Below, one piece after another: positions 1-64,000 of a stretch of DNA of 64,000 bases. The DNA is from a virus (taxonomy: Duplodnaviria > Caudoviricetes). Every line of letters begins with the position of its first letter. Within the stretch, counting starts at the first letter, position 1. A program made the translations under genes and the position numbers. The DNA lies in the IMG/VR virus record IMGVR_UViG_3300020576_002947, positions 175,692 through 239,691 of that record; one strand, given 5' to 3'. The notes beneath the pieces were generated by a model, which saw only the letters and a program-made list of their open reading frames with translations, did no database searches and was not told the origin of the DNA.

Positions 1-1971
1 AATAGAAAGGGTTTAATGGACTACGCAAAGAATCTATTAAACAGGGCCTTAAATGAGAACGACAAAGAAGCAGAGATTAAATTTAAAAGACTAGTCACTG
101 GTGGGTTTATGAGGTCTTATGCAGGACAAAGTTTTGAAAGAAAATTCAATGCAGCTGTTGCATCAGTAGCAGGAGAACTAGCACACCAAACGACACTAAC
201 TGTTCAACCAGGTGGAGGAGTAGGTTTAGGTATAAATCAAAATTCTGATGTATGGAGCAGAGGTTCTATTACTATAACAAACGAGTATGGTGATATTGTT
301 GATGAACGAGACTTAGCTGATGGTATTATTATAGCACAGAAGTGGTTAAACTTAAGAATAGGTAGTAAAAAATCAGGACCACTAAATGCTGCGGCAAGAG
401 CATTCCTCTACGATCCGACCAAACCATCGTCTGTTGCAGATAAAAGAGGTAGTAAAATATCTAGCCAGGCTATTGCTGGCGTAGAAATAAAAGCTACGGT
501 AGCTTACTTTATGCCAGATACTTTTCTTCAAGAACAGGGTGATGATCTTACTAAAAAGATTTTCAAAGGTAACGCAGATGAGTGGTTTGAGCACTTTTAT
601 TTAACACTGGCTGAAGACAAATCAGGTACTTACGAAGATCTATCCAATAAACAGAAGTTTCAGGGACAGGGCGAGCTTTTTCTTACCCCTGCAGGTGCAG
701 CTAAAGTTAAAGCTCAACAAAAACTTAAAGCTGGAAAACTGATTGAGTACGAAGGAATACCACCTATGAAAGATCAGTTAAGTAGAAAAGCCCAAATGTT
801 TTACGGCAAATGGTATTATGTTCTTAGCGAAGAAGAGTTAGTTTCTGACGCTAAACTTGTAAATACTGCTGGCTGGTTAAAAGCTATGCCAATAGGAATT
901 ACAACTCAGTATACCATGAATCCTACTGGTGGCGGTGCAAAGCAAAACATTGATATGATGATAAGTCTTGGTGAGGTTTTTGCTAAATCCACAGGAATTA
1001 ATCAACTACTTATCCACCATGCCAATGAGCTAGGATTAACGTCAGAAGAAGTTAAAACCAAAATGGAAAAACATAGGGCTAACTTCCAAAAAGCTGTTAG
1101 CACTGGTGATGATAAAGCCTTAAAAGGTCATATTACTGCAATGCTTGAGGACTTTGGATTAATGAAAGAAGAGGTAGAAGAAATAGATGAACAAGGGGTA
1201 GTAAGAAAAGCATCAGCTTGGGTTTTTGGCAAGCGTGATGAACGGGGTAATGCTGCGTTAGCGGATACCACAGTAATCTCACTTACAAATGTTGCAGAAC
1301 ACCTAGTAGCAAGAGAAACTTGGGATGAGAACTTGCAACGCTTAGTTATAAAAGGTGCTGAGTCAACCCAAGTTATGAAAGGAGGTTTAATGAGCCAGGA
1401 TGTAATCAATAAAATCTTTGGTGATGGTGCTGTTAAAGCATTTGACCTTTTCTCAGTACTTGGACGTGATGGTGAGGAAGGTTTAATAAAGAGCTTCGCA
1501 AGAGAGCTTAATCCTGGTGTGGTAACACTTACTGATAATATGATTGCACAGGCACGGCAAACACTGCAGGTTGGGTTTGTTGCAGTTGCTCAGCAGGAGT
1601 ACACGGGAGCTGCGGAAAAGGCTACTGAGCACCTAAGATCGCAGCTAGGCCTATTAATGGATGCTAGACTTGAAATTCTTGATGCTATTAGTGGGGGTCA
1701 GATTATACAGGGCTTAGGTAGTATCAAAAAAGAAACTCACCAGCTACAAGCAATAGCCCATAGCATAGGCCTAGCAAGTCAAGCACAAAAACTTGGTACT
1801 ATAGGTAAAGAATTAGAGGGCAAATCTGAAAACATGCTCCACTATCTAATGAAGAGTACTCCTGCTAATGGTAAGCTAGCAATAGCTATGGCCGCCACAG
1901 CAGCAACTGCTACAGCCTTTGCGATGAGAGGAAGAGTACAGGCTAAAAGAGAAGAAGCTCGTACCAGGTAG
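1..1971 (+). CDS. C-terminal part of a large protein with RNA polymerase beta-like (DPBB-B) motifs; candidate virion RNAP, probably 5'-truncated by the window
   Basis: Frame is open from base 1 (aat aga aag ggt tta ATG). Motifs GQGELFLTPAG, AKLVNTAGWLKAM and NIDMMISLGEV align in order with GGQMFMTSEG, PKILSPIGLKNM and PDFLLSLKEI of ORF 35845-38247. Confidence 0.5.
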   Translation, partial: NRKGLMDYAKNLLNRALNENDKEAEIKFKRLVTGGFMRSYAGQSFERKFNAAVASVAGELAHQTTLTVQPGGGVGLGINQNSDVWSRGSITITNEYGDIVDERDLADGIIIAQKWLNLRIGSKKSGPLNAAARAFLYDPTKPSSVADKRGSKISSQAIAGVEIKATVAYFMPDTFLQEQGDDLTKKIFKGNADEWFEHFYLTLAEDKSGTYEDLSNKQKFQGQGELFLTPAGAAKVKAQQKLKAGKLIEYEGIPPMKDQLSRKAQMFYGKWYYVLSEEELVSDAKLVNTAGWLKAMPIGITTQYTMNPTGGGAKQNIDMMISLGEVFAKSTGINQLLIHHANELGLTSEEVKTKMEKHRANFQKAVSTGDDKALKGHITAMLEDFGLMKEEVEEIDEQGVVRKASAWVFGKRDERGNAALADTTVISLTNVAEHLVARETWDENLQRLVIKGAESTQVMKGGLMSQDVINKIFGDGAVKAFDLFSVLGRDGEEGLIKSFARELNPGVVTLTDNMIAQARQTLQVGFVAVAQQEYTGAAEKATEHLRSQLGLLMDARLEILDAISGGQIIQGLGSIKKETHQLQAIAHSIGLASQAQKLGTIGKELEGKSENMLHYLMKSTPANGKLAIAMAATAATATAFAMRGRVQAKREEARTR

Positions 1972-1981
1972 TACGAGCTTC
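1954..1981. terminator. Hairpin between convergent genes, likely bidirectional terminator
   Basis: Perfect 11-bp inverted repeat gaagctcgtac-caggta-gtacgagcttc over the stop codon where + and - genes converge. Confidence 0.6.
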
Positions 1982-1987
1982 ATTACT

Positions 1988-2422
1988 TTAAATATTAAGT
2001 CCTAATCCCCACTTGAGATTAAACTTCCTAGCAGCTTCTCGGCTAGCCTTCCACGGATCTTTATACTTCCCACTCCAGATATCCTTTGGAAACTGGAATT
2101 TACCAATAGATTCAGCATTTGCAAGATAATTCTTTAGTACTTCTGAGTATTCAGAGATTAGTAAAGTTAGACTTAGAACCAAAGCCTTTGCCTGCTCAAC
2201 TTCGCCTTTTGCGATGAGATCTGATAGTCTTAGTGCTGTTTCTAAGATCTTGTTTAAAATTGCTTTATGGAAAGCTTCAATTTTTTCTAGATCTTGGTTA
2301 AATCTCTTAGACAATTGATTAGCTGAGAACCCGCTTAAAAGCTCAGCCGCTTTAGAAAACTCCTTTTGAACTACTAGAGCATCTATTTTTGAAAAAAGAT
2401 CGTTCATTTTAATACCTGCCAA
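1988..2422 (-). CDS. hypothetical protein
   Basis: 144-aa ORF in a tightly packed minus-strand operon. Confidence 0.7.
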   Translation of the reverse strand: MAGIKMNDLFSKIDALVVQKEFSKAAELLSGFSANQLSKRFNQDLEKIEAFHKAILNKILETALRLSDLIAKGEVEQAKALVLSLTLLISEYSEVLKNYLANAESIGKFQFPKDIWSGKYKDPWKASREAARKFNLKWGLGLNI

Positions 2423-2429
2423 TAAACCC

Positions 2430-2972
2430 CTAGAGGTTTTTTATTGTATAACGTTCTTTCATTAAATTTAATATAGTATCTATTGTATTTGGTCCCACTT
2501 CTACCTCAATAAATGGAATGTTAAATTTAATTAAAATCGTTCTAATTTCGCTATCAAGTTCGATAGCCTCAGCTTCAGACTGAGTTCTACCATACTCTAA
2601 ATAAGGATGCTCTTTTAGATTCCTAACCAGAAGAATATTGAAATTATCAAACTCATTAAAGAGTTCAACCATAAGAGTCTCAAAAGCATCCCTTTGCTTA
2701 TCATGCTGGTACATGATACCAGTTATAATAGGAGAGTCACTAACTATTACATCGAGCTGGTCCTTTTTAATATAAACATCCTTCCATTGAGTCATGCTTA
2801 TCCAAGGTTGGCACTCATTAAGCTCCTTAAATCTATGCTCCCATGTTAGCTGCTTTGCAAACTCAGGAACTAGTTCACTAAGGACCTTTCTCTCCTTTAA
2901 ATGTGTTGATAAGGCTAAACCGTAAGTTGACTTACCAATACCAGGACCACCAAAAAAATTTACTACTACCAT
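2430..2972 (-). CDS. P-loop nucleotide kinase/ATPase (AAA_28/NadR-like)
   Basis: N-terminal VVNFFGGPGIGKST Walker A, ELVPEFAK, IVSDSP motifs. Confidence 0.8.
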   Translation of the reverse strand: MVVVNFFGGPGIGKSTYGLALSTHLKERKVLSELVPEFAKQLTWEHRFKELNECQPWISMTQWKDVYIKKDQLDVIVSDSPIITGIMYQHDKQRDAFETLMVELFNEFDNFNILLVRNLKEHPYLEYGRTQSEAEAIELDSEIRTILIKFNIPFIEVEVGPNTIDTILNLMKERYTIKNL

Positions 2973-2984
2973 ATAATTAATATA

Positions 2985-3284
2985 CTATACTGGAGGCTCT
3001 TCAACAGGCTCTTCTGGGACCGTAGACTGCCCAACAATAGCCATAAATTGACTAACTGAAGCCTCGCCTGCGGCAGCAGCTTGACTTCTAATCATGCTAG
3101 TAGCAACTTCACTACCCTGCTTTACAAAGAACTCTACAGCAGCTTCCATAGGATTCTGACCTTGGTAGTTTAGGTATTGGATGACGTAATAAAGGATGGC
3201 ATCTGAGATAGGTGCGGCAAGAGTAATAGTATGAGACTGCTCATTTCTATTGTCTTTGATTGTGATTTCAACTGTATCGTTCAT
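2985..3284 (-). CDS. hypothetical protein, possibly tail-fibre associated
   Basis: 99-aa ORF downstream of the tail-fibre gene. Confidence 0.6.
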   Translation of the reverse strand: MNDTVEITIKDNRNEQSHTITLAAPISDAILYYVIQYLNYQGQNPMEAAVEFFVKQGSEVATSMIRSQAAAAGEASVSQFMAIVGQSTVPEEPVEEPPV

Positions 3285-3448
3285 TATTGTGGTACCGTAA
3301 TTGTGTTTTGAATTGACTCATGTAGTTGTTGCGGATCAAGTAGAAGACCTGTTGATTTTAAGTAGAGTATTCCAATGAGAATGCTTGCGGATATTAGCCA
3401 TAATAACCATCCAAGACTTTTCTGAGGCTTGTAGTCTGGATCATACAC
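3284..3448 (-). CDS. small membrane protein (54 aa, not in ORF track)
   Basis: GTG start, MYDPDYKPQKSLGWLLWLISASILIGILYLKSTG...; fills the gap exactly and overlaps the next start (TAATG). Confidence 0.6.
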   Translation of the reverse strand: MYDPDYKPQKSLGWLLWLISASILIGILYLKSTGLLLDPQQLHESIQNTITVPQ

Positions 3449-3952
3449 TTAGGTCACCTGTACTCCTCTTCTTCTGGGAGTTTCTCCCCCTCCACCACCC
3501 CAATCCTCTGTTAGGAGGACATCAGAGTCGTCTAGAAGTCTAAATTCAGCCATCTTAGCCTTCTGCTCTATACACCCAAAGATCGAAGCTCTCATTGAGA
3601 ATCTCCAATACTGAGCAGCAATCCCTGGTGTTGGATTTTTAGTTTCTCCCGTATATGTACAACCTAAAGGAGAAGGAGCCATACCCATTGAGATAGAAGT
3701 CCAAGAGCTTCCGTCACTAGAGTACTCCAAGACCCTTGTTACGGGCTCATTAAACTCAATATAAGTAGATACTGTGGCTACTGTTGGTGGTGAGGACCCA
3801 AGATTCCATATCGCACAGATCTCAGCGTTGTGAATCTCATCACTTTTGATGACTTCATGGTAAGTAGCATTACTACTGTCGGTTAAGACGGTACTATCTA
3901 CTAGTGTTCCATTATCTACAGCTAACTGGTAGCCTTCAGCCCATTTTGGCAT
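3449..3952 (-). CDS. tail-associated beta-sandwich (discoidin/F5-8-like) protein
   Basis: VLEYSSDGSSWT and AQYWRFSM...MAEFRL motifs; coupled to tail-fibre stop. Confidence 0.55.
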   Translation of the reverse strand: MPKWAEGYQLAVDNGTLVDSTVLTDSSNATYHEVIKSDEIHNAEICAIWNLGSSPPTVATVSTYIEFNEPVTRVLEYSSDGSSWTSISMGMAPSPLGCTYTGETKNPTPGIAAQYWRFSMRASIFGCIEQKAKMAEFRLLDDSDVLLTEDWGGGGGETPRRRGVQVT

Positions 3953-6900
3953 TACTGTTCTTCAATCTCCAGGTAAACGGTGAACTTAGCATGTGTAGCA
4001 TCAAGTGCGGTGAAATTAACTCTCAGCCATGCATCCGATGCTAATGTTGTTGTTGAGAAGGTTGTGGTGCTTGCTTCGTAAGTTGAGCCACCAGATAAGC
4101 TAACATCACCACCAGTATGAATGTTGGTAGCAGAGAAAGCACCAGTTCCATTATAGTACTCACAACGTACTGTCGTAGTTCCAGCAGAAGCCGTATTAAC
4201 TCTTACTCGGAGTTTCTTAGGTGTCCAGTTAGTTCCAGCATCAGCAAGCCTTGGAATAGGAATTTGAACGTCGTCTGCACCTGAAGCAGTAGGGGTATAG
4301 GCTGAGAAGAAGACAAGAGTTCTACGTTCTTTCTTAGCACTAATCTGCCCCTGTAGTTTTCCAATACCCTGTAATACTGTATCACCAGCAACTACTACTG
4401 AGTTGGATGAAGAGAGACCAGTTAATGTACAAGCTCGTACAGTTGCGTCGAAGTCACTAATCTTACTGGCTGTTAGTGTTGGAATATCTCCAGCAACCAA
4501 AGCTCTAAATGCAGGAACTGCTGAAGCTCCTGAAACAGGACCAGCAAAGACCAGTGAGCTAGCTTGATTAGCCCAAGCTGCTGTAAGAGTTCCAGATGAG
4601 GTAACGGGAGAACCTGTTACTGAGAACTGTGCAGGAAGCGAAAGAGCAACTGATGTAACAGTTCCTGTGCCTGCGGGAGTCTGCCAAGTACCATCACCTC
4701 TTAGGAACTGGGCACTTGTACCTACTGTTAAGGCACTAAGGTTTCCTGTAGCATCAGCCAGAACAACCTTATTACCCGTACCAGTAAAACCAGTTACGTT
4801 GATTGTTCCGGTAGAGAGAATTCTCATTCTCTCAGTAAGGGTTCCTCCTGTTGCTGTATAGAATACTAGACTTGCAGCGTCTTCGTTTGTTCCAATCTGA
4901 AGTGCCTCGATTTTTGCATTTTCCTTAGGTGCAGTTGAACCAGCCCACCATGAGATTTTTCCAATCGTGCCACCGTCAGCAATAGCATTGGAGTCAGTAA
5001 ACATCTCAAGGATAGGATAGACGGACGCTGTGTTTCGAATTTGCAGTCCGTTGTAACCAGAACCTGACAGAATAGTGTTGAGGTTGAATGTGAACGATGA
5101 CCCGCCAATGATGGTGTTCATCAGCCTGGTGTTTCCAGCATTAACCCACAAACTCCAAGGATTCGTCAGTGTGACATTTGTTCCAGCAACTGGAGGACCG
5201 CTTATGTAGGTGTTTACAGCATTTGTGTAGGTGACTGCTGAGTTAGTAGCAGCCAAAACTCCACCGCCAAATGAGTTGATGGTGTTCAGGGCAACAGTTG
5301 TGCTAGATGCGGTGCTAGTATCTGTAAAGATTGCACTGCCAAACCTAGCATTGATGCCATTTGAACCCCACGCCGTGCCAGAGTTGTTCCTAGCAACAAG
5401 AAAATTGACTGGCACGGCTGATGTTCCAATCATGACGGGATTCTGGAAAAAGTTTCTCGCCCCAATACCAACTGCGTAACCCTCATAAACGCCCCAGACG
5501 TTCGTCGGGTAGGATGCTGTACCCGTTCCGACAATCTGCAATCCATACGAGTTGGAAATTGTGAAAGTTGCTGGATTAGTAAAATCAGTTAGTACTCTGA
5601 CTCCATATGAGTTAGTTACAGTACCAGAACCAGTTGCGGCACTAGAAGCACCATGAATAAAGTATCCAGAGTAGATGTTGGAGAATATTCCAGCATGGGT
5701 AGATGTAACTATCTTACAGTCAGAGTATACCCCAGCTATTACACCAGATATAGTCTTACCGGAGGCTACAGAACTATTAGAAAGGCTAAACCATCCACCA
5801 TACTGGTTAGTAGCTGAAGTATCATTATAAGTGCTATTTACGTAGCTAAGGAAGCCATAATGTGTTCGTGCTGTAGTTGTGTTGTGAGTTGGAGTGGCAG
5901 AGAACTGACCACCAGCAACAGCTACATCAGTTCCAGAGTTACCAACAGTTAGTTTTGAGGTAGCTGAGGTGCTTCCGAGCCCAACAAAACCAGCATTATT
6001 AACCGTAAAGATACTCGTTGTATCACTATTAGTTATCCTAAGAGCATCTGTGGAACTAGTATTCCCATTTCCCTGTATCTGTACCCTATGACTTCCGCTA
6101 GGCACAAGACCAAAGCCAGTCATTCCAGCACCATCGGTATATACTGCGTTAGCATTTGCATCTGTAGCTACATTAAATGCAATTGTATTAGTAGTTGTAC
6201 CAGTGGTTGATACTTGAAGACCGTGCCTATTACTAGTACCTCCTGAGTGTCTAATAATAGCAGCGTAGTTTGCGTCACCTGCTGTCCTGGTAGCTGTAAA
6301 CTGTCCTATTGCAGCTACTACACCATCGTTTCTACAGGTAAAGTAAGCAGCTCCTGAATCAGGCCACACTCTTAACCCAAAACCACCTGAAGTAGCATCC
6401 GTACCAGTAATTGTTAGTCTAACACCAGAGGATAATGCCCCTCCAAAGCCAGCCTCAGTACCATTAAATTGGAAGTTTGCATTCGTACTTAGACCACTAG
6501 AAGTACTGTTATAAACAAAGCAACCATCGAGTAAGCTCGAAAGATTTAACCCTGTGATAGTTGGGGTGTTTGGAAGTGAGAACGTTAGTCCTGTGGCGTC
6601 TTCGGTAATGGTGATTTGATCAGTAGTACCAAAGAAGTTCTTTTTGGTAAAAGTGTCAGTTCCTGTCTGAAATACAGCACCGCTTGCAGTGTCTAGACCT
6701 GCCAATGCGGTTAGTGTGGAGTCTAAGCCTTGTGCATCACTAATACCGTATCCTGCTAGAGTAGTTGGAACACCAGAAGTAATATCTCCCCATGCGTGTA
6801 CATGCGAGCTAGGGGTAAATGAGGTTGGAACACTTGTTAGAGTAGACCACGGTACATCAGTAATTCCATACCCAGCAAGAGTTGTAGGAACACCCGACGT

Positions 6901-9900
6901 AATGTCAGACCAAGCATGGACGTGTCCAGTGGCAGAAATGCCTGCTTCTGCCAAAGTATTGTTGATCCAAGCAGTACCATTCCACTTGAGGATTTCGCCC
7001 GATGAGTTTGAAGTGATCGTAACGTTGGAGTGAGAATCCAACGTATGAGCAGCGGGGGTAAAAGATGAAGGAACTGAGGTAAGCTGTGACCACGCAATAC
7101 TCAAAGCCGCCTGATGCTGCGTGACGTTCGATTGAGCAATTCTTGCGTCAGCAAATGTGCCAGTTGTGATTTTAGCTGTGTCAAGGTTCGGAACGTCTCC
7201 TGAGCTGATGGTGCTGAGGACGATATTGGTTCCGTCGCCTCTTAGGAAGCTTCCTGATGTTGCTAGCCCGTTAACTCTGAATCCAGAAACTGCGTCAACA
7301 GCAGCTCTGAATGTCATGTTTTTGTCAAAATCCCAATAAAAGTCGTCTCTTGCTCCTGCGGGATATCCTCCATACCAATCCATTCGGTAAATGTCAAGAT
7401 TGTTGGAGGGATAGGTGCCGTTCCAGGTTGGAATGAAAGTGACCCTTACATATTTGTAGTGGACCCCTGGTGTTGGACTATAACGCCAAGGAATTGTCGC
7501 GTGGCTAACGAAGAAGTGCCCTGGCCAAGTGCTTGCCGTGTTGGTGGGTCCAGCATGTGTTACCCAAGTCACATTGTCTTCTGATTTTTCAATCAGAACC
7601 GCAGCAGAATGTCCATTCGTTGATGTGTACGCATAAAATGCATTGATATACACGTAGTTGCTTTTATAGTCGCCAGCACTTTTGCTCCACGTGAACCTGA
7701 TGCCGTACTTGCCATTCGCCAATGTGATGGCGCTTCCTGTGCCGCGACCAATGACGTTGTTTTTCATAGCAGCCCCTGATGGAGAGGTTGCATGGGCGGT
7801 CCACACTGATCCATCAGTGCTTTCTTCGATAGACATTGGGAGATGGAATTTAAGCTTGTTATCAAACTGACCGTCAACGACAGCCGCTTCTAACGCCGAA
7901 GGAGAACCTAAGTTGCCCCTCAGCAAGCTGTTGTTTACTGGAGGAATGCTCTGAGCCAAAGGCACTACGCCTGAGGTCAAGTTCGATGCGTTCAGGGCCG
8001 TGAGTGATGTGCCAATTCCTGCGAATGAGTTGGCGGTCATCGCGCCAGAAATGGTTACTGCTGATGGAAGACTAATTGTTGGGTTGCCAGAAACACCATC
8101 GCCATTCGTGATAGTGATCTGGTTGGTGGTGCCTGTTAAAGTCCTCTTGGTAAACGTATCAGTTCCAGTTTGTACAACAAGTCCTGCTGTGGTGTTCAAT
8201 CCAGCCAAAGCTGTAAGAGTTGCATCAAGACCTTGTGCGTCAGTTATTCCGTACCCTGCTAAGGTTGTGGGAGTTCCTGTAGTGATATCAGACCATGCGT
8301 GAGTATGACCAACAGCACTAATTCCTGCTTCAGCCAACGTATTATTGATCCAAGCACTTCCATTCCACTTCAGAAGCTCTCCTGAGGAGTTGGAGGTGAT
8401 GGTTACGTTAGAATGACTGTCAAGAGTATGAGCCGAAGGTGTAAAATCAGCAGGAACGCTAGTAAGATCGCCCCAAGGAACACCAGTCTGCCAAGTTTTA
8501 TCTCCTTTCCAATACTGCCCTGAAGTCCCAGCAGTGATAGTGCTTTCTTTATTGTCGAGCTGTCCTTGTGCTTTACCAAAGGCAGTTAGCACTGAATCAG
8601 CAGCAGTAATAGCTGTATTGGAGGAAGCAAAACCAGTTAGTGTAGTAGCTCGTACCCGTGCGTCTGTAAAATAAAGGTTTCCACTTTCTGTTACCTGAGC
8701 AGTGGTGTAATCTCCAGAAGAAGCTACAACTGTACCAGTTCTTCCAAAAACAGAAGAAACACCAGAGATCATCGAGGAAATATTGCCAGAAAGCTTTTGG
8801 ATAGCAGATAAGATGCTATCTGCGCTGCTTACTGTGCCACTAGCTGCTGAATAACCTGTTAGGGTTGCTGCAATAGCCCTAGCGTTAGTGAAGTAGAGAT
8901 TAGTATTCTCTGGAACAGCTAGGGTATCAAGAGTCTGATTAGTTCCATCTCCTCTTACGTACTGTGCAGAAGTTCCTAGTGTGAGAGCAGAAAGATCACC
9001 AGTAGCAGAAACCTGTACGAATCTACTTCCAGTTCCAGACAATCCAGTAACATTTACTGTCCCTGTGCTGCCAATTCTTAGCCTTTCGGATAGTGTTCCA
9101 CCAGTTGCAGTTCTGAAGATAATATCAGAAGCATTTTCAGTAATCCCTGCTGCAAGGAACTCAATTCTACCCATCTCAACAGGAGCGCCATAACCACCCC
9201 AAGCACTAATCTTACCAACTACACCACCATCTGGGATAGCTGTTGTAGCCCTCCAGAATTCAAAGGTAGGTTCAATTGCTGTACCTCCTCTAATCTGAAC
9301 TCCAGTAGCTCCGCTTCCTGCTAGAACATTAGTATTGGGGGTAGTGGCGTCAAAAACACTACTTGTTCCAACAAATAAATCACCACCAAATCTAGACTGC
9401 CCTGTGTAGGCATTGAATGTCCAAGGGTTTGTTATGGTTACGTTTGTACCAGAAGTAGGAGGTCCTGCGATATACAGGTTGTAAGCATGAGTGTAAGTTA
9501 CTCCAGTTGCTGTAGACGCTAGTGTTGGAGTAGCGAAACTATTTGCTGCATTATGTGTTACTGTTGCACCAGCTACGGTGCTAGTGTCAGTCAGAGTACC
9601 ATTTTGTACTCTGAACAGCATTCCATTAACACTCCAAGCAGCTCCAGACATGGATTTGGAGATAACAAGTGCTGCTGATCGTGTTGTGGTTCCAATCTGA
9701 ACTGGAGATGCGAAATAATTGGCAGCATTTGCTGCTGTACCATATGCCTCGTATACACCCCAAAGGTTTGTTGGATAGCTCGTAGATCCATTGGCTACAA
9801 TATGCAAACCGTAAGAGTTAGCTATTCCCAAACTAGTAGGAGCTGCAAAGTCAGTAAGTACTCTTACTCCATAAGAAGAGGTGATCGCACCGCTACCAGT

Positions 9901-12900
9901 AGCTGTAGATGTAGCACCATGAACAAAGTACCCACCCATCTGACTTGTTACAGTTCCAGCGTGTGAAGCAGAGGAGATTCTTGCATCACCTGCTACACCT
10001 ATGACAGAGCCAGAGTTAGTGAATCCTGAAGTAGTATAGGTATCTGGTAGGGCAAAATACCCACCATATATCGAAAGTGTTGAGTTAGATGCTGTTACAA
10101 TAGCAGCATTACCCAGAACCCCATAAAAGGTTCGGGTGGTTCCATCTGAGTTTGTGGAAGTAGACGTAAAACTACCACCACCTACATAAGCATTATTAGC
10201 CGTATGCTGTACTATAAGCTTAGCAGTTGTAGAAGGTGTCGTACCAAAACTAGCGTATCCAGCATCATTAACAGTAAATAGTTGCGTAGTGGCTGAGTTA
10301 ACTAAGTGTAGGGCGTTTGTGCTACTTGTACTTCCTAATCCAGAAATTAAAAGTCTTGTGTTGTTTTGGAGTGAACCAAATCCAGCAGAGCCATCATCCC
10401 TAACCTGAAGTAATTGAGTACCAGCACTATTTTCTACTCTAAATGCTTGTGTTGAGCTAGTACTACCTGAGCCCTTGACCAGGAATCTATAACTAGCTAC
10501 ATCTGTGGAGCCAATTGAGAAGAATCCGTTGATCCCAACTCTAAAGAGTTCAGAACTACCTGACTTCAATACAAAGGGGACTCCACCTGAAGAGTAAGAA
10601 TGTGCTAATCCCCAAACAGCATTAGTCTGGTCCACAAATAAACCCCCTCTCCTGTTATTAGTGCCATCATTAACAGCAGCACCTACAGCAGCAACTCCTG
10701 TAGTTTGCACATTGTAGATTTGAGGTGTTACGGTGCCACTAGCACCATCAGGAATAGCTCCAGTATAGGTTAAATCACCAACTCGGATGTTATATGGAGC
10801 ATGAACTGCACCATCGTTTCTTACAGTGAATAGTCCTGAGCCAGCAGAGCTATAGACCTCAATGGAGTTCGTTGAAGACGTAGCACCTAATCCATGAATA
10901 CCTAGCTTCTTAGCTACTAGTAGTCCAGGTGTAGAGGTTGGGGTGAAGAAAGTGCTATAGCCAACGTTTAGATCGTGTGCATATTCTACTGTAGGAGCTT
11001 CATCAAGCCCTATCATCTCACAACGAGCTACATCCCATTGAATAGCAGCATTGGTACCTGCTAGGTAGAAGTATCCAGTCTGAGCAAAAGATCCTCCAAC
11101 ACCGATTTGTTGGAGTATGAGGTATTCCTGCCAAGCACCAGTACCTATTGCTGAAGATAGCCATACGTTGGTAGAACCAGTTCCAATTGCGTTAGTTGCA
11201 AAAGAAAGGGTGTAGCCTGATGGAATCTTAGCCCAAACTCGGTATAAGATCCTCTGTCCTTCTAGGTATCCCCTACTACCTGAATTTGGAAGTGCTTTGC
11301 CTAAACCTACATAGAAACCACCACAACCTGGGTTACAAGTAGTTCCATCGTAGTTGATTCTTAGAATATTACCAGAATGGTTTGGTGCAGTGGAATCTGC
11401 TGAGACTGAGTGTGTTACACTACCATTAACCAGGTTGTTATAAACAGTATATCCTGTGGCACCGTGTAACATGTCAGTGTTACGGTTGATTACCCTACCA
11501 CGAACATCTGTAATTGGAGAAGTTGATCTTAGTCCAAACGAGGCAGAAGGGTAAATAGAGTATGGCCTATAACCAGTTACTTGAGTAAAGGAGGGGGAGG
11601 ATGTTGTCCCGATATCCTGTACTGTACCGATAACAGTGTTTCCACTGACTCCATTACCATACGTTATTGTTGTTTGGTTAGCAGTTGCAGTTAAAGTACG
11701 TCTAGCAAAAGAACTAGCTCCAGTTTGTACTAGATAACCAGTCGTACTATCCAAAGCTCCAAGTGCATTTAGATAGGCGTTAGTAAGCGTTGTGTTTAGT
11801 GTTATGTTGGAAGATCCATCAACTGATGCACTTCCTGATACAGAACCACTTAGTTGAAGTGTTCTTGCTGTCTGCCAGGCATTTGCTGTTGAGGCATTTC
11901 CTTGAAGATCAGCTACAAGAGTAGCAGTTGTGTAGCCACTTCCTCCAATATTAACTGTTGCAGATGGTTCTACTGTTAGGCCAGTGAATAATCGGTATAG
12001 ATTGGAGCCCGCATCTCGGAATAATCCGCTAAACTTATCGGTTCCGTCGTTGTACTTGCCATAGAATCCAATATCAACTACATCAGCAGCATTATCAGAC
12101 GCTAGTTTAATTAATGGGTCTGAGACTGAGATGCTTGAAGCACTAATGCTGGTCAAAGCACCTGTGATAGTGACGTTACCAGCGATATTAACGTCAGCAT
12201 TGATGTCGAAGGAGCTTGAGGTCTTTGTAAGGGCATCGTAGTAGCTGATGCTGTTTGTTGAGTCCCAAAAAGCTAGTTTATTGAGTACACCAGTACCAGA
12301 AACACCACCCAAACCTGTTACAGAGATCGCTTGTGTGCTTGCACTAGTGAGTCTACCCTTGCTGTCTACTGTGAAGGTAGGAATTAATGAGCTGCTACCA
12401 TAAGAGCCAGAGCTAACAGTAGTGTCTGATAGGCTAAAGTTCCATGATCTATTAGCTGTTAGATCAAGAGCACTGGTATTGCTGATTGTTATATCAGGAG
12501 ATCCAGATAGTTGGAGAGTACGGGAACTTATAACTCCGTCTGTTATTCCATAACCAGCTAAGGTAGTAGGTACACTAGTTAACTGTCCCCAACCAATACT
12601 AAGTAAAGACTGGTGCTGGGTAACACTACCAGAGGAGATTCTTGCGTTAGCAAAGGTTCCAGTAGTTATCTTTGAAGCATCTAAGTCAGGTACGTCACCA
12701 GAACCAATTGTACTAAGGACAATATTAGTACCGTTGCCTCTTAGGAAGCTTCCAGAGGTAGCAACTCCTCCCAGTCTAAAGCCACTAGCTGCATTTACAT
12801 AGACTGAGTTAACTATCCCACTATTAGTAACTTGGAATGAGTCAGTTCTACCATTACTAGCTGATGCAATCAGAGGATAGTCAGCAGCATCTAGATTAAG

Positions 12901-14451
12901 CTGCGTGATTGTCTGGCCTGTGAATGCTGGAAGTGTTGAAGTGGCTGGGGTAGTTAGTGTCCATCCAGAGCTTTGGTAGTTTTGTTCACAAACAACGTAG
13001 ATTGTTACATCATAATCTACGTATACCTCAAGAATAGCACCCTGGTAAGTATCCCCTTCAACAAGACGAATCTTAGTAATTCCACCATTACTGCTATACC
13101 AGCTTCTATTCCAAAGTGTTAGTGAGGGATTTCTTCCATAATTATACGCAGCGTAGAATGTCGTGGCACTATGTTGTCCGCTAGTTATATCATAGACCGT
13201 AAAGAACGCTGATGCTCGATTACCACTTGAGAGAGAATCAGGATTGCCATTGGTTGCGATTCTATACCAAAAACCTGAAACCGCAGGGCCAGATACTCTC
13301 TGAACTCTTGCAGCGGTAGTTGCTGCTGACCCATGTCCTGAGTCAAGATGAGCACCATCTAGATAATCAGCATTGAAGTTAGTATTAACTGTTGTTGAGG
13401 TGACAGCAAGCGGTGATGTGCCTGTAGCTTGAGAAAGTGTCTGCCGTACAAAAGTTGGTGATGCTCCTGAATGAAGATCCTGGGGTCCTGTTAGAACTAT
13501 GTTCCCAGAGACACCATCTCCATTTGTAACAGTAACTCTATTGGTGGTTCCTGTTATAGATCTAGCTGTAGTAACACCAGCAGATGTTCGTACAACAATA
13601 CCATTGGACCCTGGATCATTTAACCCTCCAATAGCAGATACACTAGACCATACTGGAACTCCACCAGAGACCGTTAGAACAGTGCCACTAGCACCGATTC
13701 CTAGTCTTGCAAAGGTGTCTATGCCACTTCCATAGATCAGGTCACCACTTACCCAGTTAACTGCTGAGAGGCCTGTGAGAGCGGCGTCTAGAGGCTGTTT
13801 ATTGCTAAACTGGGTTTGGATGTTGCTTGTAACACCGTCTAGATATTGGTATTCTGTATTAGATACGCTACCATCACCGATCTTAGATGCATCAATACCG
13901 CTTGGAATATCAGAAGCTGTGATATATCCAGCAACATAAGCAGTTCCATTACTTTTAAGAAATGATGATGAAGGTGCTGATCCATTTATCTGATATCCTA
14001 ATGCTGTTAAATTGCCTGTATCATAATCCCATTCAAAATCTGTTGATTGGGCTAGCTTTTGCTCTGAATTTATAAATAAAACTGATTTGGGATTGCCTGC
14101 ATAGACCATTGTCTCATTAGCTATGAGACTTGCGGTAGAACTGGACCAATCTAAGAGACCTCCACCTAGATTTATTAATACATCGCCACTTGATCCTTGT
14201 GTTGTAGGAAGAGTTAAGGTATAACCATACGCTGGAGCAGCAGGAGGTTCTATTCTAATATTAAAAATAGAACTAAAGTCTACATGAGAGGCTGATAGTC
14301 CACTAGTAAGATTTAAACCAGATGAAGTAAAGGTAAAACTATCAGAACCTACTAGGCTACGCCCATCAGAGTATGCGACCTGACCGTCAGTTATTCTACT
14401 AGCGGAACTACTAGAGATCGTAAGCGGTGTATATAATTCCTCTCGACGCAT
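3952..14451 (-). CDS. giant modular tail fibre / receptor-binding protein (3499 aa)
   Basis: Ser/Thr/Gly-rich; [37 protein letters not shown] and ERMRI tail-fibre motifs; internal duplications. Confidence 0.88.
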
Positions 14452-14461
14452 TATTTAAAGC

Positions 14462-14489
14462 AAAAAGCCCCTACTTTAAAGGTAGAGGC
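14462..14489 (-). terminator. rho-independent terminator (minus strand)
   Basis: aaaaa-gcccctac-tttaaag-gtagaggc: stem followed by U-tract on the minus strand. Confidence 0.5.
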
Positions 14490-14509
14490 TAACAAAAAAG
14501 CGTGTAATC

Positions 14510-14881
14510 TTACTCAGACTTCTTCTTTTTTGGCTTTACTTCGTTAGGCAATTCAGGAACAGAATTATCCCCAAGAACCTCTAGTTCCTCTTCTGAAAAA
14601 GGAATATCTTTGACCTCTGGGAGCTCTTGAAGACTAAGATTCATACAATCAGTTACGACAAGAACAACTTCGTTGCCCTGGACACACAAAAACTCTGTTT
14701 GTAGGACGAATTTCTCACCAGCTTCATCATAATAAGTAGGTGTAATCTTCTCTTTCTTAAAACTTTCCTTTAGTCCTGAATCAACAACAGCAATAGTCAG
14801 TCTATTGCCTTCTAAACTAATTACAGGGGTGTCAACTACAATACGTTCCCCAATAATAAAATCAATTATACTCTGTTTCAT
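14510..14881 (-). CDS. hypothetical protein
   Basis: 123-aa ORF in operon. Confidence 0.65.
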   Translation of the reverse strand: MKQSIIDFIIGERIVVDTPVISLEGNRLTIAVVDSGLKESFKKEKITPTYYDEAGEKFVLQTEFLCVQGNEVVLVVTDCMNLSLQELPEVKDIPFSEEELEVLGDNSVPELPNEVKPKKKKSE

Positions 14882-14883
14882 TC

Positions 14884-15387
14884 TTAACCTAACCTCAAAA
14901 CCTTTGCCTTCTTATCAGCAAATACAGTTTTTAGTGCCTTTTCGGTTGTCAGTAAGGATATTAGAGCCGCAGGCTTTCCTTTTATAGCCATATCCTCAAA
15001 CTTATCAGATACACTTAGGTAGTCTAGAACCACTACTATGTTATCATCTGATTCTAGAAGTCTTTGTCCTTTTGTATTAATGATGTGTTGAACATCTAGA
15101 CAATGGACACCCTTTACCTCATTATTTGTTTGAAACAGTTTAATATCTTTGCTTGTTCCGCCAATATAAAAGATAGTTGACGGATCATAAAGTTTTGATG
15201 TCTCATAAACAAAAGCAGGTGCTAGTATATCTGTCTTCCCTGTATTAGTCCCAGAGTCAATACGTAAATATGGATACGTATTCTCATAGTCAAAACCCAA
15301 CGATACTTCTTCAAGAAACTCTCTAATCAGTTTCTTTTGTCTATTAGCCCAATTGCGGCTCATACTATTAATGTGCATGCTTTTCAA
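14884..15387 (-). CDS. hypothetical protein with degenerate P-loop
   Basis: SGTNTGKT and IVVVLD motifs. Confidence 0.5.
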   Translation of the reverse strand: MKSMHINSMSRNWANRQKKLIREFLEEVSLGFDYENTYPYLRIDSGTNTGKTDILAPAFVYETSKLYDPSTIFYIGGTSKDIKLFQTNNEVKGVHCLDVQHIINTKGQRLLESDDNIVVVLDYLSVSDKFEDMAIKGKPAALISLLTTEKALKTVFADKKAKVLRLG

Positions 15388-15967
15388 AAAAGTCCCAGTA
15401 CCTATTATGTGTGCTTTCTAATAATCTAAGCACCTCAGAGTCAGTAGGCTTTCTGTAATGAGGTAAGATAGTTCCTTTCCTAAGCTGGGTAATGAATCCA
15501 TTAGCACTCATAAGGTATATGCCATAGTTCTCAGGCACTTCTGCTAACGCTGTAGGAACTAAATGAGGTTCTATTAAATAACTAAATGTAGTAATTGGTA
15601 TCTTTTGAGGGTGAACCCACTCTGATTTAGGTATATTCTGTAAAGTAGAAGGGTCTAAGCTAACATATTTATTGCTTTTAGGTAGGCCATTTTTTAAAAA
15701 CATATGTTTACAGACTTTACCAGAGAAATCTCTTCTAAGATCACTAATGTTATTCTTGATTTCAATCTCATGACCATAACCACTAGTAGTTATATAAAAG
15801 AAATCCATCTCCCAGGGAACTAAGTTCATGCTTCTAGGAAAACACTTATATTTATTAAGCATTCTATAAAGCCTTTTTATTGCAGCGGCTTCAGTCACAA
15901 ACTTGCTAGAGGCACCAAAAAGCCCTGCCTGTAGGAGGATCTGAAAAGTACGATTCAGGAAACACAA
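15368..15967 (-). CDS. MmcB-like PD-(D/E)XK nuclease
   Basis: EMDFF...HEIEIKNNISDLRRDF and EVPENYGIY motifs; start uncertain. Confidence 0.65.
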   Translation of the reverse strand: MCFLNRTFQILLQAGLFGASSKFVTEAAAIKRLYRMLNKYKCFPRSMNLVPWEMDFFYITTSGYGHEIEIKNNISDLRRDFSGKVCKHMFLKNGLPKSNKYVSLDPSTLQNIPKSEWVHPQKIPITTFSYLIEPHLVPTALAEVPENYGIYLMSANGFITQLRKGTILPHYRKPTDSEVLRLLESTHNRYWDFFEKHAH

Positions 15968-16013
15968 CTCACGTACTATTAAAACAGGCAGGGCTTAGTT
16001 ATTTTTTATCCTT

Positions 16014-17036
16014 TTATGTATTACCTTTTTTTGTAGAGGGCGTTTTCTTTATAGGTTTTTGCACTTTGTGCTCTTCAATCATTCTTACATTCTGAACTTT
16101 TGGAGGACTATCATTAGTACTAAACCTCAGCTCTGTCCCATTTCTGCGTTCGACCTTTAGATCAAACTCCCTAACCAACTCCCCTAGAGCATTTGTAATT
16201 CTTCCTTTTAGATTACCTTCAAGCATGTTCTGCTCAAACTCTGGATACAATAAATGGGCTTGATTCTCTGTTACATAGTAACATGTCTCACCCATAGCTT
16301 CAATAACATAATTTCGTTTTAACCCAATACCAGTAACTTCTAACTTGTACATCCTATTTTTTCCATTATCTCTGCAAACTCTTCACTAATTGATGACACT
16401 TTTACATACTCTGTAACCGGGAACTCCATTTTAGCAAGCTCTATGAACGCATCGATCTCCCCATAGCTTAGCATGTAGGTACCCTCTTCAGCAGCACAAC
16501 GTATTAAATAACTATAACTAATGAGTTGCGGTCCACCCCCATAAGTACATTGGTCCAAGTATGAAGAATACCCAGAGCCATAAGAGGCATAAGACATAGC
16601 TGATATAGGATAGCTAGTGGAAAAACTTCCATAACTTGTGTCACGATGCATTACAAAAGCACTTTCTGGAAGTAATTCCCCTCTCTCTACAGGGTTCCAA
16701 AATTCATCAGTCTTAGTAAGAAGAATCATATAATTAAAATGTAAAAAGGGCCCTCAACTCTGAAGGCCCTTTGGCTTACGCACGCTCTCGAATCTCGTAA
16801 GAGACTCCAGTATCATTCTCCATCTTTACCCAGCTAGAGATATTCTTATCAAGCAGGGTAAAAGTCCTCTCAGGGACTAGATCAACCCTTACTGCAGGGA
16901 TAAACTCATCATCTACAATCCTATAAAAGGTCTGTGTCTGCGGCTCATACTCGTCGTCAAAGCCTACAATAACACTCCAATTAGAAGTATGATAGATGGC
17001 TTCAATTAATGTTTCGTACCAATTACTGTTGTTCAT
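16014..17036 (-). CDS. three hypothetical proteins (16014-16352, 16340-16729, 16776-17036)
   Basis: Consecutive ORFs; minus-strand terminator-like hairpin at ~16743-16771. Confidence 0.6.
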
Positions 17037-17682
17037 AATGTTTCTTTAGTTCCTCTTCAGGTAGTGCAGTAGATCCTACTCCGCCAGAAAGAAATGTCTT
17101 ATTATCTACTAGACCGATCCTATAATCTGATATCTTTGATGATACATAGGTCATCGTGCCAAAGTTATTCTCTGCATTGAAGGTTACGGTGCTTCCTCTG
17201 TCAAAGCCATAAGCCGCCGCTACACCCCAAGCATCTTGGTTAGCACCAAGATAAGTAAATACCCATCCTAGTTCTGTACGACCACTAATAAGTGCTGAAA
17301 GCTGATCTGACTTAAACTCCTTACTTGCGTTCTCACAGCCATCCGTATAAGTAATAACGATAGGTGCAAGATAGTTCTTCTTCCACTCCATAGAATTAAT
17401 AACTGTATGTACTGAGTCTACTAGAGCTGTCATGCCTCTTGGAACAAAGGTTTCCCTTGTTAGATCCTGTACCTTAGATGCTTCTACATCAAGGCAATAT
17501 TCAAGTAGTTCATGGTCAAATAGATAAATTGAAACAAAACTCTTAACCTTTTGATCCTTTCTAAGATCAGCAAGCATTGAGTTCACTCCACCAATAACAT
17601 CATTAACAATACTACCCATCGAACCGGAACGGTCAAGGATCAAAACTACTTGCTGATTTTTAACAGGCTTTTGAATTTTCAT
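17023..17682 (-). CDS. von Willebrand factor A domain protein
   Basis: ILDRSGSM MIDAS, GMTAL, TDGCENAS, FTYLGAN motifs. Confidence 0.92.
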   Translation of the reverse strand: MKIQKPVKNQQVVLILDRSGSMGSIVNDVIGGVNSMLADLRKDQKVKSFVSIYLFDHELLEYCLDVEASKVQDLTRETFVPRGMTALVDSVHTVINSMEWKKNYLAPIVITYTDGCENASKEFKSDQLSALISGRTELGWVFTYLGANQDAWGVAAAYGFDRGSTVTFNAENNFGTMTYVSSKISDYRIGLVDNKTFLSGGVGSTALPEEELKKHYEQQ

Positions 17683-17685
17683 TAC

Positions 17686-18723
17686 TTATAATGTAATCTC
17701 ATCCTCCAAACTTATTAGGTCCATGGCATTGCTTACTTCCGCAATAGTATTCTTATCTATCATATACTCAAAGTCCTTATAATCTACTTCTTTAATTTCT
17801 GCTAAGGTCTTAACTTGACTTTCATCTGCATTGCCAACGTATACTGAAATATTTACTCTTCCAGGTCTAAGAAGAGCTGGTGGTATATTATTAAGGTTAT
17901 TTGAAGTGGCTACAATACAGAGATCGTTAGATAGATAGCCATCAAAAATCTGTAGTAGTGTGTGTAGATTCTGCTTGTTTGTATTTAAGAGTATATCCAA
18001 ATCCTCAAAGACCATCAACCCATAATCTATCTCACTTACTGCCATTCTTAAGTTGCCTGGGTTCATATCTGTAGTAAATAAATAAACAGGTAGGTTTTCT
18101 TGCAGAGCTAGCAAAGTGCTAAAGGTAGTCTTGCCTGTTCCAGGAGGCCCATGAAGCAGAATTGATTTTCTTTTTTCAGCAGGAACTTTTAGTAGATTAG
18201 TTAGCTTATCTGGAAGTGGTAGAAGATCAGGTCTTACAACACGGCTAGATGAGAACTTCCAGTTAAAATTATAGGAATAAGAACTTACTTTACTATTAGG
18301 GGAACTTAAATTTTCTAGCCTAGCTACAAGCTCATTAATATCACCTTGTAAAACAAACAGTTCTATCCTAGACTCTCTAGAAGGTTTCTTTGGTGGCCTA
18401 CCTTCAAGAGTATTCGGAACTGTATAGTAACTATTAGGCTCGAAGTACCAGAACAAATAGAAACCTTCCCAATGAAAAGCCTGCGTAGTAGGGTACTTAA
18501 TCTTATCGTTATATAAACATCTAGTAGGATTTAAAGTTAAAAGGATATCAGCTAGCTTACCACCTTTATCTGAAGACAACTCTAGTACGAGCCTAGGAAT
18601 GCTAAGAAACCTTAATATTTGTGATATCCTATAAGGTGTTGCATTAATATCATCAATAGTTTTTGTTAGCGTATGGAAGTTACTGCTAAACAACGAGAAC
18701 TTTCTTAAAAGATCTGGAAGCAT
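17686..18723 (-). CDS. AAA+ ATPase
   Basis: LLHGPPGTGKT Walker A, MVFEDLD Walker B, ATSN, ALLRPGR. Confidence 0.92.
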   Translation of the reverse strand: MLPDLLRKFSLFSSNFHTLTKTIDDINATPYRISQILRFLSIPRLVLELSSDKGGKLADILLTLNPTRCLYNDKIKYPTTQAFHWEGFYLFWYFEPNSYYTVPNTLEGRPPKKPSRESRIELFVLQGDINELVARLENLSSPNSKVSSYSYNFNWKFSSSRVVRPDLLPLPDKLTNLLKVPAEKRKSILLHGPPGTGKTTFSTLLALQENLPVYLFTTDMNPGNLRMAVSEIDYGLMVFEDLDILLNTNKQNLHTLLQIFDGYLSNDLCIVATSNNLNNIPPALLRPGRVNISVYVGNADESQVKTLAEIKEVDYKDFEYMIDKNTIAEVSNAMDLISLEDEITL

Positions 18724-18843
18724 TTATAGTAATGTCCTAACAACATAAAAATGCGTTAGGACCAAAAAAATTGATTTTTAAAAAAACCGAAGGTGCTAAA
18801 CTCAACCTTTTAGAAGCTAGAATTCAGCACCCCGGGGTCTAAA

Positions 18844-18915
18844 TTAGCAGCCTTTTCCGCCGCCGCCTTTCTTTCCGCCGCCTGATGACCCGCCTTTCTT
18901 GTTACCTTTTGCCAT
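18844..18915 (-). CDS. 23-aa Gly/Lys-rich micropeptide MAKGNKKGGSSGGGKKGGGGKGC
   Basis: ATG...TAA with GTGAGG SD-like site upstream; GC-rich codons in AT-rich surroundings. Confidence 0.6.
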   Translation of the reverse strand: MAKGNKKGGSSGGGKKGGGGKGC

Positions 18916-18945
18916 GTTTGTATAGCCTCACTTTTGATAGAGGGG

Positions 18946-19555
18946 TTACACACCGCCAGTAGGAGCTAGAACATCAACTGGAATAACAGTATAAGGTGTT
19001 CTGTCAATATAACCCATAAACTTATCTCCTACATACATAGAAGCTAGCTCAGGATATTTAATACGAAGCAGATCAAACAAAGACAACGCAGAGTATTCAT
19101 GCTCAAGCTCCACAGAAATATCCATAATAAACTTCAATGATTCCAGGTTTGCATCACTCAAATTCCTCAAGTGCTCAAGAACAGTACTTAAGCCCGTATT
19201 ACTCATCATCTCCACAGTTACACTCACAAGAATCACAGCTACAGTTATCTTCTATCATACCCTTAAACTGATCCTGATACTCCTCCCAATCCATCAACTT
19301 AAACTCCTCAATAATATCATTGTCATTAGCATAGGCAACTAGTACTTGTCCCTGTGTAATAAGATAGCCATTAATAAAACCTAGAACAGATGCCCACCCA
19401 TGAGGATCAGCTTGAACAGTAGGATGATCTTGCATACCATCACCTAAATAAACTTTCCCAAACAAGAAGTTACTAAAGGCCATAGGATTAATAGCGTTGA
19501 CACTTTCCAAATACTTCAAAAAATCAGCATTCATATAGAGTAATGTAGCTCCCAA
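18946..19555 (-). CDS. two hypothetical proteins (18946-19236, 19199-19555)
   Basis: Overlapping ORFs; second has an acidic Cys-rich tail CSCDSCECNC. Confidence 0.6.
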
Positions 19556-20574
19556 TCCTTATGTGATTTTCTGTACCCATGAACGACCTTAGTAATAGCA
19601 GAAGGCTTAACACCTGCCAACCTACAGAAATCAGCAATCTTAAAACAACTAACGATCTCACCGGTAACAGTATTCTTAAAAGAAATCTTAGACTGATTAT
19701 CTAATGAATATCCTTTGTACGATTTAATCTGACCGTTAATTAAAAGACTTAACCTCTTACTAGGAATACTATACTTTTTTGAAAACTCTGAAACTGAATT
19801 AGCTTCATACACAATACCATCAGCATCAACTAATCGAACAACTTTAGAATATTTCTTTGGTTTATTTGGTGACAAAGTGTAGCCCTTATATGAAACTTCT
19901 CTTCTAGTAACCATAGAATAAAAAGAAGAGTGGTTTAGATTATTATCTCTGCAAAACTGAGCTATATTTGTAAGAATGATTTCATTGCCCTCAGGATCAT
20001 ATACAGTAACAGTTCTACCTATAGGTGTCTTAGGCTTTATCTCTTTAGGTATCGTATTAGGAACCTCACCTAACCTATACCAACCTTTATAAAACTTCTT
20101 ATTACCCCCTAGAACTTTTTGAACATCTTTATAGCCAGGAAGACTATACTCTTTACAAAATTTAGCTATATTAGAAAATTCTACAATAGTACCATCAATA
20201 TGCTGAAGAGTTTTAATTTTTAGAGGAATTGAAATTTTTTCCTGTCTTTTTACTCTTTGTTTCCTTAGTAGTAAAGGACTCTCATAAAAAGTTTGATAAT
20301 AGTTCTCAAGATTAGTAAGATCTTCTACAGGACATGAGGCTAGTAATTCGAAAGAAAAATCTTCCCTTCCAAAAAGACTATGAGACTTATTTAGTTCTAC
20401 TATAGTGTGTCTGTTATAGTGAGCATAGACCATGTGCTGCGATATACGCTGTCTTACATCTTTAGAAGATCCTACATAGTATTGTCCTGTAGAAATAATA
20501 TTAATCTTATAAACACCAGAGCCTTTATTATTATCTCGAAACTCATTGTATGTTAGAGATTTATTGTAAACCAT
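19531..20574 (-). CDS. GIY-YIG homing endonuclease with repeated NUMOD-like DNA-binding modules
   Basis: GVYKI...YYVGSS..R..H nuclease motif followed by four ~50-aa repeats ending YKGW/YKGY/HKDW. Confidence 0.88.
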   Translation of the reverse strand: MVYNKSLTYNEFRDNNKGSGVYKINIISTGQYYVGSSKDVRQRISQHMVYAHYNRHTIVELNKSHSLFGREDFSFELLASCPVEDLTNLENYYQTFYESPLLLRKQRVKRQEKISIPLKIKTLQHIDGTIVEFSNIAKFCKEYSLPGYKDVQKVLGGNKKFYKGWYRLGEVPNTIPKEIKPKTPIGRTVTVYDPEGNEIILTNIAQFCRDNNLNHSSFYSMVTRREVSYKGYTLSPNKPKKYSKVVRLVDADGIVYEANSVSEFSKKYSIPSKRLSLLINGQIKSYKGYSLDNQSKISFKNTVTGEIVSCFKIADFCRLAGVKPSAITKVVHGYRKSHKDWELHYSI

Positions 20575-20670
20575 ATTAATAATGTAAGTCGCATTTTAGC
20601 TTTTTATGACCTTAGACTTTTTATTTATTAACTGTAAGTATGAAAATGGGGGTATTAACTATATATATAA

Positions 20671-20711
20671 GGGGGTATATCTCATTTTATACCCCGGGGT
20701 CAAAAAGGCCC
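20671..20711 (+). promoter_or_regulatory. hairpin pair at strand switch; first copy of GGGYC-loop-GGCCY motif
   Basis: ggggtata...tatacccc then gggtc-aaaaa-ggccc just before SD GGAG and ATG 20725. Confidence 0.45.
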
Positions 20712-20724
20712 ACTTGGAGAAAAC

Positions 20725-20973
20725 ATGAAAAACATTCTGATCGTCGTTTCATTCATCATCGTCTCAGTCATCATCATGACTGGACTCTTCTCATTCTTCA
20801 GCGGCGTTGCTCAGAAATCAGCAGCGTCGAAGCAGCTTATCCTTTGTCAGGATAAGTTGAATCATGGCGGAGTGCGATACATGGACGAGAAGCCCTCATG
20901 TGGCAATCTCGTTATTGTTGTGCGTGAGAATGACCATGTGGGTATGCCCATGTGGGCTGCTCACATGAAGTAG
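20725..20973 (+). CDS. small protein with N-terminal TM/signal segment
   Basis: GGAG SD, hydrophobic N-terminus. Confidence 0.7.
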   Translation: MKNILIVVSFIIVSVIIMTGLFSFFSGVAQKSAASKQLILCQDKLNHGGVRYMDEKPSCGNLVIVVRENDHVGMPMWAAHMK

Positions 20974-20979
20974 TTCAAT

Positions 20980-21049
20980 AAGGGTAGTACTGTAATAGTA
21001 TTACCCTTTAATTTTACTGTAGACTACTAGGGCCAAACAAGGCCTACTG
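20980..21049 (+). promoter_or_regulatory. terminator hairpin + candidate hairpin promoter, copy 2
   Basis: aagggtagtact-gtaa-tagtattaccctt then tagactactaGGGCCaaacaaGGCCTactg. Confidence 0.55.
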
Positions 21050-21085
21050 TTATAAGGTACAGTATAACTATCTTAAGAGTACACT

Positions 21086-21508
21086 ATGCAACTCACTCTC
21101 AACAGCAGCATCACTACTCTCCTCGGAGAGGTCTCTTTCGTCAACGCTGATTACTGTGTCAAGTCCTTTGATGACATGACCAATGTGATCCGAATGTGTG
21201 TGTGGCTTGGTGAATCCAGGCTTGACAAGAACTATGTCAGCAGAAGGACCATGACCCTGTCCCAGGCCTCTGATTGGGACACTCTTAGTGCAGCATGGTC
21301 AATCCTTGAAGCTGCAAAGAAGCAGTACATGGCAGAGCTTCCTGTGTGGAGCACTGCTGCAATGGTTTCTGCTACGGTAGAGAACATTGAGGAGATCGTT
21401 GTTCTCCAGTGGCAGATCCGCTGCTGGATGGACAAGGTGTGGGAAGCAGAAAGTAATCTGAGGGCTTCGGCCTTGAATAAGCTTCTCAGTATGGAGGCTT
21501 GGATCTGA
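21086..21508 (+). CDS. hypothetical early protein
   Basis: 140-aa ORF between repeated intergenic modules. Confidence 0.75.
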   Translation: MQLTLNSSITTLLGEVSFVNADYCVKSFDDMTNVIRMCVWLGESRLDKNYVSRRTMTLSQASDWDTLSAAWSILEAAKKQYMAELPVWSTAAMVSATVENIEEIVVLQWQIRCWMDKVWEAESNLRASALNKLLSMEAWI

Positions 21509-21510
21509 GT

Positions 21511-21584
21511 AATAAGGGTAGTATCAGTAATGGTACTACCCTTATTATTTATTATAGTCTATATGGGCTAAATAAAGCCTATAG
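21511..21584 (+). promoter_or_regulatory. terminator hairpin + candidate hairpin promoter, copy 3
   Basis: aataagggtagtat...gtactacccttatt then tagtctatatGGGCTaaataaAGCCTatag. Confidence 0.55.
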
Positions 21585-21610
21585 TTTGATAAGGTTCTAG
21601 TGAAAAACCT

Positions 21611-22159
21611 TTGTCAATGGAGAACATGATGAAAATCAAGCTCAAAAGCATCAACGCAGAAATGACCCTCACTGAGGGTCCTCAACTGAGGATCTTGGCA
21701 GGTGGGACGACGAAGAGTGAGGGTCTTCCCGCTCTTCTTGAACTCAAGAGGTGGTCAGAATACCTCGTCTCAACTCTGGGGGAAGAGCCCTTGGACTTGA
21801 TCAAGGAAGATTTGAACAGTGTTAATTCGTTGCTTCATGCAGCGATTAACATGTTGATGGCCCCTTAAAACAACCAAGTTGTCTTTGATCCTTTCCAATT
21901 AAAAGAAAGGTGTCCACTGGAGAAGAGGATGAAACAGATCAAACTTGAATCAAACAACGTCACCATGACTCTCACTGCTGAGAACCTCGTCGTTCTCAAC
22001 AACGGCGGAAGCTCCCGATACCTTCGAAGTGAGGACGCTCTTGGCGTTCTCATCGACTGGGTTGATTACCTTGTCGAACTGATCCCCGCCGATCCTATTG
22101 TGGTGAAGGCAGATCTGAGAAGAGTTCTTTCCCTCGTGAAAGAGTTCACTCACGTCTGA
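21611..22159 (+). CDS. two tandem paralogous hypothetical proteins (21611-21868, 21929-22159)
   Basis: Shared IKL.S.N..MTLT and W..YLV..I/L...P...K.DL patterns. Confidence 0.7.
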
Positions 22160-22169
22160 GTAATAATTA

Positions 22170-22436
22170 GTGTACAGTGTCTATAACTGGGTAGCGTGTA
22201 ACTCGCTTAATCTTCTGGAGAAAGAAATGAAAAAGAACAAGTTCTTTTCCGAGGCTTTGGCCTCTCTCGTCGTCGCAGTCTTGGTTGGCACGGGCTGCTT
22301 CTTCCTCACGTTGTGGGGACTTGACCTCTTCTGGAATGGGGCTTGGGATATGGATGTCCTGAACGCCATTGCTCTCTTCAGTGCGGTGTCGTTCGGAGTT
22401 ATCTCCGGTATGCTGCGCTGGAATGTGAAGAGGTAA
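22170..22436 (+). CDS. two-TM membrane protein
   Basis: Two hydrophobic segments; likely start MKKNK after GGAG. Confidence 0.7.
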   Translation: MYSVYNWVACNSLNLLEKEMKKNKFFSEALASLVVAVLVGTGCFFLTLWGLDLFWNGAWDMDVLNAIALFSAVSFGVISGMLRWNVKR

Positions 22437-22443
22437 TCAAATT

Positions 22444-22509
22444 GGGGCTGAGAGAAATCTTGGCCCCTTTTAATTTATAATAGTCTATAGGGGCTATTAA
22501 GCCTACTAG
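22444..22509 (+). promoter_or_regulatory. terminator hairpin + candidate hairpin promoter, copy 4
   Basis: ggggctgaga-gaaa-tcttggcccc then tagtctatagGGGCTattaAGCCTactag. Confidence 0.55.
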
Positions 22510-22625
22510 TCGAGCCAGTTAACGACTTAAGAATAATATACTGGTTTCTGTACTTTCCTAGCTTCTTGAAGCTTCTACTAGGAACAGAATAAAACGTCGT
22601 ACAAGAACTGTCCCCATGGAGTAAC

Positions 22626-23698
22626 ATGAAACTGTTCATGAACCCGATCTGGGCTTATCTGGCCCATTCCACTCTCCAGCATCTGGGCTGGAACAATCAG
22701 ACCGCTTCGGTGGTCAGCGTCCCTTCGACCGTCAAGGTCACTGACAGGAAGCAGATGGAGGCTGCATCCTCTCGTCTGCACCAGAACCATAGTCTGATGC
22801 AGAAATCAGCAGCTCTTGAGGCCAAGCACGGCTTCAGGGCTGCTTGTGCAGCGTCCAGGATCGAGATTTCGGGTCTCGATGCCAATGCTGAGCGCAAGGA
22901 GTTCGTCCTTGTTCTCGGCAAGGCTCTGGGTAGCTTCTTTGCTGCTCCTACTCTCACTGCTGGTCAGATGATTCTGGCTGCAGTGGCCGGACTTGTGTGG
23001 CTTCCTCGATTCGTTCGGGAAGTCCTCGCCAAGGTTCGCCTCTTGGTTGGCAAGATGATTCTTGCTGCCAAGAAGGCAGAAGCCATCGCCCAGGCTACCT
23101 ACGTGGCCGAAGTCAAGGCAGCTAGGGTGGCTGCAGCAGAGATGGTTACAGAAGCCATCAGGAGGTGGGCCACTCCGGCTAAGAAGGTTAAGCAGGCCAA
23201 GTAAGGGATTTAATTCCCACGACTGCGGATAGGATAATTAAAATGTCCGATCCTAAGTTGGTTGAGCTTCAGGCAGTTACTAAGGCTGCTTGGGAAGCTT
23301 ATAAGGCTGCATTGTCGGCTGAGAAGACTTACCGCAAGGAAGTTGGACAGGCTGCTGCTGTGGCATGGAAGGCTGAGAGAGCCCAGCTCAATGAGACCGA
23401 GAAGGCTCTTATTGATGAGCTCACTACTGTGCTGGAGAATTCCTTCGCCCAGTGGAGAATGGCTAAGAAGACTGAGTTTGCACAGTGGAAGGCAGACTTG
23501 GCTTTGTCTGATGCCATGAAGACAGCAATTCCACCCAAACCTAAGATGGTGTGGGAAGTAGAGACTGTCGAAGGTGTTAAGCCCTCGACACTCTTGGCGG
23601 CTGCAGGCCAGGTGATTGCTAAGCACAATGAGGCTAAGATCACCAAAGGTCTTGAGCCACTGAAGGTTTCTGCTAGGATCAAGAAGGAGGCTAACTAA
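22626..23698 (+). CDS. two Ala/Lys-rich hypothetical proteins (22626-23204, 23243-23698)
   Basis: SD-preceded ORFs with consistent codon usage. Confidence 0.75.
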
Positions 23699-23844
23699 TG
23701 TTGGCCGTGTTCCTGCTGCTGGTAGGGTTCGGAATGATTGGTTATGGAGCATTCCTCCAGACCATCAATGAGATCAAGAATTCCTGAGATTGTTGCGGCT
23801 ATTTGCGTAGTCGTAGTTCTCTTGGGAGTGTTGTGGAGATAACC

Positions 23845-25098
23845 ATGAATCAATTCGAGATTCAAGCACAGAAGATCGTCAACAAGGTCTTCCCTAAGGT
23901 CATTTGTGGTGAGAAGGCCTCTGATCATCTGAGACAGATCATCGAGACCAAGCTGGCTAATGGGAGGCAAGTTACTCTGAGCATCAAACACTCAGATCAT
24001 CAGAAGGCTCTCAGTAGCATTACTGGAGTTCCCTGTGTTGAGGGCTTCAGAATCAAGGACCGCCAGGTTTGGGTCGGCTATGAAGTTAAGCAAAGGCCTT
24101 TTACAGATGCAGATTGTTCTGCACCAAGACTTCGCGTGCATTCTGATGAAGATGGGTATCCTTACGTCTATCGTCTGGAGTGGGTAACTGTGAATCAGAA
24201 GCTTCTTCCTGAGATGCTGGAGGTGGTAACTGATTCAGCTTCTAAAGGACAGAAGACAAGGTTTGGTGTTGTCCAGTCAGGGATGAAGGCTAAGTCGGCT
24301 AACATGGTCGAGTATCATGTTGATACCAAGCACATGGAACGCCTGGGTATTGATATCTTCAGGGATCTGATGACAGGTCCTGGTGGGATGTATTTGGTCT
24401 ACAAATGGTCTCTGGTTAACCAAATGCTTCAAAAGTTTGAGGCTCATTTGGCAATCCATGAGGATCATGAGGCTATCATGAACCACCCAGAACTGCCTGA
24501 CTTTCGAAGAAAGATTAGGGCAATGCTTGGAAAGATGGGCAAGCCTGCGTTTATTTATCACAGGATGTCAATTGGATCGGCTAGTCATAGAGGTATTGAC
24601 CATGCCGACTCACTTGACTACCTGACACTCAATCAAGTGAAGACTATTCCAACGTTTGAGAGAATGTTGGAGATTGGTGCTCAGATCGAAGCTGATGAAA
24701 AGGCTAGGAGAGAGGCATTGAGATACAAGGCTCCTGCATCACCACCTAAAATGTGGGAAGACGATAGCCTGAAGGTGAAACTTCTTCGCCCAGGAATTGA
24801 GTTCATTGTCGAAGGAAGGGAAATGCACCACTGTGTTGGCGGATACAGTGGATTTAACTCCATCATTCTCGGCGTTGAGATTTATGGTGTTCGTGCCACA
24901 GTTGAGCTGAATCGTACAGGAGACATTCGCCAACTAAGAGGCGTCTGCAACGAAGGCCTTCCAATGGAAAGCCAATTCCTTTTCCGAGACTGGCTTAAGA
25001 ACAATCTCAAAGAAGTTCTTGAAACAGTGGAGAATGAGGACTACTACAGTAGTGATCACACTGCTATCGTTGTAGACAACGACCCATTCGCCTGGTAA
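23845..25098 (+). CDS. PcfJ-like domain protein
   Basis: EGREMHHCVGGY...RATVE...QLRGVCN; start placed at ATG after GGAG. Confidence 0.8.
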   Translation: MNQFEIQAQKIVNKVFPKVICGEKASDHLRQIIETKLANGRQVTLSIKHSDHQKALSSITGVPCVEGFRIKDRQVWVGYEVKQRPFTDADCSAPRLRVHSDEDGYPYVYRLEWVTVNQKLLPEMLEVVTDSASKGQKTRFGVVQSGMKAKSANMVEYHVDTKHMERLGIDIFRDLMTGPGGMYLVYKWSLVNQMLQKFEAHLAIHEDHEAIMNHPELPDFRRKIRAMLGKMGKPAFIYHRMSIGSASHRGIDHADSLDYLTLNQVKTIPTFERMLEIGAQIEADEKARREALRYKAPASPPKMWEDDSLKVKLLRPGIEFIVEGREMHHCVGGYSGFNSIILGVEIYGVRATVELNRTGDIRQLRGVCNEGLPMESQFLFRDWLKNNLKEVLETVENEDYYSSDHTAIVVDNDPFAW

Positions 25099-25127
25099 GG
25101 CTATACGACTAAGAACTGGAGTAAAAA

Positions 25128-25681
25128 ATGAACTATCACATGTTCAATGAGCCATCTCTTAAGGAGATGAACAGCTTCCGCCATATGGTGGATGAGGATG
25201 CAATGCTGGCTGAGCACGCAGCCTATGACTCTCACGATGGTGTGACTTTCGGATGCAATGCTGATCCGCAAGAGCCTACCACAGACGAGTGGAATGATGT
25301 CCACACACAGAGAGTTGTTGCAAGAGCACTCGCTGCTCAAAGACATCCTTACATGGCCTACCTCAGAGCCACAGGGCCAGCGTAATGAGAGACTTGTTCT
25401 TTGACTCAGTCCTGGCTGAAAGAAGGGCTACTAAAAGCCTTCTTACGTCAGAAGAACTAGAAGACATTAAGCTACAGAAGGAGGCTGTGGCTGCTCTCAG
25501 AGCAAGAAGAAGACTTCTTCGACAGAGAGAAAAGGAGACTAAAGCGTTGGAAGATGCTTTGGAACTCCTTGATGCTAAGGATGCAATGATTGCGTCTATG
25601 GGCATTCACGGATGGAGGTTTAGACATCTTGGATATGAGGTTGAGGTGTCTGAGAAAGGGTATAGCTTGAAATGGAATTAA
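25128..25681 (+). CDS. two hypothetical proteins (25128-25385, 25385-25681)
   Basis: Translationally coupled ORFs (TAATG). Confidence 0.7.
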
Positions 25682-25834
25682 AACTGCAAGCTGATCGGAA
25701 GCTCTTGGTCACCAAGCTTAAGACTCTTCAGTCGAAAGGCAAGTGGAAAGACTGGGATGCTATCAACAGGACGACCCAGAAGATCAATGAGATCGACTGG
25801 GAACTCCAGCGACTAAGTAAGAAGGGGGAAGATA

Positions 25835-26833
25835 ATGAAAGTTAAGACTCCGTGTGGTCGAGAGGTCACTATCGTCAACATCAAGGACACTCCAAACTGG
25901 AAGGAGTTGTATCCTAATGGTGTGTACTGTGGCAGACCTCCTAAGAGTCAGCCTGGTATGCACCTTGGGAACTTGTTTACCCATTTGCAGCTGGATGATC
26001 CGTCAAGGACTATCTGGGTGCCAACCAGGGAAGTTGCTGTCCAAGCCTTTGAGAGATGGCTCAAGGGTGACTACGATCCTATGTGGCCGCTTGCTAAGTT
26101 GGCTGCTGAGGAACAACGCCGTCTATGGATTCTGAAGGTGATCCCTAAGATCCAGGAGAAGGCTGAGGCATTGGCATGTTGGTGTGATCCACTAATGTGC
26201 CACACTGAGGTACTTGCTACCTTTGTGCCCACGACAGCCCCTACGACTACCACACAGGTGTTCTACACTGGTGTTGGTACCAGAGGCAGGCAAGGCTTCG
26301 ATGGTGTAAGAAGACTTCCTCAACATATGACAAACCTTATTCGTAGGGTGTCAAGATGGAAGAGGGATAAAGGAGAGATCCTCAGATCAGGTCATGCTGT
26401 TGGATCTGATCTAGCATTTGAGATGGACACTCCTGTTTGGCAGAAGGAGATCTATTTGCCAACAGAGGTATTCAACAAGGCCAGTGCATCTACCCCAGGA
26501 TGTATTGTGCCTGATGAAGAACAGTTGGAAGAAGCCTTTGACTTCCTTCAGAGGATCGGTGTGCTTGAACCAAGACATGCTGCTAAACTAAAGTCAGGAA
26601 CAGGCTTTGGTTGGAGAGCCCATGCTAGGAACCTATTCCAGGTTATTGGTGTGGACATCGAGAATCCACGTCCATCCAAATCTCTGTACTGCTACACAGA
26701 GGATGGAGAAGAAGTGGGTGGAACTCGTACGGCTATATTGGTCGCACGACACTTTGATGTCAAGGTGATTAACCTAGGTAATAAGGATGTTGCTGCCAAA
26801 TGTGGTCATTGGCTGGAGAAGAATGGATACTAA
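25835..26833 (+). CDS. DUF4326 domain fused to SLOG/DprA-like domain
   Basis: N-half VYCGRP..LGNLF..LACWCDPLMCHTEVL; Thr-rich linker; C-half YTGVGTR, LRSGHAVGSDLAFE, ARN..QVIG, GGTRTAI. Confidence 0.8.
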   Translation: MKVKTPCGREVTIVNIKDTPNWKELYPNGVYCGRPPKSQPGMHLGNLFTHLQLDDPSRTIWVPTREVAVQAFERWLKGDYDPMWPLAKLAAEEQRRLWILKVIPKIQEKAEALACWCDPLMCHTEVLATFVPTTAPTTTTQVFYTGVGTRGRQGFDGVRRLPQHMTNLIRRVSRWKRDKGEILRSGHAVGSDLAFEMDTPVWQKEIYLPTEVFNKASASTPGCIVPDEEQLEEAFDFLQRIGVLEPRHAAKLKSGTGFGWRAHARNLFQVIGVDIENPRPSKSLYCYTEDGEEVGGTRTAILVARHFDVKVINLGNKDVAAKCGHWLEKNGY

Positions 26834-27257
26834 TTTCATGGTCTTGTTTGAAGAGGCGTTTCTAATCTTCAAAGAGTTTGACAAAAGTGGTGACTATGAG
26901 GCTGAGATGTATGTGACCTGTGAAGATACATCTCACTTCAATGTATCTTTTGACAGTTTGACAAACAAAGTAGTCAGTGTTTCGATTGCTTTAAACCCAA
27001 TCCAAATTCAATCTGATTCAGACAACTATTTAATTCCCAGAGATGAGATTTTCTGGTGTACCTTCTATCATGAGATGGGTCACTACCATCAAGTGATGAA
27101 TGGCACATACTTTTCAAAGATCAGGGAAGTTGAAGATGACCCTAAAGTATTACTTTGGCTTGAAGAGGACGCGTGGACTTTTTACCCTAAAGCTAACAAA
27201 AGGTTTGTAGCTTATGCCTTAAGAGGCTACCGTCAATTAGCAGGCTACTATATTTGA
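26823..27257 (+). CDS. HExxH metallopeptidase-like protein
   Basis: FYHEMGHY...LEEDAW. Confidence 0.7.
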   Translation: MDTNFMVLFEEAFLIFKEFDKSGDYEAEMYVTCEDTSHFNVSFDSLTNKVVSVSIALNPIQIQSDSDNYLIPRDEIFWCTFYHEMGHYHQVMNGTYFSKIREVEDDPKVLLWLEEDAWTFYPKANKRFVAYALRGYRQLAGYYI

Positions 27258-27341
27258 GGACTACTGTGACTACAGAACAAATCCTTCGGTAGGGGGAACA
27301 TTCGGAGTCAGGAGCCCACAGGAGTCCTGCAAAGAGTTACC

Positions 27342-28928
27342 ATGGAAATCAGCACAGTTTCACAGAACATCATCGACGGCCTCAAGGCCATCAACGTCAC
27401 CCTGTCAGAGGTCAGGATTGAATTGCATCCTAACGATGCATTTGACAGCGCAGGAAAGCCCCAGCCGCATCTTCAGAGCCTCATCCTGGCAGGGTTCAGG
27501 AAGTTCGACATCTGCGAGTTTGAAGCAGATCAGAACAGAGCAAGCGGTGTCGGTCGCATCAACGACGGCATCAGAAAGTCCTGCATGGCTCACGCTCTCG
27601 CGTGGGGTAGCAATGCCCGAGAAGCAAAGGGACTTCTCACTTCGTTCGGACCTGACTTTTTGAGAACTGAGGTTCAGCGCTTGGTCAGGAACGGCATGAC
27701 CCCCGCCATGTTGCTTGCGGCAAGCCAGCCCAAGAAGGTGGCTTCTGCTTCAGCAGAGGTCGCTCTGGCCGATCTCGAATCCCTCTTCGAGTAGAGCGCT
27801 ATAGTTTGGGAAGGGCCCCCTCAAGGCCTTTCCCTTACTTCAGGACCTTCGCCTAAAGTTTAACCACCTGTCTCTCGTAAGCTTTGTTTTAAAAGCTGAA
27901 CAACTATCTGGGATTTATCCCCATGTCCGTCCGTTAAGAACAAAAGGCTATTATGGCTACTAAGAACGCAAACAACCCCACGTCAACCGCCGCTCCCATC
28001 AACACCGAAAAGGTCGGCCAGCCCGCCCAGGTCAACACTCCCAGCATTGAGGACCTCCAGGCCCTCGCTGGCGTGATGAAGAGCAACACCATCTCTTCAG
28101 AGAAGCCCAGGGTGGACTTCAAGCAATTGGGAGGCGATTTCGAAAGGAATCGAACTCCACTCTCTGAGCGCTTGGAACAGCTACCATTCCTGATCAGTGC
28201 TGGAATGGTCGTGGATGGCACCAGCACCGTATGGGGCAACTGGCATCTCCAGGCCCCCAGGCAGGAAGGCAGGACTCCGGTCCTCAGCTTCCACGTTCCA
28301 AGTGAGCGTGAAGTGACTTCCACTGTCAGGGGCAAGAAGCAGACCGTTCTCGAGACGGGCTATGACAGAGTCAAGGTCAGGATCACCGAAGAGGGCATCC
28401 TCGACAACTTGCTGGATCTGGATAGGTTGCCACACTTTGGCACCCTCGCCAGTGTGCTCTGTGACAGAGGGTCCATTGTGATCCTTTGGGAAGAGTAATT
28501 ATTAATTAAGTTATCACTAGGGAGGTCTTCAAGGGGCCTCCCACCAAAAGCCAATTGAGAGAACCAATATGAAGCGAAACTTTCTTGCCGCTGGCGTCGG
28601 AGCCTTGGCAGCCACTCTTGTCACTACTTCCGTCGGAGCCGTAAAGGCTTCTGGAAGAATGGCCGCTCAGATCCGGGACCAGTTCCAGGACACAACTGAA
28701 AGGGGGAGAAAGATCCAGTCCTATAAGGATTTGGACTTCCAGATCGAACAGGGAAACCTGGACCCCACCAAGCTCGAAAGAGCTAAGGACCTGCGCTCAA
28801 GGCTCGAGATCATTCTCTGGCCCAAGGCACAAACTCAGAGGAAGGATCATAGCGATATTGATTCATTCCTCTCAGAGATTGAGAGAGAATTCGACTTGAG
28901 CACAGAACCTGCTCAGGTCACCGACTAG
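27342..28928 (+). CDS. three GC-richer hypothetical proteins (27342-27794, 27953-28498, 28569-28928)
   Basis: ORFs separated by GC hairpins at ~27808-27834 and ~28519-28541. Confidence 0.75.
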
Positions 28929-29135
28929 GAGTTTCAGACTGCCCTTAACCAGGTAGCTGAGGAAGCGACCAATTAACCTTTAAGGGCATTGCCCATCTAA
29001 CCAGATTTAAAACTGTGTTAGGTGTGTAGTGCCCTTTTTAAATGCTGAAGCCTTAGCTTCTTGCTAGTTATACAATGATAAGGAAACTAGTAAGAGGTTA
29101 AGGCTTTTTTCCAGAAATCGCCTATATTAGTACGG

Positions 29136-29160
29136 GGGAGGGGCCCCTTTAGGGGAGGGG
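29136..29160. repeat. 25-nt G-rich intergenic repeat, copy 1
   Basis: gggaggggcccctttaggggagggg, identical at 33615-33639. Confidence 0.85.
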
Positions 29161-29182
29161 GTGAAACCCCCAGGAAAAAAGA

Positions 29183-32100
29183 ATGAAAAAGAAGATCAAC
29201 TTTGTTGACTTACTAATATCTTTGACATGCATAGTATCATCATTGATGCTTGCATATATTGTATTCTATCCTCATATTAAAAAGCGTCCTACTTTAAGGG
29301 AGGCATATGAAATGTGTCTTGAGGATACTAAAGACTTTAATAACTCTGATGAATGTGCATATAGTGAAGTACTATACTATTACTATCCTGAGATAGGAAG
29401 AGATCGTGCTGAGCATTGGGTATATAGTCCCTCTGAAGGAAACTTTATCTATGATGGTCCTGTAATAGACTAACATGCCTCCAGCACAGATAGTAAACAG
29501 CATTGTTAACAATCCTATTACTCTATATACTATGCTTTTTATTGGACCATGTTTTATTGTCTATTACCTCAAAACTCTAGCAGATAAAGCAAAGAGAGAG
29601 TATACTCATCCTGACGCTCCATTATTTGCTGTAGTAGAAGGAATAGTCACAATAGCTGTTATTGCTATAGTTACTATACTAAAGGTTACTAAGAACTTAT
29701 AACGTGAATGACAATGAAACAATCTCTCCAAATCATTATCCTTATATGTATGCTACTAATAGCAGCACTATGGTTAACATTTATTATTAACCTACCACCT
29801 AAGCTATCTACTAGACAAATACTAGGCTTAGTATTATTGTTTGCAGAGTTCCTACTGTTGACAGTTTTATATTACTACGTGTATAAAACTTCACAGTAAA
29901 AATAGTTTATTTTTTATATCTTAAATTTAGTGCTATCAATTATACAGCATTTGATTTTATATATTAAATATTCTGATATAGAATTTACGTGTTTTGATTT
30001 CTATACTCTTAGGAACTTAAATGACAATACTCACTCTACTCTCAACACAGAAGTTTACTAGTGGTATATACAATGGACACTATGTAGAAGATGTTATTCA
30101 TACTAATCCCATGTATGTTTCGTAGGCTATGGATAATCTATCTAACTTTAAGATTACTAATGATCTTAAGGATCTTCTCTATGAAGTACTTAATGATCAC
30201 TATCCTGATGATCCACAGTATGATTAGTTAATCTATATAAGTATTCTCTATCATTCATTCTATGTTCTATATCACTACGTTATTTATTTATATACGTTGA
30301 TCTTATATATTTTGGAAGAAAGGAAATGAAGAGCTGGCCCGAGATCCCTCCTATTACTGAAGAGAACCTTTATGCAGTTGTGTGTACTAAATCTAAACTA
30401 GTATGGAACAAAACACTTCAATGTCTTGAACCACATATGCTAGCTGGTCTACACCGCAGAGTATATGTGGCTAAAGATACTAATGATCCTGATGTGCTTT
30501 CTATCTTCATAAAACAACGCTGGGAGATGGTTAAAAGAAACCGATTTAAGTTTTCAGGTCCTATAAGGTCAGCCTAATATATACTATTATATTTATTGGA
30601 AGAAATACATTAGATAATCATTAGTGCAACTATGACACAAGAACAACTCTCAGCAACTAAGAAACTTAAAACCAGCTACCATATCTCTGGTCTAGCTATG
30701 CTGCTTGCAGCAACCTATATTCTTATTGTTACTATCAGAGTAATTATGGGATACCAGTTAGATCCAGTAACATGGATTCTACTTATCCTTAATGCTACTT
30801 TGTTCTATATAAACCATGATAGATCTCTTAATCTTAAGAGAGATATTAAAATATTGGGAGAACAGAAATGAACGCACACAGAGTCATTGAACAACTTATT
30901 AATAATCAAAAGTCTCACATTAAATCAGATATTCTATTTACTATTCTATATACACTATTGCTATTTGTTACCTTAACACAGGCAATTGTTAATCCGTTTA
31001 TTCTTACAATTTCTATTTGTGCTATTAACATATTCATGTTTGGATATACTGTATATACATTTAGTAAGGATATATCTACATTGAAGACTCTTAGGCTACA
31101 TGCGAAAGATCTATTATGAAACAGAACGATGAGCTTACTAATCACGTTATTAAACATCTTAAGATAAGTCTTCTCATTGATTCTATTATTATACTTGCCA
31201 ATGCTTTATCAATTTGTTTTTGTATCTATGATTATAACTCCTTTAGAAGTCAATACACATTTGTTATCTGTCTCAATATTATAGCTATTATTTGGTGTCT
31301 TATCACAATCAGACAGACGCAAAAAGAATTAAGAACTGCACAAGGAGAATCTAAATGAACCCAACCCACCCAACTATTAATGTTTCAGACCTTACAACTT
31401 GTCTGAGTCATTTTAAACTGGCACAGCAGATTGCTAACAAATCTATGCCTCTCATTGAACAGTTCTTTACAGACTTGATTGGAACTATTACTCTTGACAC
31501 ATGTGAAGACATCTGTAATGTTGTATCTGACACATGCATTAAGGAAGATTGTATTGAGTTCTCTATTAATTGGCTGGCAACAGGTATCGACGTTATGTCG
31601 ATTCACGGTAAGTTCGATTCATCTAACACCGCACCTCAAATTGATAAACTTGTTTTCTTTTATGCACCAACACAATATGGTGTACCTTGGACTGGACTGT
31701 ATGATAGAGAGTCACTTTTAAATGAGTATAGAAATGTTGATAAAGATAACTTCTTGGTAAGGTTTGATTGGTCAACTGATACCATGGGAATTATTACTAT
31801 CGATAATATCACTCCTGAAACTGATACTAACTGTCCCAGATTGAGGACAGTTCTTAGACAGCTTTATATTATTTAATTGAGAACCGTTCATGAACGAGAA
31901 CAGTAGTCAAAGATTAGACCTTTCTGAAATTCACAGTGATGTGATCTATCCTGCAATTGTTAATCATTTTGATACTTTGGTAAAAGGATTGTGTAATTTG
32001 TATCCCAAGCTAAATAGCGGACTCTTTACAACAGGTCTTCATAAACTTACTGTAAATTGCAATGGTATTAATGCTGTTATCGTCTTTAGACATAACAACA

Positions 32101-33613
32101 CTAACATCCTATATCTTGATTGCAGAGTTATTGTTTATAGTAACAAACCTGCAATCATTGAGATCAATGATATCTATACTGATAGATGTTATAGTGTTCT
32201 TCATAACAAGTTTGTATCTCATCCTATCTTACCAGAGCCTTTGAACTTTAAAGACTTTCCTGAATTTAAGAAGAGACCTACTATCAATTCTACTGAACAT
32301 GCAATAGGACAATATAATATTAGTGATTTCCCAACTATCTTCTTAACAAGAAAATTCATTTTTAATCCTAGTATCCCTGACTTTGAAAAAGCAGTATTGA
32401 ATATGTTAGTATTCTAAACTAATGAACCCAAGCATTAACTTCTTACTTTGTGTTATTACTTCAATTGCTATTTGGATCTTTACTGCAATTCTTGCAGTTG
32501 TAAGTGCAACATTTTTTAAACCTGATGTTCTACATAAAGAACATTTTATTAAGTACATGAGATTTTCTATGGTACTTTGTCTTATAGATGTTATTCTAAT
32601 TTCTATCCTTTGTGTATACTTCATAATGCACACAAAATGACAATCATCCAGAGACCAGAATTTATTCTTAATCTTGAGAACATCTTTATCCTTAACGAAG
32701 TAGATGATAAAGTAACTCTTCATGTTCTCACTGCTGAAGGTCTTATTAAGAGATCATTCGATTATACTTTGGCAGACTTGCTATCATATGCACAAGTTAA
32801 TGCAAATCCTAATCCTACTATGGTGTATATTGAGGGGTACTTAATAACTCCTCTTAGTAATATTATTCTAATTAAAGACACCGGTGTTGGTATTGAAATT
32901 TTCTTTACTAATAAAGGAAATCCTATGCCACTCCCATTTAAAATAACTGATATTAAACTAATGAACTTTAATTGAGGACCATGGAAAGAATCAATCTTAA
33001 CTGCGAAACACATTTTTTATACCCAATCCTGAGAGAAGCTATGTATCGATATATGCTTAAGCAGAATTTGCTTAAGGTTACACCTATGAAGGAAATGAAT
33101 CATACTTTCTCTGAGGAGAAGGGTGCATTCTTTATTGAGACTCAAGGCTATGATATTAACTATACTCTCAAGATGTATGGAGATGAAATCTCTTTAGATC
33201 TTTGGGGCACAGTTGTTGATCAAATGACCTTTGATCTTAATGAAGAAAAGCTCCCATTTGAATGGGAAACTATTGTTTATAAATTCCTTAGCCAACCTCA
33301 TTATGTAGAACTTCCTAATAGTAAGAAAGTAATTACATCCTTGGCAACTAAAGCATTCCAACAGTATGCTGATGAACATGAAGGAACAGTTGAATATCTT
33401 CACTATTATGGTGACGATAAAAGCTGGATTATATTAAGTAACTTTGGCAAGATCTTTATTGATCCTAACAATGAAAAGGAACGTGTCATTGTTGTCAAAC
33501 CTTTTATTGATGAAAAGAAAGTAGTACGTTATCCTGATAAGGTATCGTACACTCCTGATATGTGGATTAATATGTTCTATAATATGATTAAAACAGTTAA
33601 TCAGCCTACATAA
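29183..33613 (+). CDS. cluster of AT-rich small hypothetical and membrane proteins (29183, 29475, 29708, 30326, 30632, 30868, 31116, 31355, 31890, 32422, ~32637, 32972)
   Basis: Coupled ORFs, many with 1-2 TM helices; 30632/30868/31116 look like tandem 2-TM paralogs. Confidence 0.65.
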
Positions 33614-33614
33614 T

Positions 33615-33639
33615 GGGAGGGGCCCCTTTAGGGGAGGGG
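33615..33639. repeat. 25-nt G-rich intergenic repeat, copy 2
   Basis: identical to 29136-29160. Confidence 0.85.
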
Positions 33640-33667
33640 CCCACTATTAAGTCCAAGGAACCAGAGC

Positions 33668-33976
33668 ATGAAAGCTTTCAACACAATCATTAATATTTTG
33701 TTTGCTGTTGCTTATTTGACAGCATTCATTCTGTTTGTTATTACAGCACAATCCAACATTGTCAATATCTTTATTGCAAGTGTGCTAGGATTTGCAGCCA
33801 TTGGTCAACTCATGGCAGCCACTATATTTTGCAAAGCAACCTATGCTTCAGCAAGAGTATATTCAAGAGCTATTGGAGAAAATCTTAAGCTCAGCGATGA
33901 ACTTATTGAAGAAGCTGATCAGATCTATCAGAATGATTCTGATGATATTGATCCAAGATTTGAACGTAAACCTTAA
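33668..33976 (+). CDS. two-TM membrane protein
   Basis: Two hydrophobic helices, acidic tail. Confidence 0.7.
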   Translation: MKAFNTIINILFAVAYLTAFILFVITAQSNIVNIFIASVLGFAAIGQLMAATIFCKATYASARVYSRAIGENLKLSDELIEEADQIYQNDSDDIDPRFERKP

Positions 33977-33990
33977 CTAATTAATCACCC

Positions 33991-34446
33991 ATGACTGAAA
34001 TCACTGGAAACATTCTCAGTATTAAGAAAGGGATTATTTGTCATCAAGTAAATTGTCAAGGACGTATGGGATCTGGAATTGCACTACAGTTCCGAGAGAC
34101 ATACCCTAAAGTATACAAGACCTATCAAACATTATGTAGTAGTATTCCATCTGCACAGTTGTTAGGGCGTTGTCAGCTTGTTAAAATTGATGACAACCTT
34201 CTTGTTGCTAACATCTTCGGTCAAGAGTACTATGGTACTGACAAAAGATATACTGATTATGAAGCAGTAGCCAAATCATTTAAGTCACTAGAGAATTGGC
34301 GAGACTTAAAGCTAAGAACTATTCCACAGGATAAGATCTATATCCCATATAAAATGGGTTGCAACTTAGGAGGAGGCTTATGGCATACCTACCTAGAAGT
34401 TGTAACATCTATTATCCCTAACGTGACAGTTGTCAAACTACCATGA
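33991..34446 (+). CDS. macrodomain (ADP-ribose binding/hydrolase) protein
   Basis: GNIL..IICHQVNCQGRMGSGIA, VANIFGQ, PYKMGCNLGGGLW. Confidence 0.92.
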   Translation: MTEITGNILSIKKGIICHQVNCQGRMGSGIALQFRETYPKVYKTYQTLCSSIPSAQLLGRCQLVKIDDNLLVANIFGQEYYGTDKRYTDYEAVAKSFKSLENWRDLKLRTIPQDKIYIPYKMGCNLGGGLWHTYLEVVTSIIPNVTVVKLP

Positions 34447-34925
34447 AGAAAAACCTTCAAACATTGCTATACATATTCATTGGAGCAGTTATTGGATTTA
34501 TCTTTGCTTCTATTGGTATTGCACTATTGAGCTTCTCGTGAGTTTAAACGTAACAGCATCAATTATCATTATTGTTATTGAATCTAAAGAAATTGAAATC
34601 TATTACAGTAACAAACCACCTCAGGGTACTGAGGACAGAGATGTTATTGAAATTGCTACATCAAGCGGTTCTTTTAATGTTCTGAAATGTACAGACATTG
34701 AGGAAATCAAAAAGCTTGACCTTAAAAAAGTCGTTCTAAACTTTAGTGATGACGACTGGTTCACAGCATATAGCGATCTATTTGAAGCTACTATCTATGC
34801 TATAAATCAAACACCATTAATGCCTAAGCGGCAGGCTATGCAACTATTCATTGATATTACTAAGTTCTTAGAACTTAATATTAAAGCTGTTGATGAACAG
34901 CTCGACAAATGCGCTCAGAGAATGA

Positions 34926-35378
34926 TTGATGGTTTCTGAAAAACAAACTATTATTCTTATGCATGGACTTCCTGGATCAGGTAAGTCAACAAGAGCTAAT
35001 GAAATTAAAACCTATTACACTCTCAACAATACCACTTGTGAAATCTGTTCTGCAGATTCCTATTTTATTGATGATAGGGGGAGATATAACTTTGATCCCA
35101 CTAAACTCCATCTTGCACATAAAACCTGTATCGACTCTGTTATTCATCACCTGTCAAATAAAGTAGAAATTGTTATCGTAGACAATACGAATCTTAAGAA
35201 GTCAGATATCCAACCGTATGTTAACATTGCTGAGAGGCTAGGTATTACTATCATATCAGAAGAACCATCCACACCTTGGAAGGATGATCCTATTACATGC
35301 TCTGAGAAAACGGTACATCAAGTACCACTTCATACCATTGAGCGTATGAAGAAGTTACAAGAAACCCCGCCATTTTAA
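34926..35378 (+). CDS. AAA_33 / polynucleotide-kinase-like P-loop protein
   Basis: MHGLPGSGKST, SADSYF, AHKTC, IVDNTN, HQVP..TIERM. Confidence 0.88.
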   Translation: MMVSEKQTIILMHGLPGSGKSTRANEIKTYYTLNNTTCEICSADSYFIDDRGRYNFDPTKLHLAHKTCIDSVIHHLSNKVEIVIVDNTNLKKSDIQPYVNIAERLGITIISEEPSTPWKDDPITCSEKTVHQVPLHTIERMKKLQETPPF

Positions 35379-35431
35379 TTAGCAATAAAGCACAAAAAAT
35401 ATTAATCTATCCATAGTGTGGAAAGGACAAC

Positions 35432-35854
35432 ATGGGTTACGCATTTTTAGGAAGCGCTTTCGTTTTATCTTGGCTGTTTGCCTATTTTGAATTGTTATTG
35501 GTTACCAAACTAAATCTTAAAGGCCTTGCCTTAAACCTTCCACTATTTGATTTCTTTTTCTCAATCCCTATCGCAATTTTGCTAGGTATTGGCTTTAATA
35601 TTAATGGTGCTGTAGCTGGAATGGCTATGACACTTGCATCATTCTGGACTCTGTTCTGGTATGCTCATTGGAAGCGTAAGGAATTCAACAGATTCTATGA
35701 TGGCAAGAAGCATAAGCTATGGAAATCTACGCTTGCAAAGGAACTCGACAAGATCAGGAATGATATTGAAGAGGGAACATTTATTGGTCAAATTTTAATA
35801 GATCAGCTTAAGGAAAAGGAAGCCAAGTTGAAGAAGGAGCTTAAGTGCAAGTAA
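35432..35854 (+). CDS. membrane protein
   Basis: Three hydrophobic segments. Confidence 0.65.
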   Translation: MGYAFLGSAFVLSWLFAYFELLLVTKLNLKGLALNLPLFDFFFSIPIAILLGIGFNINGAVAGMAMTLASFWTLFWYAHWKRKEFNRFYDGKKHKLWKSTLAKELDKIRNDIEEGTFIGQILIDQLKEKEAKLKKELKCK

Positions 35855-38247
35855 ATTATCAAGAGTATGAATGGTATGGACAACCTGTTGTCATTCCGTT
35901 CAGAGTTATTGGTGAGAAATCTGTTATTGGCAAGGATGGTAAAGTGTCAAACGTTAAGCAGATCAACGAAGGAATCAAAGCGGCAGCAGACCGTGAAGAT
36001 TTCCCTAAGTTGATTGATATGCTTGAGGACCAATACTTTAAGACATTGAGAATGGTCACTGGTATTCCTGTTAAAGGACACTATGGACCTGTCTTTACAT
36101 CTGCAGACATTGCACCTGAGTATTACTTCACAACTCCAGAAGGAGGAACAGTAGTTAATGAAGATCTTATGACTTCCAGAGCTGTTGACAGTGATGGAGA
36201 TCATGCTCTAAGATCTAATCTAAAAGATGCAAATGGAAAATACTTTAAGCATAGGGAAGCTATGTTTATTAAGTTTCCATTTACTAAGAAGGTTCCTGTT
36301 CTTAAGGAACTTCCTGGTAAGTATCCATATACAACTTTCACACCTGTCCCAGAGGACAAGGAAATCGTTATTACTGATATGTCTGAGAAGTACAATCTTG
36401 ATGCTCTAGTTGAAAAAGCTAAAGATGTTCTTGCTATGCCGCTTGTCGGACCAACTGACAACTACTTTGATTATAAGGAAGCAATGGCCGTTAAGGATCT
36501 TGATTCCTATCATATGAAAGTCCAACATCTGTTTGAAGACGAAGACAGATTTCTTGCTATGGAGGGAGATATGAAAAAGGTTCGCGGAGGGAAGATGGAG
36601 AAAGTCGAAATCCCCCGAAGGCGAAGCATTGGGACACTTCCTACATGTTGGATTTTGGGTATGGCTAGGGGCAAGTCCTATTCACTACTTCCAGAAATTA
36701 AAGATGCTATCTATATGATGAGGTATCTTGAAGGTATGGAATTTGAAACAGTCGAATCAGCGCTCTCTCGAAGAGACGATGAGGTGTTCCCCATTCCTAA
36801 GAAACTCGAGATCAATTCTAAAGGGCACGGCATTGTTCAAAGACTTATTGATCTCAAACTTCTAACCATTGAGAAGATTCCACATGCAGTCCCAGGACTG
36901 TTTGTATCTGTTATTAGATTGTATACTCCTAGTAAAGATTACAGAACTCTTCACCCAGTTGCTGTTACAGAAACTAAGAGAGACACTTCTGTTATGACTT
37001 ACTGTATCGTAGTATCACCAATCGTGGTTAACTATGATAATCAGGTTAAGATTGTTCCTATTGAGTACGCTCTTGAAGCTCATCTCAATTCAGTTATGAC
37101 ATTTATGCCACTATCAGGGGGCCATTGGCCTAGTCGATTGGATCATATCCACCAGAACCCTGTTAAGTCAGCTATGCTTGAGAAAGCTCTTAGAGAATTT
37201 CTCAGTAAGTATGGCTACTTCCTATATCATAATAAGACTATGAAGACAATGGCACTAGCCGTTGCTAAGAATAAGATTGCTGTCCATTTCCAAACTAAGA
37301 ATCCACATGAGAAAGCTGCTTTCATGAAAGAGCTGAACATCAAGCTTAAAGCTACCAAGCTGGCTATTGTTCCATGTGGTGGAAACAAGAAAGGAACTGA
37401 ACGTGCAAACTTCAGTATTTGTGATCCTGTAACATTCTCGCCATTGTATGCGGGCAAGTACGCTGATCCAAAGCGTTCATGTCAGATTGCTTCTCAGCTT
37501 GCTAACGCTGTACCCCTACCCAGAAAGGCTTGTCTTGTTATTACAGGACGACCAGAAGATGGGAAGGGCACTGGCGGTCAGATGTTTATGACATCAGAGG
37601 GCGCTGAACTAAGCAAACTATCTAACGTGTTTCTAAACTCATTGGTCTATCAGAAAGATGAGAATCATCAGCAACGAACAACATTCAGAAACTTTGCTGG
37701 AGAGGAATTTGAAGGCTGGCTTGGAGACCCTCAAGCGACTTCTGAAATCCCTAAAATCCTCAGCCCAATCGGACTGAAGAACATGGCTATGAGAATCTAT
37801 AATAAGATTCAAGTACAGCATAATGGATTTTGGTTTGAACCTGATTTCCTGTTATCTCTGAAAGAGATTGAGGATAAGGATGCTTGGAATTCTCTTGTTG
37901 AGCATGGTGTCGAGAGATCATTCATGAACAACAATGGAGAAATTATTCCATGCTTCATCGTTTTCATAAACCTATATCGTTCTACTAATGCTTCAGAATG
38001 TGTCAAACCAGGTAAGAAGACCAGAGTGGTCTCAGGCATGGAAGCACATGCAATTAAGGAAGTTCTTTTAAATCATAATCTTGAGATTCCAGAATCAGAG
38101 CCTGACATGGAATATCTTGAAGCTATCAGAAAGGCAGTAGCGCAGATCAGAGATATCTGCAACCTGCCATTGCCCAATGTACCGGACGGCTTGTGTGCTG
38201 TTCGGGGGGCGGCGGTGGGTTCGGCGGAGGGTGCTGTCCCCTTGTAG
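35845..38247 (+). CDS. candidate single-chain two-barrel RNA polymerase (800 aa)
   Basis: AVDSDGD (36187-36201) resembles NADFDGD; C-terminal K-x7-K, PDFLLS and SGMEAHA motifs resemble beta GDK..GNKG, PDI.LNP and GEMEVWA; GTG start after AAGGAG. Confidence 0.6.
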   Translation: MQVNYQEYEWYGQPVVIPFRVIGEKSVIGKDGKVSNVKQINEGIKAAADREDFPKLIDMLEDQYFKTLRMVTGIPVKGHYGPVFTSADIAPEYYFTTPEGGTVVNEDLMTSRAVDSDGDHALRSNLKDANGKYFKHREAMFIKFPFTKKVPVLKELPGKYPYTTFTPVPEDKEIVITDMSEKYNLDALVEKAKDVLAMPLVGPTDNYFDYKEAMAVKDLDSYHMKVQHLFEDEDRFLAMEGDMKKVRGGKMEKVEIPRRRSIGTLPTCWILGMARGKSYSLLPEIKDAIYMMRYLEGMEFETVESALSRRDDEVFPIPKKLEINSKGHGIVQRLIDLKLLTIEKIPHAVPGLFVSVIRLYTPSKDYRTLHPVAVTETKRDTSVMTYCIVVSPIVVNYDNQVKIVPIEYALEAHLNSVMTFMPLSGGHWPSRLDHIHQNPVKSAMLEKALREFLSKYGYFLYHNKTMKTMALAVAKNKIAVHFQTKNPHEKAAFMKELNIKLKATKLAIVPCGGNKKGTERANFSICDPVTFSPLYAGKYADPKRSCQIASQLANAVPLPRKACLVITGRPEDGKGTGGQMFMTSEGAELSKLSNVFLNSLVYQKDENHQQRTTFRNFAGEEFEGWLGDPQATSEIPKILSPIGLKNMAMRIYNKIQVQHNGFWFEPDFLLSLKEIEDKDAWNSLVEHGVERSFMNNNGEIIPCFIVFINLYRSTNASECVKPGKKTRVVSGMEAHAIKEVLLNHNLEIPESEPDMEYLEAIRKAVAQIRDICNLPLPNVPDGLCAVRGAAVGSAEGAVPL

Positions 38248-38298
38248 CAATCAGGGTCTTAGGTCAGATAACTGGCTTAAGGCCCTTAAAATTTTCTC

Positions 38299-38577
38299 AT
38301 GGACAGGTTGAAAGCATTTATTAAGAAAGTGTACGAACGCTTTAAGCAATTCACCAAAGCGATTCGTGATAGAATTGCTATGGTTCTTGTTAAAGTATAT
38401 CAGTACAGTACCGAGATTTTGCTTTTAGCTTGGTCAGGGGTACTATTCTTTTTGCTGAGAATGAATTCCAGTATCGTCTTGATCTTTATGTTCTTCATTG
38501 CATTTGTTGTTCTTTATTTTCTAGTTAAAGCCTTGCTATTAGCACAGGCAATTAAGATGTTTATGAAGACACCCTGA
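38299..38577 (+). CDS. membrane protein
   Basis: Two TM segments. Confidence 0.65.
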   Translation: MDRLKAFIKKVYERFKQFTKAIRDRIAMVLVKVYQYSTEILLLAWSGVLFFLLRMNSSIVLIFMFFIAFVVLYFLVKALLLAQAIKMFMKTP

Positions 38578-38652
38578 GGACCTTCTGACTAGTAATAGGA
38601 GGTTATCCTTGAACTTCTCATCAGCAAAGCAAAACCAAGCAAAGGAAAAACA

Positions 38653-39321
38653 ATGAGCGCAATCAAAGCCTCACTATTCACTGCCGCTATCGTTGCATCA
38701 TCAGTTTTCGACTTCCTGTCAACGAGTGAAAACGCACAAGCGTTCAAGCTCGAGGATGACCATCGGAAATTGGTTATTGAAGACGCTGACATTCCGGTGC
38801 CAGCTGGTTCTCGTCGAAAGACGAAGGATGTTATGGCGACCCATGCAGTCGTCTCACTTGCGAAGATCAAGTCTCAGAACTTGGTCACGCTAAAAGCCGT
38901 CGCTGAGGGCGGCAATCACGACACGTACTACCGTGTCAATGTTGAGTTCTATGACGCCACTATTCCCGAAGAAGCCAAGATGCTCGGATCGGTTGAGGTC
39001 TGGGGTTACAACCCCAAACGGCCCAATCAGCTCGAGATTCGTGGCGGCGTTGGCCTCCCTAAGAAGGAGAGGTCCTCGGGTGATGGCAATACAAGCACAG
39101 GCTTGTATACCGATGATACCAAGCAGCCTGTCTGGACACAGGCAATGGTTCAACGCTTTATTGTGAATGCTATGACTGTCATTGCTGAGCAGAACCCCTC
39201 ACTGGCTAAGGCCATGATTGAGGTTTGGGAATCTCAGCAGGTCCCTGAGCCCGAACAGGTGAAAGAGGAAGACACGGTCGAACAACTGGCCGCGCTTGAC
39301 ACCGAATTTGCCGCTCCATAG
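38653..39321 (+). CDS. hypothetical protein with acidic C-tail (possible ssDNA-binding protein)
   Basis: GC-richer codon usage, acidic C-terminus; function speculative. Confidence 0.6.
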   Translation: MSAIKASLFTAAIVASSVFDFLSTSENAQAFKLEDDHRKLVIEDADIPVPAGSRRKTKDVMATHAVVSLAKIKSQNLVTLKAVAEGGNHDTYYRVNVEFYDATIPEEAKMLGSVEVWGYNPKRPNQLEIRGGVGLPKKERSSGDGNTSTGLYTDDTKQPVWTQAMVQRFIVNAMTVIAEQNPSLAKAMIEVWESQQVPEPEQVKEEDTVEQLAALDTEFAAP

Positions 39322-39327
39322 CAACTA

Positions 39328-39362
39328 GGGGGTATGGTTGAAAGACCATATCCCCTTTTTTT
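39328..39362 (+). terminator. rho-independent terminator
   Basis: ggggtatggt-tgaaag-accatatcccc followed by T-tract. Confidence 0.85.
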
Positions 39363-39487
39363 ATTAGCTTCGCCTAGATATTTTGCTAGTGTTTGATAGT
39401 ATTTTGCTACAATTTACTAGCCTAAATGGGCTATATCCCTATTCTACGTATGTCTACTATTCAGAAAAAACATTAAACCATTTGGTG

Positions 39488-39516
39488 TAGACAAAAGGTT
39501 CTAAGTCTACTATAAA
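39488..39516 (+). promoter_or_regulatory. sigma70-like promoter upstream of the ncRNA region
   Basis: TAGACA-17 nt-TATAAA, overlapped by GTAGAC/GTCTAC inverted repeats. Confidence 0.45.
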
Positions 39517-39947
39517 AGCAGTAGACACAATTTTATATAGTTAAAAGGGTAACATAAATCCTCAAAAGTATGTCCGTTAAGGACGGAAAAAAGGATAAAA
39601 GACGTTCTGTCTATCCCATGAGTAAAACCGAATATCGTGCTTTCAGAGCTACCTGGAACAGAAGTCCTCAGTGTGCTTCACGCTGAACAAACTTTCTAAC
39701 TTTCACGTAAAGTTTCTACCTTTTAGGCCCTGGCCTTAATAGAGCGCTCTTGGTCTCAATGTGAAAAGGAGTTGAGGCCCTAACTTTTTTATTCGTCCAT
39801 GACACCGTCAGGTGGTAAACCAACCGGATAATTAGACAGCGCCGAGCTTCCCGTACTGTCTACACGGACGCGTTATAAGGGGGTCGTTGGACTCGCAGCC
39901 TTTTCTCGACAGTTTAGGTTTGTAGACTTTCAGCGGGCCCCCTTATT

Positions 39948-40454
39948 TCAATTTGCCGGCTAGAGCAAAGGTATGGAGAAATCCATAAGCGGAGGTATGT
40001 TCACACATAGCCTAAGCCAAGCACCAGCTTTCTAAGGGTCATGTAAGTGGCCTTGATAACCCTGGTATGGTAGCATAGTGAAAGTAAAGTTACCGCCATT
40101 TTTAGTTCCATGACTTCTCGTAAGGGAAGGTAAAACACAAAGATTATAAAAGGTCTTTGTGAAAAACTTGTTGAAAGCAGCACTCGCAAGAGGCATTGCT
40201 ATAGACAAGGTAATTAAGTCATAAGCATCGCTCTTGGCTTGCACGGAATCGTTTTGATTTCCCTGTAAAGGGAATTGGACACACTCGAACAGCACTAAGT
40301 ACGTCCTGTAAAAGGGATACTCCTGGTGGGAAATAGGGTTGCGAAAGCATGCAGGGATGTGTCCCAGTGGGCTGATCTAACACTGAGCTGAATAGAGTAC
40401 TCATTCAGTAAGATCTGTTGTCAGGCATTCGTGTCGCACAACAGAAAAACTTGA
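39948..40454 (+). ncRNA. ROOL-like large ornate RNA
   Basis: ORF-poor, GNRA-rich; blocks ctaagccaagcac, gaaagtaaagttaccgccatttttagttc, gaaggtaaaac, ctatagacaag..aagtcataa, gtaaaggg, gcgaaag, agtgggctgatctaac..agctgaat occur in the order I recall for ROOL RNAs; near tRNAs. Confidence 0.7.
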
Positions 40455-40949
40455 TCGTCTTCTTGAATGTAATGGTGTAATAGAAACACACTCTGGTAAC
40501 AGAGAGTATACTAAGATGCAACTTCTTGGTACTGAGAGAAGACTTTTTTTGGACTGGATATGAAGAAATTGATACTCGCTACCCTCATAAGGTAGATAGA
40601 AGACAAACTAGGAAGGTCCAAACTTTTTTCTATGTAGTGGGTGGGAGCCCCGCGGGAGGGAGTTCCCTCTTTGTCCGAGAAGGCGTGCATAGAACCCAAT
40701 TTCCGTACGGAACACCTCGGGGCAGATAGCCCTTGGGACGGAAGTGCGTAGACGTAGTACCAAGACCTACGAAATCAAAACTTGGACCCTGCTGGGTTGG
40801 AGGTTGGTTCTGATCTGGTTCTCCATGGCATGAGGGTCCTTTAATTAGGACCCTTCAACTCTGTTAAAAAGAGTATCCTCAGGACCCTGGCACAGTCCTT
40901 TCCAGCTAAGCTAACTGAGGACAATCTTAGATAGGACGGTATTTTTGCT

Positions 40950-41558
40950 TTGAGCGAAAGACTCCCAACACCCTTACCTTTCTTTATTACATCCCTTATG
41001 GTTCCTGGTATCCTACTTTCACTTGCAGGCGGGCATTTTGCTTTAAAGCATACTATAAGAACTGAGTCTGTTACCATAACTGAGAAGAAAGCTATTGGTC
41101 CAGAAAGATTTATCTATGGTAAGAACTCTAATAATGAACTTGTTGTGATGACTGTAACCAACAATTGGTTACTCTTTCAAACAAATGCTAATAGTCTTTA
41201 TGATAAGCTACAAGTTTCTAAAACATACAACCTAGAAGTAGCAGGTTATATGAGTATTAAGTCTCTTATCAATATAAAATAATTAGTAATTAAGGTTATT
41301 ATGAAGGACCATTTTTATTTTGGTCATTTCAGGACAGAAGTAAGTTATGGACAGCTAAAACCTGAAGACATTCATGGCTACTTCAGAGGCCTAATGGTAG
41401 GTTTTTGGTGTTTCTCTTATATAAGAGAAGGTCGAGTTCTTGTAGGCACTCGTGGCAAAACATACCAGAGTGCTAGACTAGATGCTTTTGACGAATATAT
41501 TAAAACTTGTAATTTTTATAGAGTTTCTCCATCTGTTACAAGAGAGGAAATCGAATAA
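40950..41558 (+). CDS. two hypothetical proteins (40950-41282 with TM + beta domain; 41301-41558)
   Basis: ORF track. Confidence 0.65.
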
Positions 41559-41564
41559 GTACAA

Positions 41565-41874
41565 GGGCCTGTAGCTCAGTGGTTAGAGCACGCGGTTCAT
41601 CAAAGCTCCACACACTTTCCTTTTATTAGGTGTGTGATAGCAGGTGCCACAAGATTGGAAACTACTTGTGGGATCTCTCCTGTTCAGGAAAACCTAAGGA
41701 TCAATAAGGATAGATCTATGGCAATCGTGAGTACTTTGTAAAGAGTATGCAGAGACTGTACGGAGAGGGCCTAAACTCAGTAATGAGTACGGTCAAGAGA
41801 CAGTCCAGGGAGTCAGGAAACTGACACAAACCTGAACCGCATGGTCGTGGGTTCGATCCCCACCGGGCCCACCA
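41565..41874 (+). tRNA. trnI: tRNA-Ile2/Met (CAT) with group I intron; exons 41565-41600 and 41835-41874
   Basis: gggcctgtagctcagtggttagagca-cgcgg-ttCAT | aa-ccgca..ggttcgatcc..cgggcccACCA; body resembles tRNA-Ile. Confidence 0.9.
41601..41834 (+). mobile_element. group I intron (234 nt, no ORF)
   Basis: Exon ends in U, intron ends in G; P7 elements gcagagactgtac and aagagacagtcc. Confidence 0.88.
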
Positions 41875-41911
41875 AGTTTTTTAGTAAGTTATGGTATAAT
41901 CCGAATGTTCA

Positions 41912-44794
41912 ATGGAAGACTTACGAACAACCATTATCAATACTAAACTTGAGTTATCAGATGTTAAGTCTGAGATAACTAAGCTAAGAGCTAAAGAAAA
42001 AACACTTTATGATAAACTTACTAGACTTGCTGCTGATTGTCCTCATTCATGGGATCTTAATATAACACCACAAAAACAATATGGTGCTATTGTCATTAAC
42101 GCTACAAGAAGATGTTCTATTTGTGGTAAAGAACAAAGTACTAACAATACTGAGATAGTGCAACAGTCAAATGGCAGTTATACAGTAGAACCTATTTTTA
42201 AGTAGGTTTAAAACATGGAGTTTATTAAAAACCCTAGATTACTTTTTCCTACACACGGATACCCTATAGGTACTGAATACAGACTGTTACCTGGTGGTGG
42301 AAGACAGATTATTATTAAGAGAATGTGTTATTCTTGTAGATGTAGTGTTGGTCCTTATAACCTAGGACACATGAAAGACAGGGAAAGACCTATACTGCTA
42401 TTTATTAAGTATCATACAGAAAAAGCAGTAACAGCTTCTGATCTTCCTAAGGATGGAGAAACTAAAATTATAACTAATGGAAATAGGTATGCACTTATTT
42501 CAGGTTTTCTGGTTGAAGAGAATGGTGTATGCCTACCTCCTGAAGACCAGATTAATACCAGTAGATTAAGTAGATTCAAATGAGAACACCAAATGGCAGA
42601 AGGGAAAAGTGGTTGTGTTTTAAGAATTGGAGGCCTGTTCTGGCTAGCAAACCTTATCTATACATGTTTGTATTGGGGAGGGTGGCATGCTCTTTTTAAC
42701 ATTTTTGTTCCATATGCTATTATTTTTGATTTAGTTTGGAAGTTTTCTCCTTACATCAGAGGCTAACATTAAGTCTATTGTTATTAGTATTCTAATGTTT
42801 ATACCTATTAGCTATCATCCTGTATTCTGGCATGCTCTTAAAACATTCCCCAAAGATGTTATTACAGGATACTCCTGTTCAAGGACATCAGACATTTCTT
42901 TTGACGAATTCTGTGTTGTTATTTTAAACAACAAGGACTTAGCAGAAGTTCTTTGTGAGATGAAATCAAAGAAATGTATTACAATAGCTCGTCATGTCAC
43001 ACTCGACCCTAATTAGAAGTGCAGAATCTTTTTTTAATTACTTTAATATAAATACTTCCATTTTGAAAAGAAAGGAGTCATTGATGCTACTTAACAATCA
43101 GATTGTGCAGCAAACTAATACTCCTGATGTTATTGTATCTGATATCATGGATTCAACTGAGTTCATAACTATTACTGATCTTAATGGAAACAAAGTTATT
43201 ATTACACTACCTATCAGTATTTATCAGTTAATCAATTCAATTAAAGCATTTAAGTCTAAGCCTATTCTTGAGGCTAATGAGTATTATCTTTGGCGACATT
43301 TTTCTGCTTATGCACCACAAACACTTAAAAAATCTTTTAATGATACATCCTATAATGAAAAATCAAAATCTCCTTGTCCGTCAAGGGCTGATGAGCACTG
43401 TTATTTTGTAGGAGTTGGGATTGTCTTAGATGACAATGGTACCTAAGAGCCTTATTTTTTCAGAGCTTGAAGATACGTTTCCAGATAAGCTCGTTATTCT
43501 TCAAACTGGCAATAAACATGTGATTTACCATGCTAATCTTTCTGGTGAACAGATTGAAGGTCTTGCCTGTTTTAGTTCGGAAGCAAGGGCTAAATCCTTT
43601 GCAGATGGCTGGTGTACTGACTTAATTGCTACCTGTAAAGAAGTAACTAAAGACGAGGCAGTTGAGATAGCTTCTCAAAAGGCCAAGATTAATTGTTTAC
43701 TTCTTTGTGATAATCCTATTGATCCTAAGATGTATTTCTTTAGGTAATTGAAAATGGCACAACCACGATACACCTATCACAATTTTCTTAGTGACTTTAT
43801 TGCTTACTGTAAAGTAAAAGGAACTGATTATATTCCTCAAGATTTTATAAATTTCTTTGCTGACAATTACAGTGATACATATTTCATAGCTCTTTCCAGA
43901 TTTATGGCTGACAATGATGAATGTGGTCCTGAATTGTGCAGAATGCCAAGATATGGCTATGATGCTTTGTTCAACTGTAAACCAGAACACCAAGGAAGCT
44001 TTCTATTAATGGTCCAAAGAAACTGGGAGTATCTTACAGGCCAAACTACTTCAATCTGTGCTCACTGCAAACAAGAGCTGGATGATGTATTGGTAGAGAG
44101 ACAACCAATTGTTGCTTACGAATTTGGACCTGTCATAAAGTTTTATGAGAACCTTTCTATGGATGGAGCAGATAGTATCGAACTTCCTTTGTGTCGAGAA
44201 TGCTCTGTTAAGACTATGAAAAAGGTAATGGAAGTTGCCAGTATTAGTGAAGCAACCTGTCATGCATTACCCAGTTTTAACTAGGACAAACTGAATGAAA
44301 ACCTTGTTGAATTTCATCAAAAACAACATTCAAGTAACTGTTTTTTATATCTATTTTCTTTTCATATTTACTACAGAGTTTGAAAAAGTAAGTAATACAA
44401 GTATATTTATTTTGATATTCATTGGAATTAACGTCTTCCTTGAAACAACGCGTAATTTAGAATCATCTCTAAAAACTAAAGATATAAATAAAGACATAGA
44501 TAAATTCTGTAAAGAAAAAGATTGAAGAGGATGACCAAATTGTCACAATCAATTAAAAGTCTTTATAATTCTATTGTGGCAAAGATTATGTATAGATGGT
44601 TAAGGAAACAGTTTTCTAAAAAGCTAGCTAGGTATCAAGTCCTTGCAAGTAACTATGATTGTGGCTCCTCTGTCATGCACTATATTTGTCCTGAAACTTC
44701 AATCCTATATAATGACCTAACTGATATGCTACAAACAATCAAAGAGTTTGAAGCATACATTAATATTCCTATTGAACAAAGAATAAAACTGTAA
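41912..44794 (+). CDS. cluster of hypothetical proteins (41912, 42215, 42795, 42994, 43430, 43748, 44295, 44522); several with CxxC Zn motifs
   Basis: Coupled ORFs; CPH..CSICG, CYSC, CAHC..CREC. Confidence 0.65.
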
Positions 44795-44801
44795 CGAACA
44801 T

Positions 44802-44875
44802 GGGAGGTTAGCTCAGTGGTAGAGCAACGCACTTTTAATGCGTGGGTCACGGGTTCGAGCCCCGTACCTCCTACC
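44802..44875 (+). tRNA. trnK: tRNA-Lys (TTT)
   Basis: gggaggt/acctcct acceptor, acgca-ctTTTaa-tgcgt anticodon arm, ggttcgag T arm, encoded CCA. Confidence 0.92.
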
Positions 44876-45146
44876 AAGTTTCAAGGAATCTAATATGGAA
44901 ACACAAGAGCATACCCTTCTAACAGCTTTAAAATCTTGGATATCAGCTATAGCAACCCAGAAACATTGGATTATTGCTGATCTTCACATTCATTTTGCTG
45001 CTGCTGATTTCCTTGATGAGCATTTAGATGATCTTTACGATATTCCTATAAAACATTGGCCTAAAGTAGTTGGTATTGAATACGATGGAGACCAACTAAT
45101 TATTACATGGCTTAAAACTAATTAACATCTTAGGGGAAGCAGCATC

Positions 45147-45713
45147 ATGGTGGATGTAGAAAAAATTCTTATTGATAAAAAGCCAGATTTTTTAAAAATT
45201 GCTAGTAATATTGGAAGGTTCTATAGTCTGGACTCAGATGACATTCAAGATATTTATCAAGAAACTTGTATCAAGATATGGAATACAAGAGATCGTATCA
45301 ACGAAGATAGTACTATTGAAAACTATTTCAGCCGTATCTGTGGTAGGGTAGCTCTTGATATTATTAGATATCGTAAGTATGTAAAAGAGAACAATCTAAG
45401 GCTAGTTAACGACTTTAATCAAGGATCTTTTGAACTGGCTCGCTTTGTTGGTACAGATCATTGTCCATCAAACGGTTTTATATACTCAGGAGTTCGCTTT
45501 GTTCAAGAAAAAGAGCTTGATGCTATTTTCAGAGAACTAACCACGAAGGAAAGAATTGTTTTTACCCATCTGAAAGAAGAAAGAACTGCTGTAGAACTAT
45601 CAAAAGTGTTAAAACTTACCACTAGTGGCACAAAAAACAGGATCTATGACCTTAGAGAATTCTTTAAAAGAAGACTAAGTTGTCCTGTTAATGAACTTAT
45701 TTTCGAAATATGA
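45147..45713 (+). CDS. ECF-type sigma factor-like protein
   Basis: DIQDIYQETCIKIW region-2 pattern; LTTKERIVF...ELSKVL.LT..GTKNRI region-4 HTH. Confidence 0.8.
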   Translation: MVDVEKILIDKKPDFLKIASNIGRFYSLDSDDIQDIYQETCIKIWNTRDRINEDSTIENYFSRICGRVALDIIRYRKYVKENNLRLVNDFNQGSFELARFVGTDHCPSNGFIYSGVRFVQEKELDAIFRELTTKERIVFTHLKEERTAVELSKVLKLTTSGTKNRIYDLREFFKRRLSCPVNELIFEI

Positions 45714-45725
45714 AAGCGAAGGAAG

Positions 45726-46016
45726 ATGAGTACCATATCTCCAACCGAATATCATATTGTGGTAAAGAAGTTTGGTGATCTGTGTTATGCAGAAGCACCT
45801 CATCTAAATAATAAGGATATTATAGGGGTTGGTGCAACAAAAGAGGAGGCAAAAGCTGACATATTGGCCCAAATACCTATCTATATTAGACTTTGTGAAT
45901 CTAAAGGCATCCAATATGGACTACCTTTACACCTAAGACCTGAAGAACAGATGAGTGCTGAAGACCTAGACTCAAATGCTGATGAGTTTTGGGGTGATCA
46001 TTTCAACGATGAGTAG
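45726..46016 (+). CDS. HicB-like antitoxin domain protein
   Basis: YAEAPHL...IGVGATKEEAKADI..I..YI. Confidence 0.65.
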   Translation: MSTISPTEYHIVVKKFGDLCYAEAPHLNNKDIIGVGATKEEAKADILAQIPIYIRLCESKGIQYGLPLHLRPEEQMSAEDLDSNADEFWGDHFNDE

Positions 46017-46060
46017 GATAAACCAAAAATAGGTTTGACTGTCTCGTAGTCAGAAAGGTT

Positions 46061-46675
46061 ATGGAAAACTTTGATGATTTTTATTATTCAAATAAAAGTG
46101 TTTTAAGGAGCATTGCCCTTAAAGTATGGAATAAACTTCCTTCAACAGTACAGAACTTTGATAAAGCAGTCGATTTTGATGATTACTTTCAAAGATGTTT
46201 AATAAGTCTTAGTAAAGCAGATATCAAATCGGACTCTGAAACTAGTCTAGGCTATTGGAAGACTACTTGTATCACTAAGATTATCGATCTAGTTAGAAAG
46301 AACAAACGACAGCACGAAAAAGATCTTGAATTATTCGATGCGGTTAAACTTAGTAATCCTGCTATTTACCCGATTGTGGATTTAGAGGATTCAAATGACA
46401 AGGATTTCAAGAACTTGCTAAAAGAGAACTACTTTACATTGTTAAGAAAGCAACCAGTAGATGACTCTCTTTCTTGTAAAATAGAAGAAGCGTTAAACTC
46501 TTTAAAAAGTCAGAACAAGACTCTATATGATACACTAATAAGTTATCTTGATAATGAGTTCTACTCTACACCATCAGACCTTAATCCAACAACAAAAAAG
46601 GTCAGAGTGTTTAGAGCTAAAAAACTTCTAAGAGATTGTTATGAAATGCAAGAGAAACTTGTATATTCTAAATAG
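46061..46675 (+). CDS. second, more divergent sigma factor-like protein
   Basis: DDYFQRCLISL, KIIDLVRK, IEEALNSL, TKKVRVFRAKKLLR. Confidence 0.65.
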   Translation: MENFDDFYYSNKSVLRSIALKVWNKLPSTVQNFDKAVDFDDYFQRCLISLSKADIKSDSETSLGYWKTTCITKIIDLVRKNKRQHEKDLELFDAVKLSNPAIYPIVDLEDSNDKDFKNLLKENYFTLLRKQPVDDSLSCKIEEALNSLKSQNKTLYDTLISYLDNEFYSTPSDLNPTTKKVRVFRAKKLLRDCYEMQEKLVYSK

Positions 46676-46684
46676 ATGGTACTT

Positions 46685-46733
46685 GGGCGGTTAGCTCAGT
46701 AAATAGCAAGTACAAATCCTCGGGTGGCGCCCA
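46685..46733 (+). pseudogene. decayed tRNA (Val-like 5' end)
   Basis: gggcggttagctcagt ... tacaaatcct ... cgccca. Confidence 0.45.
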
Positions 46734-46764
46734 GTCCGGCCAAAGGTACCTTATAAAAAAATAT

Positions 46765-46841
46765 CCTCCCATAGCTCAACGGTAGAGCAGTGCTGTTACA
46801 TAGCAAAGGTTAGTCGAGTTCAAATCTCCTTGGGAGGACCA
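46765..46841 (+). tRNA. trnV: tRNA-Val (TAC), imperfect T stem, possibly pseudo
   Basis: cctccca/tgggagg acceptor, gctc/gagc D arm, tgct-gtTACat-agca, gttcaaatc, ACCA. Confidence 0.6.
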
Positions 46842-46844
46842 AAC

Positions 46845-47063
46845 TTATTCTTCGTATCCTTTAAAGGATCTAAGATATCTATTTCTCTTAGTATCTTTCT
46901 TCTGCTTTGATGTAAAAGTATCAGTTTGTGTATGACAATTGGGGCATAATAGACGTAAGTTTTCTGGAAAGTTATTATCGGAATTACCGTCTATATGATC
47001 TAGTTGCAAGATTAAAGGCAACTCATTCCAAATAGTATTCTGACCACAGATTGAACAACATTC
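46845..47063 (-). pseudogene. 5'-truncated HNH endonuclease remnant (not in ORF track)
   Basis: Translates ECCSICGQNTIWNELPLILQLDHIDGNSDNNFPENLRLLCPNCHTQTDTF...YEE*; no upstream start; paralog of 49055-49675. Confidence 0.85.
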
Positions 47064-47189
47064 CTGATTATAATAGTTTTTAATTATGGATTAGAATATA
47101 ATGATGAAGGTACTTTAATTTATAGAGACCATGCATTTATTACTGAGCACAGTTCTTCTGGTAATGGTGGTGAGAAACTTGTTTGTGTA

Positions 47190-47432
47190 ATGCCTTTGAA
47201 TAGTGATAATCTTAACATAGATCCACCAGCTTATCTTGTTAAGCTTCACGAGCTTCTCCTACCCTTCATTTTGGAGTACATTGTTAGCTCTAAAAAGGAA
47301 ATTGAAGATTTCTCACAAAAAGTGGAGAAAGAAGAAAAGGAAGCACGTATTCATGACATTGATATTAAACTTAAAGAAGCTAAAGCAATAGTAAAAAGGC
47401 TTCAGAAAGAACTTAATCAAGCTCAGGCTTAG
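47190..47432 (+). CDS. hypothetical coiled-coil protein, possibly 5'-truncated
   Basis: Frame stays open upstream to about the HNH remnant junction. Confidence 0.55.
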   Translation: MPLNSDNLNIDPPAYLVKLHELLLPFILEYIVSSKKEIEDFSQKVEKEEKEARIHDIDIKLKEAKAIVKRLQKELNQAQA

Positions 47433-47483
47433 ACTATAACAAACAACGTGCCCGGATGGCGGAATGGCAGACGCAGCGGACTT

Positions 47484-48215
47484 TTAAAATTCTACACATT
47501 TTGCACTAATTAACTGAGTCTACCTATTACATTATAGGTATGGAACAGTTGATATGCAAAGTATGTGGAAGCCCTAGAAAGAAAGGTAGGCGCTTATGCA
47601 GTAAATGCAACAGCGATAGAATGGCTCAATATCCCAGATATACTTGGGAGAAAGAATGTGTGGCTTGTAAAGAGGTTTTCTCGGCTCTTAGAAAACGATC
47701 TATTCTATGTCCTGATTGTTATAAACAGTCTAGGAAAAAAGAGGACTTGTCCTCAAATAACTACGTACCAGGGAAACCTAATAAACGTGGTCATAGAATA
47801 ATCGCAGAAAAGATCTTGGGAAGAATCTTAAGCTATAACGAAGTTGTTCACCACCTAAATGAAGATCCAAAAGATAACTCTGTAGACAACCTTTGGGTAA
47901 TGTCAAGGAGAGATCATGCAAGACTTCATTCTTTTCTAGAGTTACAAAGAGTCATATGGGAGAAATCCTATACGGAGAAGAGTGTAAATTGCTGGAATAT
48001 CGTTAGAGTCTTGCAAACTACAGCATGGTTGGAAACAACGGGTGCGAAAGTTCTAAAATTGCAAGAATTCGACAATCAGCAGCCAAGCCCCTAAGGAGAA
48101 ATCTATGGGGAAGGTTCAGAGACTATACACACTCAACCCAAACGTGTAATGACGTGGGTTATGATATAGTCCAGCGCACAACTTGCAAGAGGATCGTGAA
48201 AGCGATAGTGTGATG
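47484..48215 (+). mobile_element. group I intron (732 nt) carrying an HNH endonuclease ORF
   Basis: P1 gactt/gagtc with U-G at splice site; aattgctggaa, aatcagcagcc, gttcagagactatac, atgatatagtcc; terminal G. Confidence 0.92.
47540..48094 (+). CDS. intron-encoded HNH homing endonuclease
   Basis: CxxC Zn motifs; HRIIAEKILGR..EVVHHLNEDPKDNSVDNLWVM..H; C-terminus reads into intron core. Confidence 0.9.
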   Translation: MEQLICKVCGSPRKKGRRLCSKCNSDRMAQYPRYTWEKECVACKEVFSALRKRSILCPDCYKQSRKKEDLSSNNYVPGKPNKRGHRIIAEKILGRILSYNEVVHHLNEDPKDNSVDNLWVMSRRDHARLHSFLELQRVIWEKSYTEKSVNCWNIVRVLQTTAWLETTGAKVLKLQEFDNQQPSP

Positions 48216-48285
48216 AAACTCCGCAGCCACTTGTGGCATGGGGGTTCGAGTCCCCCTCTGGGCACCACAACTTTAAGGAGAAACA

Positions 48286-48807
48286 ATGACTGATCCTCAA
48301 TTTCAGGAAATTCAGCAAAGACTTAATGCCCTAACAAACTTAGTTACTTCTCTTGTAGCTGTCAATCCATTTCTATCGGGTGCTACAACAGTCTCCCAAC
48401 TGGTAAATAATGAGATTACCGTAAGTACACATTTAGAACTTCCAATAGGTACCTTGTTTACCAAGGTTCTTGAAAAAGAGAAGGTCTCACTTAAACCAGG
48501 ATTTGTTAGGGATCTATCTGTTGCAGTAGCTACTGACCATGATCTTCTCTATATTAAGCTTACCGATACTATTTGCTTAGTGTGGAATAAGAGGTGGTTA
48601 ACACAAATTGCTTATAAAGATTTAGATAGCACAACTTTTTCCTTTATCAGACCAGACAATATTTGTCTTGTAAGATCTAGTGAGAACAATGAAATTCCTA
48701 GAGTCCCTGAAGAAGTGTACCAAAATCTCTTTAAAGCTCTTATGGTCTTCTTTAAAGAAACTGGAAGAAACTATACAGAGGCTATTCCCTCTTATGAGAT
48801 TTCTTAG
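48286..48807 (+). CDS. hypothetical protein
   Basis: AAGGAG SD, 173 aa. Confidence 0.75.
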   Translation: MTDPQFQEIQQRLNALTNLVTSLVAVNPFLSGATTVSQLVNNEITVSTHLELPIGTLFTKVLEKEKVSLKPGFVRDLSVAVATDHDLLYIKLTDTICLVWNKRWLTQIAYKDLDSTTFSFIRPDNICLVRSSENNEIPRVPEEVYQNLFKALMVFFKETGRNYTEAIPSYEIS

Positions 48808-49014
48808 ATGAGTAGTATGTCTATAGTATTATTTAATAAGGAACAGATCATGTCAAAAAACACAGACAATCTTGTTAAAGAAATTCAAACTGAAATTAAG
48901 TCTTGTGGTTGGAAAGAAGAAGTAGACTCTAAAAGAGGTCCATCTAGTCACCAAATGTTAATAGTTCCTGTTTAAAGTAGTTTTTTCCTTGTTATTTATT
49001 AGCTAAAAAAAATT

Positions 49015-49040
49015 TGCCTCTTCGTCTAAGGGTAGGACAC
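49015..49040 (+). pseudogene. 5' half of split outer tRNA (Gln-like)
   Basis: tgcctct-tc-gtc-taagggtag-gac; acceptor strand pairs with agaggca at 49717-49723. Confidence 0.75.
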
Positions 49041-49048
49041 AAAGTTGT

Positions 49049-49119
49049 TGCCTCTTAGTGAAATGGTACCACGCCTGCCTTTGGTGCAGGAGTTTCAGGT
49101 TCGAGTCCTGGAGAGGCAA
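49049..49119 (+). tRNA. trnQ: tRNA-Gln (TTG), nested, no encoded CCA
   Basis: tgcctct/agaggca, gtg/cac D arm, cctgc-ctTTGgt-gcagg, tcagg-ttcgagt-cctgg. Confidence 0.85.
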
Positions 49120-49675
49120 CAACTTTAACCTTTCTTTTAGTATTCTTACCACAGAAAGTATCAGTTTGGCTATGACAGTTAGGACATAAAAGCTCCAAAT
49201 TCTCTAGGCGATTATCTGTCTTAATACCATTCTTATGCTCCAACTGTAATACAAGAGGCTTATCTCTCCAAATAGGGTCAGTACCACACCCTGCACATTG
49301 ATTTAGCAATAGACCTTCTTTAAGTAAGCGTCTTTTCAGATAACCTCTGCTAGTTTGAGGTCTATCTATAACTAGTAGTTCTTCTATTGGAATAGGCTCT
49401 TTCTTTATTAGAATCAAATCTCCTCTTTTAGTAGCTTTTTCAATGGACCTTTTGGAAATGCCACAAGATGTAGCAGTAGTTCTAATAGATTGAAGATCGT
49501 TATAAATACTTTGAATTTCGCACCAATTAAGAACTTTTGCGACAGGCCTACTTAGTACATCTTTAGATGTACAAATCCAAGCTATTGTAGATTTAGGTAT
49601 CTTAGTAATATGGGAAATCTTCCCATAACTCTTTCCCTCTTTCCTCAGCTTAAGAACTACATCTCTACTATGCAT
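49055..49675 (-). CDS. HTH-HNH endonuclease, antisense to tRNAs
   Basis: Start MHSRDVV; HTH GKSYGKIS..IPKSTI; CAGCG..LQLEHKNG..DNRLENLELLCPNCHSQT; C-terminus reads antisense through tRNA-Gln. Confidence 0.9.
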   Translation of the reverse strand: MHSRDVVLKLRKEGKSYGKISHITKIPKSTIAWICTSKDVLSRPVAKVLNWCEIQSIYNDLQSIRTTATSCGISKRSIEKATKRGDLILIKKEPIPIEELLVIDRPQTSRGYLKRRLLKEGLLLNQCAGCGTDPIWRDKPLVLQLEHKNGIKTDNRLENLELLCPNCHSQTDTFCGKNTKRKVKVVASPGLEPETPAPKAGVVPFH

Positions 49676-49693
49676 TACTGTACTAATAATGTA

Positions 49694-49727
49694 AGGGGTC
49701 GGGGTTCGAGTCCCTGAGAGGCAGCCA
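49694..49727 (+). pseudogene. 3' half of split outer tRNA (Gln-like)
   Basis: cgggg-ttcgagt-ccctg-agaggca-g-CCA. Confidence 0.8.
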
Positions 49728-49744
49728 ATTCTTGAGAAGTTGAA

Positions 49745-50077
49745 ATGTGTAAAGAAAACCATCTTCGACCAATTTACTCTTTTGGTGTATTTATGACCAG
49801 GTGTAGAATAGGAGCTGACTTATCATTCAATGAGTTGGTTGAAAAACTATCTATACCTTTTGAAGATCTTCGTCAGTATGAACAAGGAGAAGTTCATGGT
49901 TTGGATAGAAGTTTTATCAATATTTGGAGTAAGTCTGTTAACAAAGATCCTGAGCAAGTTTGGGATAGGCACTTGAGCTGTATTAACGCTCATAACATTG
50001 CAAAAGGTTGGTATGTTGAAATACAGCTACCAAAACTACCTTTCCATTATGATGTTTTACCAGGAGATCCTGTCTAG
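49745..50077 (+). CDS. XRE-family HTH protein
   Basis: R..ADLSFNELVEKLSI....LRQYEQG. Confidence 0.7.
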   Translation: MCKENHLRPIYSFGVFMTRCRIGADLSFNELVEKLSIPFEDLRQYEQGEVHGLDRSFINIWSKSVNKDPEQVWDRHLSCINAHNIAKGWYVEIQLPKLPFHYDVLPGDPV

Positions 50078-50080
50078 TAA

Positions 50081-50496
50081 ATGCTTAGTATAATTTTTAA
50101 ATCACTTATGTTTGGTTTGATTGAAGCTATGATAATAGTTCAGTTGAATCTTTTAATAAAAGCAGGGCAGAATGCTGCAGGAGTAATCTGTTTCTCTTTC
50201 TTTCTACACACAGTCTTTCTAATATTTTTCAGTATATGGCTTGACAAAAACAGTTTGTTAGAATAATGACAAGAGAGCTTTTTTGGTTTTGTTGTGCTTC
50301 ACTTTTATTTGTAATATCATATGTATTCCATTTACTCTTCAAGAAAGAGGATAAAAAAGAATATATTGTTGTAAAAAAGTATACTTATGATTTTTTAAGA
50401 AACGCGTTTATGTATTTTGGCTTTAGTATAGTAGTTCTTTTAACTATTCATATCTTATTCAAATATAGTATGTACTTTGAGTCAATGTTCAAATGA
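50081..50496 (+). CDS. two small membrane proteins
   Basis: 50081-50266 and 50266-50496, hydrophobic. Confidence 0.65.
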
Positions 50497-51162
50497 CCTA
50501 TGAAGAATTTGAATCCCTAAAAGTTGGTGATGTTGTCAGAGTTGTTCCTAACAAAGGCTGTGCATACAATCCTGATATGCAGATCTTTATTACAAGAGAT
50601 AAAAAAAGTACCTATGCTAGATTTGTAGGTAGAGATAACGTAAATCTTGAAAACAATAGAATATATAATCTAAATGGACATCGCTTTTATGAAAGAGTAT
50701 TACCAGTTTGTATTTAAAAAAACCGATGACACGAACTGAATTCAATTCTTTACAAGTTGGTGATGTAGTAAAAGTTATAGCTACTAAAGACTGTGGCTAT
50801 TCGCATGGAACTGAGATAGTTATTACAAGACTACGTCTTCATAGTGATGATTGTATTAGTGGTATAAATGCAGTAAATCCTTGTGATATGATTGCATATC
50901 GTCTTTATAATCCTAATTTTTATTCTCGACTAGACAAAGTTTGTATATGACAGTTCAACAGTGGGATTCCCTAAAAATTGGAGATACTGTTACTGGAATT
51001 AAAACAAAAAGAGAGTATAGAATCTTAGGTAAAGACCTAAGAGAGTATAGAAGTAAGTATGGTCCAACATACTCTTACTTATCTATAGATGGTCGTGGTT
51101 ATTGTATACTATTAACACCATCATTTTATGAGCTAAAAATAGAAGATCTTGTCTGTATTTAA
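50493..51162 (+). CDS. three tandem ~70-aa SH3/KOW-like paralogs ending in VCI (50493-50717, 50726-50950, 50947-51162)
   Basis: MT..EF.SL.VGD.V pattern; C-termini PVCI, KVCI, LVCI. Confidence 0.8.
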
Positions 51163-51180
51163 TCAAAACACCACCCCCAC

Positions 51181-51516
51181 ATGAAGCAACATTGGTCAAC
51201 AATTGCGGGCCTAACGGCATTATCTTTCCCAATTGTTATTAAACTTTTTTTAAAACAGCCTCATCTCGTTACAGCTTTATCTATTATTCCTGTTATGCAG
51301 TATATGGAAAAGCATTGGAAGATTACACCCCTGCTTTCAAAGGTGCTGGGAATTTTGCTTTTCTCAGGCTTCATGATTTTGTCTTGGATCTGTGCAGAAA
51401 TTGTGGTATTTTTCTGCGCTATTGCTTTCGCACAAGAAGCTATTCATTGGGCTAGCGTTATTAGAACTAATTGGAAGAAGCATTATACAAAACCACAGCC
51501 TGTCCAGGTAGCATGA
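51181..51516 (+). CDS. membrane protein
   Basis: Hydrophobic segments. Confidence 0.65.
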   Translation: MKQHWSTIAGLTALSFPIVIKLFLKQPHLVTALSIIPVMQYMEKHWKITPLLSKVLGILLFSGFMILSWICAEIVVFFCAIAFAQEAIHWASVIRTNWKKHYTKPQPVQVA

Positions 51517-51635
51517 CGACTTTTACTGAAAAAGACTTAGACTTTTTTATTGAAACTGAACAAAACGTTCTAATCAAAGGAAAGAAGGGTGTTGGTAAAA
51601 CACACCTAATCTTAGCTGCTTTTAAGAGAAATTGA
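51513..51635 (+). pseudogene. truncated AAA (MoxR-like) ATPase fragment
   Basis: MTTFTEKDLDFFIETEQNVLIKGKKGVGKTHLILAAFKRN*: Walker A then stop. Confidence 0.6.
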
Positions 51636-51708
51636 ACAACCTAGCAACTTAAGAGCTATCCCAAAGACCTGTAATATCTATGATCTAAGCAAGTTTGAAT
51701 GAGTCTCT

Positions 51709-52368
51709 ATGAAACCCATCACCACAACAGAAGAGCTTATTGAATTTACAGCATTCCATGGAATTCCTTTCAAGAGTGATGTTGCTATGGATTCATTAAT
51801 GGATAGAATTAAGAATCTTAATGATCCAAGAAGAAAGTATCATACTTGGGATCATATTGAAACTTTTATCACGAGTTTTGGCGCTATTAAGGATATTAAT
51901 CAAAGGAAGGAGTATTTCTTAGGTGCTGTATTTCATGACAGTATTATGGAATACAGACCTGATGATGTTGAAAGGTCATTAGTTAACTTTAACGAATGGT
52001 GGTCTTTATATAGACAAACAGAACCATCTGTTGATCCATCAATGATCAGAAACTTTATTAATAATAGTACTGACTATTCAGCATGTGAAATTGATATCAA
52101 AGCAAGAAACGAAGTTTTATTTGCTATGGATGACTTATCTATTTTAAGCTCTGATAAAGATACTTATAATCTTTATGTAGTAAACATTCTTAAAGAAATC
52201 CAGAACTTTACTCAACTAAGTATAAGTGAAATTCTTACAGCAAGAATAAATTTCCTTTCAAATCTACTGCTAAATGCAAACTATTCACTGATTCTATCTG
52301 TACCTAAATTTCAAACAAATGTGAAGAACGAGATTATCTTTTTGAATGCAATGAAAGGAGGCTTTTAG
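51709..52368 (+). CDS. HD-superfamily phosphohydrolase
   Basis: RKYHTWDHI, AVFHDSI, DDLSIL motifs. Confidence 0.8.
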   Translation: MKPITTTEELIEFTAFHGIPFKSDVAMDSLMDRIKNLNDPRRKYHTWDHIETFITSFGAIKDINQRKEYFLGAVFHDSIMEYRPDDVERSLVNFNEWWSLYRQTEPSVDPSMIRNFINNSTDYSACEIDIKARNEVLFAMDDLSILSSDKDTYNLYVVNILKEIQNFTQLSISEILTARINFLSNLLLNANYSLILSVPKFQTNVKNEIIFLNAMKGGF

Positions 52369-52372
52369 TAAC

Positions 52373-52747
52373 ATGACACAAGAACTAGCTAATATTATCA
52401 CAAGTGGTATCTTTATTGTTATATTTTGTGCAGCAGCATATTGGGATAGTGTTAAAAATGATACTTCACCATTATCAGTTGTTTCTAGTATTGCTGCTGT
52501 TATTTGTTTTATATGGTTTTTTATTTCCGTAATTTGCTTGATTTCTACATTACCTTCAGCTAAGCCAAGTAAACCCACTGCTTATACTACTAAAGAACAA
52601 GATCTGATTAAAAAAGAATCTGAGTTTAATAAGCAGGTACTCGAGCTACTTGAAGTAACCCACGATCAAAAGACACGAGATGCTATTTTTCTTGTTGTAA
52701 AGCTTAATAACAAAGTTAATTATTATAGAAAGCTAGGAAGAAATTAA
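52373..52747 (+). CDS. membrane protein
   Basis: Two TM segments. Confidence 0.65.
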   Translation: MTQELANIITSGIFIVIFCAAAYWDSVKNDTSPLSVVSSIAAVICFIWFFISVICLISTLPSAKPSKPTAYTTKEQDLIKKESEFNKQVLELLEVTHDQKTRDAIFLVVKLNNKVNYYRKLGRN

Positions 52748-52860
52748 ATGCCAAAAGAACTTTTGGCTATCTGTGCTCATCCAATAGGTGGTCCTATTGT
52801 TATCTTTTTCTTTGTTTGGGGAGTTCTTAATATATTTGATAATAGAAGGAAGTCTAACTA

Positions 52861-54381
52861 ATGGGACTTTTTGGATTTGTTAAAGACGTTCTAGTAGATG
52901 GACTTGGAGGGTCTAATGTCGTATGGGCTATTGGTTCTCAAGCTATTAAATCAAAACTTCCACAATGGAAAGAAATGGGCTATGAAGAAAAGCCTAAGTT
53001 TGGAATTCTTAAAGGTCTTAACCAGTTTTATTATGATCTTCCAGTAATTAATCAACCTAGATCAGTACCTGCTAAAATTGAACTGCACGAAGCTAAAAGA
53101 GCTGGCACTCATCTTGACTTTAGATTTAAAGTAGATGGCCGTGTTTATGATTTTGCTGTTGTTAAAACAGACATTTTCCCAGAAAAGACTGGTATCGTAC
53201 AGAGAGTTGTAAGAAGACATAACCACTCTCTTAAGTATTTTGATAAGGAATCTTTTGTCTTCCCAGAAGGATCATATGGAGAAGGCAAGATGAAAACTAT
53301 CTGGAGAGGTGATATTGATATCATCGAAATGTCACCAGAAAAGATGGAATTCAGTATCAATGAAGGTAAATTCCAGGGTCGTTATTGTATCTTTACTGAA
53401 AAGTCTCCCATTCTTAATGAGGCTGCAGGAATGATACGTATGAAAGACCCTGTTTTGATTCATAAAGACAGATCTAAATTCTCATCTGATCCAAAGAAGC
53501 TTGAAGTTGCTTATGGAGACCCTGATACTATTTCTGAGTGGAAAGTTGATGGAGCTAACTATACTCTAAGATCTGGTGATAAACCAGGAACTAATCAATT
53601 GATTAGTAGAAGACTTTCAGTAACAGGAGAACCAATTAACCAGGTGGATAAGCTTCCTAGCCTGAAGTTTTATAAGATTCCTGATAAATTTAAAAACAGA
53701 GCTATCCATGGAGAAGTATCCACAACCTACGAAAATGTTGCTAAGACAGCAGGAACCTTAAACAGTAATTCAACTAGATCTAGAAACCTTCAAAGTACTG
53801 GAAAGTATGGTGATAGGCTTGTTTTCAATGTTTGGGATATTGAAGGAGAGGGTACATATGAAGAACGTAGTCTCGAACTTCGTGAATTAGCTAAAAGCTC
53901 TCCTAGAATTGATAATAGATATTTTGGTGACAGAAGAGACCAGTTCTGGTTTAGAAGAATCACAAACCCACGAGTTATTGCTCCTGTTGCAAACAACAGA
54001 GACCTAAAATGCTCTCCTAAGGAATTTACTGATTTGGTTAAGCAAGTAGGAGGAGAAGGAACTGTTCTTAAGAACCTTAAAGCTAAATACTATGAAGATA
54101 CTTGGCTAAAAGATAAAGCTTCTGACACACACACTCTTAAGATTATTAATTTTAAAGAAGGTAATGAGAAGTATACTGGAAGTCTAGGCGCTCTTATTGT
54201 TGAATCAGATGATGGTACTATCAAAGGTACCGTTGGAACAGGATTCAGTGACGAACTTAGACAGAATATCTGGGATAACAGAGAAGATTTAAAAGGTTCT
54301 TATATTGAAGCAGAGTGTCATGAAGTGACAGAAAATGGTGTTCTAAGAGGACCCAGATTTAAAGAATTCAGTCGGGGTTAA
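52861..54381 (+). CDS. ATP-dependent DNA ligase with N-terminal LigD 3'-phosphoesterase domain
   Basis: HEAKRAGTHLDFRF..HSLKY..EGSYGEG (PE); EWKVDG, HGE, FNVWD, EGTVLK, WLKDK; OB fold VGTGFSDE..LRGPRF. Confidence 0.9.
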   Translation: MGLFGFVKDVLVDGLGGSNVVWAIGSQAIKSKLPQWKEMGYEEKPKFGILKGLNQFYYDLPVINQPRSVPAKIELHEAKRAGTHLDFRFKVDGRVYDFAVVKTDIFPEKTGIVQRVVRRHNHSLKYFDKESFVFPEGSYGEGKMKTIWRGDIDIIEMSPEKMEFSINEGKFQGRYCIFTEKSPILNEAAGMIRMKDPVLIHKDRSKFSSDPKKLEVAYGDPDTISEWKVDGANYTLRSGDKPGTNQLISRRLSVTGEPINQVDKLPSLKFYKIPDKFKNRAIHGEVSTTYENVAKTAGTLNSNSTRSRNLQSTGKYGDRLVFNVWDIEGEGTYEERSLELRELAKSSPRIDNRYFGDRRDQFWFRRITNPRVIAPVANNRDLKCSPKEFTDLVKQVGGEGTVLKNLKAKYYEDTWLKDKASDTHTLKIINFKEGNEKYTGSLGALIVESDDGTIKGTVGTGFSDELRQNIWDNREDLKGSYIEAECHEVTENGVLRGPRFKEFSRG

Positions 54382-54383
54382 TT

Positions 54384-55997
54384 ATGGCATACTCTGGTTA
54401 CAGAGCCGAAACAGCAAAAAGAGATCTTGAAATCTTCAAAGATAAAGAAGGTTTATCAGAACTTGTATTTAATCTTGTTATAGATGATATTAGAAATGCA
54501 GTTACAAAACAAGGTTGTAGTATTATAATAACAAATCTTAATGATTATGTTACTATTAGCAAAGAATCTTGTTTCTTACCAAGAGTAGTAAAACTAAAGA
54601 TTATAAAACGACTAAGAAAAAACGGTTTTAAAGTTCTTTGTCTTTACCCAACTTTTAATACTTGTATCTGGTTTTAGGCAAATGATTGGAATAAACGGAC
54701 AGGAAATGTTAGTTAATGATCCTTTTTCTATCCCTGTTTACATAATGATTATCATTGCTTTTGTTATTTCTTTAAGTATACTAATTGTTGATGTAAGAGA
54801 TGCCAGTATTCCAGGCCAATGGAAAGCTTTCTTAAGGCACTTAAGAAATGAAATTTTTCAGCTCCCTGTGCGTATTTGTTTAGGTATTTTTGATATTATA
54901 GTAGCCATCTTTTTCGGAGTTATGGCTGTAGTTTCAATAATTTTAGGACTCTTAATTAATATTACAGATATTATTAAAGTACAGCTAGAACTTAAAGACT
55001 GGAGAGGCTAGATGGATCTGATTCATAAACTGGAGAAAGAGCTACAATACCCTAAAACAGTATTTGTCCTAGAATATTTGGCAGTTAGAGGAGATTTTCT
55101 ATGTGCTAGTTCTAAAACTATCTCAAAAATCCCTGAAGGTTTATATATTATAAGTTCTACAAGTTTACTTGCACTTTTAGCCTTCTGTACTGCTATAGAA
55201 AGTACATATAAGTATTGCCCTGTTCCTGTTGATTTTGAAATGCTTCGGAACACGATAATTAGTGGCAATTCTAAAGGGCTTGGTAACATAAGAGGTCTTA
55301 TCGTAATAGATGATAATACTAATTTAAGTTATATGACTAAAGAACGTACTTACTTTACTGATGATGTAAATATTATTTATTTTAACTAAATAGTTACATT
55401 ATAAACAACTACCTCTAGCAGAAATTGTTATGACTAAAACTATCCTTTTAATTATTGAAGCTTCAAGTGACGAGCCCTATTTAAGAGGGCCTAGTACTTT
55501 CGAAGCAACTCTTGAAGCCGCCGCCCGTCATAGGGAAGACAACCCTGAAGATAAACTATTCTATTTGATTGTAGATGAAAAAGGCAACGTAGAAGTATCC
55601 TCTTTCTCAGAAGACGATTTTATAAACGTGCAAGTAGAAACTGATATCTCATGGGATTGGGATGAAGAAGAATTACCAGAAGAATCTTGATTTAATAGAA
55701 GCAGGTTTTATAGTTTTTCTGTTACTGGTATTGCTCTCTGTAGTAATACCAGTTTCTGTTATAGAAACAATCTATAAACCTAATATTATAAACTCTGGAC
55801 CTTATTCTGTAGTTGTTTGGCTTGATAATAAAAGTGTAGTTTTTACTGATCCAGAAGTTCTTGAAAACAAAGAATGGGTTATAGTATGTAAAGATTATCG
55901 AAATATTTATAATACATCTTTAAGCCTAATAACACACCCCAAACAGGTCAAAAGACAGCATTCCAATGTTCAAGTCAAGCTTCCTAGCTCAAATTAA
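54384..55997 (+). CDS. five hypothetical proteins (54384, 54682, 55012, 55430, 55662)
   Basis: ORF track, coupled. Confidence 0.6.
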
Positions 55998-56724
55998 GAA
56001 ACTTGTTTATATTGATAAAGCAAAGTTTATCTATCTTGTTGGAAGCAAAATCATTCTATCTTCAAAAAAGCCTAGAGCTTTGAACATACAAGAATCATTT
56101 ACTCATGAAGGAATGATGTATGTTATTCTTGATAAGCTTGTACATAATGATGGTGTTACTTACTTCTACTGTGCTAGTAAAGACTCTGGTTGCTATACTA
56201 GAAACTATTTACAATACATAAGCCAGTTTATGAAGCTAACTTGTGCAGGTAGGCTTCTTCAAGAAAATTTATTCCCTAATCCTAAAGAGATTACAGAGTC
56301 TATGGGAGCTATTGAAGCTATTAGAAAACATGGCTATGATCCTAAAGACAACGTAACATGTATAGTCATTGGTGACGGCCACAAGCCCCGTACAGGAGCA
56401 ATGATAGCATTTAGGTCTATGTATGAGGTTATTGTTGTAGATCCTGCTTGTGATTGGAACAAGAGTTTTGACAGACTGACTGTAATTAAAGACTATATCG
56501 AAAACGTTAAGTTGCCCTCTGTAGATAAGGCTTTAATTGTATGTGTTCATTCTCACGCAGATCCTGTAAAGTCTTGGAATTGTATTGAAGCAAAAGAAAA
56601 AATAATGATTGCAATTCCTTGTTGTATTCCATATAAAGTGAAAGGCATGCCTGACTTATATGATTCCTATATCGATCCTATGATTATTAGTCCACACAAT
56701 GAAATTTTGGTTTGGAAGAAATGA
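55966..56724 (+). CDS. SAM-dependent methyltransferase-like protein
   Basis: CIVIGDGHKPRTGA, IVVDP, VHSHA, IAIPCC. Confidence 0.6.
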   Translation: MFKSSFLAQIKKLVYIDKAKFIYLVGSKIILSSKKPRALNIQESFTHEGMMYVILDKLVHNDGVTYFYCASKDSGCYTRNYLQYISQFMKLTCAGRLLQENLFPNPKEITESMGAIEAIRKHGYDPKDNVTCIVIGDGHKPRTGAMIAFRSMYEVIVVDPACDWNKSFDRLTVIKDYIENVKLPSVDKALIVCVHSHADPVKSWNCIEAKEKIMIAIPCCIPYKVKGMPDLYDSYIDPMIISPHNEILVWKK

Positions 56725-56918
56725 CACGGGAACAATTTAAAACAGTGCTTATAGGTACACAAATGATAAGTAATCTAAATACAGAAGTTATTGTTTTAGG
56801 CCATACTCCTAAAGGTATTAGACTCAATATTATTACTGCAAAAGGAAGAATTGATATTGTTCCTTATTCATTCCATAAACATTGGAGAATAGATTATAGA
56901 ATTCCTGTTTGTATATGA
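56721..56918 (+). CDS. ~65-aa SH3-like paralog ending in VCI
   Basis: MTREQFKTVLIG...RIPVCI. Confidence 0.75.
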   Translation: MTREQFKTVLIGTQMISNLNTEVIVLGHTPKGIRLNIITAKGRIDIVPYSFHKHWRIDYRIPVCI

Positions 56919-58111
56919 AAAAGCCAACAAAATCACAGCTAGAAGAGATTAAAAGAGAAAAAACTAGGTTAGCACTTAAATCGTATGATCTAGTAAAACC
57001 TCAGAAAGTTAAAGCAAGGTCCTTAACCTATAAGGACTATTTTGACTACTTGGACTGGCCTAATATTTGTCATTTTGTTATAAGAAATCCAGAAGAGTTT
57101 GTACCTAAATCTTATAATATAAATAAAAATATAGAAAACTTTATTAAACACTGCTTTGTTAAAAAATACCCACCCCCTGATTTCTTATGGTACTACATAT
57201 ACAGCAAAGACTACAAGAAAACCGTTCGTGATGACACACCTAGGGCTTATAGGGGCACTCTCGAAGCTCTTAATAGTCAAGAGATACAACTAGTTAGAAG
57301 TTGGTTTATACATCTAGCAAGAGGCGAGAGTTTTAAAAAAGTATCTAAAGATGTTTTTAATGCTAAAGAAGCTCATTACTTTCTAAACTTTCCTGACCCT
57401 AACGAAAACAATATTTTTTTAAGAGCGCAGGTTAGTATTCTTCTTGCAAGAGGAATTCCCTTTAAGTATGCTCTAAAAGTAAACAGATGCTTTCCTAGTG
57501 GGATGGGACCTTTACAATTACTAGTTAACAAGACAAGAAAGATAGTAGAAGTAGTAAACTTTTTTGCTAACTACCACGAACAAATTCCTTTAGACGATCT
57601 TCAGGAAATCTGTGACTATATTAATTATGCTTACAATAACACACCAGGCTATAGTCTTAAAGATAGAACAGCTTCATCTATCATCAAGTTTTCAAATACC
57701 TGGCATAATATAAGAGCTAGGCATGCTAGAGAAAACAGAAACATTCAAAGAATAGCTTATAAAGCACCTGAAGCTCCAAAGAGTTGGCCTGGTTTAGGAT
57801 TAGGTACTTTCTTTAAGCACAAATATGAGAAAGAGTTTATTCCTGTACAAGCAAAAGAATTAACAACTACACAGGAGCTGCAAGAGGAAGGTTACTACCA
57901 ACGTCACTGTGTAGGTTCTTATAGTTATAGTTGTGCTAATGGTTCTTGTTCTATTGTCAGTCTTCGTTATAGTGACAAAATTAGAATCACTCTTCAAATA
58001 ACAAAAGGTCATATATATCAAGCAAAAGGGAAATTAAATAAAATGCCAAATGCTCTTGAGATGGATATTATAAAGGAATACTGTAAACAGAAGAATGTGT
58101 TTTACGAATGA
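56915..58111 (+). CDS. PcfJ-like domain protein
   Basis: WH..., ELQEEGYYQRHCVGSY...ITLQI...QAKGKLN. Confidence 0.85.
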   Translation: MKKPTKSQLEEIKREKTRLALKSYDLVKPQKVKARSLTYKDYFDYLDWPNICHFVIRNPEEFVPKSYNINKNIENFIKHCFVKKYPPPDFLWYYIYSKDYKKTVRDDTPRAYRGTLEALNSQEIQLVRSWFIHLARGESFKKVSKDVFNAKEAHYFLNFPDPNENNIFLRAQVSILLARGIPFKYALKVNRCFPSGMGPLQLLVNKTRKIVEVVNFFANYHEQIPLDDLQEICDYINYAYNNTPGYSLKDRTASSIIKFSNTWHNIRARHARENRNIQRIAYKAPEAPKSWPGLGLGTFFKHKYEKEFIPVQAKELTTTQELQEEGYYQRHCVGSYSYSCANGSCSIVSLRYSDKIRITLQITKGHIYQAKGKLNKMPNALEMDIIKEYCKQKNVFYE

Positions 58112-59279
58112 ATAACTACCCAATCAGATATATAAATGATTCTTTTCCTTTAAGTGAAACTGCAAATACAGAGAAGTATAGACGTTTAGTAGAAGACTTT
58201 ATAACTATTGTTAAAGACATTGTTAATGATGACTATGATGAAATGGTAAGGCATCTAAAACCTTTACGTAAAATGCCAGCTAAAGGAGTGTTTTTCTTGT
58301 TTTTTCCAAGGTACGGAGATTTCTTTCTCCTTCTCCTTTCAACCGGAGAGGAGCTTAACGGGTCTCTATTGAGAGCTTTGGTTCTACTTAATAGAAATGA
58401 TATAATGCAGTACGCTTATGATGCTTCCTGTGGTTGTTGGGATGAAAAAGAAAGATTTTATACTTTTGATCATCTAATTACCAAGGTGTGTATCTAAATG
58501 AAGACATGGTATGGACATGAGATATATGAAACTATTTATACAGATAGTTACAGGGATTTAGTATCATCAATATACGATCTTCTAAAAACATACCCAAAAG
58601 TAGAAGATATTCATGATGATAAATTAGGAAACTTTATACCTCTTCTTAAGAGACCTGCTATAGGAGAACCTTTCTTGTTTTGCCCTAACGATAAAAGATT
58701 CTGCCTTTTCGTTTGTACAGAGTATGATAAAGAACATACTTGGATGGAAAGAGTAATGGCACTACCTCTTCTTGTTACAAATCCAAAACCAGTATCCGTT
58801 ATAGCACTAGATTCTCCATGTGGATGTTCAGATTGGGGTGAGGAAAGATTTTTTCGCCTAAAGCCTCTTAATACGGTGTGCATCTGATGACTTACTGGAA
58901 TGGTATCGAAGTAAAAGAATCTGTTTATGCTGGTGAATACAAAGAAATTGTTTCCAGCTTTCTTCACCTACTTAAAAATTTCCAAACTTTTGAGTCTTTT
59001 AAAGCTGATAATGATATATTTATTCCTCTTCTAAGTAAAGCTCCTGAAGTTGGGGAACCTTTTGTATTTTGTCCTTCAAATAGTAAACTATGTTTATTTC
59101 TATGTACAGAACAGTTTGGAAATGACTACTGGTCTTCTGTTCAAACATTGCCCCTTCTAGTAGCTTTAAACTTTGATGCTGCTGAGGAAATTCCTTTAGA
59201 TGCTGCTATTAGACGCTCTTATTGGACAACGTCAAGATTCTACACTTTTAATATACCTGCCAACAAAGTGTGCATCTAA
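58108..59279 (+). CDS. three tandem ~130-aa paralogs ending in VCI (58108-58497, 58498-58887, 58887-59279)
   Basis: Y..LV..F/I, PL...P..GEPF.FCP, RF; C-termini KVCI, TVCI, KVCI. Confidence 0.8.
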
Positions 59280-59955
59280 TGGATATTTCAAAAGCAACCA
59301 TAGGTCAAACTGTATATCTTACCTTATTAACAGAAGTATATTCTGCTACTATTGAAAGTATTGATCTAAAGAATAATAAGATTTTTATAAAGTCACCCAC
59401 TCAACCTAGTGGTACAAGATACCATCCAAAAGCACTTTTTGATAATAAAGTAGACGCTTATAAAGAACTACATCAAAAAACTCTTGTCCTTCTTAGTTAT
59501 AATCAACTACAAGAGAAAAGAGTAGTAAGTCGATTGGTAAAACTTGAAACTGAGATCAGAAAATGCTCAAACTAAAAGACGGATCTACTTTATGCTTCGG
59601 ACATGTAGATTTTAATCAATACTATAAGCATTCAGGAATTCTTTATGATCTTGAAAAGGATTACTTAGGACTCAAAATTGCTTTATCCCAGCTTGCATTT
59701 TCTTTACTTATGATCAAGTACCTTTTAGGTTATACCGGAATATACTCTCGAGTTAGAAAAGATAATAATTTTTATTATTTTTCCTCATTAAATAATAAAG
59801 TACAGCTAGTATGCAGAAGAGAACAATTTTCTGGATCGGTAACGATGCAAGAAGCTGCTATGGAATTAAATACTCTGTTTGTTGAGGATATTTGTAAGAA
59901 TGCTATTCGTCGTTGTGATAAAATGTTTCGTTTTATTACAAGGAATTTTAAATGA
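59279..59955 (+). CDS. two hypothetical proteins (59279-59575, 59563-59955)
   Basis: ORF track. Confidence 0.65.
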
Positions 59956-61358
59956 AAACAAACAAGAAACCCAACCCAGAGCCTATCTTTACAGCAGGAG
60001 GCGGAAAAGCAGTAAAGACCTCCAAGCTAAACCAACTTAAAAGATCTGTATGTGCCTGTTTTCTTTGGGAGAACTCGTTCTATGAAGAAGGTGTTTCGAT
60101 CTCAGACAGAATTTTTAACCTATGTCAAGAAGTCCCTGTCCAGGAAGTTTGCAGTCTTGCAATTGAGGTAAGACAAAAGTTTAATGTCAGGCATGCTCCT
60201 TTATGGATGCTTGTAGCTCTTTTAGAGAAAAAGAATCTTTCTAAAGATGAGAGATTGCTTATCGGAAAAACCATTCCAGAAGTTGTTAAAAGAGTTGACG
60301 AAATAGGTGAACTCATTTCATTGTATTGGAAAGTAAGAGGTCGAAGACCATTAGCTAAACAGCTAAAACTAGGGCTAGGATGGGCTTTTAACAACTTTGA
60401 CGAATATCAGTTCTCAAAGTATAATTCTACTAAGGCTAATGTCAGACTTATTGACCTTCTCAGAATTATCCACCCAAAACCAGTATCTCCTGAAATGGAT
60501 GCCTTGTTTAGCAAGATTAAAACGAATACACTAAAAACTGCAGATACATGGGAAACAGCTCTTTCTGCTGGTGCTAATAAAAATGAAACATTTACTAGAC
60601 TTCTTAATGAAAAGAAGCTTGGCTATACTGCTCTTGTAAAGAACGTTAGAAATATGAAGGAATCTGGAGTTGATAAGACTCTAGTACAGAATGCTTTCTT
60701 AACACTCTCTGGAGGTGAAAAAGTTTTTCCGTATAGATTTATTACCGCTGCTAGGCACTGTCCTGAGTGGGAAGATATTATTGATGAAGGGCTGGTACAT
60801 AGCTTCAAGAATCGTATCAAAATCCCTGGAAAAACAGTTATTGTTATTGACATTTCTGGCTCCATGTATGCTAAGATGTCTGCTAAAAGTGAATCTACTA
60901 GATTAGACGCTGCAACAGCACTAGCAGCTTCTTTAAGAGAATCATTCACTGATGTATCTATTTATGCTACATCTGGTGATGACTATTCTAGAACACATGC
61001 TACTCAGATTGTTCCAGCTAGAAGGGGTAGCGCTCTAGCAGATGCTATTGTAAAGTGCCAGTCTGCTTTAGGACATGGCGGTATTTTCTTAAAACAGGTT
61101 ACAGACTTTATTCAGTCTAAGGAAAAGTCTGTTGATAGACTTATTGTTATCACTGATGAACAGGATTGTTCTATTGATGATAAAGATAAAGCTCACTTAG
61201 CCCAAACATTTGCTAAGAATAATTACATGCTAAATGTTTCCTCTGAGAAGAATGGGATTGGTTATGGTAGCTGGATTCACATTGATGGGTTCAGCTCTTC
61301 TGTGGCTGATTATATTCATTCTATCGAACAGTGTGAACTGTTCCAATGCTGTATTTGA
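59952..61358 (+). CDS. rsr: Ro60/TROVE RNA-binding protein with vWA domain
   Basis: FLWENSFYE, FDEYQFSKY, TWETALS, ALVKNVRNM, FPYRF, DISGSM, ITDEQ, IDGFS; ends CCI. Confidence 0.93.
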   Translation: MKTNKKPNPEPIFTAGGGKAVKTSKLNQLKRSVCACFLWENSFYEEGVSISDRIFNLCQEVPVQEVCSLAIEVRQKFNVRHAPLWMLVALLEKKNLSKDERLLIGKTIPEVVKRVDEIGELISLYWKVRGRRPLAKQLKLGLGWAFNNFDEYQFSKYNSTKANVRLIDLLRIIHPKPVSPEMDALFSKIKTNTLKTADTWETALSAGANKNETFTRLLNEKKLGYTALVKNVRNMKESGVDKTLVQNAFLTLSGGEKVFPYRFITAARHCPEWEDIIDEGLVHSFKNRIKIPGKTVIVIDISGSMYAKMSAKSESTRLDAATALAASLRESFTDVSIYATSGDDYSRTHATQIVPARRGSALADAIVKCQSALGHGGIFLKQVTDFIQSKEKSVDRLIVITDEQDCSIDDKDKAHLAQTFAKNNYMLNVSSEKNGIGYGSWIHIDGFSSSVADYIHSIEQCELFQCCI

Positions 61359-61385
61359 TAGTAAGTAAGGTATAAGATTGGTTTT

Positions 61386-61405
61386 GAGGCCTCGAAAGAG
61401 GCCTC
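61386..61405 (+). terminator. hairpin downstream of Ro60
   Basis: gaggcctc-gaaa-gaggcctc then ttt. Confidence 0.6.
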
Positions 61406-61414
61406 TTTAAGTTT

Positions 61415-61544
61415 GGGCGGCGACAGAGACGATTTCATCGCATGTTAAGCGGGTTGTCGCAGGTTCGAATCCTGCCTTCCGAGCAATCGGATGTAGCTCA
61501 GTTGGTTAGAGCACCTAAAAAAGATCGTTTCAACCCCTTCCCCC
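61415..61544 (+). ncRNA. yrlA: YrlA-type Y RNA with permuted tRNA-like domain
   Basis: Ro-binding-like 5' ggcgacag; stem gagacgattt/agatcgtttc encloses T arm gcagg-ttcgaat-cctgc, acceptor stem closed by GCAA, then D arm gctc-agttggtta-gagc; directly after Ro60. Confidence 0.85.
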
Positions 61545-61551
61545 AATCCCT

Positions 61552-62139
61552 CTATATATGTCTACAGTCTGGGTATGACTCAGCGGTAGAGTGTCTACTT
61601 ATCTCCTGAGCTATTTGTTCCGAGATTAACTCCTTAAACTTCTTGCTATGGATATACTTATGGTGAGTTGGGCAAAGCGGAATTAGATTTGAAGGTGTAT
61701 TATCCAAACGATTACTGTTTAGATGATGCACTTCCACAATATTCTGCTCATTACAAACCAAACACTTATGTGGATACGTTTCAAAACAAATAGAACGGTA
61801 ACAAGACTTACCTAATACCCAATTTGGATGCTTAGTTCTTGAGCGGAAATAAGTATTGGAGCATGATTTAGAACATACTGACTTTTCTTTTGCCGTACCT
61901 ACTACAGTCTGAAACTCCTTACTGCAAACAGGGCAAATCTTTACCTTTCGTAAGTGTTGATACCTTTTTGCTTTATACCCATTTTGTAGATCATCCCTCC
62001 ATCCTTTAATGGATAGGAGCTCTTTTAAGATTGCCCTATATCTTTGGTTAGTAGGAGATTTTAATCTAACTAGAAGATTATTAAGGCTAGTTGCTTCATC
62101 AGCAATTTCTTTAGTAAGATTTCTTTCGATCAGTGTCAC
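61552..62139 (-). CDS. HNH endonuclease, antisense inside a split tRNA
   Basis: CPVC..CSKSC, CLVC..EVHHLNSNRLDNTPSNLIPLCPTHH. Confidence 0.88.
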   Translation of the reverse strand: MTLIERNLTKEIADEATSLNNLLVRLKSPTNQRYRAILKELLSIKGWRDDLQNGYKAKRYQHLRKVKICPVCSKEFQTVVGTAKEKSVCSKSCSNTYFRSRTKHPNWVLGKSCYRSICFETYPHKCLVCNEQNIVEVHHLNSNRLDNTPSNLIPLCPTHHKYIHSKKFKELISEQIAQEISRHSTAESYPDCRHI

Positions 62140-62206
62140 ATTAACAATAGAGATCGGATATGCTGCGATTGAAAGACGAATAGTTCAAATCCTGCTATCC
62201 AGACCA
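61569..62206 (+). pseudogene. split tRNA (Pro-like): 5' half 61569-61600, 3' half ~62180-62206
   Basis: ctgggta-tg-actc-agcggta-gagt-g-tctac-tt ... gttcaaatcctgc-tatccag-a-CCA; acceptor strands pair; T stem decayed. Confidence 0.7.
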
Positions 62207-62230
62207 CCATCTTCATAAATATCACAAATT

Positions 62231-62297
62231 AGGCGGCGCTAGAGACGATTTCATCGAAACTCAATTGGAAAATCAGATCGTTTCATTACCTTCCCCT
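62231..62297 (+). ncRNA. second, short Y RNA without tRNA-like domain
   Basis: ggcggcg..agagacgatttcatcg and agatcgtttca..ccttcccc shared with 61415-61544. Confidence 0.8.
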
Positions 62298-62353
62298 ATA
62301 TCTTAGTTTTCGAGAGGAGGCTTTTTTTTGCTATTGTTTAGACAAGAAAACTC

Positions 62354-62590
62354 ATGGTACACCACCTCAATAATGGAGATATCATTGCTTCTTTTGAAGA
62401 CAACCAATTAGTTGTATTATCTCCATGTGGTGTAATCAAGACCTTAAAAGGTAAAGTCATTATTAATGAATCTGGTATTAAAAGTGTTGAGTCCTTTACA
62501 GCTGAACATGATGCATCCTTAACAGATATAGGTAGATTAATGTATGAAGTATTCCAATCTACAAATGCTAGACTAAGAAAGGGACTTTAA
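62354..62590 (+). CDS. hypothetical protein
   Basis: ORF track. Confidence 0.65.
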   Translation: MVHHLNNGDIIASFEDNQLVVLSPCGVIKTLKGKVIINESGIKSVESFTAEHDASLTDIGRLMYEVFQSTNARLRKGL

Positions 62591-63177
62591 TGGCAAAAAA
62601 AGAAGAAACCATAAGTATTCCTATCAAGGAAACTATTGATGAGATACTTTCTTTGATAGGTACAGAACCTAGTGCTTATATTACAGCATTAGACGGAAAT
62701 ACTTATAAAGTTGGAACTAAATCACTAAGACTACTTACTTTTAAAAACACTGGCGTTGTCTGCCCTTTTTGTGGAATTACTGCAACTCACTTTACTATTA
62801 GTTACCAAGCAAAGAGTCTAAATTACCACCTAAACTTGTTCTCTAATGATATACTATTTACTCATGATCATATAGTTGCTAGAAGCAAAGGTGGTAAGGA
62901 CGATCTCTCTAACACACGTACAATGTGTGGTCCTTGTAATTGGGGAAGAGGTGATGGAAAGAATGATAATAACTTAAAAAGAGTTACAGTATGTTTCAAT
63001 CCCAGAAGTAAGAAGTGGCTTGTTAAAGTTAATAAAAGTAAGAGGGTTAGAGACTACGTAGAAGCCTTTGACAATGTAGATGATGCTATTAAAAGGTCTT
63101 ATGAGATCACACCAAACCCTAAAATTTCAGAGTTCTCAAAAGAGCTTTATGATAAACTAGTTGACCAACCTTCGTAG
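62590..63177 (+). CDS. HNH endonuclease
   Basis: CPFCG...FTHDHIVARSKGGKDDLSNTRTMCGPCN. Confidence 0.88.
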   Translation: MAKKEETISIPIKETIDEILSLIGTEPSAYITALDGNTYKVGTKSLRLLTFKNTGVVCPFCGITATHFTISYQAKSLNYHLNLFSNDILFTHDHIVARSKGGKDDLSNTRTMCGPCNWGRGDGKNDNNLKRVTVCFNPRSKKWLVKVNKSKRVRDYVEAFDNVDDAIKRSYEITPNPKISEFSKELYDKLVDQPS

Positions 63178-63232
63178 TACCTTAAAGTATAAACAAATAA
63201 AATTGATTTAGTTTTTTATTTAAGGTGTGTTT

Positions 63233-63915
63233 ATGAAAAAGCTAACTGACAAAGAAATAGAAAGTACACTAAATTTTATTCATAAACATATTCAGTTTGG
63301 AAAGAAATGTCCTTTTAAGAGACTTGGAAAAACTAAAAGTATAAGAGATCTTACAAACAAATTTTTTGTCTATTGTGATTATGATGGACCATTAAATGAT
63401 GTAGACATAAGAATCCTTTATATCGAAAAAGTAGTTAGTAAACAAAATGTTAGTGTATCTTTAACACACAAAGGTATTTTTAGTAAAAGTTCTAACTGGT
63501 ATCTTGATATAGGAGCATGGTTTGAAGTACCAAATGATCTATATAATCATCAGGTATGCATATGAGTATAGATAATACTGACTCAACTTCTTTTATCCGT
63601 AAAACATTAAAAGATATCTTTGATAATATTGACCAATATAAACAGTATTACAATATCAATAATCGATTATATCTAACAGAAGATAATTTTAGATTGTGTA
63701 AAGGTAAAATCTTTCTTTATACCGATAGCTTAGGTCCGCTAGATAAAGACAAAGTTAGAGTTCTTTATGTGGCTAAAGTTTATAATGATAAACGAGTTGC
63801 TGTAATTTTCTATAATTCAAAAGGAAAGTTTTATTCTAGTTCATCATGGACTCTTGAATTAGGTGTATGGTTTGAAGTTCAAAGTTATACAGCTAACAAC
63901 AGAGTTTGCATCTAA
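63233..63915 (+). CDS. two tandem ~115-aa paralogs ending in VCI (63233-63565, 63562-63915)
   Basis: Y.D..GPL....R.LY..KV, SS.W.L..G.WFEV; C-termini QVCI, RVCI. Confidence 0.8.
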
Positions 63916-64000
63916 ATACCCTCCCCCCCCCCCCCCCCCTCCGCCCCCCCGTCAGACCAAAAATTTCTAAGTATGACTTACTAGTTAGCTGCCCTTCCGG

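Follow-up and report, generated by a model that had tools for sequence, protein, structure and literature searches.

Three near-identical ~70-base "stop-then-start" cassettes lie between the first genes of the plus-strand arm of a ~240-kb jumbo phage (contig of 239,691 bp), where each joins an intrinsic terminator to a candidate early promoter. The cassettes were read within a 64-kb window of this contig, the window being the whole stretch of DNA that was analysed (64,000 nt). We give an even chance to the reading in which they are composite intrinsic-terminator/early-promoter cassettes that place a hairpin at the 5' end of the mRNA and that coincide with the junctions at which gene blocks are swapped; promoter activity is the inferred part. 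In such a cassette, the first hairpin (hairpin 1) and its T-tract would be an ordinary intrinsic terminator closing the preceding small gene, while the AT-rich box TTTA-N3-TAG-N-CTA, which overlaps the T-tract, would be the recognition element of an early promoter. Transcription would start at or just before the following G-run, ~7 nt past the invariant T of a TAnnnT-like hexamer. The second hairpin (hairpin 2), GGGCY-loop-RGCCU, would then be a 5'-terminal mRNA stem-loop, serving as a stabiliser or as an initial transcribed element and not as an extruded DNA hairpin.

An earlier note on this DNA had reported three intergenic copies of the underlying motif, TAG[AT]CTA-N2-3-GGGCY-loop-RGCCTA. 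Direct reading and a regular-expression search both place it at 21020-21046, 21555-21581 and 22481-22505, in every case intergenic and on the plus strand. The 24-nt spacing claimed between the last C of the upstream hairpin and the first G of GGGC is likewise found in 3/3 cassettes (21006/21030, 21541/21565, 22467/22491). The parts of the cassettes are as follows.

20980..21008, plus strand: hairpin 1 of cassette 1, an intrinsic terminator after the 82-aa gene; stem AAGGGTAGTACT / AGTATTACCCTT (12-13 pairs), loop GTAAT, then the T-rich tail TAATTTT
21013..21033, plus strand: core box of cassette 1, TTTA-N3-TAG-N-CTA-N3-GGGC, candidate promoter; 0 mismatches to the invariant core
21030..21045, plus strand: hairpin 2 of cassette 1, GGGCC-AAACAA-GGCCT; 5 pairs including a basal G.U, with TACTG next
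21514..21543, plus strand: hairpin 1 of cassette 2, a terminator after the 140-aa gene; loop GTAA (GNRA-type)
21548..21568, plus strand: core box of cassette 2, from the module alignment; 0 mismatches to the invariant core
21565..21580, plus strand: hairpin 2 of cassette 2, GGGCT-AAATAA-AGCCT; extendable to 7-8 pairs via AU.../...AU
22444..22467, plus strand: hairpin 1 of cassette 3, a terminator after the 69-aa gene; loop GAAA, stem unrelated to those of cassettes 1 and 2
22474..22494, plus strand: core box of cassette 3, TATAAT then AGTCTATAGGGGC; 0 mismatches to the invariant core
22491..22504, plus strand: hairpin 2 of cassette 3, GGGCT-ATTA-AGCCT

Alignment of four modules (these three and one from the relative L020, described below) defines an invariant core, CCCTT-N4-TTTA-N3-TAG-N-CTA-N3-GGGC, followed by a 4-5-bp hairpin and then by TAYWG, with conserved bases running 5-6 nt beyond hairpin 2. 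The cassettes are oriented with the genes, and an SD and ATG lie 40-120 nt downstream. Cassettes 1 and 2 are alike over almost the whole 75 nt, terminator stem included.

The genome-wide motif scan that the earlier note had proposed as a check returned 3 full copies and no others in 239,691 bp, all within 1.8 kb of the start of the plus-strand arm, which begins at a divergent strand switch. The pattern was found 0 times in 40 third-order Markov genomes, a comparison with some circularity, the pattern having been derived from these same three copies. No further genomic copy emerges at 0 or at 1 mismatch to the 14 invariant core bases; at 2-3 mismatches almost all matches fall in coding sequence, and not one has a terminator-plus-hairpin context. 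A motif scan of IMG/VR gave 3 chance matches without cassette context, scans of JGI metagenomes gave 0 and then 1 chance match in a coding region, and the contigs carrying homologues of the phage RNAP are short and lack the motif. Rfam has no family matching the cassettes, and a k-mer search for other intergenic motifs returned nothing related to them. This restriction of an AT-rich motif to the head of the plus-strand arm, at three copies per 240 kb that are all intergenic and gene-oriented, counts for the terminator/promoter reading; that there are three copies only counts against it.

The cassettes open a distinctive part of the genome.

20626..20711, plus strand: strand-switch region before gene 1, with two ~27-nt tandem units (TATTAACT...GGGGG), CTATATATATAA, a hairpin GGGGGTATA...TATACCCC, and GGGTC-AAAAA-GGCCC
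20725..23204, plus strand: six small genes separated by the cassettes (82, 140, 80-85, 76, 69 and 192 aa), all ORFans
20725..29180, plus strand: GC-rich island opened by the cassettes, 8.4 kb, 45-53% GC, GC3 0.57 vs 0.27-0.31 elsewhere

The first gene of the arm has no cassette in front of it. The element at 20697-20711, previously listed as a variant copy, is a GC hairpin without the TTTA/TAG/CTA box and so does not count as a copy of the module; the strand-switch region resembles a cassette in style only, with a CTAYAW box and then a G-starting hairpin. A gene for a GIY-YIG endonuclease adjoins the strand switch. The six small genes, for which a Pfam search gave no match, are candidate early or host-takeover genes. 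The island is the most GC-rich block of the genome, 57% of its genes have an SD vs 25-35% elsewhere, and its end is marked by a cluster of hairpins and a 25-nt G-rich repeat. G-starting intergenic hairpins without a T-run recur within it.

The upstream hairpins all score as intrinsic terminators, with a GC-containing stem and a T-run downstream of a stop codon, and terminators of this style occur elsewhere in the genome without the core box. Across the four modules, hairpin 1 has three unrelated stems, each fully paired, and GNRA-type loops, the pairing being judged by eye from the alignment since MAFFT sets the stems out of register. Hairpin 2 has an invariant basal G.U pair and a closing-pair series C-G / U-A / U.G, all of which pair on the plus strand. 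The compensatory change noted earlier in its stem is real at the closing pair (C-G vs T-A, to which L020 adds T.G), but its covariation is no different from that of shuffles (250/500), with one pair and only four distinct sequences to draw on. The G.T and T.G wobbles pair on the RNA-like strand alone: the template strand has C.A mismatches in place of the basal pair and, in L020, of the closing pair too. The folding energy of hairpin 2 is unremarkable (z from about 0 to -2.8), and as DNA the hairpin reaches -1.4 to -3.7 kcal/mol (z -0.4 to -2.1 vs shuffles, within the shuffle range), the template-strand hairpin of L020 giving only -1.4 kcal/mol. A competing alternative pairing appears in cassette 3 once upstream RNA is folded in. 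If the RNA begins at the A preceding the G-run, hairpin 2 is 5'-terminal in 4/4 modules, and a start near the G-run would thus let it cap the 5' end of the mRNA.

Conservation in relatives, one of the points on which the earlier note would have its proposal stand or fall, was observed in L020. In the fourth module, carried by this phage, the terminator stem differs (AAGGGAAGA/TCTTCCCTT) and the closing pair is U·G, and the 24-nt spacing is kept together with CCCTT, TTTA, TAG, CTA and GGGC; L021 and L022, identical strains, contribute nothing further. When the window is compared with L020, diverged sequence gives way to 100% identity precisely where cassette 3 begins. Cassette 2 with its leader is 88% identical overall and 100% identical from the 3' arm of the hairpin (GCC) to the SD, and it is flanked on both sides by genes non-homologous to those of L020, forming an island of identity. 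Similarity thus switches on and off exactly at the modules, which directly supports the other suggestion of the earlier note, a recombination module between gene cassettes, and indicates that the cassettes mark swap points of early-gene blocks between related phages. Because they are the sole stretches common to otherwise unrelated neighbours, the shared cassettes would act as homologous-recombination junctions through which early-gene cassettes are swapped among related phages. The lineage has almost no relatives in public data: there was no DNA similarity among 50,697 phage records, no relative in IMG/VR when sought via two neighbouring proteins, and only self or the one close relative in word-index homologue searches, and the best match of TerL, from an Acinetobacter jumbo phage, is 24% identical.

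Two genes bear on a polymerase of the phage's own.

35845..38247, plus strand: 800-aa single-chain two-barrel RNA polymerase, candidate non-virion RNAP
1..1971, plus strand: C-terminal part of a 1,552-aa protein (genome 173004-177662) with DNDGD near residue 240

The 800-aa protein has 50 homologues, in which DxDGD at residues 115-119 is invariant. Its AlphaFold2 model (pLDDT 85) matched RNAP second-largest (beta-type) subunits in the top 50/50 Foldseek matches, the nvRNAPs of phiKZ and AR9 included, and in all of the top 9 VIA-align matches (Z 7.8-10.1); tblastn of the protein against phages gave no match. Judged by homologues and predicted fold, the phage encodes at least one two-barrel RNAP of its own. 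The gene lies 15 kb downstream of the cassettes, outside the island and with no cassette ahead, so a simple vRNAP-to-nvRNAP cascade is not evident. The 1,552-aa protein, encoded by the lone plus-strand gene of the structural arm, is only a candidate for the virion RNAP. Its DxDGD region aligns with that of the 800-aa RNAP, and it is the second-best match to profile A1 in the genome (E = 0.036, calculated within the genome only). It gave no PDB sequence match, an hhalign probability of 1% and no match in an Atlas search, and the AlphaFold2 model of residues 130-1320 (pLDDT 31) is unusable. The contig carrying its homologue stops short of the early region, and profile A1 is too divergent for a locus scan. 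Two split-RNAP candidates (368 and 457 aa) had no PDB sequence match.

The idea of a promoter for the phage's own RNAP survives in part: the position, orientation, uniqueness and conservation of the cassettes fit it and an 800-aa RNAP is encoded, whereas the N4-type DNA-hairpin mechanism attached to it is not supported (see below). We tentatively propose, at somewhat less than even chances, that the promoter is read by a polymerase which the phage encodes, probably a two-barrel one delivered with the virion. A smaller share goes to host RNAP with sigma-70, and what remains goes to readings without a promoter. In RNAP-encoding jumbo phages, a ~10-nt conserved AT-rich motif centred near -10 marks vRNAP early promoters (PMC7598289), and the vRNAP of P23-45 has a conserved AT-rich motif at pre-early genes beside the genome end (PMC10770324). 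P23-45 also shows paired terminator signals, a further point of resemblance (PMC10770324). Like phiKZ and AR9 (PMC7598289) and P23-45 (PMC10770324), the present phage has its own two-barrel RNAP(s) and a short AT-rich motif, detectable in the sequence, before what would be its first-expressed genes at a genome landmark. It differs in its polymerase, which belongs to a different, single-chain 800-aa family and is accompanied by the 1,552-aa candidate, in having three copies only, and in the conserved GC hairpin after the motif. There is a slim chance that the cassettes could be promoters of an uncharacterised single-chain two-barrel virion RNAP that reads the AT-rich box together with the start-site hairpin, in a structure-assisted form of promoter recognition evolved independently of N4, and drives the compositionally distinct first-expressed island.

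A close published counterpart in layout is the PeSL (promoter-early stem-loop) of T4-like phages (PMC2839356, PMC4122927), in which a stem-loop terminator immediately precedes a promoter and the SD and start codon come next. The cassettes have this layout, the promoter part being the presumed one, and share the A2-4G3...C3T2-4 stems, the clustering among small ORFan early genes, and a location exactly at insertion/replacement boundaries between close relatives, here the window and L020. They differ in lacking a -35 box and N17 spacing, with 24 nt from terminator to G-run, and in adding the TAG-N-CTA box and, where transcription is presumed to start, a GC hairpin. The copies here number 3, not dozens, and this phage, which is not demonstrably T4-like, encodes two-barrel RNAPs. 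If the cassettes were nevertheless true PeSL-like elements, they would be host sigma-70-type early promoters fused to terminators, starting ~7 nt past the -10 at the G-run, with the GC-rich, SD-rich island transcribed by host RNAP at a stage when phage machinery is still missing. We consider this unlikely. The T, A and T at -12, -11 and -7 of the -10 hexamer are invariant in 4/4 modules (TACTGT, TATTAT, TATAAT), the island is host-like in expression style (its SD frequency, and GC3 of 0.57 vs ~0.29), and the stem-loop, promoter, SD and ATG order and AAGGG...CCCTT stems are those of published PeSLs (PMC4122927). However, the sigma-70-like -35/-10 pair ~17 nt apart of PeSLs is reduced here to a TAnnnT hexamer: the -35 position is occupied by the terminator loop (GTAATA, GTAATG, GAAATC, GAAATA), and there is no TG extension. 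A consensus scan finds no promoter in the cassettes, although the consensus of the host may differ, and no -35/-10 pair at the head of the plus-strand arm. Promoter-like sites are no commoner than in shuffles (13 found vs 13.4 expected). Host recognition would also leave the TAG-N-CTA and GGGC invariants unexplained.

The cassettes might instead act at the RNA level only, as processing or stability elements in a long early transcript made from one upstream promoter through leaky terminators. An RNase E-like or phage endonuclease would cut the AU-rich single strand between the hairpins, leaving products that each carry hairpin 1 as a protective 3' end and hairpin 2 as a protective 5' end. Intercistronic RNA processing has a precedent in the early RNase III sites of T7. 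The conserved unpaired AU-rich segment between two hairpins is like an RNase E-type site, the GNRA loops and wobble pairs indicate RNA-level structure, and the T-run-less, G-starting hairpins of the island fit this view. We nonetheless regard it as rather improbable: hairpin 1 and its T-tract make up a complete terminator of a type found throughout the genome, a 14-base invariant box with fixed spacing exceeds the needs of RNase E, and the sequence before gene 1 shows no evident strong promoter for such a unit.

T7-group promoters with a 5' leader stem-loop offer a further comparison. In cassette 3, CTATAGGG is identical to positions -5 to +3 of the T7 promoter, and a start at the G-run would give a 5'-terminal hairpin like that of the T7 phi10 leader. 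The cassettes differ from T7 promoters in that their sequence upstream of -5 bears no resemblance to the T7 specificity region, and no T7-like RNAP was detected here, the Pfam control being uninformative: PF00940 gave no match in the genome, but its control matched in no genome either. PF00562 also had no match in the genome. An N4-like identity was considered for the phage and rejected, since this is a 240-kb jumbo phage whose 3,499-aa ORF is Ser/Thr/Gly-rich, repeat-rich and fibre-like; that ORF has no Pfam or PHROG match, and with PF00940 unmatched the balance tilts towards absence of a giant T7-like virion RNAP.

N4 uses a T7-like giant vRNAP and promoter hairpins with a 5-7-bp stem, a 3-nt loop and an exceptionally stable fold; contacts are defined at -11, -10 and -8, and gyrase and SSB are needed for extrusion (PMC4496689). 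Like the cassettes, its three inverted-repeat promoters have terminators among them and stand where the early region begins (PMC4496689). Were this structured promoter DNA in the N4 style, a hairpin would be extruded from the GGGCY/RGCC inverted repeat in supercoiled DNA and recognised by an injected RNAP, with a start at a fixed distance downstream, in the conserved TAYWG(T). The inverted repeat with its one compensatory pair and the conservation 5-6 nt past the hairpin would suit this mechanism, and single-stranded templates are preferred by some two-barrel phage RNAPs, namely crAss-like gp66 (bioRxiv 10.1101/2020.03.07.982082) and AR9 nvRNAP (PMC7598289). It is nevertheless very unlikely here. 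The stem of 4-5 bp and loop of 4-6 nt do not match the N4 stem size or 3-nt mini-hairpin loop, the DNA folding energies lie inside the shuffle range and so lack the N4 stability, the wobbles pair on the RNA strand only and give C.A mismatches on the template strand, and no N4-like or T7-like RNAP was found (with the same caveat on the Pfam control). It is more improbable still that the cassettes are non-functional duplication leftovers or purely site-specific recombination sites with no expression role: cassettes 1 and 2 are nearly alike, breakpoints coincide with cassettes and an endonuclease gene lies beside the switch, but the genes on either side are not paralogous, the cassette persists beside three different terminator stems at constant spacing, it is 100% or 88% preserved in L020 amid diverged or replaced coding DNA, and its orientation and distance to SD and ATG are constant.

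On the terminator/early-promoter reading, these results bear on how such phages express and exchange their first genes. The phage encodes an RNAP of a poorly known single-chain two-barrel family, and the three cassettes (four with L020) provide precisely defined candidate promoters for orphan polymerases. Early-gene shuffling via shared regulatory cassettes, known from T4-like phages, appears to operate in an unrelated jumbo phage as well. The coincidence of the cassettes with a GC3-rich island may reflect tuning of the first-expressed genes to host translation, ahead of the appearance of phage tRNAs and polymerases. If the cassettes are indeed promoters of a two-barrel virion RNAP, the gene cassettes of the island would be exchanged through the promoters themselves.

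The source is a single IMG/VR virus contig of 239,691 bp (38% GC; ~94% complete by CheckV), and the window is its final 64 kb. A crude gene map of the genome reveals two long divergent arms. Minus-strand genes, which include the structural genes, TerL and an intein-containing GroEL, run from ~196.3 kb down to 91.9 kb (genome coordinates); those on the plus strand begin at 196.4 kb, reach the contig end and continue past the wrap to 91.8 kb. The divergence point falls at window 20575-20724, and the three cassettes lie exactly there, at the beginning of the plus arm (its first 1.8 kb). The features considered are as follows:

20980-21049, + strand: cassette 1 (hairpin 1, core box, hairpin 2), intergenic
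21511-21584, + strand: cassette 2, same layout, intergenic
22444-22509, + strand: cassette 3, same layout, intergenic
20697-20711: hairpin previously listed as a variant copy
35845-38247: 800-aa single-chain two-barrel RNA polymerase (RNAP); 50 homologues, invariant DxDGD, model pLDDT 85
Genome 173004-177662, + strand: 1,552-aa protein, candidate virion RNAP

The positions and 24-nt spacing reported for the three cassettes were verified, while at 20697-20711 the hairpin is present but the box is absent. The genome-wide motif scan that the earlier note had called for found the full pattern three times in the whole genome, against none in 40 Markov-simulated genomes, a comparison with some circularity, since the same three copies had supplied the pattern. 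A whole-genome search with the 14 invariant core bases gave no extra copy at 0 or 1 mismatches; almost every match with 2-3 mismatches falls in coding sequence, and none is accompanied by the terminator and hairpin. The first minus-arm gene, adjoining the strand switch, is a GIY-YIG/NUMOD homing-endonuclease gene (19531-20574, - strand). The divergent intergenic region at 20626-20680 holds two tandem ~27-nt units (TATTAACT...GGGGGTAT) and the cumulative GC skew minimum; this arrangement may represent tandem promoters or an origin.

Most searches for relatives gave no match. An exact-cluster look-up followed by contig look-ups yielded two identical strains (L021 and L022) and one real relative, L020. 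This is a 7,245-bp Logan contig; another contig of its run carries a version of the 1,552-aa protein that is 87% identical. From 22440 on, L020 and the window share 95-96% identity, and upstream of that position L020 is mosaic. Lack of conservation in relatives had been named among the grounds for refutation; L020 carries cassette 3 unchanged and an orthologue of cassette 2. In this orthologue, the terminator stem is wholly different yet fully paired, the T-tract differs at two positions and the box at one (T to C), the loop differs, the closing pair is T.G, and the 24-nt spacing is kept. In an alignment of the four distinct modules, the invariant positions read CCCTT-N4-TTTA-N3-TAG-N-CTA-N3-GGGC, after which come a 4-5-pair hairpin and TAYWG. 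An extra 162-aa gene (L020:5331-5819) is inserted in the relative between the counterparts of window 25384 and 25385.

The upstream hairpins of the cassettes were scored as intrinsic terminators. The stem of hairpin 1 occurs in three unrelated sequences, all of which pair; its loops are of GNRA type (GAAA, GTAA) and its tail is T-rich. Terminators of this AAGGG...CCCTT style are found elsewhere on both arms, there without the box. Hairpin 1 is therefore a generic RNA terminator, and the cassette-specific portion is the ~45 nt that follow it.

The recombination module offered as an alternative in the earlier note is supported by switches in identity to L020 at cassettes 2 and 3. The two sequences pass from diverged to 100% identical at precisely the base where cassette 3 begins, and cassette 2 with its leader forms a ~110-nt identity island. 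To its left are non-homologous genes of 140 aa (window) and 314 aa (L020). To its right, L020 has a 237-aa gene without counterpart in this genome, then a 79-aa gene orthologous to the window's 85-aa gene behind cassette 2 (79% amino-acid identity), and then a 75-aa gene again without counterpart. T4-type promoter-early stem-loop (PeSL) cassettes are described as behaving in the same way at identity boundaries, and likewise place A/G...C/T stems immediately upstream of a promoter (PMC4122927); they have full -35/-10 promoters, however, and the cassettes here have none. A further element, TTGTCTTTGAYCCTTTCC-loop-GAAAGG, also recurs between genes, immediately ahead of the Shine-Dalgarno-type (SD) site and ATG of small genes, once in the window (21869-21928) and twice in L020 (1811-1864 and 2110-2166).

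The phage has its own RNA polymerase, the 800-aa protein, with an N-terminal DxDGD barrel and a C-terminal beta-type module. The C-terminal half of its model matches only RNAP second-largest subunits (50/50 top Foldseek rows); these also fill the top nine VIA-align rows (Z 7.8-10.1; next 5.7). The phiKZ and AR9 non-virion RNAPs are among its structural matches. Homologues number ~50 in metagenomes, and a set of 50,697 phage records contains none. The sole plus-strand gene within the structural arm encodes the 1,552-aa protein, which contains DNDGD and ranks second in the genome against the 800-aa family profile (E = 0.036); neither hhalign nor folding (pLDDT 31) confirmed this, and the protein is only a candidate virion RNAP.

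Conserved AT-rich motifs centred near -10 are bioinformatically detectable before early operons in RNAP-encoding jumbo phages (PMC7598289), and a conserved AT-rich motif also serves the P23-45 virion RNAP at pre-early genes beside the genome end (PMC10770324). The cassette box fits these motifs. Its invariant T-A-N3-T is also the pattern expected from a -10 hexamer, as read by host RNAP, and a consensus scan at the head of the plus arm found no sigma-70 promoter and no excess over shuffles. The cassettes are somewhat more likely to be read by a phage polymerase than by host RNAP. Under either reading, transcription would start ~7 nt past T-A-N3-T, at the G-run, which would make hairpin 2 5'-terminal in the RNA of each of the four modules. 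Promoter activity, start site and polymerase identity are what we infer here. Across the genome, many SD-less ATG codons have TACATTA(T) 12-18 nt ahead of them (e.g. TACATTATTAATATG and TACATTATAAGTATG; window 20586-20592 (-), 47528 (+), L006:17601 (-)), in one case directly after a terminator; the motif may be a second promoter class yielding leaderless or very-short-leader mRNAs.

Hairpin 2 is short; its plus strand pairs at every cell of the alignment and its basal G.U is invariant. Compensatory stem changes are seen in the closing-pair series (C-G / U-A / U.G), although with n=4 sequences these are indistinguishable from shuffles. As DNA the hairpin is weak (plus strand -3.3 to -3.7, template strand -1.4 to -3.4 kcal/mol), with z-scores inside the shuffle range, and in the template strand each wobble pair turns into a C.A mismatch. 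The weak DNA fold and these mismatches argue for action at the RNA level and disfavour an extruded template-strand hairpin of the N4 type, an exceptionally stable structure with a 5-7-bp stem and a 3-nt loop (PMC4496689). An N4-like identity was also considered for the phage and rejected: the 3,499-aa ORF, with no match in Pfam or PHROG, translates to a fibre-type repeat protein rich in Ser, Thr and Gly and is unlikely to be an N4 virion polymerase. Thus the proposed N4 hairpin promoter is unsupported, the DNA hairpin being weak and mismatched on the template strand and the phage not N4-like. A sub-threshold group I intron match in Rfam (38 bits, E = 1e-6) lies at window 41629-41827.

The cassettes open an 8.4-kb island (20725-29180) that is the genome's most GC-rich block (45-53% GC), with GC3 of 0.57 versus 0.27-0.31 elsewhere and commoner SD-like sequences (57% versus 25-35%). 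The strand switch marks its start and a hairpin cluster its end, and all of its proteins tested are ORFans. It is either a set of first-expressed genes tuned to host codon usage or a foreign block. Other intergenic hairpins of the island that start with a G-run and have no T-tail often have a CTAYAW-like box ahead (e.g. 20659, 27799, 28527, 29122); 6 of 16 have CTA no more than 10 nt away, compared to ~13% elsewhere, a modest enrichment. On this evidence, the three cassettes may belong to a looser family of which they are the best-conserved members. An exact G-rich repeat (29122-29160 and 33605-33640) has GCCTAYAT ahead of it, resembling the cassettes' CTAYAW box and G-start hairpin. The best explanation, in which we place about even confidence, is that each cassette is a composite terminator and early promoter that doubles as a recombination junction.

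Follow-up and report, generated by a model that had tools for sequence, protein, structure and literature searches.

A jumbo phage protein that is very probably a single-chain two-barrel RNA polymerase with its β′-like part first

An 800-residue protein of an uncultured jumbo tailed phage very probably belongs to the same ancient class of RNA polymerases as the cellular enzyme; it is built as one chain in which the β′-like part comes before the β-like part. We are highly confident that the protein is an active two-barrel polymerase of some kind, and its narrower assignment as a non-virion DNA-dependent RNA polymerase is likely, the non-virion role being drawn from the position of the gene. The gene lies in a 64-kb window, the whole stretch of DNA analysed here, which is the final part of a 239,691-bp source record. 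Terminase, portal and major head genes are present elsewhere in the source genome.

The gene and its protein family

The first-pass annotation had called an 800-residue reading frame at 35845-38247, with DSDGD at 36187-36201, GGQMF at 37573, PKIL at 37750, PDFLL at 37840 and SGMEAHA at 38032; the gene and all of these motifs are present at exactly these positions. The plus-strand frame begins with GTG, and its start overlaps the stop of the upstream gene. The predicted parts of the protein and the features around the gene are collected in Table 1.

Searches of Pfam, PHROG and PDB sequences with the 800-residue protein returned no match, and a YopM match was rejected as a repeat artefact. A word-indexed homolog search found only the protein itself, and an exhaustive search found 48 metagenomic relatives. 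The family alignment has 47 full-length rows of 743-997 residues with 18% mean column identity, and identity to the query is mostly only 17-25%. A profile of the family matched no PDB sequence, and none of the 47 members matched a polymerase family in Pfam. No cultured member is known, since a tblastn search with two family members found nothing in 50,697 phage records.

Conservation of DSDGD in homologs had been set beforehand as a point on which the polymerase reading could be refuted, and D115, D117 and D119 are present in 47/47 rows. K143, P145, G202, E240, R544, K637, K645, K678 and R712 are among the other invariant residues. DxDGD arises in 0.66% of shuffles of the protein, so its occurrence is above chance. 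The invariance of three aspartates and three lysines across 47 sequences at this mean column identity argues for catalytic constraint. The chain order D-triad, K143, E240, K637, K645, K678, R712 is the same in every aligned row (47/47), and a DxDxD downstream of the lysine barrel occurs in just one row. The proposal of a two-barrel polymerase with the β′-like part first is supported by this conservation, by the modelled structure of the β half and by a docking model that sets the Asp loop against the two lysines.

Table 1. Positions of the polymerase gene, its predicted parts, and neighbouring and related features (window coordinates unless a genome coordinate is given; G000 is the source genome)
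Feature	Position	Strand	Basis or remark
Predicted single-chain two-barrel polymerase gene (800 aa), β′-like part first	35845..38247	+	Homolog search, alignment, model
Shine-Dalgarno-like AAGGAG, 5 nt 5′ of GTG	35834..35839	+	Sequence; alignment to the closest homolog begins at residue 6-7
N-terminal hairpins and helices, aa 1-72	35845..36060	+	DSSP
Apparently rewired catalytic barrel, DPBB-A-like, aa 79-155: b1-b2-b5-(DxDGD)-b6-b3(KxP), possible b4 at aa 152-155	36079..36309	+	
DSDGD, predicted metal-binding triad D115/D117/D119	36187..36201	+	47/47 invariant; E. coli β′ 444-471 maps here, z 6.6
Putative displaced b3 strand, invariant K143-x-P145, counterpart of β′ R425-x-P	36256..36279	+	Best placement of the split paralogue's canonical R-x-P strand, z 5.1
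Bridge-helix-like helix, aa 201-216, invariant G202	36445..36492	+	Model, profile
Trigger-loop-base-like helix, aa 233-248	36541..36588	+	E240 invariant; R235 and K244 in 43/47
Reduced β N-terminal and lobe region, aa 322-554	36808..37506	+	Model alignment to E. coli β
Two-lysine barrel DPBB-B, aa 555-715	37507..37989	+	K637 (37753), K645 (37777), K678 (37876)
C-terminal strand and helices, aa 723-772	38011..38160	+	DSSP; aa 721-730 within modelled interface with N-terminal barrel
Upstream 140-aa membrane-like gene	35432..35854	+	Also upstream of closest homolog (E 2e-7 to gene upstream of L005 homolog)
Downstream 222-aa gene, acidic tail	38653..39321	+	Homolog follows closest relative
Strong intrinsic-terminator-like hairpin, 13 bp and T run, closing gene block	39327..39366	+	
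1552-aa paralogue	G000:C1:173004-177662; C-terminal part = window 1..1971	+	Same order; candidate virion RNA polymerase
Split pair, 368-aa β′-like then 457-aa β-like ORF	G000:C1:42825-45513 (L010:4825-7513), outside window		Adjoins ATPase and DnaB-like helicase genes

The C-terminal half is modelled as a counterpart of β

An AlphaFold2 model of the protein had a pLDDT of 87 and a pTM of 0.86. All 50 of the 50 PDB matches listed by Foldseek are second-largest subunits (Rpb2/β chains). The best Z score, 11.9, was given by the alignment of aa 324-723 with E. coli β 47-1243 (rmsd 4.6, 318 residues aligned), and isolated double-psi barrels match aa 555-715 of the model over 80-88 residues. The best placement of E. 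coli β 1061-1076 is aa 633-648 (z 4.3), which puts K637 and K645 on K1065 and K1073; these two invariant lysines are spaced 8-9 residues apart across the family. Only the second-best placement aligns E. coli β R1106 with K678. The model supports aa ~322-730 as the counterpart of β, made up of lobes and the lysine barrel.

The acid of the β ED/DG motif is not conserved in the family alignment. The annotation had doubted the acidic residue before the GGQ strand, and its loss is confirmed: no conserved acid precedes the Q579 strand. A split β paralogue in the same genome keeps an invariant aspartate at this position. Equating SGMEAHA with GEME found no support in the profile test; the match is positional only, and the family consensus there is G-x-D/E. 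The E. coli GEME, link-region, ED, bridge and trigger segments gave no sequence mapping onto the family.

The N-terminal half carries an apparently rewired catalytic barrel

The likeness of the N-terminal part to β′/Rpb1 is clear in sequence, with E. coli β′ 444-471 placed at aa 99-126, and weak in structure (Z about 4). Four largest-subunit (Rpb1/A′) chains align to the N-half barrel and two helices over 104-134 residues at Z 4.0-4.1, which is weak and within the background range. Residues 1-300 folded alone gave no Foldseek match at E<0.001, and the matches were dominated by helical hairpins; this lack of a fold match is no evidence for another fold. The suggested check by structure prediction and Foldseek came out in favour of the β half, where all listed PDB matches are Rpb2/β, but not of the N half alone. 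The two double-psi barrels expected in the predicted fold divide in the same way: the barrel at aa 555-715 was recovered, while plain DPBB domains align first to last strand onto aa 76-128 with only ~50 residues (rmsd 1.8-2.9, Z 2.4-3.7).

The claim of a DxDGD barrel stands for the triad, but the barrel does not appear to be a canonical six-strand sequential one: its K-x-P strand comes after the triad, and one of the strands could not be placed. Strand b1 lies 30-38 residues before the triad in the 800-residue family versus 86-125 in the canonical split paralogue, and the b2-to-b5 gap is only 5-11 residues. The best position for the split paralogue's canonical R-x-P strand is aa 136-147, after the triad, where K143-x-P145 is invariant (47/47 members). 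Strand b4 had no profile placement in the family, and aa 152-155 are a candidate. The catalytic barrel appears to run b1-b2-b5-triad-b6-b3 and so to be internally rearranged, an order inferred from sequence placements, not traced. The helices at aa 201-216 and 233-248 stand at the expected place of the bridge helix and the trigger-loop base and match the profile of the split paralogue, and we infer that they are the equivalents of these elements. Small helical structure matches cover both termini of the model, and aa 1-72 and the C-terminal helix probably pack against each other in a clamp-like module.

A published survey of two-barrel enzymes filtered for [RK]xP 20-100 residues before DxDxD (PMC10770324, Supplementary Data 4). 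The 800-residue query fails this filter and 18/47 members pass it, apparently through non-conserved triplets; only 5/47 have an [RK]xP-type triplet inside the barrel before the triad. Such enzymes can escape standard searches.

The two halves are predicted to form one active site

Residues 70-255 and 500-730 were folded as separate chains and docked. The docking score was 0.78 compared to 0.00 for the best control, and the docking mark used was reached by 58/80 solved pairs and 2/110 mismatched pairs. The runs share at least 61% of contacts with a partner pLDDT of at least 58, and the docked interface includes residues 117-120, 637 and 645-647. This pass may reflect likeness to solved polymerases. 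The model supports the geometry, with the Asp loop against K637/K645, and does not speak to activity.

In the proposed mechanism, the N-terminal ~300 residues would act as β′, with the Asp triad binding catalytic Mg2+ and followed by the bridge-helix-like and trigger-loop-like helices. The two halves would fold back so that both barrels form one active site, where K637, K645 and K678 would hold RNA and NTP phosphates and K143 would take the place of β′ R425.

Genome context and paralogues

The 800-residue gene is at the end of a series of small genes on one strand, which closes two genes later at the strong terminator. The gene and its homologs lie amid small non-structural genes in similar neighbourhoods; the 800-residue gene itself stands outside the morphogenesis block. 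For the genes of 216-316 residues downstream of distant members, no homology was established.

Two further DxDGD proteins are encoded in the source genome, in frames of 1552 and 368 residues. The 1552-residue protein matches the family profile (E 5.8e-5) with the same order and a K-x-P after the triad, and a 1260-residue counterpart (E 8e-10) is encoded in a 235-kb relative (G001). The 1552-residue frame sits amid virion genes, on the opposite strand, and only one close homolog of it was found. The 368-residue protein is the β′-like member of a split pair, which has a canonical barrel in 17/17 relatives. The split β′-then-β gene order recurs in four other genomes with a gap or a small ORF between the genes. 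Profiles of the pair match the two halves of the 800-residue family modestly (probability 37%, E 3.6e-4; probability 86%, E 5e-6). The split gene led to two IMG/VR relatives, both of which also encode a member of the 800-residue family, and G001 has the same trio of 800-residue family, split pair and long paralogue. The G001 family member (L018:710-3228) is in two ORFs of 213 and 593 residues, in different frames and 95 nt apart. The break falls between the bridge-like and trigger-like helices, and both ATGs have similar upstream context; the gene may be split naturally or may only look so through an assembly error.

No enriched intergenic (phage-specific) promoter motif was found, and sigma-70-like sites were at chance level. 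The window encodes a 188-residue sigma-70 region 2 protein (45147-45713), with no match to sigma region 4 anywhere in the source genome. Since the genome encodes this sigma-like factor, much of the transcription may fall to the host polymerase; the factor is odd next to three phage polymerases. The phage also encodes its own 1196-residue DNA polymerase.

Several other features of the genome were recorded. About 1.6 kb past the terminator (39360-40950) holds no convincing gene, several hairpins and no Rfam match, and a hairpin like a tRNA 3′ end, not called as a tRNA, lies at 41847-41874. Genes for tRNA-Lys, -Val and -Gln fall within 44802-49120, and amid them an HNH endonuclease ORF (47540-48189) overlaps a group I intron match (47924-48189). 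A 3499-residue protein without a Pfam or PHROG match is encoded on the minus strand at 3952-14451, and a second giant protein of 3257 residues at C1:125896-135669. A DNA ligase with a LigD phosphoesterase domain, a TROVE/Ro60 protein, two PcfJ-like proteins and a DprA-like protein are encoded within 52861-61358 and 23803-26833.

Function and origin

Made after infection, the 800-residue polymerase would serve the phage as a non-virion enzyme. By analogy with P23-45 and YonO, the long paralogue would probably be injected, and the 800-residue enzyme made afterwards would transcribe a further gene class. The points against this best explanation are the lost acidic residue, the weak fold match of the N half, the missing promoter motif, the sigma factor and the split gene in G001. 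A two-barrel polymerase with another job, such as QDE-1-like RNA synthesis on RNA or single-stranded templates, priming, or PolD-like DNA synthesis, is unlikely. In its favour, these activities are all covered by the two-barrel fold family (PMC10770324, PMC7281927), lysine replaces the β′ arginine at K143, the β acid is lost, and a genome with three two-barrel sets and a sigma factor could afford specialised enzymes. The best structure matches, however, are DNA-dependent β/Rpb2 chains including the lobe regions, with QDE-1/RDR2 lower (Z 4.6-5.0), and the phage has its separate DNA polymerase. Putative bridge- and trigger-like helices are present, both of which elements are listed for RNA polymerases, and beyond the barrels nothing is shared between RNA polymerases and PolD (PMC10770324). 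PolD is absent among the structure matches listed for the model, and β-like lobes are present in it. Slightly less probable still is an RNA polymerase that is carried in the virion or that acts ahead of replication: a small compact enzyme could be ejected, but this gene is not part of the morphogenesis block. Inside that block is the longer paralogue of the same order (1552 residues; 1260 in G001), which fits a virion role better. A catalytically dead polymerase relic, with binding of nucleic acid or of host factors as its role, is very improbable. The rearranged barrel with its unplaced strand, the lost acid and the split G001 gene could be read in this way, but the invariant aspartates and lysines have the pattern of catalytic constraint.

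Whatever the function, the simplest origin of the reversed order is fusion of a β′-then-β gene pair, which we consider probable. The split pair is homologous to both halves, which suggests that they were fused in gene order. Circular permutation of an ancestral β-then-β′ single chain is a distinctly weaker candidate. In the models the N- and C-terminal elements are neighbours, as permutation through the connector would give, and the profile matches that tie the family to the split pair are modest; adjacent termini are also expected after fusion, and the unfused β′-then-β pair with its canonical barrel is present in the source genome and four relatives. The full picture, in which three two-barrel polymerases and a sigma factor serve this uncultured jumbo-phage lineage and two of them are active β′-first rewired single chains derived from the split pair that is still carried, has in our estimate an even chance of being right.

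Comparison with known polymerases

In the papers searched, the single-chain two-barrel polymerases all have the same chain order and the same barrel wiring. A family that departs from both, and is conserved, would mean that the active site tolerates rewiring. If true, nature demonstrates here that catalysis survives changes both in the order of the subunits and in the strand order of a universally conserved catalytic barrel. The fuse-or-split question for two-barrel enzymes becomes directly testable in a genome that carries both fused and unfused relatives, and an 800-residue monomer is a simple system for the minimal core of cell-type transcription. No reversed-order single-chain two-barrel enzyme was found in the openly accessible literature searched, and an earlier description is possible.

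The β subunits of cellular and phiKZ/AR9 multisubunit enzymes are the best structure match for aa 322-725 (Z 8.7-11.9) and have the same two-lysine spacing. Unlike these enzymes, the 800-residue protein is one chain, lacks the ED acid and has a catalytic barrel that appears rearranged. The crAss-like phi14:2 gp66 (PDB 6VR4; Z 5.5 to the model) and eukaryotic QDE-1/RDR2 also have two barrels in one chain. In enzymes of the gp66/QDE-1 type a ~140-residue connector, lying ahead of the catalytic motif, links the barrels (bioRxiv 2020.03.07.982082), whereas the 800-residue family has ~390-510 residues between the trigger helix and the lysine barrel, in the opposite order.

The top viral structure match (E 3.5e-5) is ME3_309 with ME3_307 of Acinetobacter phage ME3 (KU935715), annotated as hypothetical. 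The lysine-barrel motifs resemble those of the 800-residue protein by eye, but the ME3 protein is β-first, has a canonical R-x-P before DxDGD and is interrupted by an endonuclease-like gene. ME3_309 was rejected as a cultured family member, being β-first with no significant profile match. ME3 genes 309 and 307 (L008:7115-11850 = KU935715:222114-226849) look like one β-first two-barrel RNA polymerase, and the endonuclease-like gene 308 between them is probably an intron.

YonO is a β-first enzyme. Encoded by the Bacillus prophage SPbeta, it is a ~100-kDa single-chain, DNA-dependent, Asp-triad-dependent non-virion enzyme similar in size to the 800-residue protein (PMC5467207), which unlike YonO has no Pfam or PHROG match. 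The Thermus phage P23-45 enzymes gp64 (non-virion) and gp96 (virion) are also small single-chain two-barrel enzymes (PMC10770324; PDB 8F72, and 8F5M for P74-26 gp62), and the virion enzyme transcribes the gene of the non-virion one (PMC10770324). The source phage resembles P23-45 in having two related paralogues, one in the virion block and one outside, and gp64/gp96-type structures give a weak echo of the N half (Z 3.4-3.9). The described single-chain order is DPBB-B, connector, DPBB-A, with DPBB-A well conserved in the P23-45 enzymes (PMC10770324); the 800-residue family has the reverse order in 47/47 members. Unlike P23-45, the source phage also has a third, split enzyme, and K-x-P follows the triad in the 800-residue protein. 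The 800-residue protein would work in the way that YonO and gp64 do, but with both its chain order and its strand order different it is not a member of their families.

What the first reader, a model, noticed from the sequence alone, without database searches (positions are those of the whole stretch)
39558..40921. Array of about a dozen discrete stem-closed RNA modules flanking the ROOL-like RNA
Seen: ~1.36 kb with no credible ORF, more GC-rich than the flanks, parsed into consecutive units whose ends pair, joined by short A/U linkers: 39601-39666 (gacgttctgt/acagaagtc), 39668-39686, 39732-39779 (two alternative 5' partners for gttgaggcc), 39794-39870, 39875-39946 (long rod), ROOL-like 39948-40454, 40457-40543 (three-arm cloverleaf), 40548-40622, 40628-40694, 40701-40743, 40747-40771, 40784-40839, 40876-40921. 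The units are not sequence repeats of each other. Inference: a polycistronic cassette of unknown small RNAs (decoys or antitoxin mimics, Ro60 ligands, or cargo for a ROOL cage) or a much extended ornate RNA.
Basis: partly seen in the sequence, partly recalled or inferred. Interest (0 to 1): 0.8.

Follow-up and report, generated by a model that had tools for sequence, protein, structure and literature searches.

The report
Orphan GNRA-rich large phage RNA candidate
A 1.4-kb gene-free stretch of an uncultured 240-kb phage very probably encodes a large folded RNA of no known family, but it has no relatives in any database searched, so its proposed split into a dozen small RNAs and its likeness to ROOL RNA are unproven.

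Summary
The stretch 39558-40921 is truly non-coding, in any genetic code, and is GC-richer (0.45) than the genome (0.38). It lies in the last 64 kb of a 239,691-bp phage record, at the head of its tRNA and RNA-handling region.

It matches no Rfam family, even at E<=10. ROOL is specifically not matched, so "ROOL-like" is unsupported.

The best evidence for a plus-strand structured RNA is six hairpins of at least 5 bp capped by GNRA tetraloops. Shuffles give 0.45 and the minus strand has one. This is the highest count in the genome, and the same statistic also flags the phage's GOLLD and Ro60/Y-RNA loci.

Folding energy beats shuffles (z about -3.3) but no more than coding controls do.

Of the 12 flanking modules, 8 keep their closing stem under local folding and 3 clearly do in the unconstrained ensemble (two more near 0.4).

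No homologue was found. The flanking proteins are orphans, so covariation could not be tested.

The same phage carries a real GOLLD RNA elsewhere (105 bits, E 1e-29).

This scan has noted other new large jumbo-phage RNAs on other DNA. None resembles this one in sequence.

Verdict: a plausible new large phage RNA, known from this one record and unverified.

The parts
39327..39362 (+). Intrinsic terminator of the upstream 222-aa gene. It marks the left border of the non-coding block.
   Evidence: A 13-bp stem followed by a T7 run.
39379..39420 (+). Two tandem 21-nt repeats (TATTTTGCTA...) in the AT-rich spacer. Possible regulator-binding sites.
   Evidence: family D2. The 10-mer TATTTTGCTA occurs only here in the 240-kb genome.
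39449..39527 (.). Four GTCTAC/GTAGAC half-sites, including the 7-bp inverted repeat 39505-39526 that overlaps the -10 box. Operator-like (inference).
   Evidence: D7, D11; hairpin 39505-39526; P>0.8. The extended motifs are local only.
39488..39516 (+). Sigma-70-like promoter TAGACA-17-TATAAA (10 of 12 matches). The predicted start is near 39523-39525.
   Evidence: Own scan. It is the only good sigma-70-like site (10 of 12) on the plus strand between 39300 and 41000; the one other, weaker hit (9 of 12, at 39338) lies inside the upstream gene's terminator. The tool's stricter scan missed it because it requires T at the last position of the -10 box.
39558..39790 (+). 5' segment. It holds hairpin 39668-39686 (8 bp) and hairpin 39752-39779 (9 bp), then CUAAC and a U6 run.
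   Evidence: T-run positions.
39794..39946 (+). Two robust stem-closed domains: 39794-39870 (branched) and the 72-nt rod 39875-39946.
   Evidence: Closing-helix P is 0.73 and 0.90 unconstrained, and 0.97 and 0.90 under local folding. The rod has z -3.5 on the plus strand against -1.1 on the minus strand.
39948..40454 (+). It has hairpins capped by GAAA (39972-39987), GUAA (40035-40054, 40114-40129, 40259-40274) and GGGA (40349-40362), plus further stable hairpins. No supported closing helix.
   Evidence: z is -3.6. No Rfam match.
40457..40550 (+). Three-arm module closed by an 8-bp stem, with a GUAA-capped middle arm, followed directly by a U7 run. Candidate 3' end of the main RNA.
   Evidence: P is 0.95 and 0.98 and z is -2.8. 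T7 run at 40544-40550. It is not a tRNA.
40548..40628 (+). A 75-nt module followed by a U6 run. Its fold is ambiguous: a local closing stem competes with the long-range pairing of 40546-40554 to 40673-40681.
   Evidence: P is 0.87 under local folding and 0.01 unconstrained. z is -0.9.
40629..40921 (+). GC-rich (about 0.5) 3' segment of uncertain fold. It is either the tail of the RNA, separate small RNAs, or the leader of the next gene.
   Evidence: Modules 40784-40839 and 40876-40921 are not supported.

Best explanation
The block encodes one large, highly structured non-coding RNA on the plus strand. It is made as a single primary transcript from the sigma-70-like promoter at 39488-39516.

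Its best-supported body runs from about 39794 to the U7 run at 40550, roughly 750 nt. This body comprises two stem-closed 5' domains, a core with many GNRA-capped helices, and a three-arm 3' domain. The 5' leader (39524-39790) and the 3' tail (40551-40921) are less certain parts.

By context it belongs to the same functional niche as GOLLD and ROOL: large ornate RNAs of phage tRNA islands. It is not a detectable member of either family.

Inferred, not shown: the many GNRA loops serve tertiary or intermolecular contacts that build a compact, possibly multimeric, particle acting in the phage's RNA-handling programme.
For: - The 1.6-kb gap is the largest non-coding stretch of a tightly packed 240-kb genome and is GC-richer than the genome.
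- There are six GNRA-capped hairpins of 5 bp or more on the plus strand. 2000 dinucleotide shuffles give a mean of 0.45 and none reached six. The minus strand has one.
- This is the highest count of any 1364-nt window on either strand of the genome. Windows with four or more also include the GOLLD locus and the Ro60/Y-RNA locus, which serve as internal positive controls. Other such windows are unexplained, and at least one lies over ORFs, so four or five can occur outside known RNAs.
- Several helices contain G-U pairs that only the plus strand can form.
- A single good sigma-70-like promoter lies upstream, and U-runs follow stems at 39785, 40544 and 40623.
- Context: the locus heads a region with at least 14 tRNA genes, some split by group I introns, plus a Ro60 (TROVE) gene. 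A bona fide GOLLD lies at genome 4407-4801, scoring 105 bits, E 1e-29.
- GOLLD and ROOL are known to sit near tRNA islands in phages (PMC5737381; bioRxiv 10.1101/2024.12.08.627333).
Against: - No homologue was found, so there is no covariation and no evidence of conservation.
- Folding energy is no better than that of some coding controls.
- The secondary structure is not uniquely defined, since local and global ensembles disagree for about half of the block.
- There are no expression data.
- The phage encodes its own RNA polymerases and sigma factors (earlier notes, not tested here), so a sigma-70-type promoter and U-run terminators may not be the relevant signals.
- A distant relative, G001, shows no comparable GNRA-rich gap.
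Confidence: 0.55

Rival explanations
1. A polycistronic cassette: one transcript, or several short ones ending at the U-runs, is cut into about 8-13 separate small stem-closed RNAs. These would act individually, for example as decoys, Ro60 ligands or tRNA-like mimics.
For: - Eight of 12 modules keep their closing helix under local folding.
- Linkers are short and A/U-rich.
- Three modules are followed by U6-U7 runs.
- The phage encodes Ro60.
- From my own knowledge, not checked here: T4 makes stable small RNAs from its tRNA cluster.
Against: - Any sequence folded locally parses into stem-closed domains.
- Module z-scores are mostly weak (-0.4 to -2.2), and the boundaries were chosen so that the ends pair.
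- No module matches tRNA, Y RNA or any other Rfam family, and ARAGORN finds none except a spurious relaxed-threshold call.
- No internal promoters were found.
- GNRA hairpins cluster in one roughly 530-nt body rather than being spread over the units.
Confidence: 0.17
2. The stretch has no RNA function. It is decayed former coding sequence, or a DNA-level element such as a regulatory region or replication or packaging site, and its hairpins are incidental.
For: - It is a singleton with no conservation evidence.
- Its MFE z is no better than that of coding controls.
- The spacer at 39363-39557 does carry repeats typical of protein-binding DNA.
Against: - The strand-specific excess of GNRA-capped hairpins, six against 0.45 expected and one on the other strand, is not expected of DNA elements or decayed genes.
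- No protein remnant is detectable.
- There are no repeats inside 39558-40921.
- High GC is unusual for phage origins or spacers.
Confidence: 0.2
3. A very long structured 5' leader that regulates the downstream genes (40950-41558) or the tRNA cluster in cis, for example through serial attenuators.
For: - It has the same orientation as the downstream genes.
- Stem-plus-U-run elements at 39752-39790, 40536-40550 and 40615-40628 look like successive weak terminators.
- GUUGAGGCC has two alternative 5' partners, at 39732 and 39752.
Against: - A 1.4-kb leader has no precedent known to me.
- There is no riboswitch, T-box or leader match in Rfam.
- The downstream ORFs are small and of unknown function.
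Confidence: 0.08

Closest known systems
GOLLD RNA (Rfam RF02032)
   Same: A large (over 700 nt), multi-domain, GNRA-rich non-coding RNA located in a phage tRNA island. The same phage carries a true GOLLD.
   Different: The region has no sequence or structure match to the GOLLD model. The only significant GOLLD hit in the genome is at 4407-4801. There is no similarity between the two loci.
ROOL RNA (Rfam RF03087)
   Same: The core is of comparable size, about 507 nt against an average of 581 nt. The genomic niche is the same: phage, near tRNAs (PMC5737381).
   Different: There is no match to the ROOL covariance model at E<=10 in the region or the genome. The defining junctions and pseudoknots cannot be recognised from one sequence.
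Other unclassified large structured RNAs of jumbo phages noted earlier in this scan (e.g. e1-5511232, e1-5645354)
   Same: ORF-free, hairpin-dense stretches of 0.4-1.1 kb in jumbo phages that match no Rfam family.
   Different: Those were reported as conserved, with covariation, in 13 to hundreds of relatives. This one has no relative, and it shares no short words with any of them. I did not check their claims.
Bacterial and phage Y RNAs (Ro60 ligands)
   Same: The phage encodes a TROVE/Ro60 protein. Some modules are stem-closed with internal loops.
   Different: There is no Rfam Y-RNA match. There is no similarity to the sequence next to the phage's Ro60 gene. The locus lies 19 kb from the Ro60 gene.

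Membership tests
ROOL (RF03087) | Match to the family covariance model (gathering score 99.1 bits) | tested here: not met
   cmscan of 39300-41300 with permissive filters at E<=10 gave no ROOL hit. The ROOL model run against the whole 240-kb genome at E<=10 gave none. That tool warns that its control genomes hold no ROOL, so one search is the firmer negative.
ROOL (RF03087) | [quoted passage not shown] | tested here: inconclusive
   The core is 507 nt with many hairpins. Junctions and pseudoknots cannot be established from a single sequence, and the thermodynamic ensembles disagree.
ROOL / GOLLD niche | Located in phages or prophages near tRNA genes | tested here: met
   The locus is in a jumbo-phage record. 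tRNA genes lie from 41565 onward and across the record ends.
GOLLD (RF02032) | Match to the conserved 3' domain model (416 positions) | tested here: not met
   There is no hit in the region. The only significant genome hit is 4407-4801, at 105.2 bits and E 1.2e-29.
tRNA / intron-split tRNA | Cloverleaf with T arm and anticodon arm, detected by ARAGORN or Rfam RF00005 | tested here: not met
   None was found in 39558-40921. At a relaxed threshold ARAGORN proposes a tRNA-Arg with a 762-nt intron, but it has mismatched arms, so I judged it spurious.
Group I / group II introns, RNase P, tmRNA, 6S, Y RNA and all other Rfam 15 families | Covariance-model match | tested here: not met
   Only three chance-level hits (E 1.6-9.6), to unrelated eukaryotic or terminator-like models.
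Structured RNA in general | Compensatory base changes in homologues | not testable with these tools
   No homologue was found in any collection.

The most novel reading that the evidence does not exclude
The phage makes two unrelated giant ornate RNAs: a GOLLD, and this new GNRA-rich RNA of roughly 0.75-1.4 kb that represents an undescribed family. Like GOLLD and ROOL, it would assemble into an RNA-only multimer and work with the phage's tRNA, Ro60 and RNA-repair gene set.
Probability: 0.3. Interest if true: 0.7.

Novelty: new variant of a known kind. Interest (0 to 1): 0.45.

Why it matters
GOLLD and ROOL form RNA-only cages, but their function is still unknown. A phage that carries a GOLLD plus a second, unrelated large RNA would be useful for that question. 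The same roughly 50-kb region also holds tRNAs, Ro60 and its neighbouring RNAs and, by earlier notes, a CCA-adding enzyme. Such a phage would be a compact natural system for asking what these RNAs do and whether different ornate RNAs cooperate. For now the case rests on one sequence. Its value is as a lead for deeper metagenome mining and for in vitro structure work.

Tried and rejected
**Homologue searches, all empty**
- blastn against 50,697 phage records.
- Two 21-mer scans of IMG/VR and one 22-mer scan of JGI metagenomes.
- BLAST of the region against five IMG/VR relatives reached through a capsid alignment gave only chance hits.
- Synteny through the flanking proteins failed. The 800-aa polymerase-like protein and the 222-aa protein have only themselves in the 5.8-billion-protein index. 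They have no IMG/VR relatives. An exhaustive phmmer search of the 222-aa protein gave only two weak partial hits.
- The long contigs of the 34%-identity capsid relatives from NCBI and Logan could not be searched.
- The closer relatives, at 52-55% capsid identity, sit on contigs of 6 kb or less.

**Readings rejected**
- Recoded or decayed protein gene.
- Intron-split tRNA.
- Paralogue of the GOLLD locus or of any other part of the genome.
- Genome-wide promoter motif in the spacer. The enriched intergenic 8-mers belong to a family of small paralogous genes.
- Palindromic kissing-loop enrichment: 17 six-mers against 17.3 in shuffles.
- The shared 16-mer AGGYCCWAACTTTTTT at two module ends is near chance by my own estimate.

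**Uninformative or failed**
- Folding-energy z-scores proved uninformative in this genome.

Full report
**Where it is**

The window is the last 64 kb of a 239,691-bp IMG/VR phage record judged about 94% complete. By capsid and terminase it is only distantly related to known phages: 22-27% identity to Bacillus phage 0305phi8-36-like, Moorella and Acinetobacter ME3 jumbo phages. Its nearest metagenomic capsid relatives are 52-55% identical, on contigs of 6 kb or less. All others are about 34% identical or less.

The finding lies between two features. Upstream is the strong terminator of a 222-aa gene (39327-39362). Downstream is a small ORF starting at 40950.

Downstream, and continuing across the record ends, is an RNA-rich region:
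- tRNA genes, two of them split by long introns;
- a group I intron;
- a DNA ligase and a TROVE/Ro60 protein;
- a GOLLD RNA at genome 4407-4801.

The GOLLD matches the full Rfam model at 105.2 bits, E 1.2e-29. That is below the 150-bit gathering score, so the default scan did not list it.

**The observation**

The absence of coding capacity is solid.
- No ORF of note is present.
- No open frame appears under reassigned stop codons.
- The longest frames show no Pfam or PHROG remnant.

GC is 0.45 against 0.379 for the genome. The units are not repeats, and the block has no paralogue in the genome.

That property is weak evidence, because any sequence folded locally breaks into stem-closed domains and the boundaries were chosen to pair.
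- With a pairing span of 110 nt or less, 8 of 12 closing helices have P>0.5.
- In the unconstrained ensemble only three are clearly supported: 39794-39870, 39875-39946 and 40457-40543.
- There the 3' modules are replaced by long-range helices, for example 40329-40352 with 40683-40704.

Energy z-scores are about -3.3 to -3.4, but coding controls from the same genome range from -0.2 to -4.0. The verified GOLLD scores -4.1. Sliding 120-nt windows do not stand out either.

**What does discriminate**

The plus strand carries seven hairpins of 4 bp or more capped by GNRA tetraloops, six of them with 5 bp or more.
- 2000 dinucleotide shuffles give a mean of 0.45, and none reached six.
- The minus strand has one.

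Among all 1364-nt windows on both strands of the 240-kb genome this is the maximum. It scores six to seven; seven includes the upstream terminator hairpin.

The other windows with four or five include the GOLLD locus and the Ro60/Y-RNA locus. In this genome the statistic therefore also recovers the one verified and one probable structured-RNA locus. A few further windows remain unexplained, and at least one overlaps ORFs, so four or five can occur outside known RNAs.

Four of the loops are GUAA. Six of the seven hairpins fall between 39972 and 40504. This points to one GNRA-rich body rather than evenly distributed small units.

**Signals**

One sigma-70-like promoter (TAGACA-17-TATAAA, 39488-39516) lies in the AT-rich spacer. 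No comparable site lies between the modules. The promoter is embedded in locally unique repeats:
- two tandem 21-mers;
- four GTCTAC/GTAGAC half-sites, one pair forming an inverted repeat over the -10 box.

This looks like an operator, which is an inference.

U6-U7 runs follow stems at 39785, 40544 and 40623. The cleanest candidate 3' end is the U7 run directly after the three-arm module, at 40550. Earlier notes say the phage encodes its own polymerases and sigma factors, so these host-type signals are suggestive only.

**Identity**

cmscan of 39300-41300 against all 4227 Rfam families, with permissive filters at E<=10, gave only three chance hits. The ROOL model found nothing in the genome at E<=10. 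GOLLD matches only the other locus. ARAGORN finds no tRNA; its relaxed-threshold call of a tRNA-Arg with a 762-nt intron has mismatched arms and I discard it. 'ROOL-like' is therefore not supported as membership. What remains is a likeness of size and niche (PMC5737381; 10.1101/2024.12.08.627333).

**Homologues**

None was found by any route.
- DNA searches were empty.
- Five IMG/VR relatives with 32-35% capsid identity carry neither this sequence nor ROOL nor GOLLD.
- The most complete of them, G001, has no comparably GNRA-rich gap.
- The flanking proteins are orphans even in an exhaustive phmmer search.

Covariation, the decisive test, could not be run.

**Reading**

| Reading | Confidence |
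|---|---|
| One large plus-strand structured RNA | 0.55 |
| Cassette of separate small RNAs | 0.17 |
| No RNA function, or a DNA-level element | 0.20 |
| Giant cis-acting leader | 0.08 |

For the main reading, the best-supported body is about 39794-40550. The leader and tail are uncertain. It occupies the GOLLD/ROOL niche without belonging to either family.

Shown: non-coding, GC-rich, strand-specific GNRA-hairpin excess, no known family, RNA-island context.

Inferred: the transcript ends, single-molecule status, and any tertiary or multimeric assembly.

**Relation to earlier notes of this scan**

- The Ro60 note (e1-5664958) is borne out for the protein only.
- The ROOL-like label on my own stretch (e1-5664954) is contradicted.
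- The scan has reported several new large jumbo-phage RNAs on other DNA. None shares sequence words with this one.
- Several of those reports cite GOLLD as RF01998. In this Rfam copy RF01998 is group-II-D1D4-1, and GOLLD is RF02032.

Noticed in passing
same genome, outside the window: G000:C1:4407-4801 (+), locus L038:1501-1895: A bona fide GOLLD RNA: full-length match to RF02032 at 105.2 bits, E 1.2e-29. It is below the 150-bit gathering score, so default Rfam scans miss it.
   Followed up: yes
Rfam accession used in earlier notes of this scan: Earlier follow-up reports cite GOLLD as RF01998. In the Rfam 15 copy used here RF01998 is group-II-D1D4-1, and GOLLD is RF02032. Any GOLLD test run with RF01998 tested the wrong model.
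   Followed up: yes
window 39363-39557: The AT-rich spacer has two tandem 21-nt repeats and four GTCTAC/GTAGAC half-sites around a sigma-70-like promoter. The motifs are unique to this spot in the genome, so this looks like a dedicated operator for an unknown regulator.
   Followed up: partly
window 41565-41874: With introns allowed, ARAGORN calls a tRNA split by a 234-nt intron. It labels it Gln(CUG), with the intron after position 34. Rfam's Intron_gpI model does not reach its gathering score here.
   Followed up: partly
window 27400-29500 (+); genome 74300-76700 (+); genome 8100-9900 (-): These are the next-highest counts of GNRA-capped hairpins in the genome, four to five per 1364 nt. The first lies over ORFs. 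The second includes a 506-nt ORF-free gap at genome 75324-75829. Both may hold further structured RNAs or introns.
   Followed up: no
genome 18300-21800 and window 50500-51000: A family of about a dozen small tandem paralogous genes. Each starts in a conserved GGT(T/C)TGTATATGAC junction and shares a ...TTGGTGATRTTAT... motif about 36 nt downstream. They are shorter than 80 aa, so they show up as 'intergenic' in coarse ORF maps.
   Followed up: no
window 38653-39321: The 222-aa gene just upstream has 0.50-0.54 GC in a 0.38-GC genome, an N-terminal hydrophobic segment, and no homologue in 1.8 billion representative proteins.
   Followed up: partly
genome 9017-9105 (L004): An Rfam tRNA-Sec match just above threshold (49.1 bits against a 47-bit cut-off) in the phage tRNA island. 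The distant relative G001 also has an ARAGORN tRNA-SeC(tca) call and a tRNA(cta) call.
   Followed up: no

Follow-up and report, generated by a model that had tools for sequence, protein, structure and literature searches.

A phage tRNA-Gln gene split by an antisense HNH gene and a divergent tRNA-Gln: a probable free-standing homing endonuclease that destroys its target

What kind of element breaks a tRNA-Gln gene of a phage in two and occupies the break together with an antisense nuclease gene and a second, complete tRNA-Gln? The locus that raises this question lies in the final 64 kb of a 239,691-bp virus record (this whole stretch of 64,000 nucleotides is called the window here), within a loose plus-strand cluster of genes for tRNA-Lys, tRNA-Val, an intron-split tRNA-Leu and tRNA-Gln. 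The resident tRNA-Gln gene is split, its anticodon arm is gone, no intron is present, and apart from the tRNA-Gln of the insert ARAGORN calls none in the genome. We favor, with a probability of about 0.7, the reading that a free-standing homing endonuclease has produced the locus, destroying the tRNA-Gln that it targets and bringing with it, in this case, a divergent tRNA-Gln(TTG). The parts of the locus are as follows:

49015 to 49040, plus strand: 5' remnant of the resident tRNA-Gln (acceptor strand and D arm, positions 1-27)
49041 to 49055, plus strand: left arm of the inverted repeat (8-nt linker and inner acceptor 5' strand)
49049 to 49119, plus strand: inner complete tRNA-Gln(TTG) (ARAGORN; Rfam RF00005, 60.7 bits, E 1.6e-11)
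49112 to 49126, plus strand: right arm of the inverted repeat (inner acceptor 3' strand and trailer; HNH coding sequence on the minus strand)
49055 to 49675, minus strand: HNH endonuclease gene, 206 aa (Pfam HNH and HTH; PHROG 10822, E 3.9e-30)
49700 to 49727, plus strand: 3' remnant of the resident tRNA-Gln (T arm, acceptor strand, G73 and CCA)

The broken gene can be identified by comparison with an intact tRNA-Gln(TTG) on an 11.7-kb contig of another phage, L011. The 5' remnant matches it at 29/31 positions and the 3' remnant at 27/27 (over 49701-49727), which makes the outer gene a tRNA-Gln from which the anticodon arm has been deleted. On the 5' side, the match runs through position 27, after which the inverted repeat starts; the remnant possibly reaches 49044, as 49040-49044 fits the 5' strand of the L011 anticodon stem. 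On the 3' side, the T arm begins at 49700 and is followed by the acceptor strand (49717-49723), G73 (49724) and CCA (49725-49727), while the preceding 49694-49699, perhaps variable loop, differ from L011. Together, the remnants form a 7-bp acceptor stem including a T1-A72 pair. Lost relative to L011 are the anticodon loop, the 3' anticodon strand and the variable region (about positions 28-32 to 48). An earlier note on this DNA, made from its letters and open reading frames, had placed the two halves, the 3' one with its CCA, some 650 nt apart, and both are indeed present, separated by a gap of 653 nt (49041-49693). It had also seen no group I core; an Rfam search of 49015-49727 to an E of 5 returns no group I or group II intron, although the same search detects a group I intron about 1 kb upstream, at 47924-48189. 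In-silico joins of the outer halves gave no tRNA-Gln, only assorted calls at a relaxed threshold. The sole ORF of the insert is the HNH gene, whose product has domain matches to HNH and HTH only and none to GIY-YIG, and no integrase is encoded. The note's picture of an intron-less HNH element breaking a tRNA at the anticodon arm is upheld by the match of the halves to the intact L011 gene and by homologs, described below, that break or replace tRNA-Gln in cultured phages.

The inner tRNA folds into a cloverleaf with T1-A72 and carries its TTG anticodon at 49081-49083. Its acceptor stem (7 bp) and T loop are identical to those of the outer gene, while the D, anticodon and T stems differ; the earlier note had recognized this complete tRNA with the same acceptor stem and different D and anticodon arms, and the divergence extends to the T stem as well. 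Likewise borne out were the perfect 15-bp inverted repeat and the missing CCA, in the place of which CAA stands after the tRNA. The repeat lengthens the inner acceptor stem by 8 bp, which is not attributable to chance, since none of 561 other tRNA genes has an extension of more than 2 bp; its left arm repeats HNH codons 184-188 in inverted orientation. No such repeat was seen at the other nested loci inspected (the G000 Asn locus, the Val and Lys loci and the homolog loci), and hence the repeat is no constant feature by which to define the element. It is most simply read from its sequence as a repair scar left by a template switch at insertion. More speculatively, the pairing of leader and trailer might let the inner tRNA outcompete the outer 5' remnant for the acceptor partner or, conversely, might hinder 5' and 3' processing. 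That the inner tRNA is a cleavage-resistant replacement, as the earlier note had it, is a conjecture, and whether it serves as a functional tRNA-Gln we put at about even odds: the lack of CCA, an A13xC22 mismatch and a G19A change in a close relative are signs of possible decay.

In the protein encoded across from it, two helix-turn-helix-like modules at the N-terminus precede a Zn-bound HNH domain, the catalytic and Zn residues of which are intact in alignment (C127, C130, E146-H147, N159, C164, C167 and H168). As the earlier note had stated of the last ~20 codons and stop of this minus-strand gene, residues 187-206 and the TAA stop lie antisense within the inner tRNA. Since many homologs end near residue 180, this tail is a read-through into the antisense tRNA. 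The structure model has a pLDDT of 88 with a low-confidence tail, and a Foldseek search of it against the PDB returned weak HTH and HNH rows, none of them reaching an E of 0.001. A promoter and terminator scan gave no signal above shuffled sequences, and neither a promoter nor a ribosome-binding site was identified for the antisense gene; its start codon is embedded in a weak 7-bp hairpin, on the 3' side of the stem (window 49673-49691, minus strand), with no obvious ribosome-binding site. One RNA sequencing run that was compared gave no piece on the tRNA parts, a result with no bearing on expression. The genome also has a tRNA with a CUA anticodon outside the window (G000 23986-24058). Read-through of the HNH stop by this tRNA was considered and dropped, as the stop is TAA. 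TAG terminates 21/111 long ORFs, and thus there is no clear recoding despite the CUA tRNA.

A 97%-identical phage from sequencing run SRR25018320 (L014) has the same cassette layout with 6 differences. The earlier note had named misassembly, visible in read mapping, as one thing that would overturn its reading, and inverted repeats and repeated acceptor stems can indeed mislead assemblers into joining two tRNA-Gln alleles; however, since L014 is a different strain from a separate run and carries the same insert, it already refutes an artefact. Two further assemblies (L255 and L256) are identical to the window, though they may share its source, and contigs of two other studies bridge the HNH start and the outer 3' half, leaving the probability of an artefact practically negligible. 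Between the window and L014, the cassette has 6/713 differences (0.84%) against 157/6212 (2.5%) in the flanks (p 0.0025), although this low divergence is not specific to the cassette, 42000-44000 showing only 4 differences. The HNH gene differs by 0 synonymous and 5 non-synonymous changes, compared with 68 and 40 in the neighboring genes (p 0.009). The comparison fits a young cassette that would have spread recently and then drifted. Two of the six cassette differences lie within the inner tRNA, namely C3T, which keeps a G.U pair, and G19A, which puts A at a near-universal base in L014; there is hence no evidence of purifying selection on the inner tRNA. The outer halves show zero differences.

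The Gln locus has counterparts in the same genome. One of them concerns tRNA-Val:

46685 to 47080, no strand assigned: sister Val event, with a decayed Val relic, a divergent tRNA-Val(TAC) and a remnant of a paralogous HNH gene
46765 to 46841, plus strand: the divergent tRNA-Val(TAC) inside this event
stop at 46845, minus strand: the paralogous HNH remnant (49% identity over 69 aa)

At this locus, L014 has one intact Val(TAC) and no HNH. The Lys locus shows the reciprocal state: the window has an intact Lys(TTT) at 44802-44876, of which L014 retains the 5' part, with an unrelated, atypical Lys(TTT) behind it and no HNH left. The filled and empty Val and Lys alleles are thus reciprocal between the two genomes, each filled one with a same-anticodon substitute. 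Outside the window, at G000 142-867, an Asn gene is split by a divergent Asn(GTT), flanked by an 8-nt direct repeat, and an antisense HNH gene of another subfamily; G000 23452-23657 resembles a decayed Leu case. At window 61552-62206, tRNA halves with pairing acceptor strands are split by an antisense HNH-like ORF with no substitute. Judging from these alleles, the tRNA-replacing process is a recurrent one in this phage lineage. Several other elements of the region may be recorded here. The 61552-62206 locus lies just downstream of a gene for a TROVE-domain protein and tRNA-like elements; a tRNA-Leu(TAA) at window 47449-48270 is interrupted by a group I intron (RF00028, 70.9 bits) in which a 184-aa HNH_3 ORF lies in sense orientation, and the Leu(TAA) of L014 differs from it and has no intron; and window 52861-54381 encodes an ATP-dependent DNA ligase with an N-terminal LigD 3'-phosphoesterase domain.

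Beyond this lineage, homologs of the HNH protein are shown by their genomic neighborhoods to be tied to tRNA genes, above all those for tRNA-Gln. A complete tRNA lies within about 250 nt in 218/244 homolog loci, and the nearest one is tRNA-Gln in 71/80 bacterial, 44/80 metagenomic and 24/84 viral loci. Members of the family adjoin intact tRNAs in all four orientations, and most loci are without remnants. Nonetheless, the nested layout occurs at four further loci (Gln in L219, Leu in L069, Trp in L232 and Phe in L082), with the HNH gene in either orientation and a whole inner tRNA that looks to be of the same type as the bracketing halves, the outer types having been assigned by eye from acceptor and discriminator bases. 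The remnants were sought by two heuristic scans, each of which returned 2/4 of these loci; in the stricter one, about 0.08 chance pairings are expected among 7 candidate pairs. A near-identical tRNA-Gln(TTG) lies antisense across the 3' end of the homologous HNH gene in L020, L044 and L249, the last of which has unrelated flanks. L044 also bears a decayed Gln-like 3' part on the other side, and in L087, a duplication-type variant, the first ~29 nt of a tRNA-Leu(TAG) are duplicated exactly, with one copy on either side of a sense HNH gene.

In bacteria of the Solirubrobacterales, Armatimonadota and Eremiobacterota/Vulcanimicrobiota (L095-L174), most of the genomes sampled have the family next to a chromosomal tRNA-Gln(CTG); its orientation depends on the lineage, and its presence among relatives is patchy: among those of one Solirubrobacterales genome, the HNH gene is beside tRNA-Gln(CTG) in 6/25 genomes where the tRNA was found. 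The HNH-adjacent tRNA-Gln(CTG) genes are more unusual than others (median nearest-neighbor difference 7.5 vs 1, p 0.015, uncorrected for kinship), with an exception in an HNH-positive bacterial locus (L264) whose tRNA-Gln is identical to that of HNH-negative relatives. A motif on the 3' side of the D arm is a candidate target, being common to four destroyed targets and absent from both inner tRNAs, though it is no rarer in HNH-adjacent tRNA-Gln genes (12/147) than in others (1/14).

The strongest evidence is that of cultured phages, which provide both filled and empty alleles of tRNA-Gln genes. Enterococcus phage Bop (vB_OCPT_Bop, ON125307) encodes a homolog (39% over 160 aa, E 1.6e-32) whose gene lies in sense orientation (L289:786-1615) between positions 27 and 42 of a tRNA-Gln, with 14 nt of the anticodon arm deleted. 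This split gene is unannotated; its intact counterpart is found in EfV12-phi1 at L290:427-498, and an intact tRNA-Gln is annotated in at least 15 Bop relatives with about 99% identical flanks. In the T4-like phages ACG-C40 (L285:1380-2016) and teqhad, a homolog occupies the place of the tRNA-Gln of ime09 (L291), the first gene of the tRNA cluster, of which 7-9 nt are left over; L293 shows the same F-TflIV-like HNH gene in place of tRNA-Gln as ACG-C40, and 64/659 matching records carry most of this filled region. No spare tRNA is present at the Bop or ACG-C40 locus, so that a spare is optional for the family. The cultured filled and empty pairs, Bop and 113 vs EfV12-phi1 and EFDG1 in Enterococcus and ACG-C40 and teqhad vs ime09 among the T4-like phages, make both target and homing directly testable. 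Enterococcus phage 113 (MZ147816, L292:1350-1990) has, next to the split tRNA-Gln, a second HNH gene that appears to break a tRNA-Ser(GCT) just after the D loop.

For the locus in question, the earlier note had looked to related phages for an empty tRNA-Gln allele, and none was found in a close relative, the L014 allele also being filled. Searches with the neighboring genes recovered only L014, L255 and L256; sequence-pattern searches for an intact allele gave only L011 and nothing among metagenome contigs; and four sequencing runs with a low share of the phage yielded scattered pieces without the joint of an empty allele. L011 has no protein similarity to the phage genome over its 11.7 kb, and it hence serves as a model of the target rather than as an allele of kin.

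The favored reading can be spelled out as a sequence of events. A cassette consisting of the HNH gene and an attached divergent tRNA-Gln(TTG) would have recombined into the resident tRNA-Gln gene, the original insertion being an illegitimate repair event in which a template switch may have copied the opposite strand of the cassette across the palindrome of the acceptor stem, leaving the inverted repeat. This switch was possibly primed by the 4-nt microhomology at 49041-49044, which also fits the resident anticodon stem. In a mixed infection, the nuclease would then cut an intact tRNA-Gln allele at or near the border of the D and anticodon arms, and repair on the filled genome, with the remnants and flanks as homology, would copy the cassette. 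The filled allele, with its target split, should be immune; the cargo tRNA must also escape cutting, presumably through the parts other than acceptor stem and T loop, in which it diverges from the target. The spare tRNA would offset the loss of the resident tRNA-Gln.

The part of this scheme most open to dispute is the role of the inner tRNA. After the same nuclease invasion, it might be a neutral passenger that came from the donor or in a second insertion, unselected and not necessarily matured, as might be expected from the many family loci that adjoin intact tRNAs in any of the four orientations with no remnants, and from Bop, ACG-C40 and window 61552-62206, where the target is split with no substitute. 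The absent CCA, the G19A change in L014 and the pairing of leader with trailer, which could hinder processing, point the same way. However, in every nested case seen the inner tRNA appears to be of the broken type (Gln, Asn, Val and Lys in these phages; Gln, Leu, Trp and Phe elsewhere), which is not expected of random passengers, even if a target preference alone could still give such matching with no selection for function. A casual passenger also sits poorly with an HNH gene that takes its stop codon from inside the tRNA, and with the near-identical antisense tRNA-Gln at the HNH 3' end of L020, L044 and L249 despite the different flanks of the last. On balance, we regard an unselected passenger as unlikely.

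Far less probable is that the inner gene was reconstituted at an att site by an integrase-type element or is a decayed local tandem duplication. The identical acceptor stems and T loops of the inner and outer genes could be so explained, and a true 5' duplication does surround the homolog in L087; but the inner gene is complete and divergent in its D, anticodon and T stems rather than a hybrid of resident and incoming sequence, the resident anticodon arm has been deleted, the insert lacks an integrase, and this acceptor stem is also shared by unrelated tRNA-Gln genes of phages. We give hardly any credence to continued use of the outer halves through an unrecognized intron or split-tRNA joining. 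A predicted fold of the full transcript pairs their acceptor strands, the 3' half keeps its CCA and both are identical to those of L014, an integrity that the youth of the cassette accounts for, whereas the anticodon loop and the 3' strand of its stem are missing, no group I or II intron is matched and the joins yield no Gln tRNA.

The destruction of the target by a homing endonuclease, which thus remains our preferred reading, may be set against known systems. The closest named homolog is F-TflIV of phage T5 (hegA; AY543070 T5.075), with 51% identity over 69 aa of the catalytic domain (E 1.5e-20), which is reported to be a site-specific endonuclease (Akulenko et al. 2004, PMID 15456135, as cited in PMC2330249 and PMC10644984). 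Like the window HNH gene it is free-standing and adjoins tRNA genes, but hegA lies in sense orientation downstream of an intact tRNA(CAU), with no split tRNA or substitute annotated, and its target may differ, since the similarity covers the nuclease domain only. SegB of T4 and T6 is likewise free-standing; it cleaves the tRNA genes of related phages internally and, in co-infection, passes itself and neighboring tRNA genes on at nearly 100% (PMC2330249, PMC2988022, PMC13096335). It is, however, a GIY-YIG enzyme that recognizes the T arm and 3' end of many tRNA genes and lies between intact genes in a genome that keeps cleavable sites, in contrast to the window element, an HNH gene inside its target with the anticodon arm deleted and a whole substitute carried along. 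Among the coding genes within tRNA arrays or next to them, HNH genes are reported to be the most frequent, and it has been suggested, speculatively, that they spread the arrays and diversify tRNA repertoires (PMC5966550, PMC6409571, PMC8421152); these accounts concern co-location and, in the portions available, describe no split remnants with a nested same-type tRNA.

Endonucleases of group I introns in tRNA anticodon loops, such as that at window 47449-48270, also reside within a tRNA gene and are immune through the interruption of their target. Such an intron splices the host tRNA back together, whereas the window insert has no ribozyme, has cost the resident gene part of its sequence and carries its ORF antisense. 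Integrative elements that target tRNA genes break the gene and supply sequence that keeps a working tRNA, using an integrase and a duplicated part of the tRNA that forms a hybrid gene; the window element differs from them in lacking an integrase, in its whole and divergent substitute and in the loss of target DNA. In the literature searched, to which Pope et al. 2014 (on cluster M mycobacteriophages) and Akulenko et al. 2004 did not belong, we found no description of a split tRNA with a nested same-type tRNA and an HNH gene. From its sequence features, the locus would then be a free-standing homing endonuclease of variant design, with a nested replacement layout that is apparently undescribed.

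These comparisons suggest that a selfish nuclease need neither be spliced out with an intron nor settle beside its target in order to persist in an RNA gene; as a third option, it can destroy the gene and bring a spare, following the logic of engineered cleave-and-rescue drives. The locus adds the Gln specialization of the family, reciprocal alleles in a near-identical phage and the two cultured phage pairs, and it points to a target of the large F-TflIV-like HNH family. As a tentative generalization, to which we give somewhat less than an even chance, it may represent a widespread and apparently undescribed class of 'cut-and-replace' gene drives on tRNA genes, in which F-TflIV-like HNH nucleases, specialized on tRNA-Gln and other tRNAs, would insert into the genes that they cut and bring along a tRNA of matching type that works and resists cleavage. 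Codon use or escape from anticodon nucleases of the host is the usual explanation for the odd, fast-changing tRNA sets of large phages, for which the destroy-and-spare cycle would offer a concrete cause. If real, cut-and-replace drives would turn over and diversify the tRNA-Gln sequences of phages and possibly those of bacteria.

Follow-up and report, generated by a model that had tools for sequence, protein, structure and literature searches.

A V-C-[I/V/L]-like C-terminal tripeptide is carried by the products of 51 of the 320 called genes (about 16%) of an uncultured phage genome of 239,691 bp, estimated to be 94% complete. We propose that this ending, V-C-[I/V/L]-COOH, is very probably a lineage-specific peptide signal that is read by a common partner. 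Exact VC[IVL] endings were found on 45 of the called genes, where 0.055 were expected, an excess larger than first claimed in an earlier note on this DNA. Likewise, 52 of the 320 gene products have a penultimate Cys (3.8 expected). Among the 403 ORFs of at least 60 aa, VCI was the most frequent C-terminal tripeptide (35 ORFs), followed by VCV with 7 and the next with 3. Only two internal VCI occurrences were found in about 67,000 residues, and the DNA pattern GTNTGYATH was followed by a stop codon in 38 of 63 matches on the + strand vs 2 of 21 on the - strand. In the literature searched (most subscription journals lie outside it), we found nothing relevant on a phage VCI tag or a penultimate-Cys phage motif.

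Nearly all of the tagged genes (49 of 51) lie inside one block of about 43 kb that holds tRNA and RNA-repair genes, and only 10 of the roughly 51 are contained in the window, the 64,000-nt stretch of DNA analysed here (Table 1). All nine VCI endings listed in the earlier note, as well as the CCI ending of Ro60, are present there. The tagged proteins are mostly small, hypervariable and clustered among tRNA genes; the set is soluble, with a transmembrane-like stretch detected in 1 of 51, and export signals are absent. No family was assigned to the small tagged proteins in Pfam or PHROGs. Upstream of the tripeptide, D or E is never found at position -4 (0 of 51, p 0.0014), N, D or G occupies -5 in 21 of 51 proteins (p 5e-5), the paralogs not being independent in either test, and a hydrophobic residue stands at -10 in 35 of 51. 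The fuller form of the tag is [N/D/S/T/H]-[K/R/L/I/V/Q/P]-V-C-[I/V/L]. The VAI endings of 2 genes and the VMI endings of 3 similar-ending genes agree with a tag that is read by its shape. Large phages have arrays of tiny genes that evolve fast and whose functions are unknown, and a common three-residue handle on one-sixth of the genes makes about 50 proteins testable as one set.

Table 1. Tagged genes and one neighbouring RNA gene in the window, and tagged proteins of no assigned class elsewhere in the genome (marked genome).
Feature	Length	Position	Strand	Tag and stop codons	Remark
Family A, SH3/KOW-like	74 aa	50493..50717	+	GTT TGT ATT TAA (50706-50717)	
Family A	74 aa	50726..50950	+	GTT TGT ATA TGA (50939-50950)	AlphaFold-modelled member; ATGA overlap with next gene
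Family A	71 aa	50947..51162	+	GTC TGT ATT TAA (51151-51162)	
Family A, divergent	65 aa	56721..56918	+	GTT TGT ATA TGA (56907-56918)	
Family B	129 aa	58108..58497	+	GTG TGT ATC TAA (58486-58497)	
Family B	129 aa	58498..58887	+	GTG TGC ATC TGA (58876-58887)	
Family B	130 aa	58887..59279	+	GTG TGC ATC TAA (59268-59279)	
Ro60/TROVE-vWA	468 aa	59952..61358	+	TGC TGT ATT TGA	Ends C-C-I
YrlA-like Y RNA		61426..61534	+		Context, outside the tag set; 42.6 bits, below gathering score 69; directly 3' of Ro60
Family C	110 aa	63233..63565	+	GTA TGC ATA TGA (63554-63565)	
Family C	~117-119 aa	63556..63915	+	GTT TGC ATC TAA (63904-63915)	Last gene before contig end
Unclassified tagged proteins	133-181 aa	genome 13224; 48585; 90107			End VCV, VCM and VCI, respectively

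The earlier note had described the tag codons as fully degenerate and had argued that selection acts on the free peptide end rather than on a site in the DNA, and both statements held. In the window, all four codons for Val, both for Cys and three for Ile are used in the tags, which are followed by TAA or TGA. Among 48 tagged genes, TGT (37) and TGC (11) match the genome usage of 76/24%, and the offset from the tag to the next ATG spans -3 to +54, with no downstream start within 60 nt in five cases. Among 20 strain-ortholog pairs, the tag codons differ by 5 synonymous changes and by 2 conservative exchanges of V and I, whereas positions -4 to -6 carry 9 replacements and 0 synonymous changes; one pair reads DLKVCV vs EQMVCI. 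The synonymous codons, the variable spacing to the next gene and the retention of the tag while adjacent residues change thus argue for selection on the peptide. Stop-codon readthrough was rejected, as three different stops are in use among the tagged genes and TAG ends only 4 of 48.

The tag was present on 30 of 30 family-A paralogs scored by an HMM built without the tag, and every one of them has Cys at -2. Among 23 foreign family-A homologs, none ends in [VI]C[IVLQ], though the barrel is common to them, and the tag is absent from all 119 Ro60 homologs compared. In the relatives G001 and G002 (34% capsid identity), the VCI-stop pattern is at control level, and G002 lacks the tag despite being syntenic. 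By sequence comparison, the tag is lineage-specific: strain orthologs keep it, while foreign homologs and the syntenic relative are without it. A search for tandem tagged genes by DNA pattern in viral and metagenome contigs gave chance-level matches or none. Two complete relatives, JAXOUH010045991.1 and SRR33375159_3880, are known, with sizes of 250 and 243 kb; relatives at 52-55% capsid identity are found on short contigs only.

Family A is modelled by AlphaFold as a small beta-barrel (pLDDT 85), with Spt5/NusG KOW and SH3 domains as best PDB matches (Foldseek probability up to 1.0, TMq ~0.6, E >=0.013), in agreement with its earlier description as SH3-like. Its tail is predicted with low confidence (pLDDT 59), without secondary structure, beyond the last strand of the barrel. 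The divergent 65-aa protein is related to family A at E 5.6e-4 and, at E 1.9e-5, by an HMM whose training set includes that sequence. For the second family-B protein, the model consists of N-terminal helices and a beta domain (pLDDT 54), its best structural Z is 3.7 (Tudor), and the tail is disordered in this low-confidence model, with pLDDT <50 and no secondary structure. Families B and C give weak KOW, RimP-SH3, Sm and Tudor-like structural matches (atlas rows at TM <0.5 by query), including SH3/Sm-like ones for the last family-C protein. No homologs were found for family B among 90% clusters beyond its own, nor for family C or the genome-90107 protein among cultured phages. The claim that A, B and C are three unrelated families is thus overstated: no mutual sequence or profile similarity was found, but judging from these structural matches B and C may belong to the same SH3-like superfamily as A. 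The hydrophobic residue at -10 also fits common descent. Most tagged proteins may therefore derive from one SH3-like ancestor, so that independent gains of the tag were perhaps only a handful.

Two further carriers extend the set. The CCI of Ro60 sits on a short extension past the conserved last helix, and a Pth2-like protein ends in PLCI (tag LCI), while three of its homologs end in LLKV, LLNI and LKGVA. Ro60 and the Pth2-like protein are folds distinct from SH3-like barrels, and the tag is present on at least three folds.

We suggest that the three residues and the terminal carboxylate would be read by a pocket, and that one shared partner would handle the small, soluble accessory proteins, approximately 50, that are encoded in the tRNA/RNA-repair region. 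The likeliest reader, put forward tentatively, is a host cytoplasmic AAA+ protease or unfoldase of the ClpX/ClpC/Lon/FtsH type, with the tag as a degron or docking tail. As a C-degron, the tag would time the turnover of the tagged proteins. In the hypervariable SH3-like library, the tag might also serve as a constant adaptor tail that brings the target of each barrel to the protease, like the SspB tail for ClpX. A free C-terminal motif on unrelated cytoplasmic proteins, on a tail that is unstructured and accessible in the predicted models, is what a C-degron would look like. The invariant Cys in 30 paralogs, however, argues against a loose degron, in which some replacement by Ser or Ala should be seen. 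The last-strand Trp of family A lies at -11 to -15, which gives a narrow tail length and would also fit fold-back of the tail or its docking in a fixed geometry. A promoter scan gave chance-level results, and we found no report in the literature of one degron placed on about 16% of a phage's genes. A degron or adaptor tail, if true, would mean phage-directed proteolysis on a large scale.

A bolder version, which we consider unlikely, is that about 45 hypervariable SH3-like target-binding modules plug via the tail with its Cys into a single machine for destruction or conjugation, either the host AAA+ protease or a phage E1/Ubl system with the tail Cys as transfer site. Such a library would be a phage counterpart of viral E3-adaptor families and, if true, would offer a portable handle of three residues for labelling proteins, or targeting them for degradation, in bacteria.

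The chance is similarly small that the Cys is a chemical handle, which would be acylated, prenylated, metal-bound or thioester-charged by the phage ThiF/E1-Ubl module (genome 36972-41734), the barrels forming a library of mini transfer adaptors. The invariance of the Cys in the family-A paralogs and the turn residues enriched three positions before it are consistent with this, as are the genes for a ThiF protein, whose PPC Cys is conserved, and for an upstream protein ending in WG-L. The tail also resembles the active-site loop of E2 enzymes, G-x-[VI]-C-[IL]. However, both genes, ThiF and the WG-ending one, are also present in G002, which has no tag, there is no Pfam E2 match, no Rce1-type CaaX protease (PF02517) is found in the 94%-complete genome, and the VAI and VMI endings suggest that a thiol is not always required. 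Nor does the pattern follow CaaX/Rab-type prenylation, since the tag Cys is at -2, not -4, and a CC pair occurs on Ro60 only. A two-residue split intein was rejected: the three matches to Intein_splicing are each internal to a long ORF, and no free intein was found in the genome. Nothing relevant on phage-encoded ThiF/Ubl conjugation was found in the literature searched, with most subscription journals outside it. A Cys acceptor, if true, would be an undescribed bacterial protein modification.

We also give a low probability to a capsid-loading role, in which the tag would be the C-terminal equivalent of T4's capsid targeting sequence and would bring diverse small counter-defence and RNA-repair proteins into the prohead for injection. 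While the tagged proteins resemble such cargo in being small, soluble, hypervariable and clustered among tRNA genes, the structural module lies in a region of 70 genes of which none is tagged, about 50 cargo species would be far above the few internal proteins of T4, and no basic pI bias is seen (median 7.8 vs 6.2, p 0.16). Moreover, the T4 signal is an N-terminal sequence of about 10 residues that the prohead protease removes, whereas the tag consists of the last three residues.

It is improbable that the ending is instead an inherited structural element of one SH3-like superfamily, its tail folded onto the barrel or paired with the tail of a neighbour (strand, disulfide or metal bridge), with Ro60 CCI and Pth2-like LCI arising by chance. 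The possible SH3-like nature of B and C, the conserved hydrophobic -10 and the narrow tail length agree with such descent, and a paralog family of G002 ends in a conserved LE[AP]I, apparently as the closing strand of a shared beta module. A homology of A, B and C with VCI as last structural strand had been named as a possible refutation; kinship is possible for B and C, but the tail is of low confidence with no strand assigned in the A and B models. Foreign family-A homologs have the barrel without the tail, and the tag is also on Ro60, the Pth2-like protein and the three unclassified proteins. Among about 270 other genes, arithmetic from genome frequencies predicts only ~0.8 x-C-[IVLM] and ~0.05 V-C-[IVLM] endings.

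Very improbable, and largely refuted, is a nucleic-acid origin, in which VCI would be the read-through of a recombination-cassette end or of a signal for ribosome binding or translational coupling that belongs to the next gene. In its favour, an ATGA overlap with the next start is seen for 22 of 48 tags, Val in the tags is encoded by GTG or GTC more often than elsewhere (22 of 45 vs 19% genome usage), and IxLGG tails of foreign homologs are indeed the AGGAGG Shine-Dalgarno of the next gene. Against it, the motif is fixed relative to stop and frame, not to the next ATG, its variable positions are wobble positions with substitutions conservative at the amino-acid level, and of 278 other genes only 9 have GTNTGY upstream.

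A signal of this kind has several parallels. The C-terminal tripeptide PTS1, 'SKL', recruits many unrelated clients to one machine. Class II PDZ ligands have the form hydrophobic-X-hydrophobic-COOH with a normally loose X; V-x-I-COOH fits, with hydrophobic residues at 0 and -2 and a free carboxylate, but X is invariant in the tag, and no PDZ domain (PF17820) was matched in the phage genome. Bacterial Tsp/Prc proteases are periplasmic, whereas the tagged proteins have no export signals. The T-even internal proteins are a diverse set with only a targeting sequence in common (PMC3012670). As in our phage, one short conserved signal is found on diverse, lineage-variable, small accessory proteins; the tag differs in being a C-terminal tripeptide and in being carried by about 50 proteins. 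If the tag were a loading signal, it would be the C-terminal counterpart of that sequence. The targeting complex recognition (TCR) tripeptide [LIM]-[DES]-[WF]-COO- belongs to the eukaryotic CIA pathway (bioRxiv 10.1101/2023.05.19.541488) and is a degenerate C-terminal tripeptide that serves one machine for many unrelated clients, as we propose for the tag, but it is eukaryotic and different in sequence, and the clients here are not Fe-S proteins.

C-degrons of Clp, Lon and FtsH share with the tag 3-6 terminal residues on unrelated cytoplasmic proteins, a hydrophobic last residue and a free carboxylate. The tripeptides VTL, ETV and AAL are Clp (ClpX/ClpC/ClpE) degrons in Streptococcus mutans (PMC10782952), and VTL has the same V-small-aliphatic shape as the tag. 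Further examples are the C-degrons of MuA (RRKKAI) and LpxC (...AVLA), and the tail of SspB binds ClpX (PMC8138137). Unlike the tag, the degrons of both reports are without an invariant penultimate Cys. As for the proteins themselves, small SH3/KOW-like phage proteins with NusG/Spt5 KOW, OapB or YorP folds share the fold of family A, and many uncharacterised phage look-alikes exist; the tail is missing from foreign homologs, and the tandem array of 18 genes with its constant tail is specific to this lineage.

The C-terminal tag, V-C-I or a close variant before the stop codon, is real, strongly non-random and undescribed. Re-reading the ORFs in the window bore out all ten C-termini reported in the earlier note, and genome-wide the tag was carried by 51 of the 320 called genes (35 VCI, 8 VCV, 2 VCL and one each of VCM, VCQ, VCR, PCI, LCI and CCI). 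Among these 320 genes, 45 VC[IVL] endings were observed against 0.055 expected and 52 penultimate Cys residues against 3.8 expected; protein interiors showed no enrichment of VCI (2 occurrences in about 67,000 residues). The residue at -4 was never acidic in tagged proteins and N, D and G were over-represented at -5, which puts the length of the motif at about five residues. Three small acidic proteins ending in LLVMI or ILVMI and two larger ones ending in VAI are possible Cys-free variants.

The virus record is linear (239,691 bp, 38% G+C, 94% complete by CheckV), and the window is its last 64 kb. It encodes tail sheath, portal, a terminase that carries an intein, and a major capsid protein. 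The latter shares 22-27% identity with its counterparts in Bacillus phage 0305phi8-36 and similar myoviruses. Since both contig ends carry C-rich runs, the window end probably runs on into the record start. Of the 51 tagged genes, 49 are concentrated in a single block of about 43 kb (window 50.5-64 kb and genome 1-28.8 kb), in which the tag marks about half of the genes; the other two lie among replication genes. When all called genes were checked, the tag was absent from the 70 genes of the structural-module region and from the 55 genes of genome 196-226 kb. The tagged block and the structural genes lie on opposite strands. tRNAs and RNA enzymes abound in the block (a CCA-adding/poly(A) polymerase-like enzyme, an RNA ligase, a HAD repair phosphatase, a radical SAM protein, and Ro60 with a YrlA-like RNA). 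Despite a tRNA with a CUA anticodon, coding density is about 90% under table 11.

Coordinates of features in the window and the whole record (genome); L-numbers denote analysed loci
Feature	Position	Remarks
Tandem array of 18 family-A paralogs	genome 18,163-21,968	within tagged block
VMI/VAI-ending genes	L005: genome 87029-87916, 85209-85718; L003: genome 49111-49692	possible Cys-free variants
ThiF/E1 module	L077:972-5731, genome 36972-41734	conserved PPC motif; downstream large protein with conserved CAF/CAY motif
Single-domain AAA ATPase adjoining vWA protein	window 17023-18723 (-)	end of structural strand
YrlA-like Y RNA	window 61426-61534 (+)	immediately 3' of Ro60; E 7e-8, below gathering; motif GGCGGCG..AGAGACGATTTCATCG at its 5' side
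Second copy of this motif	near window 62230	ahead of next gene block
tRNA gene, apparently Leu(UAA)	window 47450-48267 (+)	interrupted at anticodon by group I intron (Rfam 70.9 bits, 47924-48189); HNH-like ORF inside (47540-48094)
HNH-type endonuclease ORFs	window 49055-49762 (-), 61552-62139 (-)	inserted beside tRNA-like or Y-RNA genes
Radical SAM protein, RlmN/Cfr-like from motifs only	L002:7537-8424, genome 25537-26427	flanked by tagged genes; CxxxCxxC, MGAGEP, late GCCG
tRNA with CUA anticodon	L002:5986-6058, genome 23986-24058	possible amber suppressor
40-aa ORF	window 51513-51635 (+)	probable partial duplicate of the 489-aa MoxR-like ATPase at genome 68264, whose start it resembles
Array of >20 divergent paralogs in G002	about 11-49 kb (L035-L037)	common C-terminal beta module

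We propose that one partner would read the tag, and we rank the possible readings in the order protease, thiol chemistry, capsid loading, structural role and nucleic-acid artefact. Tentatively placed first is a reading in which a host AAA+ protease would recognise the tag as a degron or adaptor tail, because cytoplasmic Clp proteases read terminal tripeptides, VTL, ETV and AAL among them (PMC10782952), SspB-type adaptors dock on ClpX through a short tail (PMC8138137), and the VAI/VMI endings on five further genes fit reading by shape. Periplasmic Tsp/Prc is disfavoured since the tagged proteins are soluble and without export signals. The AAA ATPase beside the vWA protein would at most be a hypothetical reader. 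No PDZ domain, Rce1-type CaaX protease or free-standing intein was found in the genome, and no obvious reader emerged when most of the larger non-structural proteins were compared with Pfam.

Thiol chemistry at the tag Cys comes next because this residue never drifts in the 30 paralogs of family A (SH3-like proteins of about 70 aa), though we consider it unlikely. A ThiF/E1 gene match was confirmed, with an upstream protein ending in WG plus one residue, and the locus is a possible phage Ubl-like conjugation module. Its co-occurrence with the tag gives no support, since the same module is conserved in G002, a relative without the tag. Slightly less probable still is loading into the capsid as in T4 (PMC3012670).

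A structural role for the tag is improbable. Family A is predicted to form an SH3/KOW-like barrel (mean pLDDT 85), with Spt5/NusG KOW and SH3 domains as best PDB matches, none at E 0.001 or better; the last strand comprises residues 66-68, and the tail including VCI lacks secondary structure (pLDDT 59). An HMM trained without the last four residues scored 30 family-A paralogs in the genome. Every one carries the tag, and below E 0.1 there was no untagged hit. The tag is missing from all 23 family-A homologs of other lineages (one ends in KCI, its ortholog does not). The earlier note had described three unrelated families: tail-less profile comparisons joined only subgroups of A, with no significant match for families B, C, three further small families or singletons, but B (poor model, pLDDT 54, tail under 50; weak Tudor and KOW matches) and C (weak SH3/Sm-like matches) may share a superfamily with A. 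Given these matches and a hydrophobic residue at -10 in 35 of the 51 tagged proteins, most may belong to one very divergent SH3-like superfamily with the tail as their sole shared sequence. Two are clearly of other folds. The CCI of Ro60 sits on a short extension found in none of 119 homologs, and a 99-aa protein at genome 24,729 ends in PLCI; homologs of it above the PTH2 cut-off in Pfam terminate in LLKV, LLNI or LKGVA. Three tagged proteins (133-181 aa, ending in VCV, VCM and VCI) are unclassified. The analysis shows a peptide signal specific to this lineage, carried on a free C-terminal tail by proteins of at least three folds.

Because foreign family-A homologs also have a common tail (IxLGG), peptide and DNA signals had to be told apart. 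IxLGG (L021-L025, foreign loci) was rejected as a peptide tail: it arises from AGGAGG, the Shine-Dalgarno sequence of the gene that follows and overlaps, and can mislead claims of a common tail. In the tag, all four Val codons are in use, Cys codons (37 TGT, 11 TGC) follow genome usage, the last residue is encoded by Ile, Val, Leu or Met codons, and three kinds of stop occur. The next start overlaps as ATGA in 22 of 48 cases and otherwise lies at 0 to +54, with five lacking a start within 60 nt. Across 20 ortholog pairs from close strains, the changes in the tag codons were synonymous in five cases and V/I in two, and at positions -4 to -6 there were nine replacements and zero synonymous changes, small counts that all point in one direction. 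The GTG/GTC excess among Val codons (22 of 45 tags vs 19% in genome usage) may reflect secondary ribosome-binding-site tuning or shared descent. The earlier claim of selection on the peptide and not on a DNA site agrees with the degenerate codons, variable spacing and ortholog substitutions, leaving a nucleic-acid artefact very improbable.

Among the genomes compared, the tag is restricted to its own lineage (90-97% nucleotide identity); syntenic G002 (34% capsid identity) has neither family A nor the tag, and the many paralogs of its own array terminate in LE[AP]I, apparently the last strand of a beta module that they share. We found no description in the literature of a V-C-I tag, nor of a phage marking a sixth of its proteins in this way. 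T4 targets by an N-terminal sequence, and Clp degrons and the CIA TCR motif already exemplify signals of the C-terminal tripeptide type.
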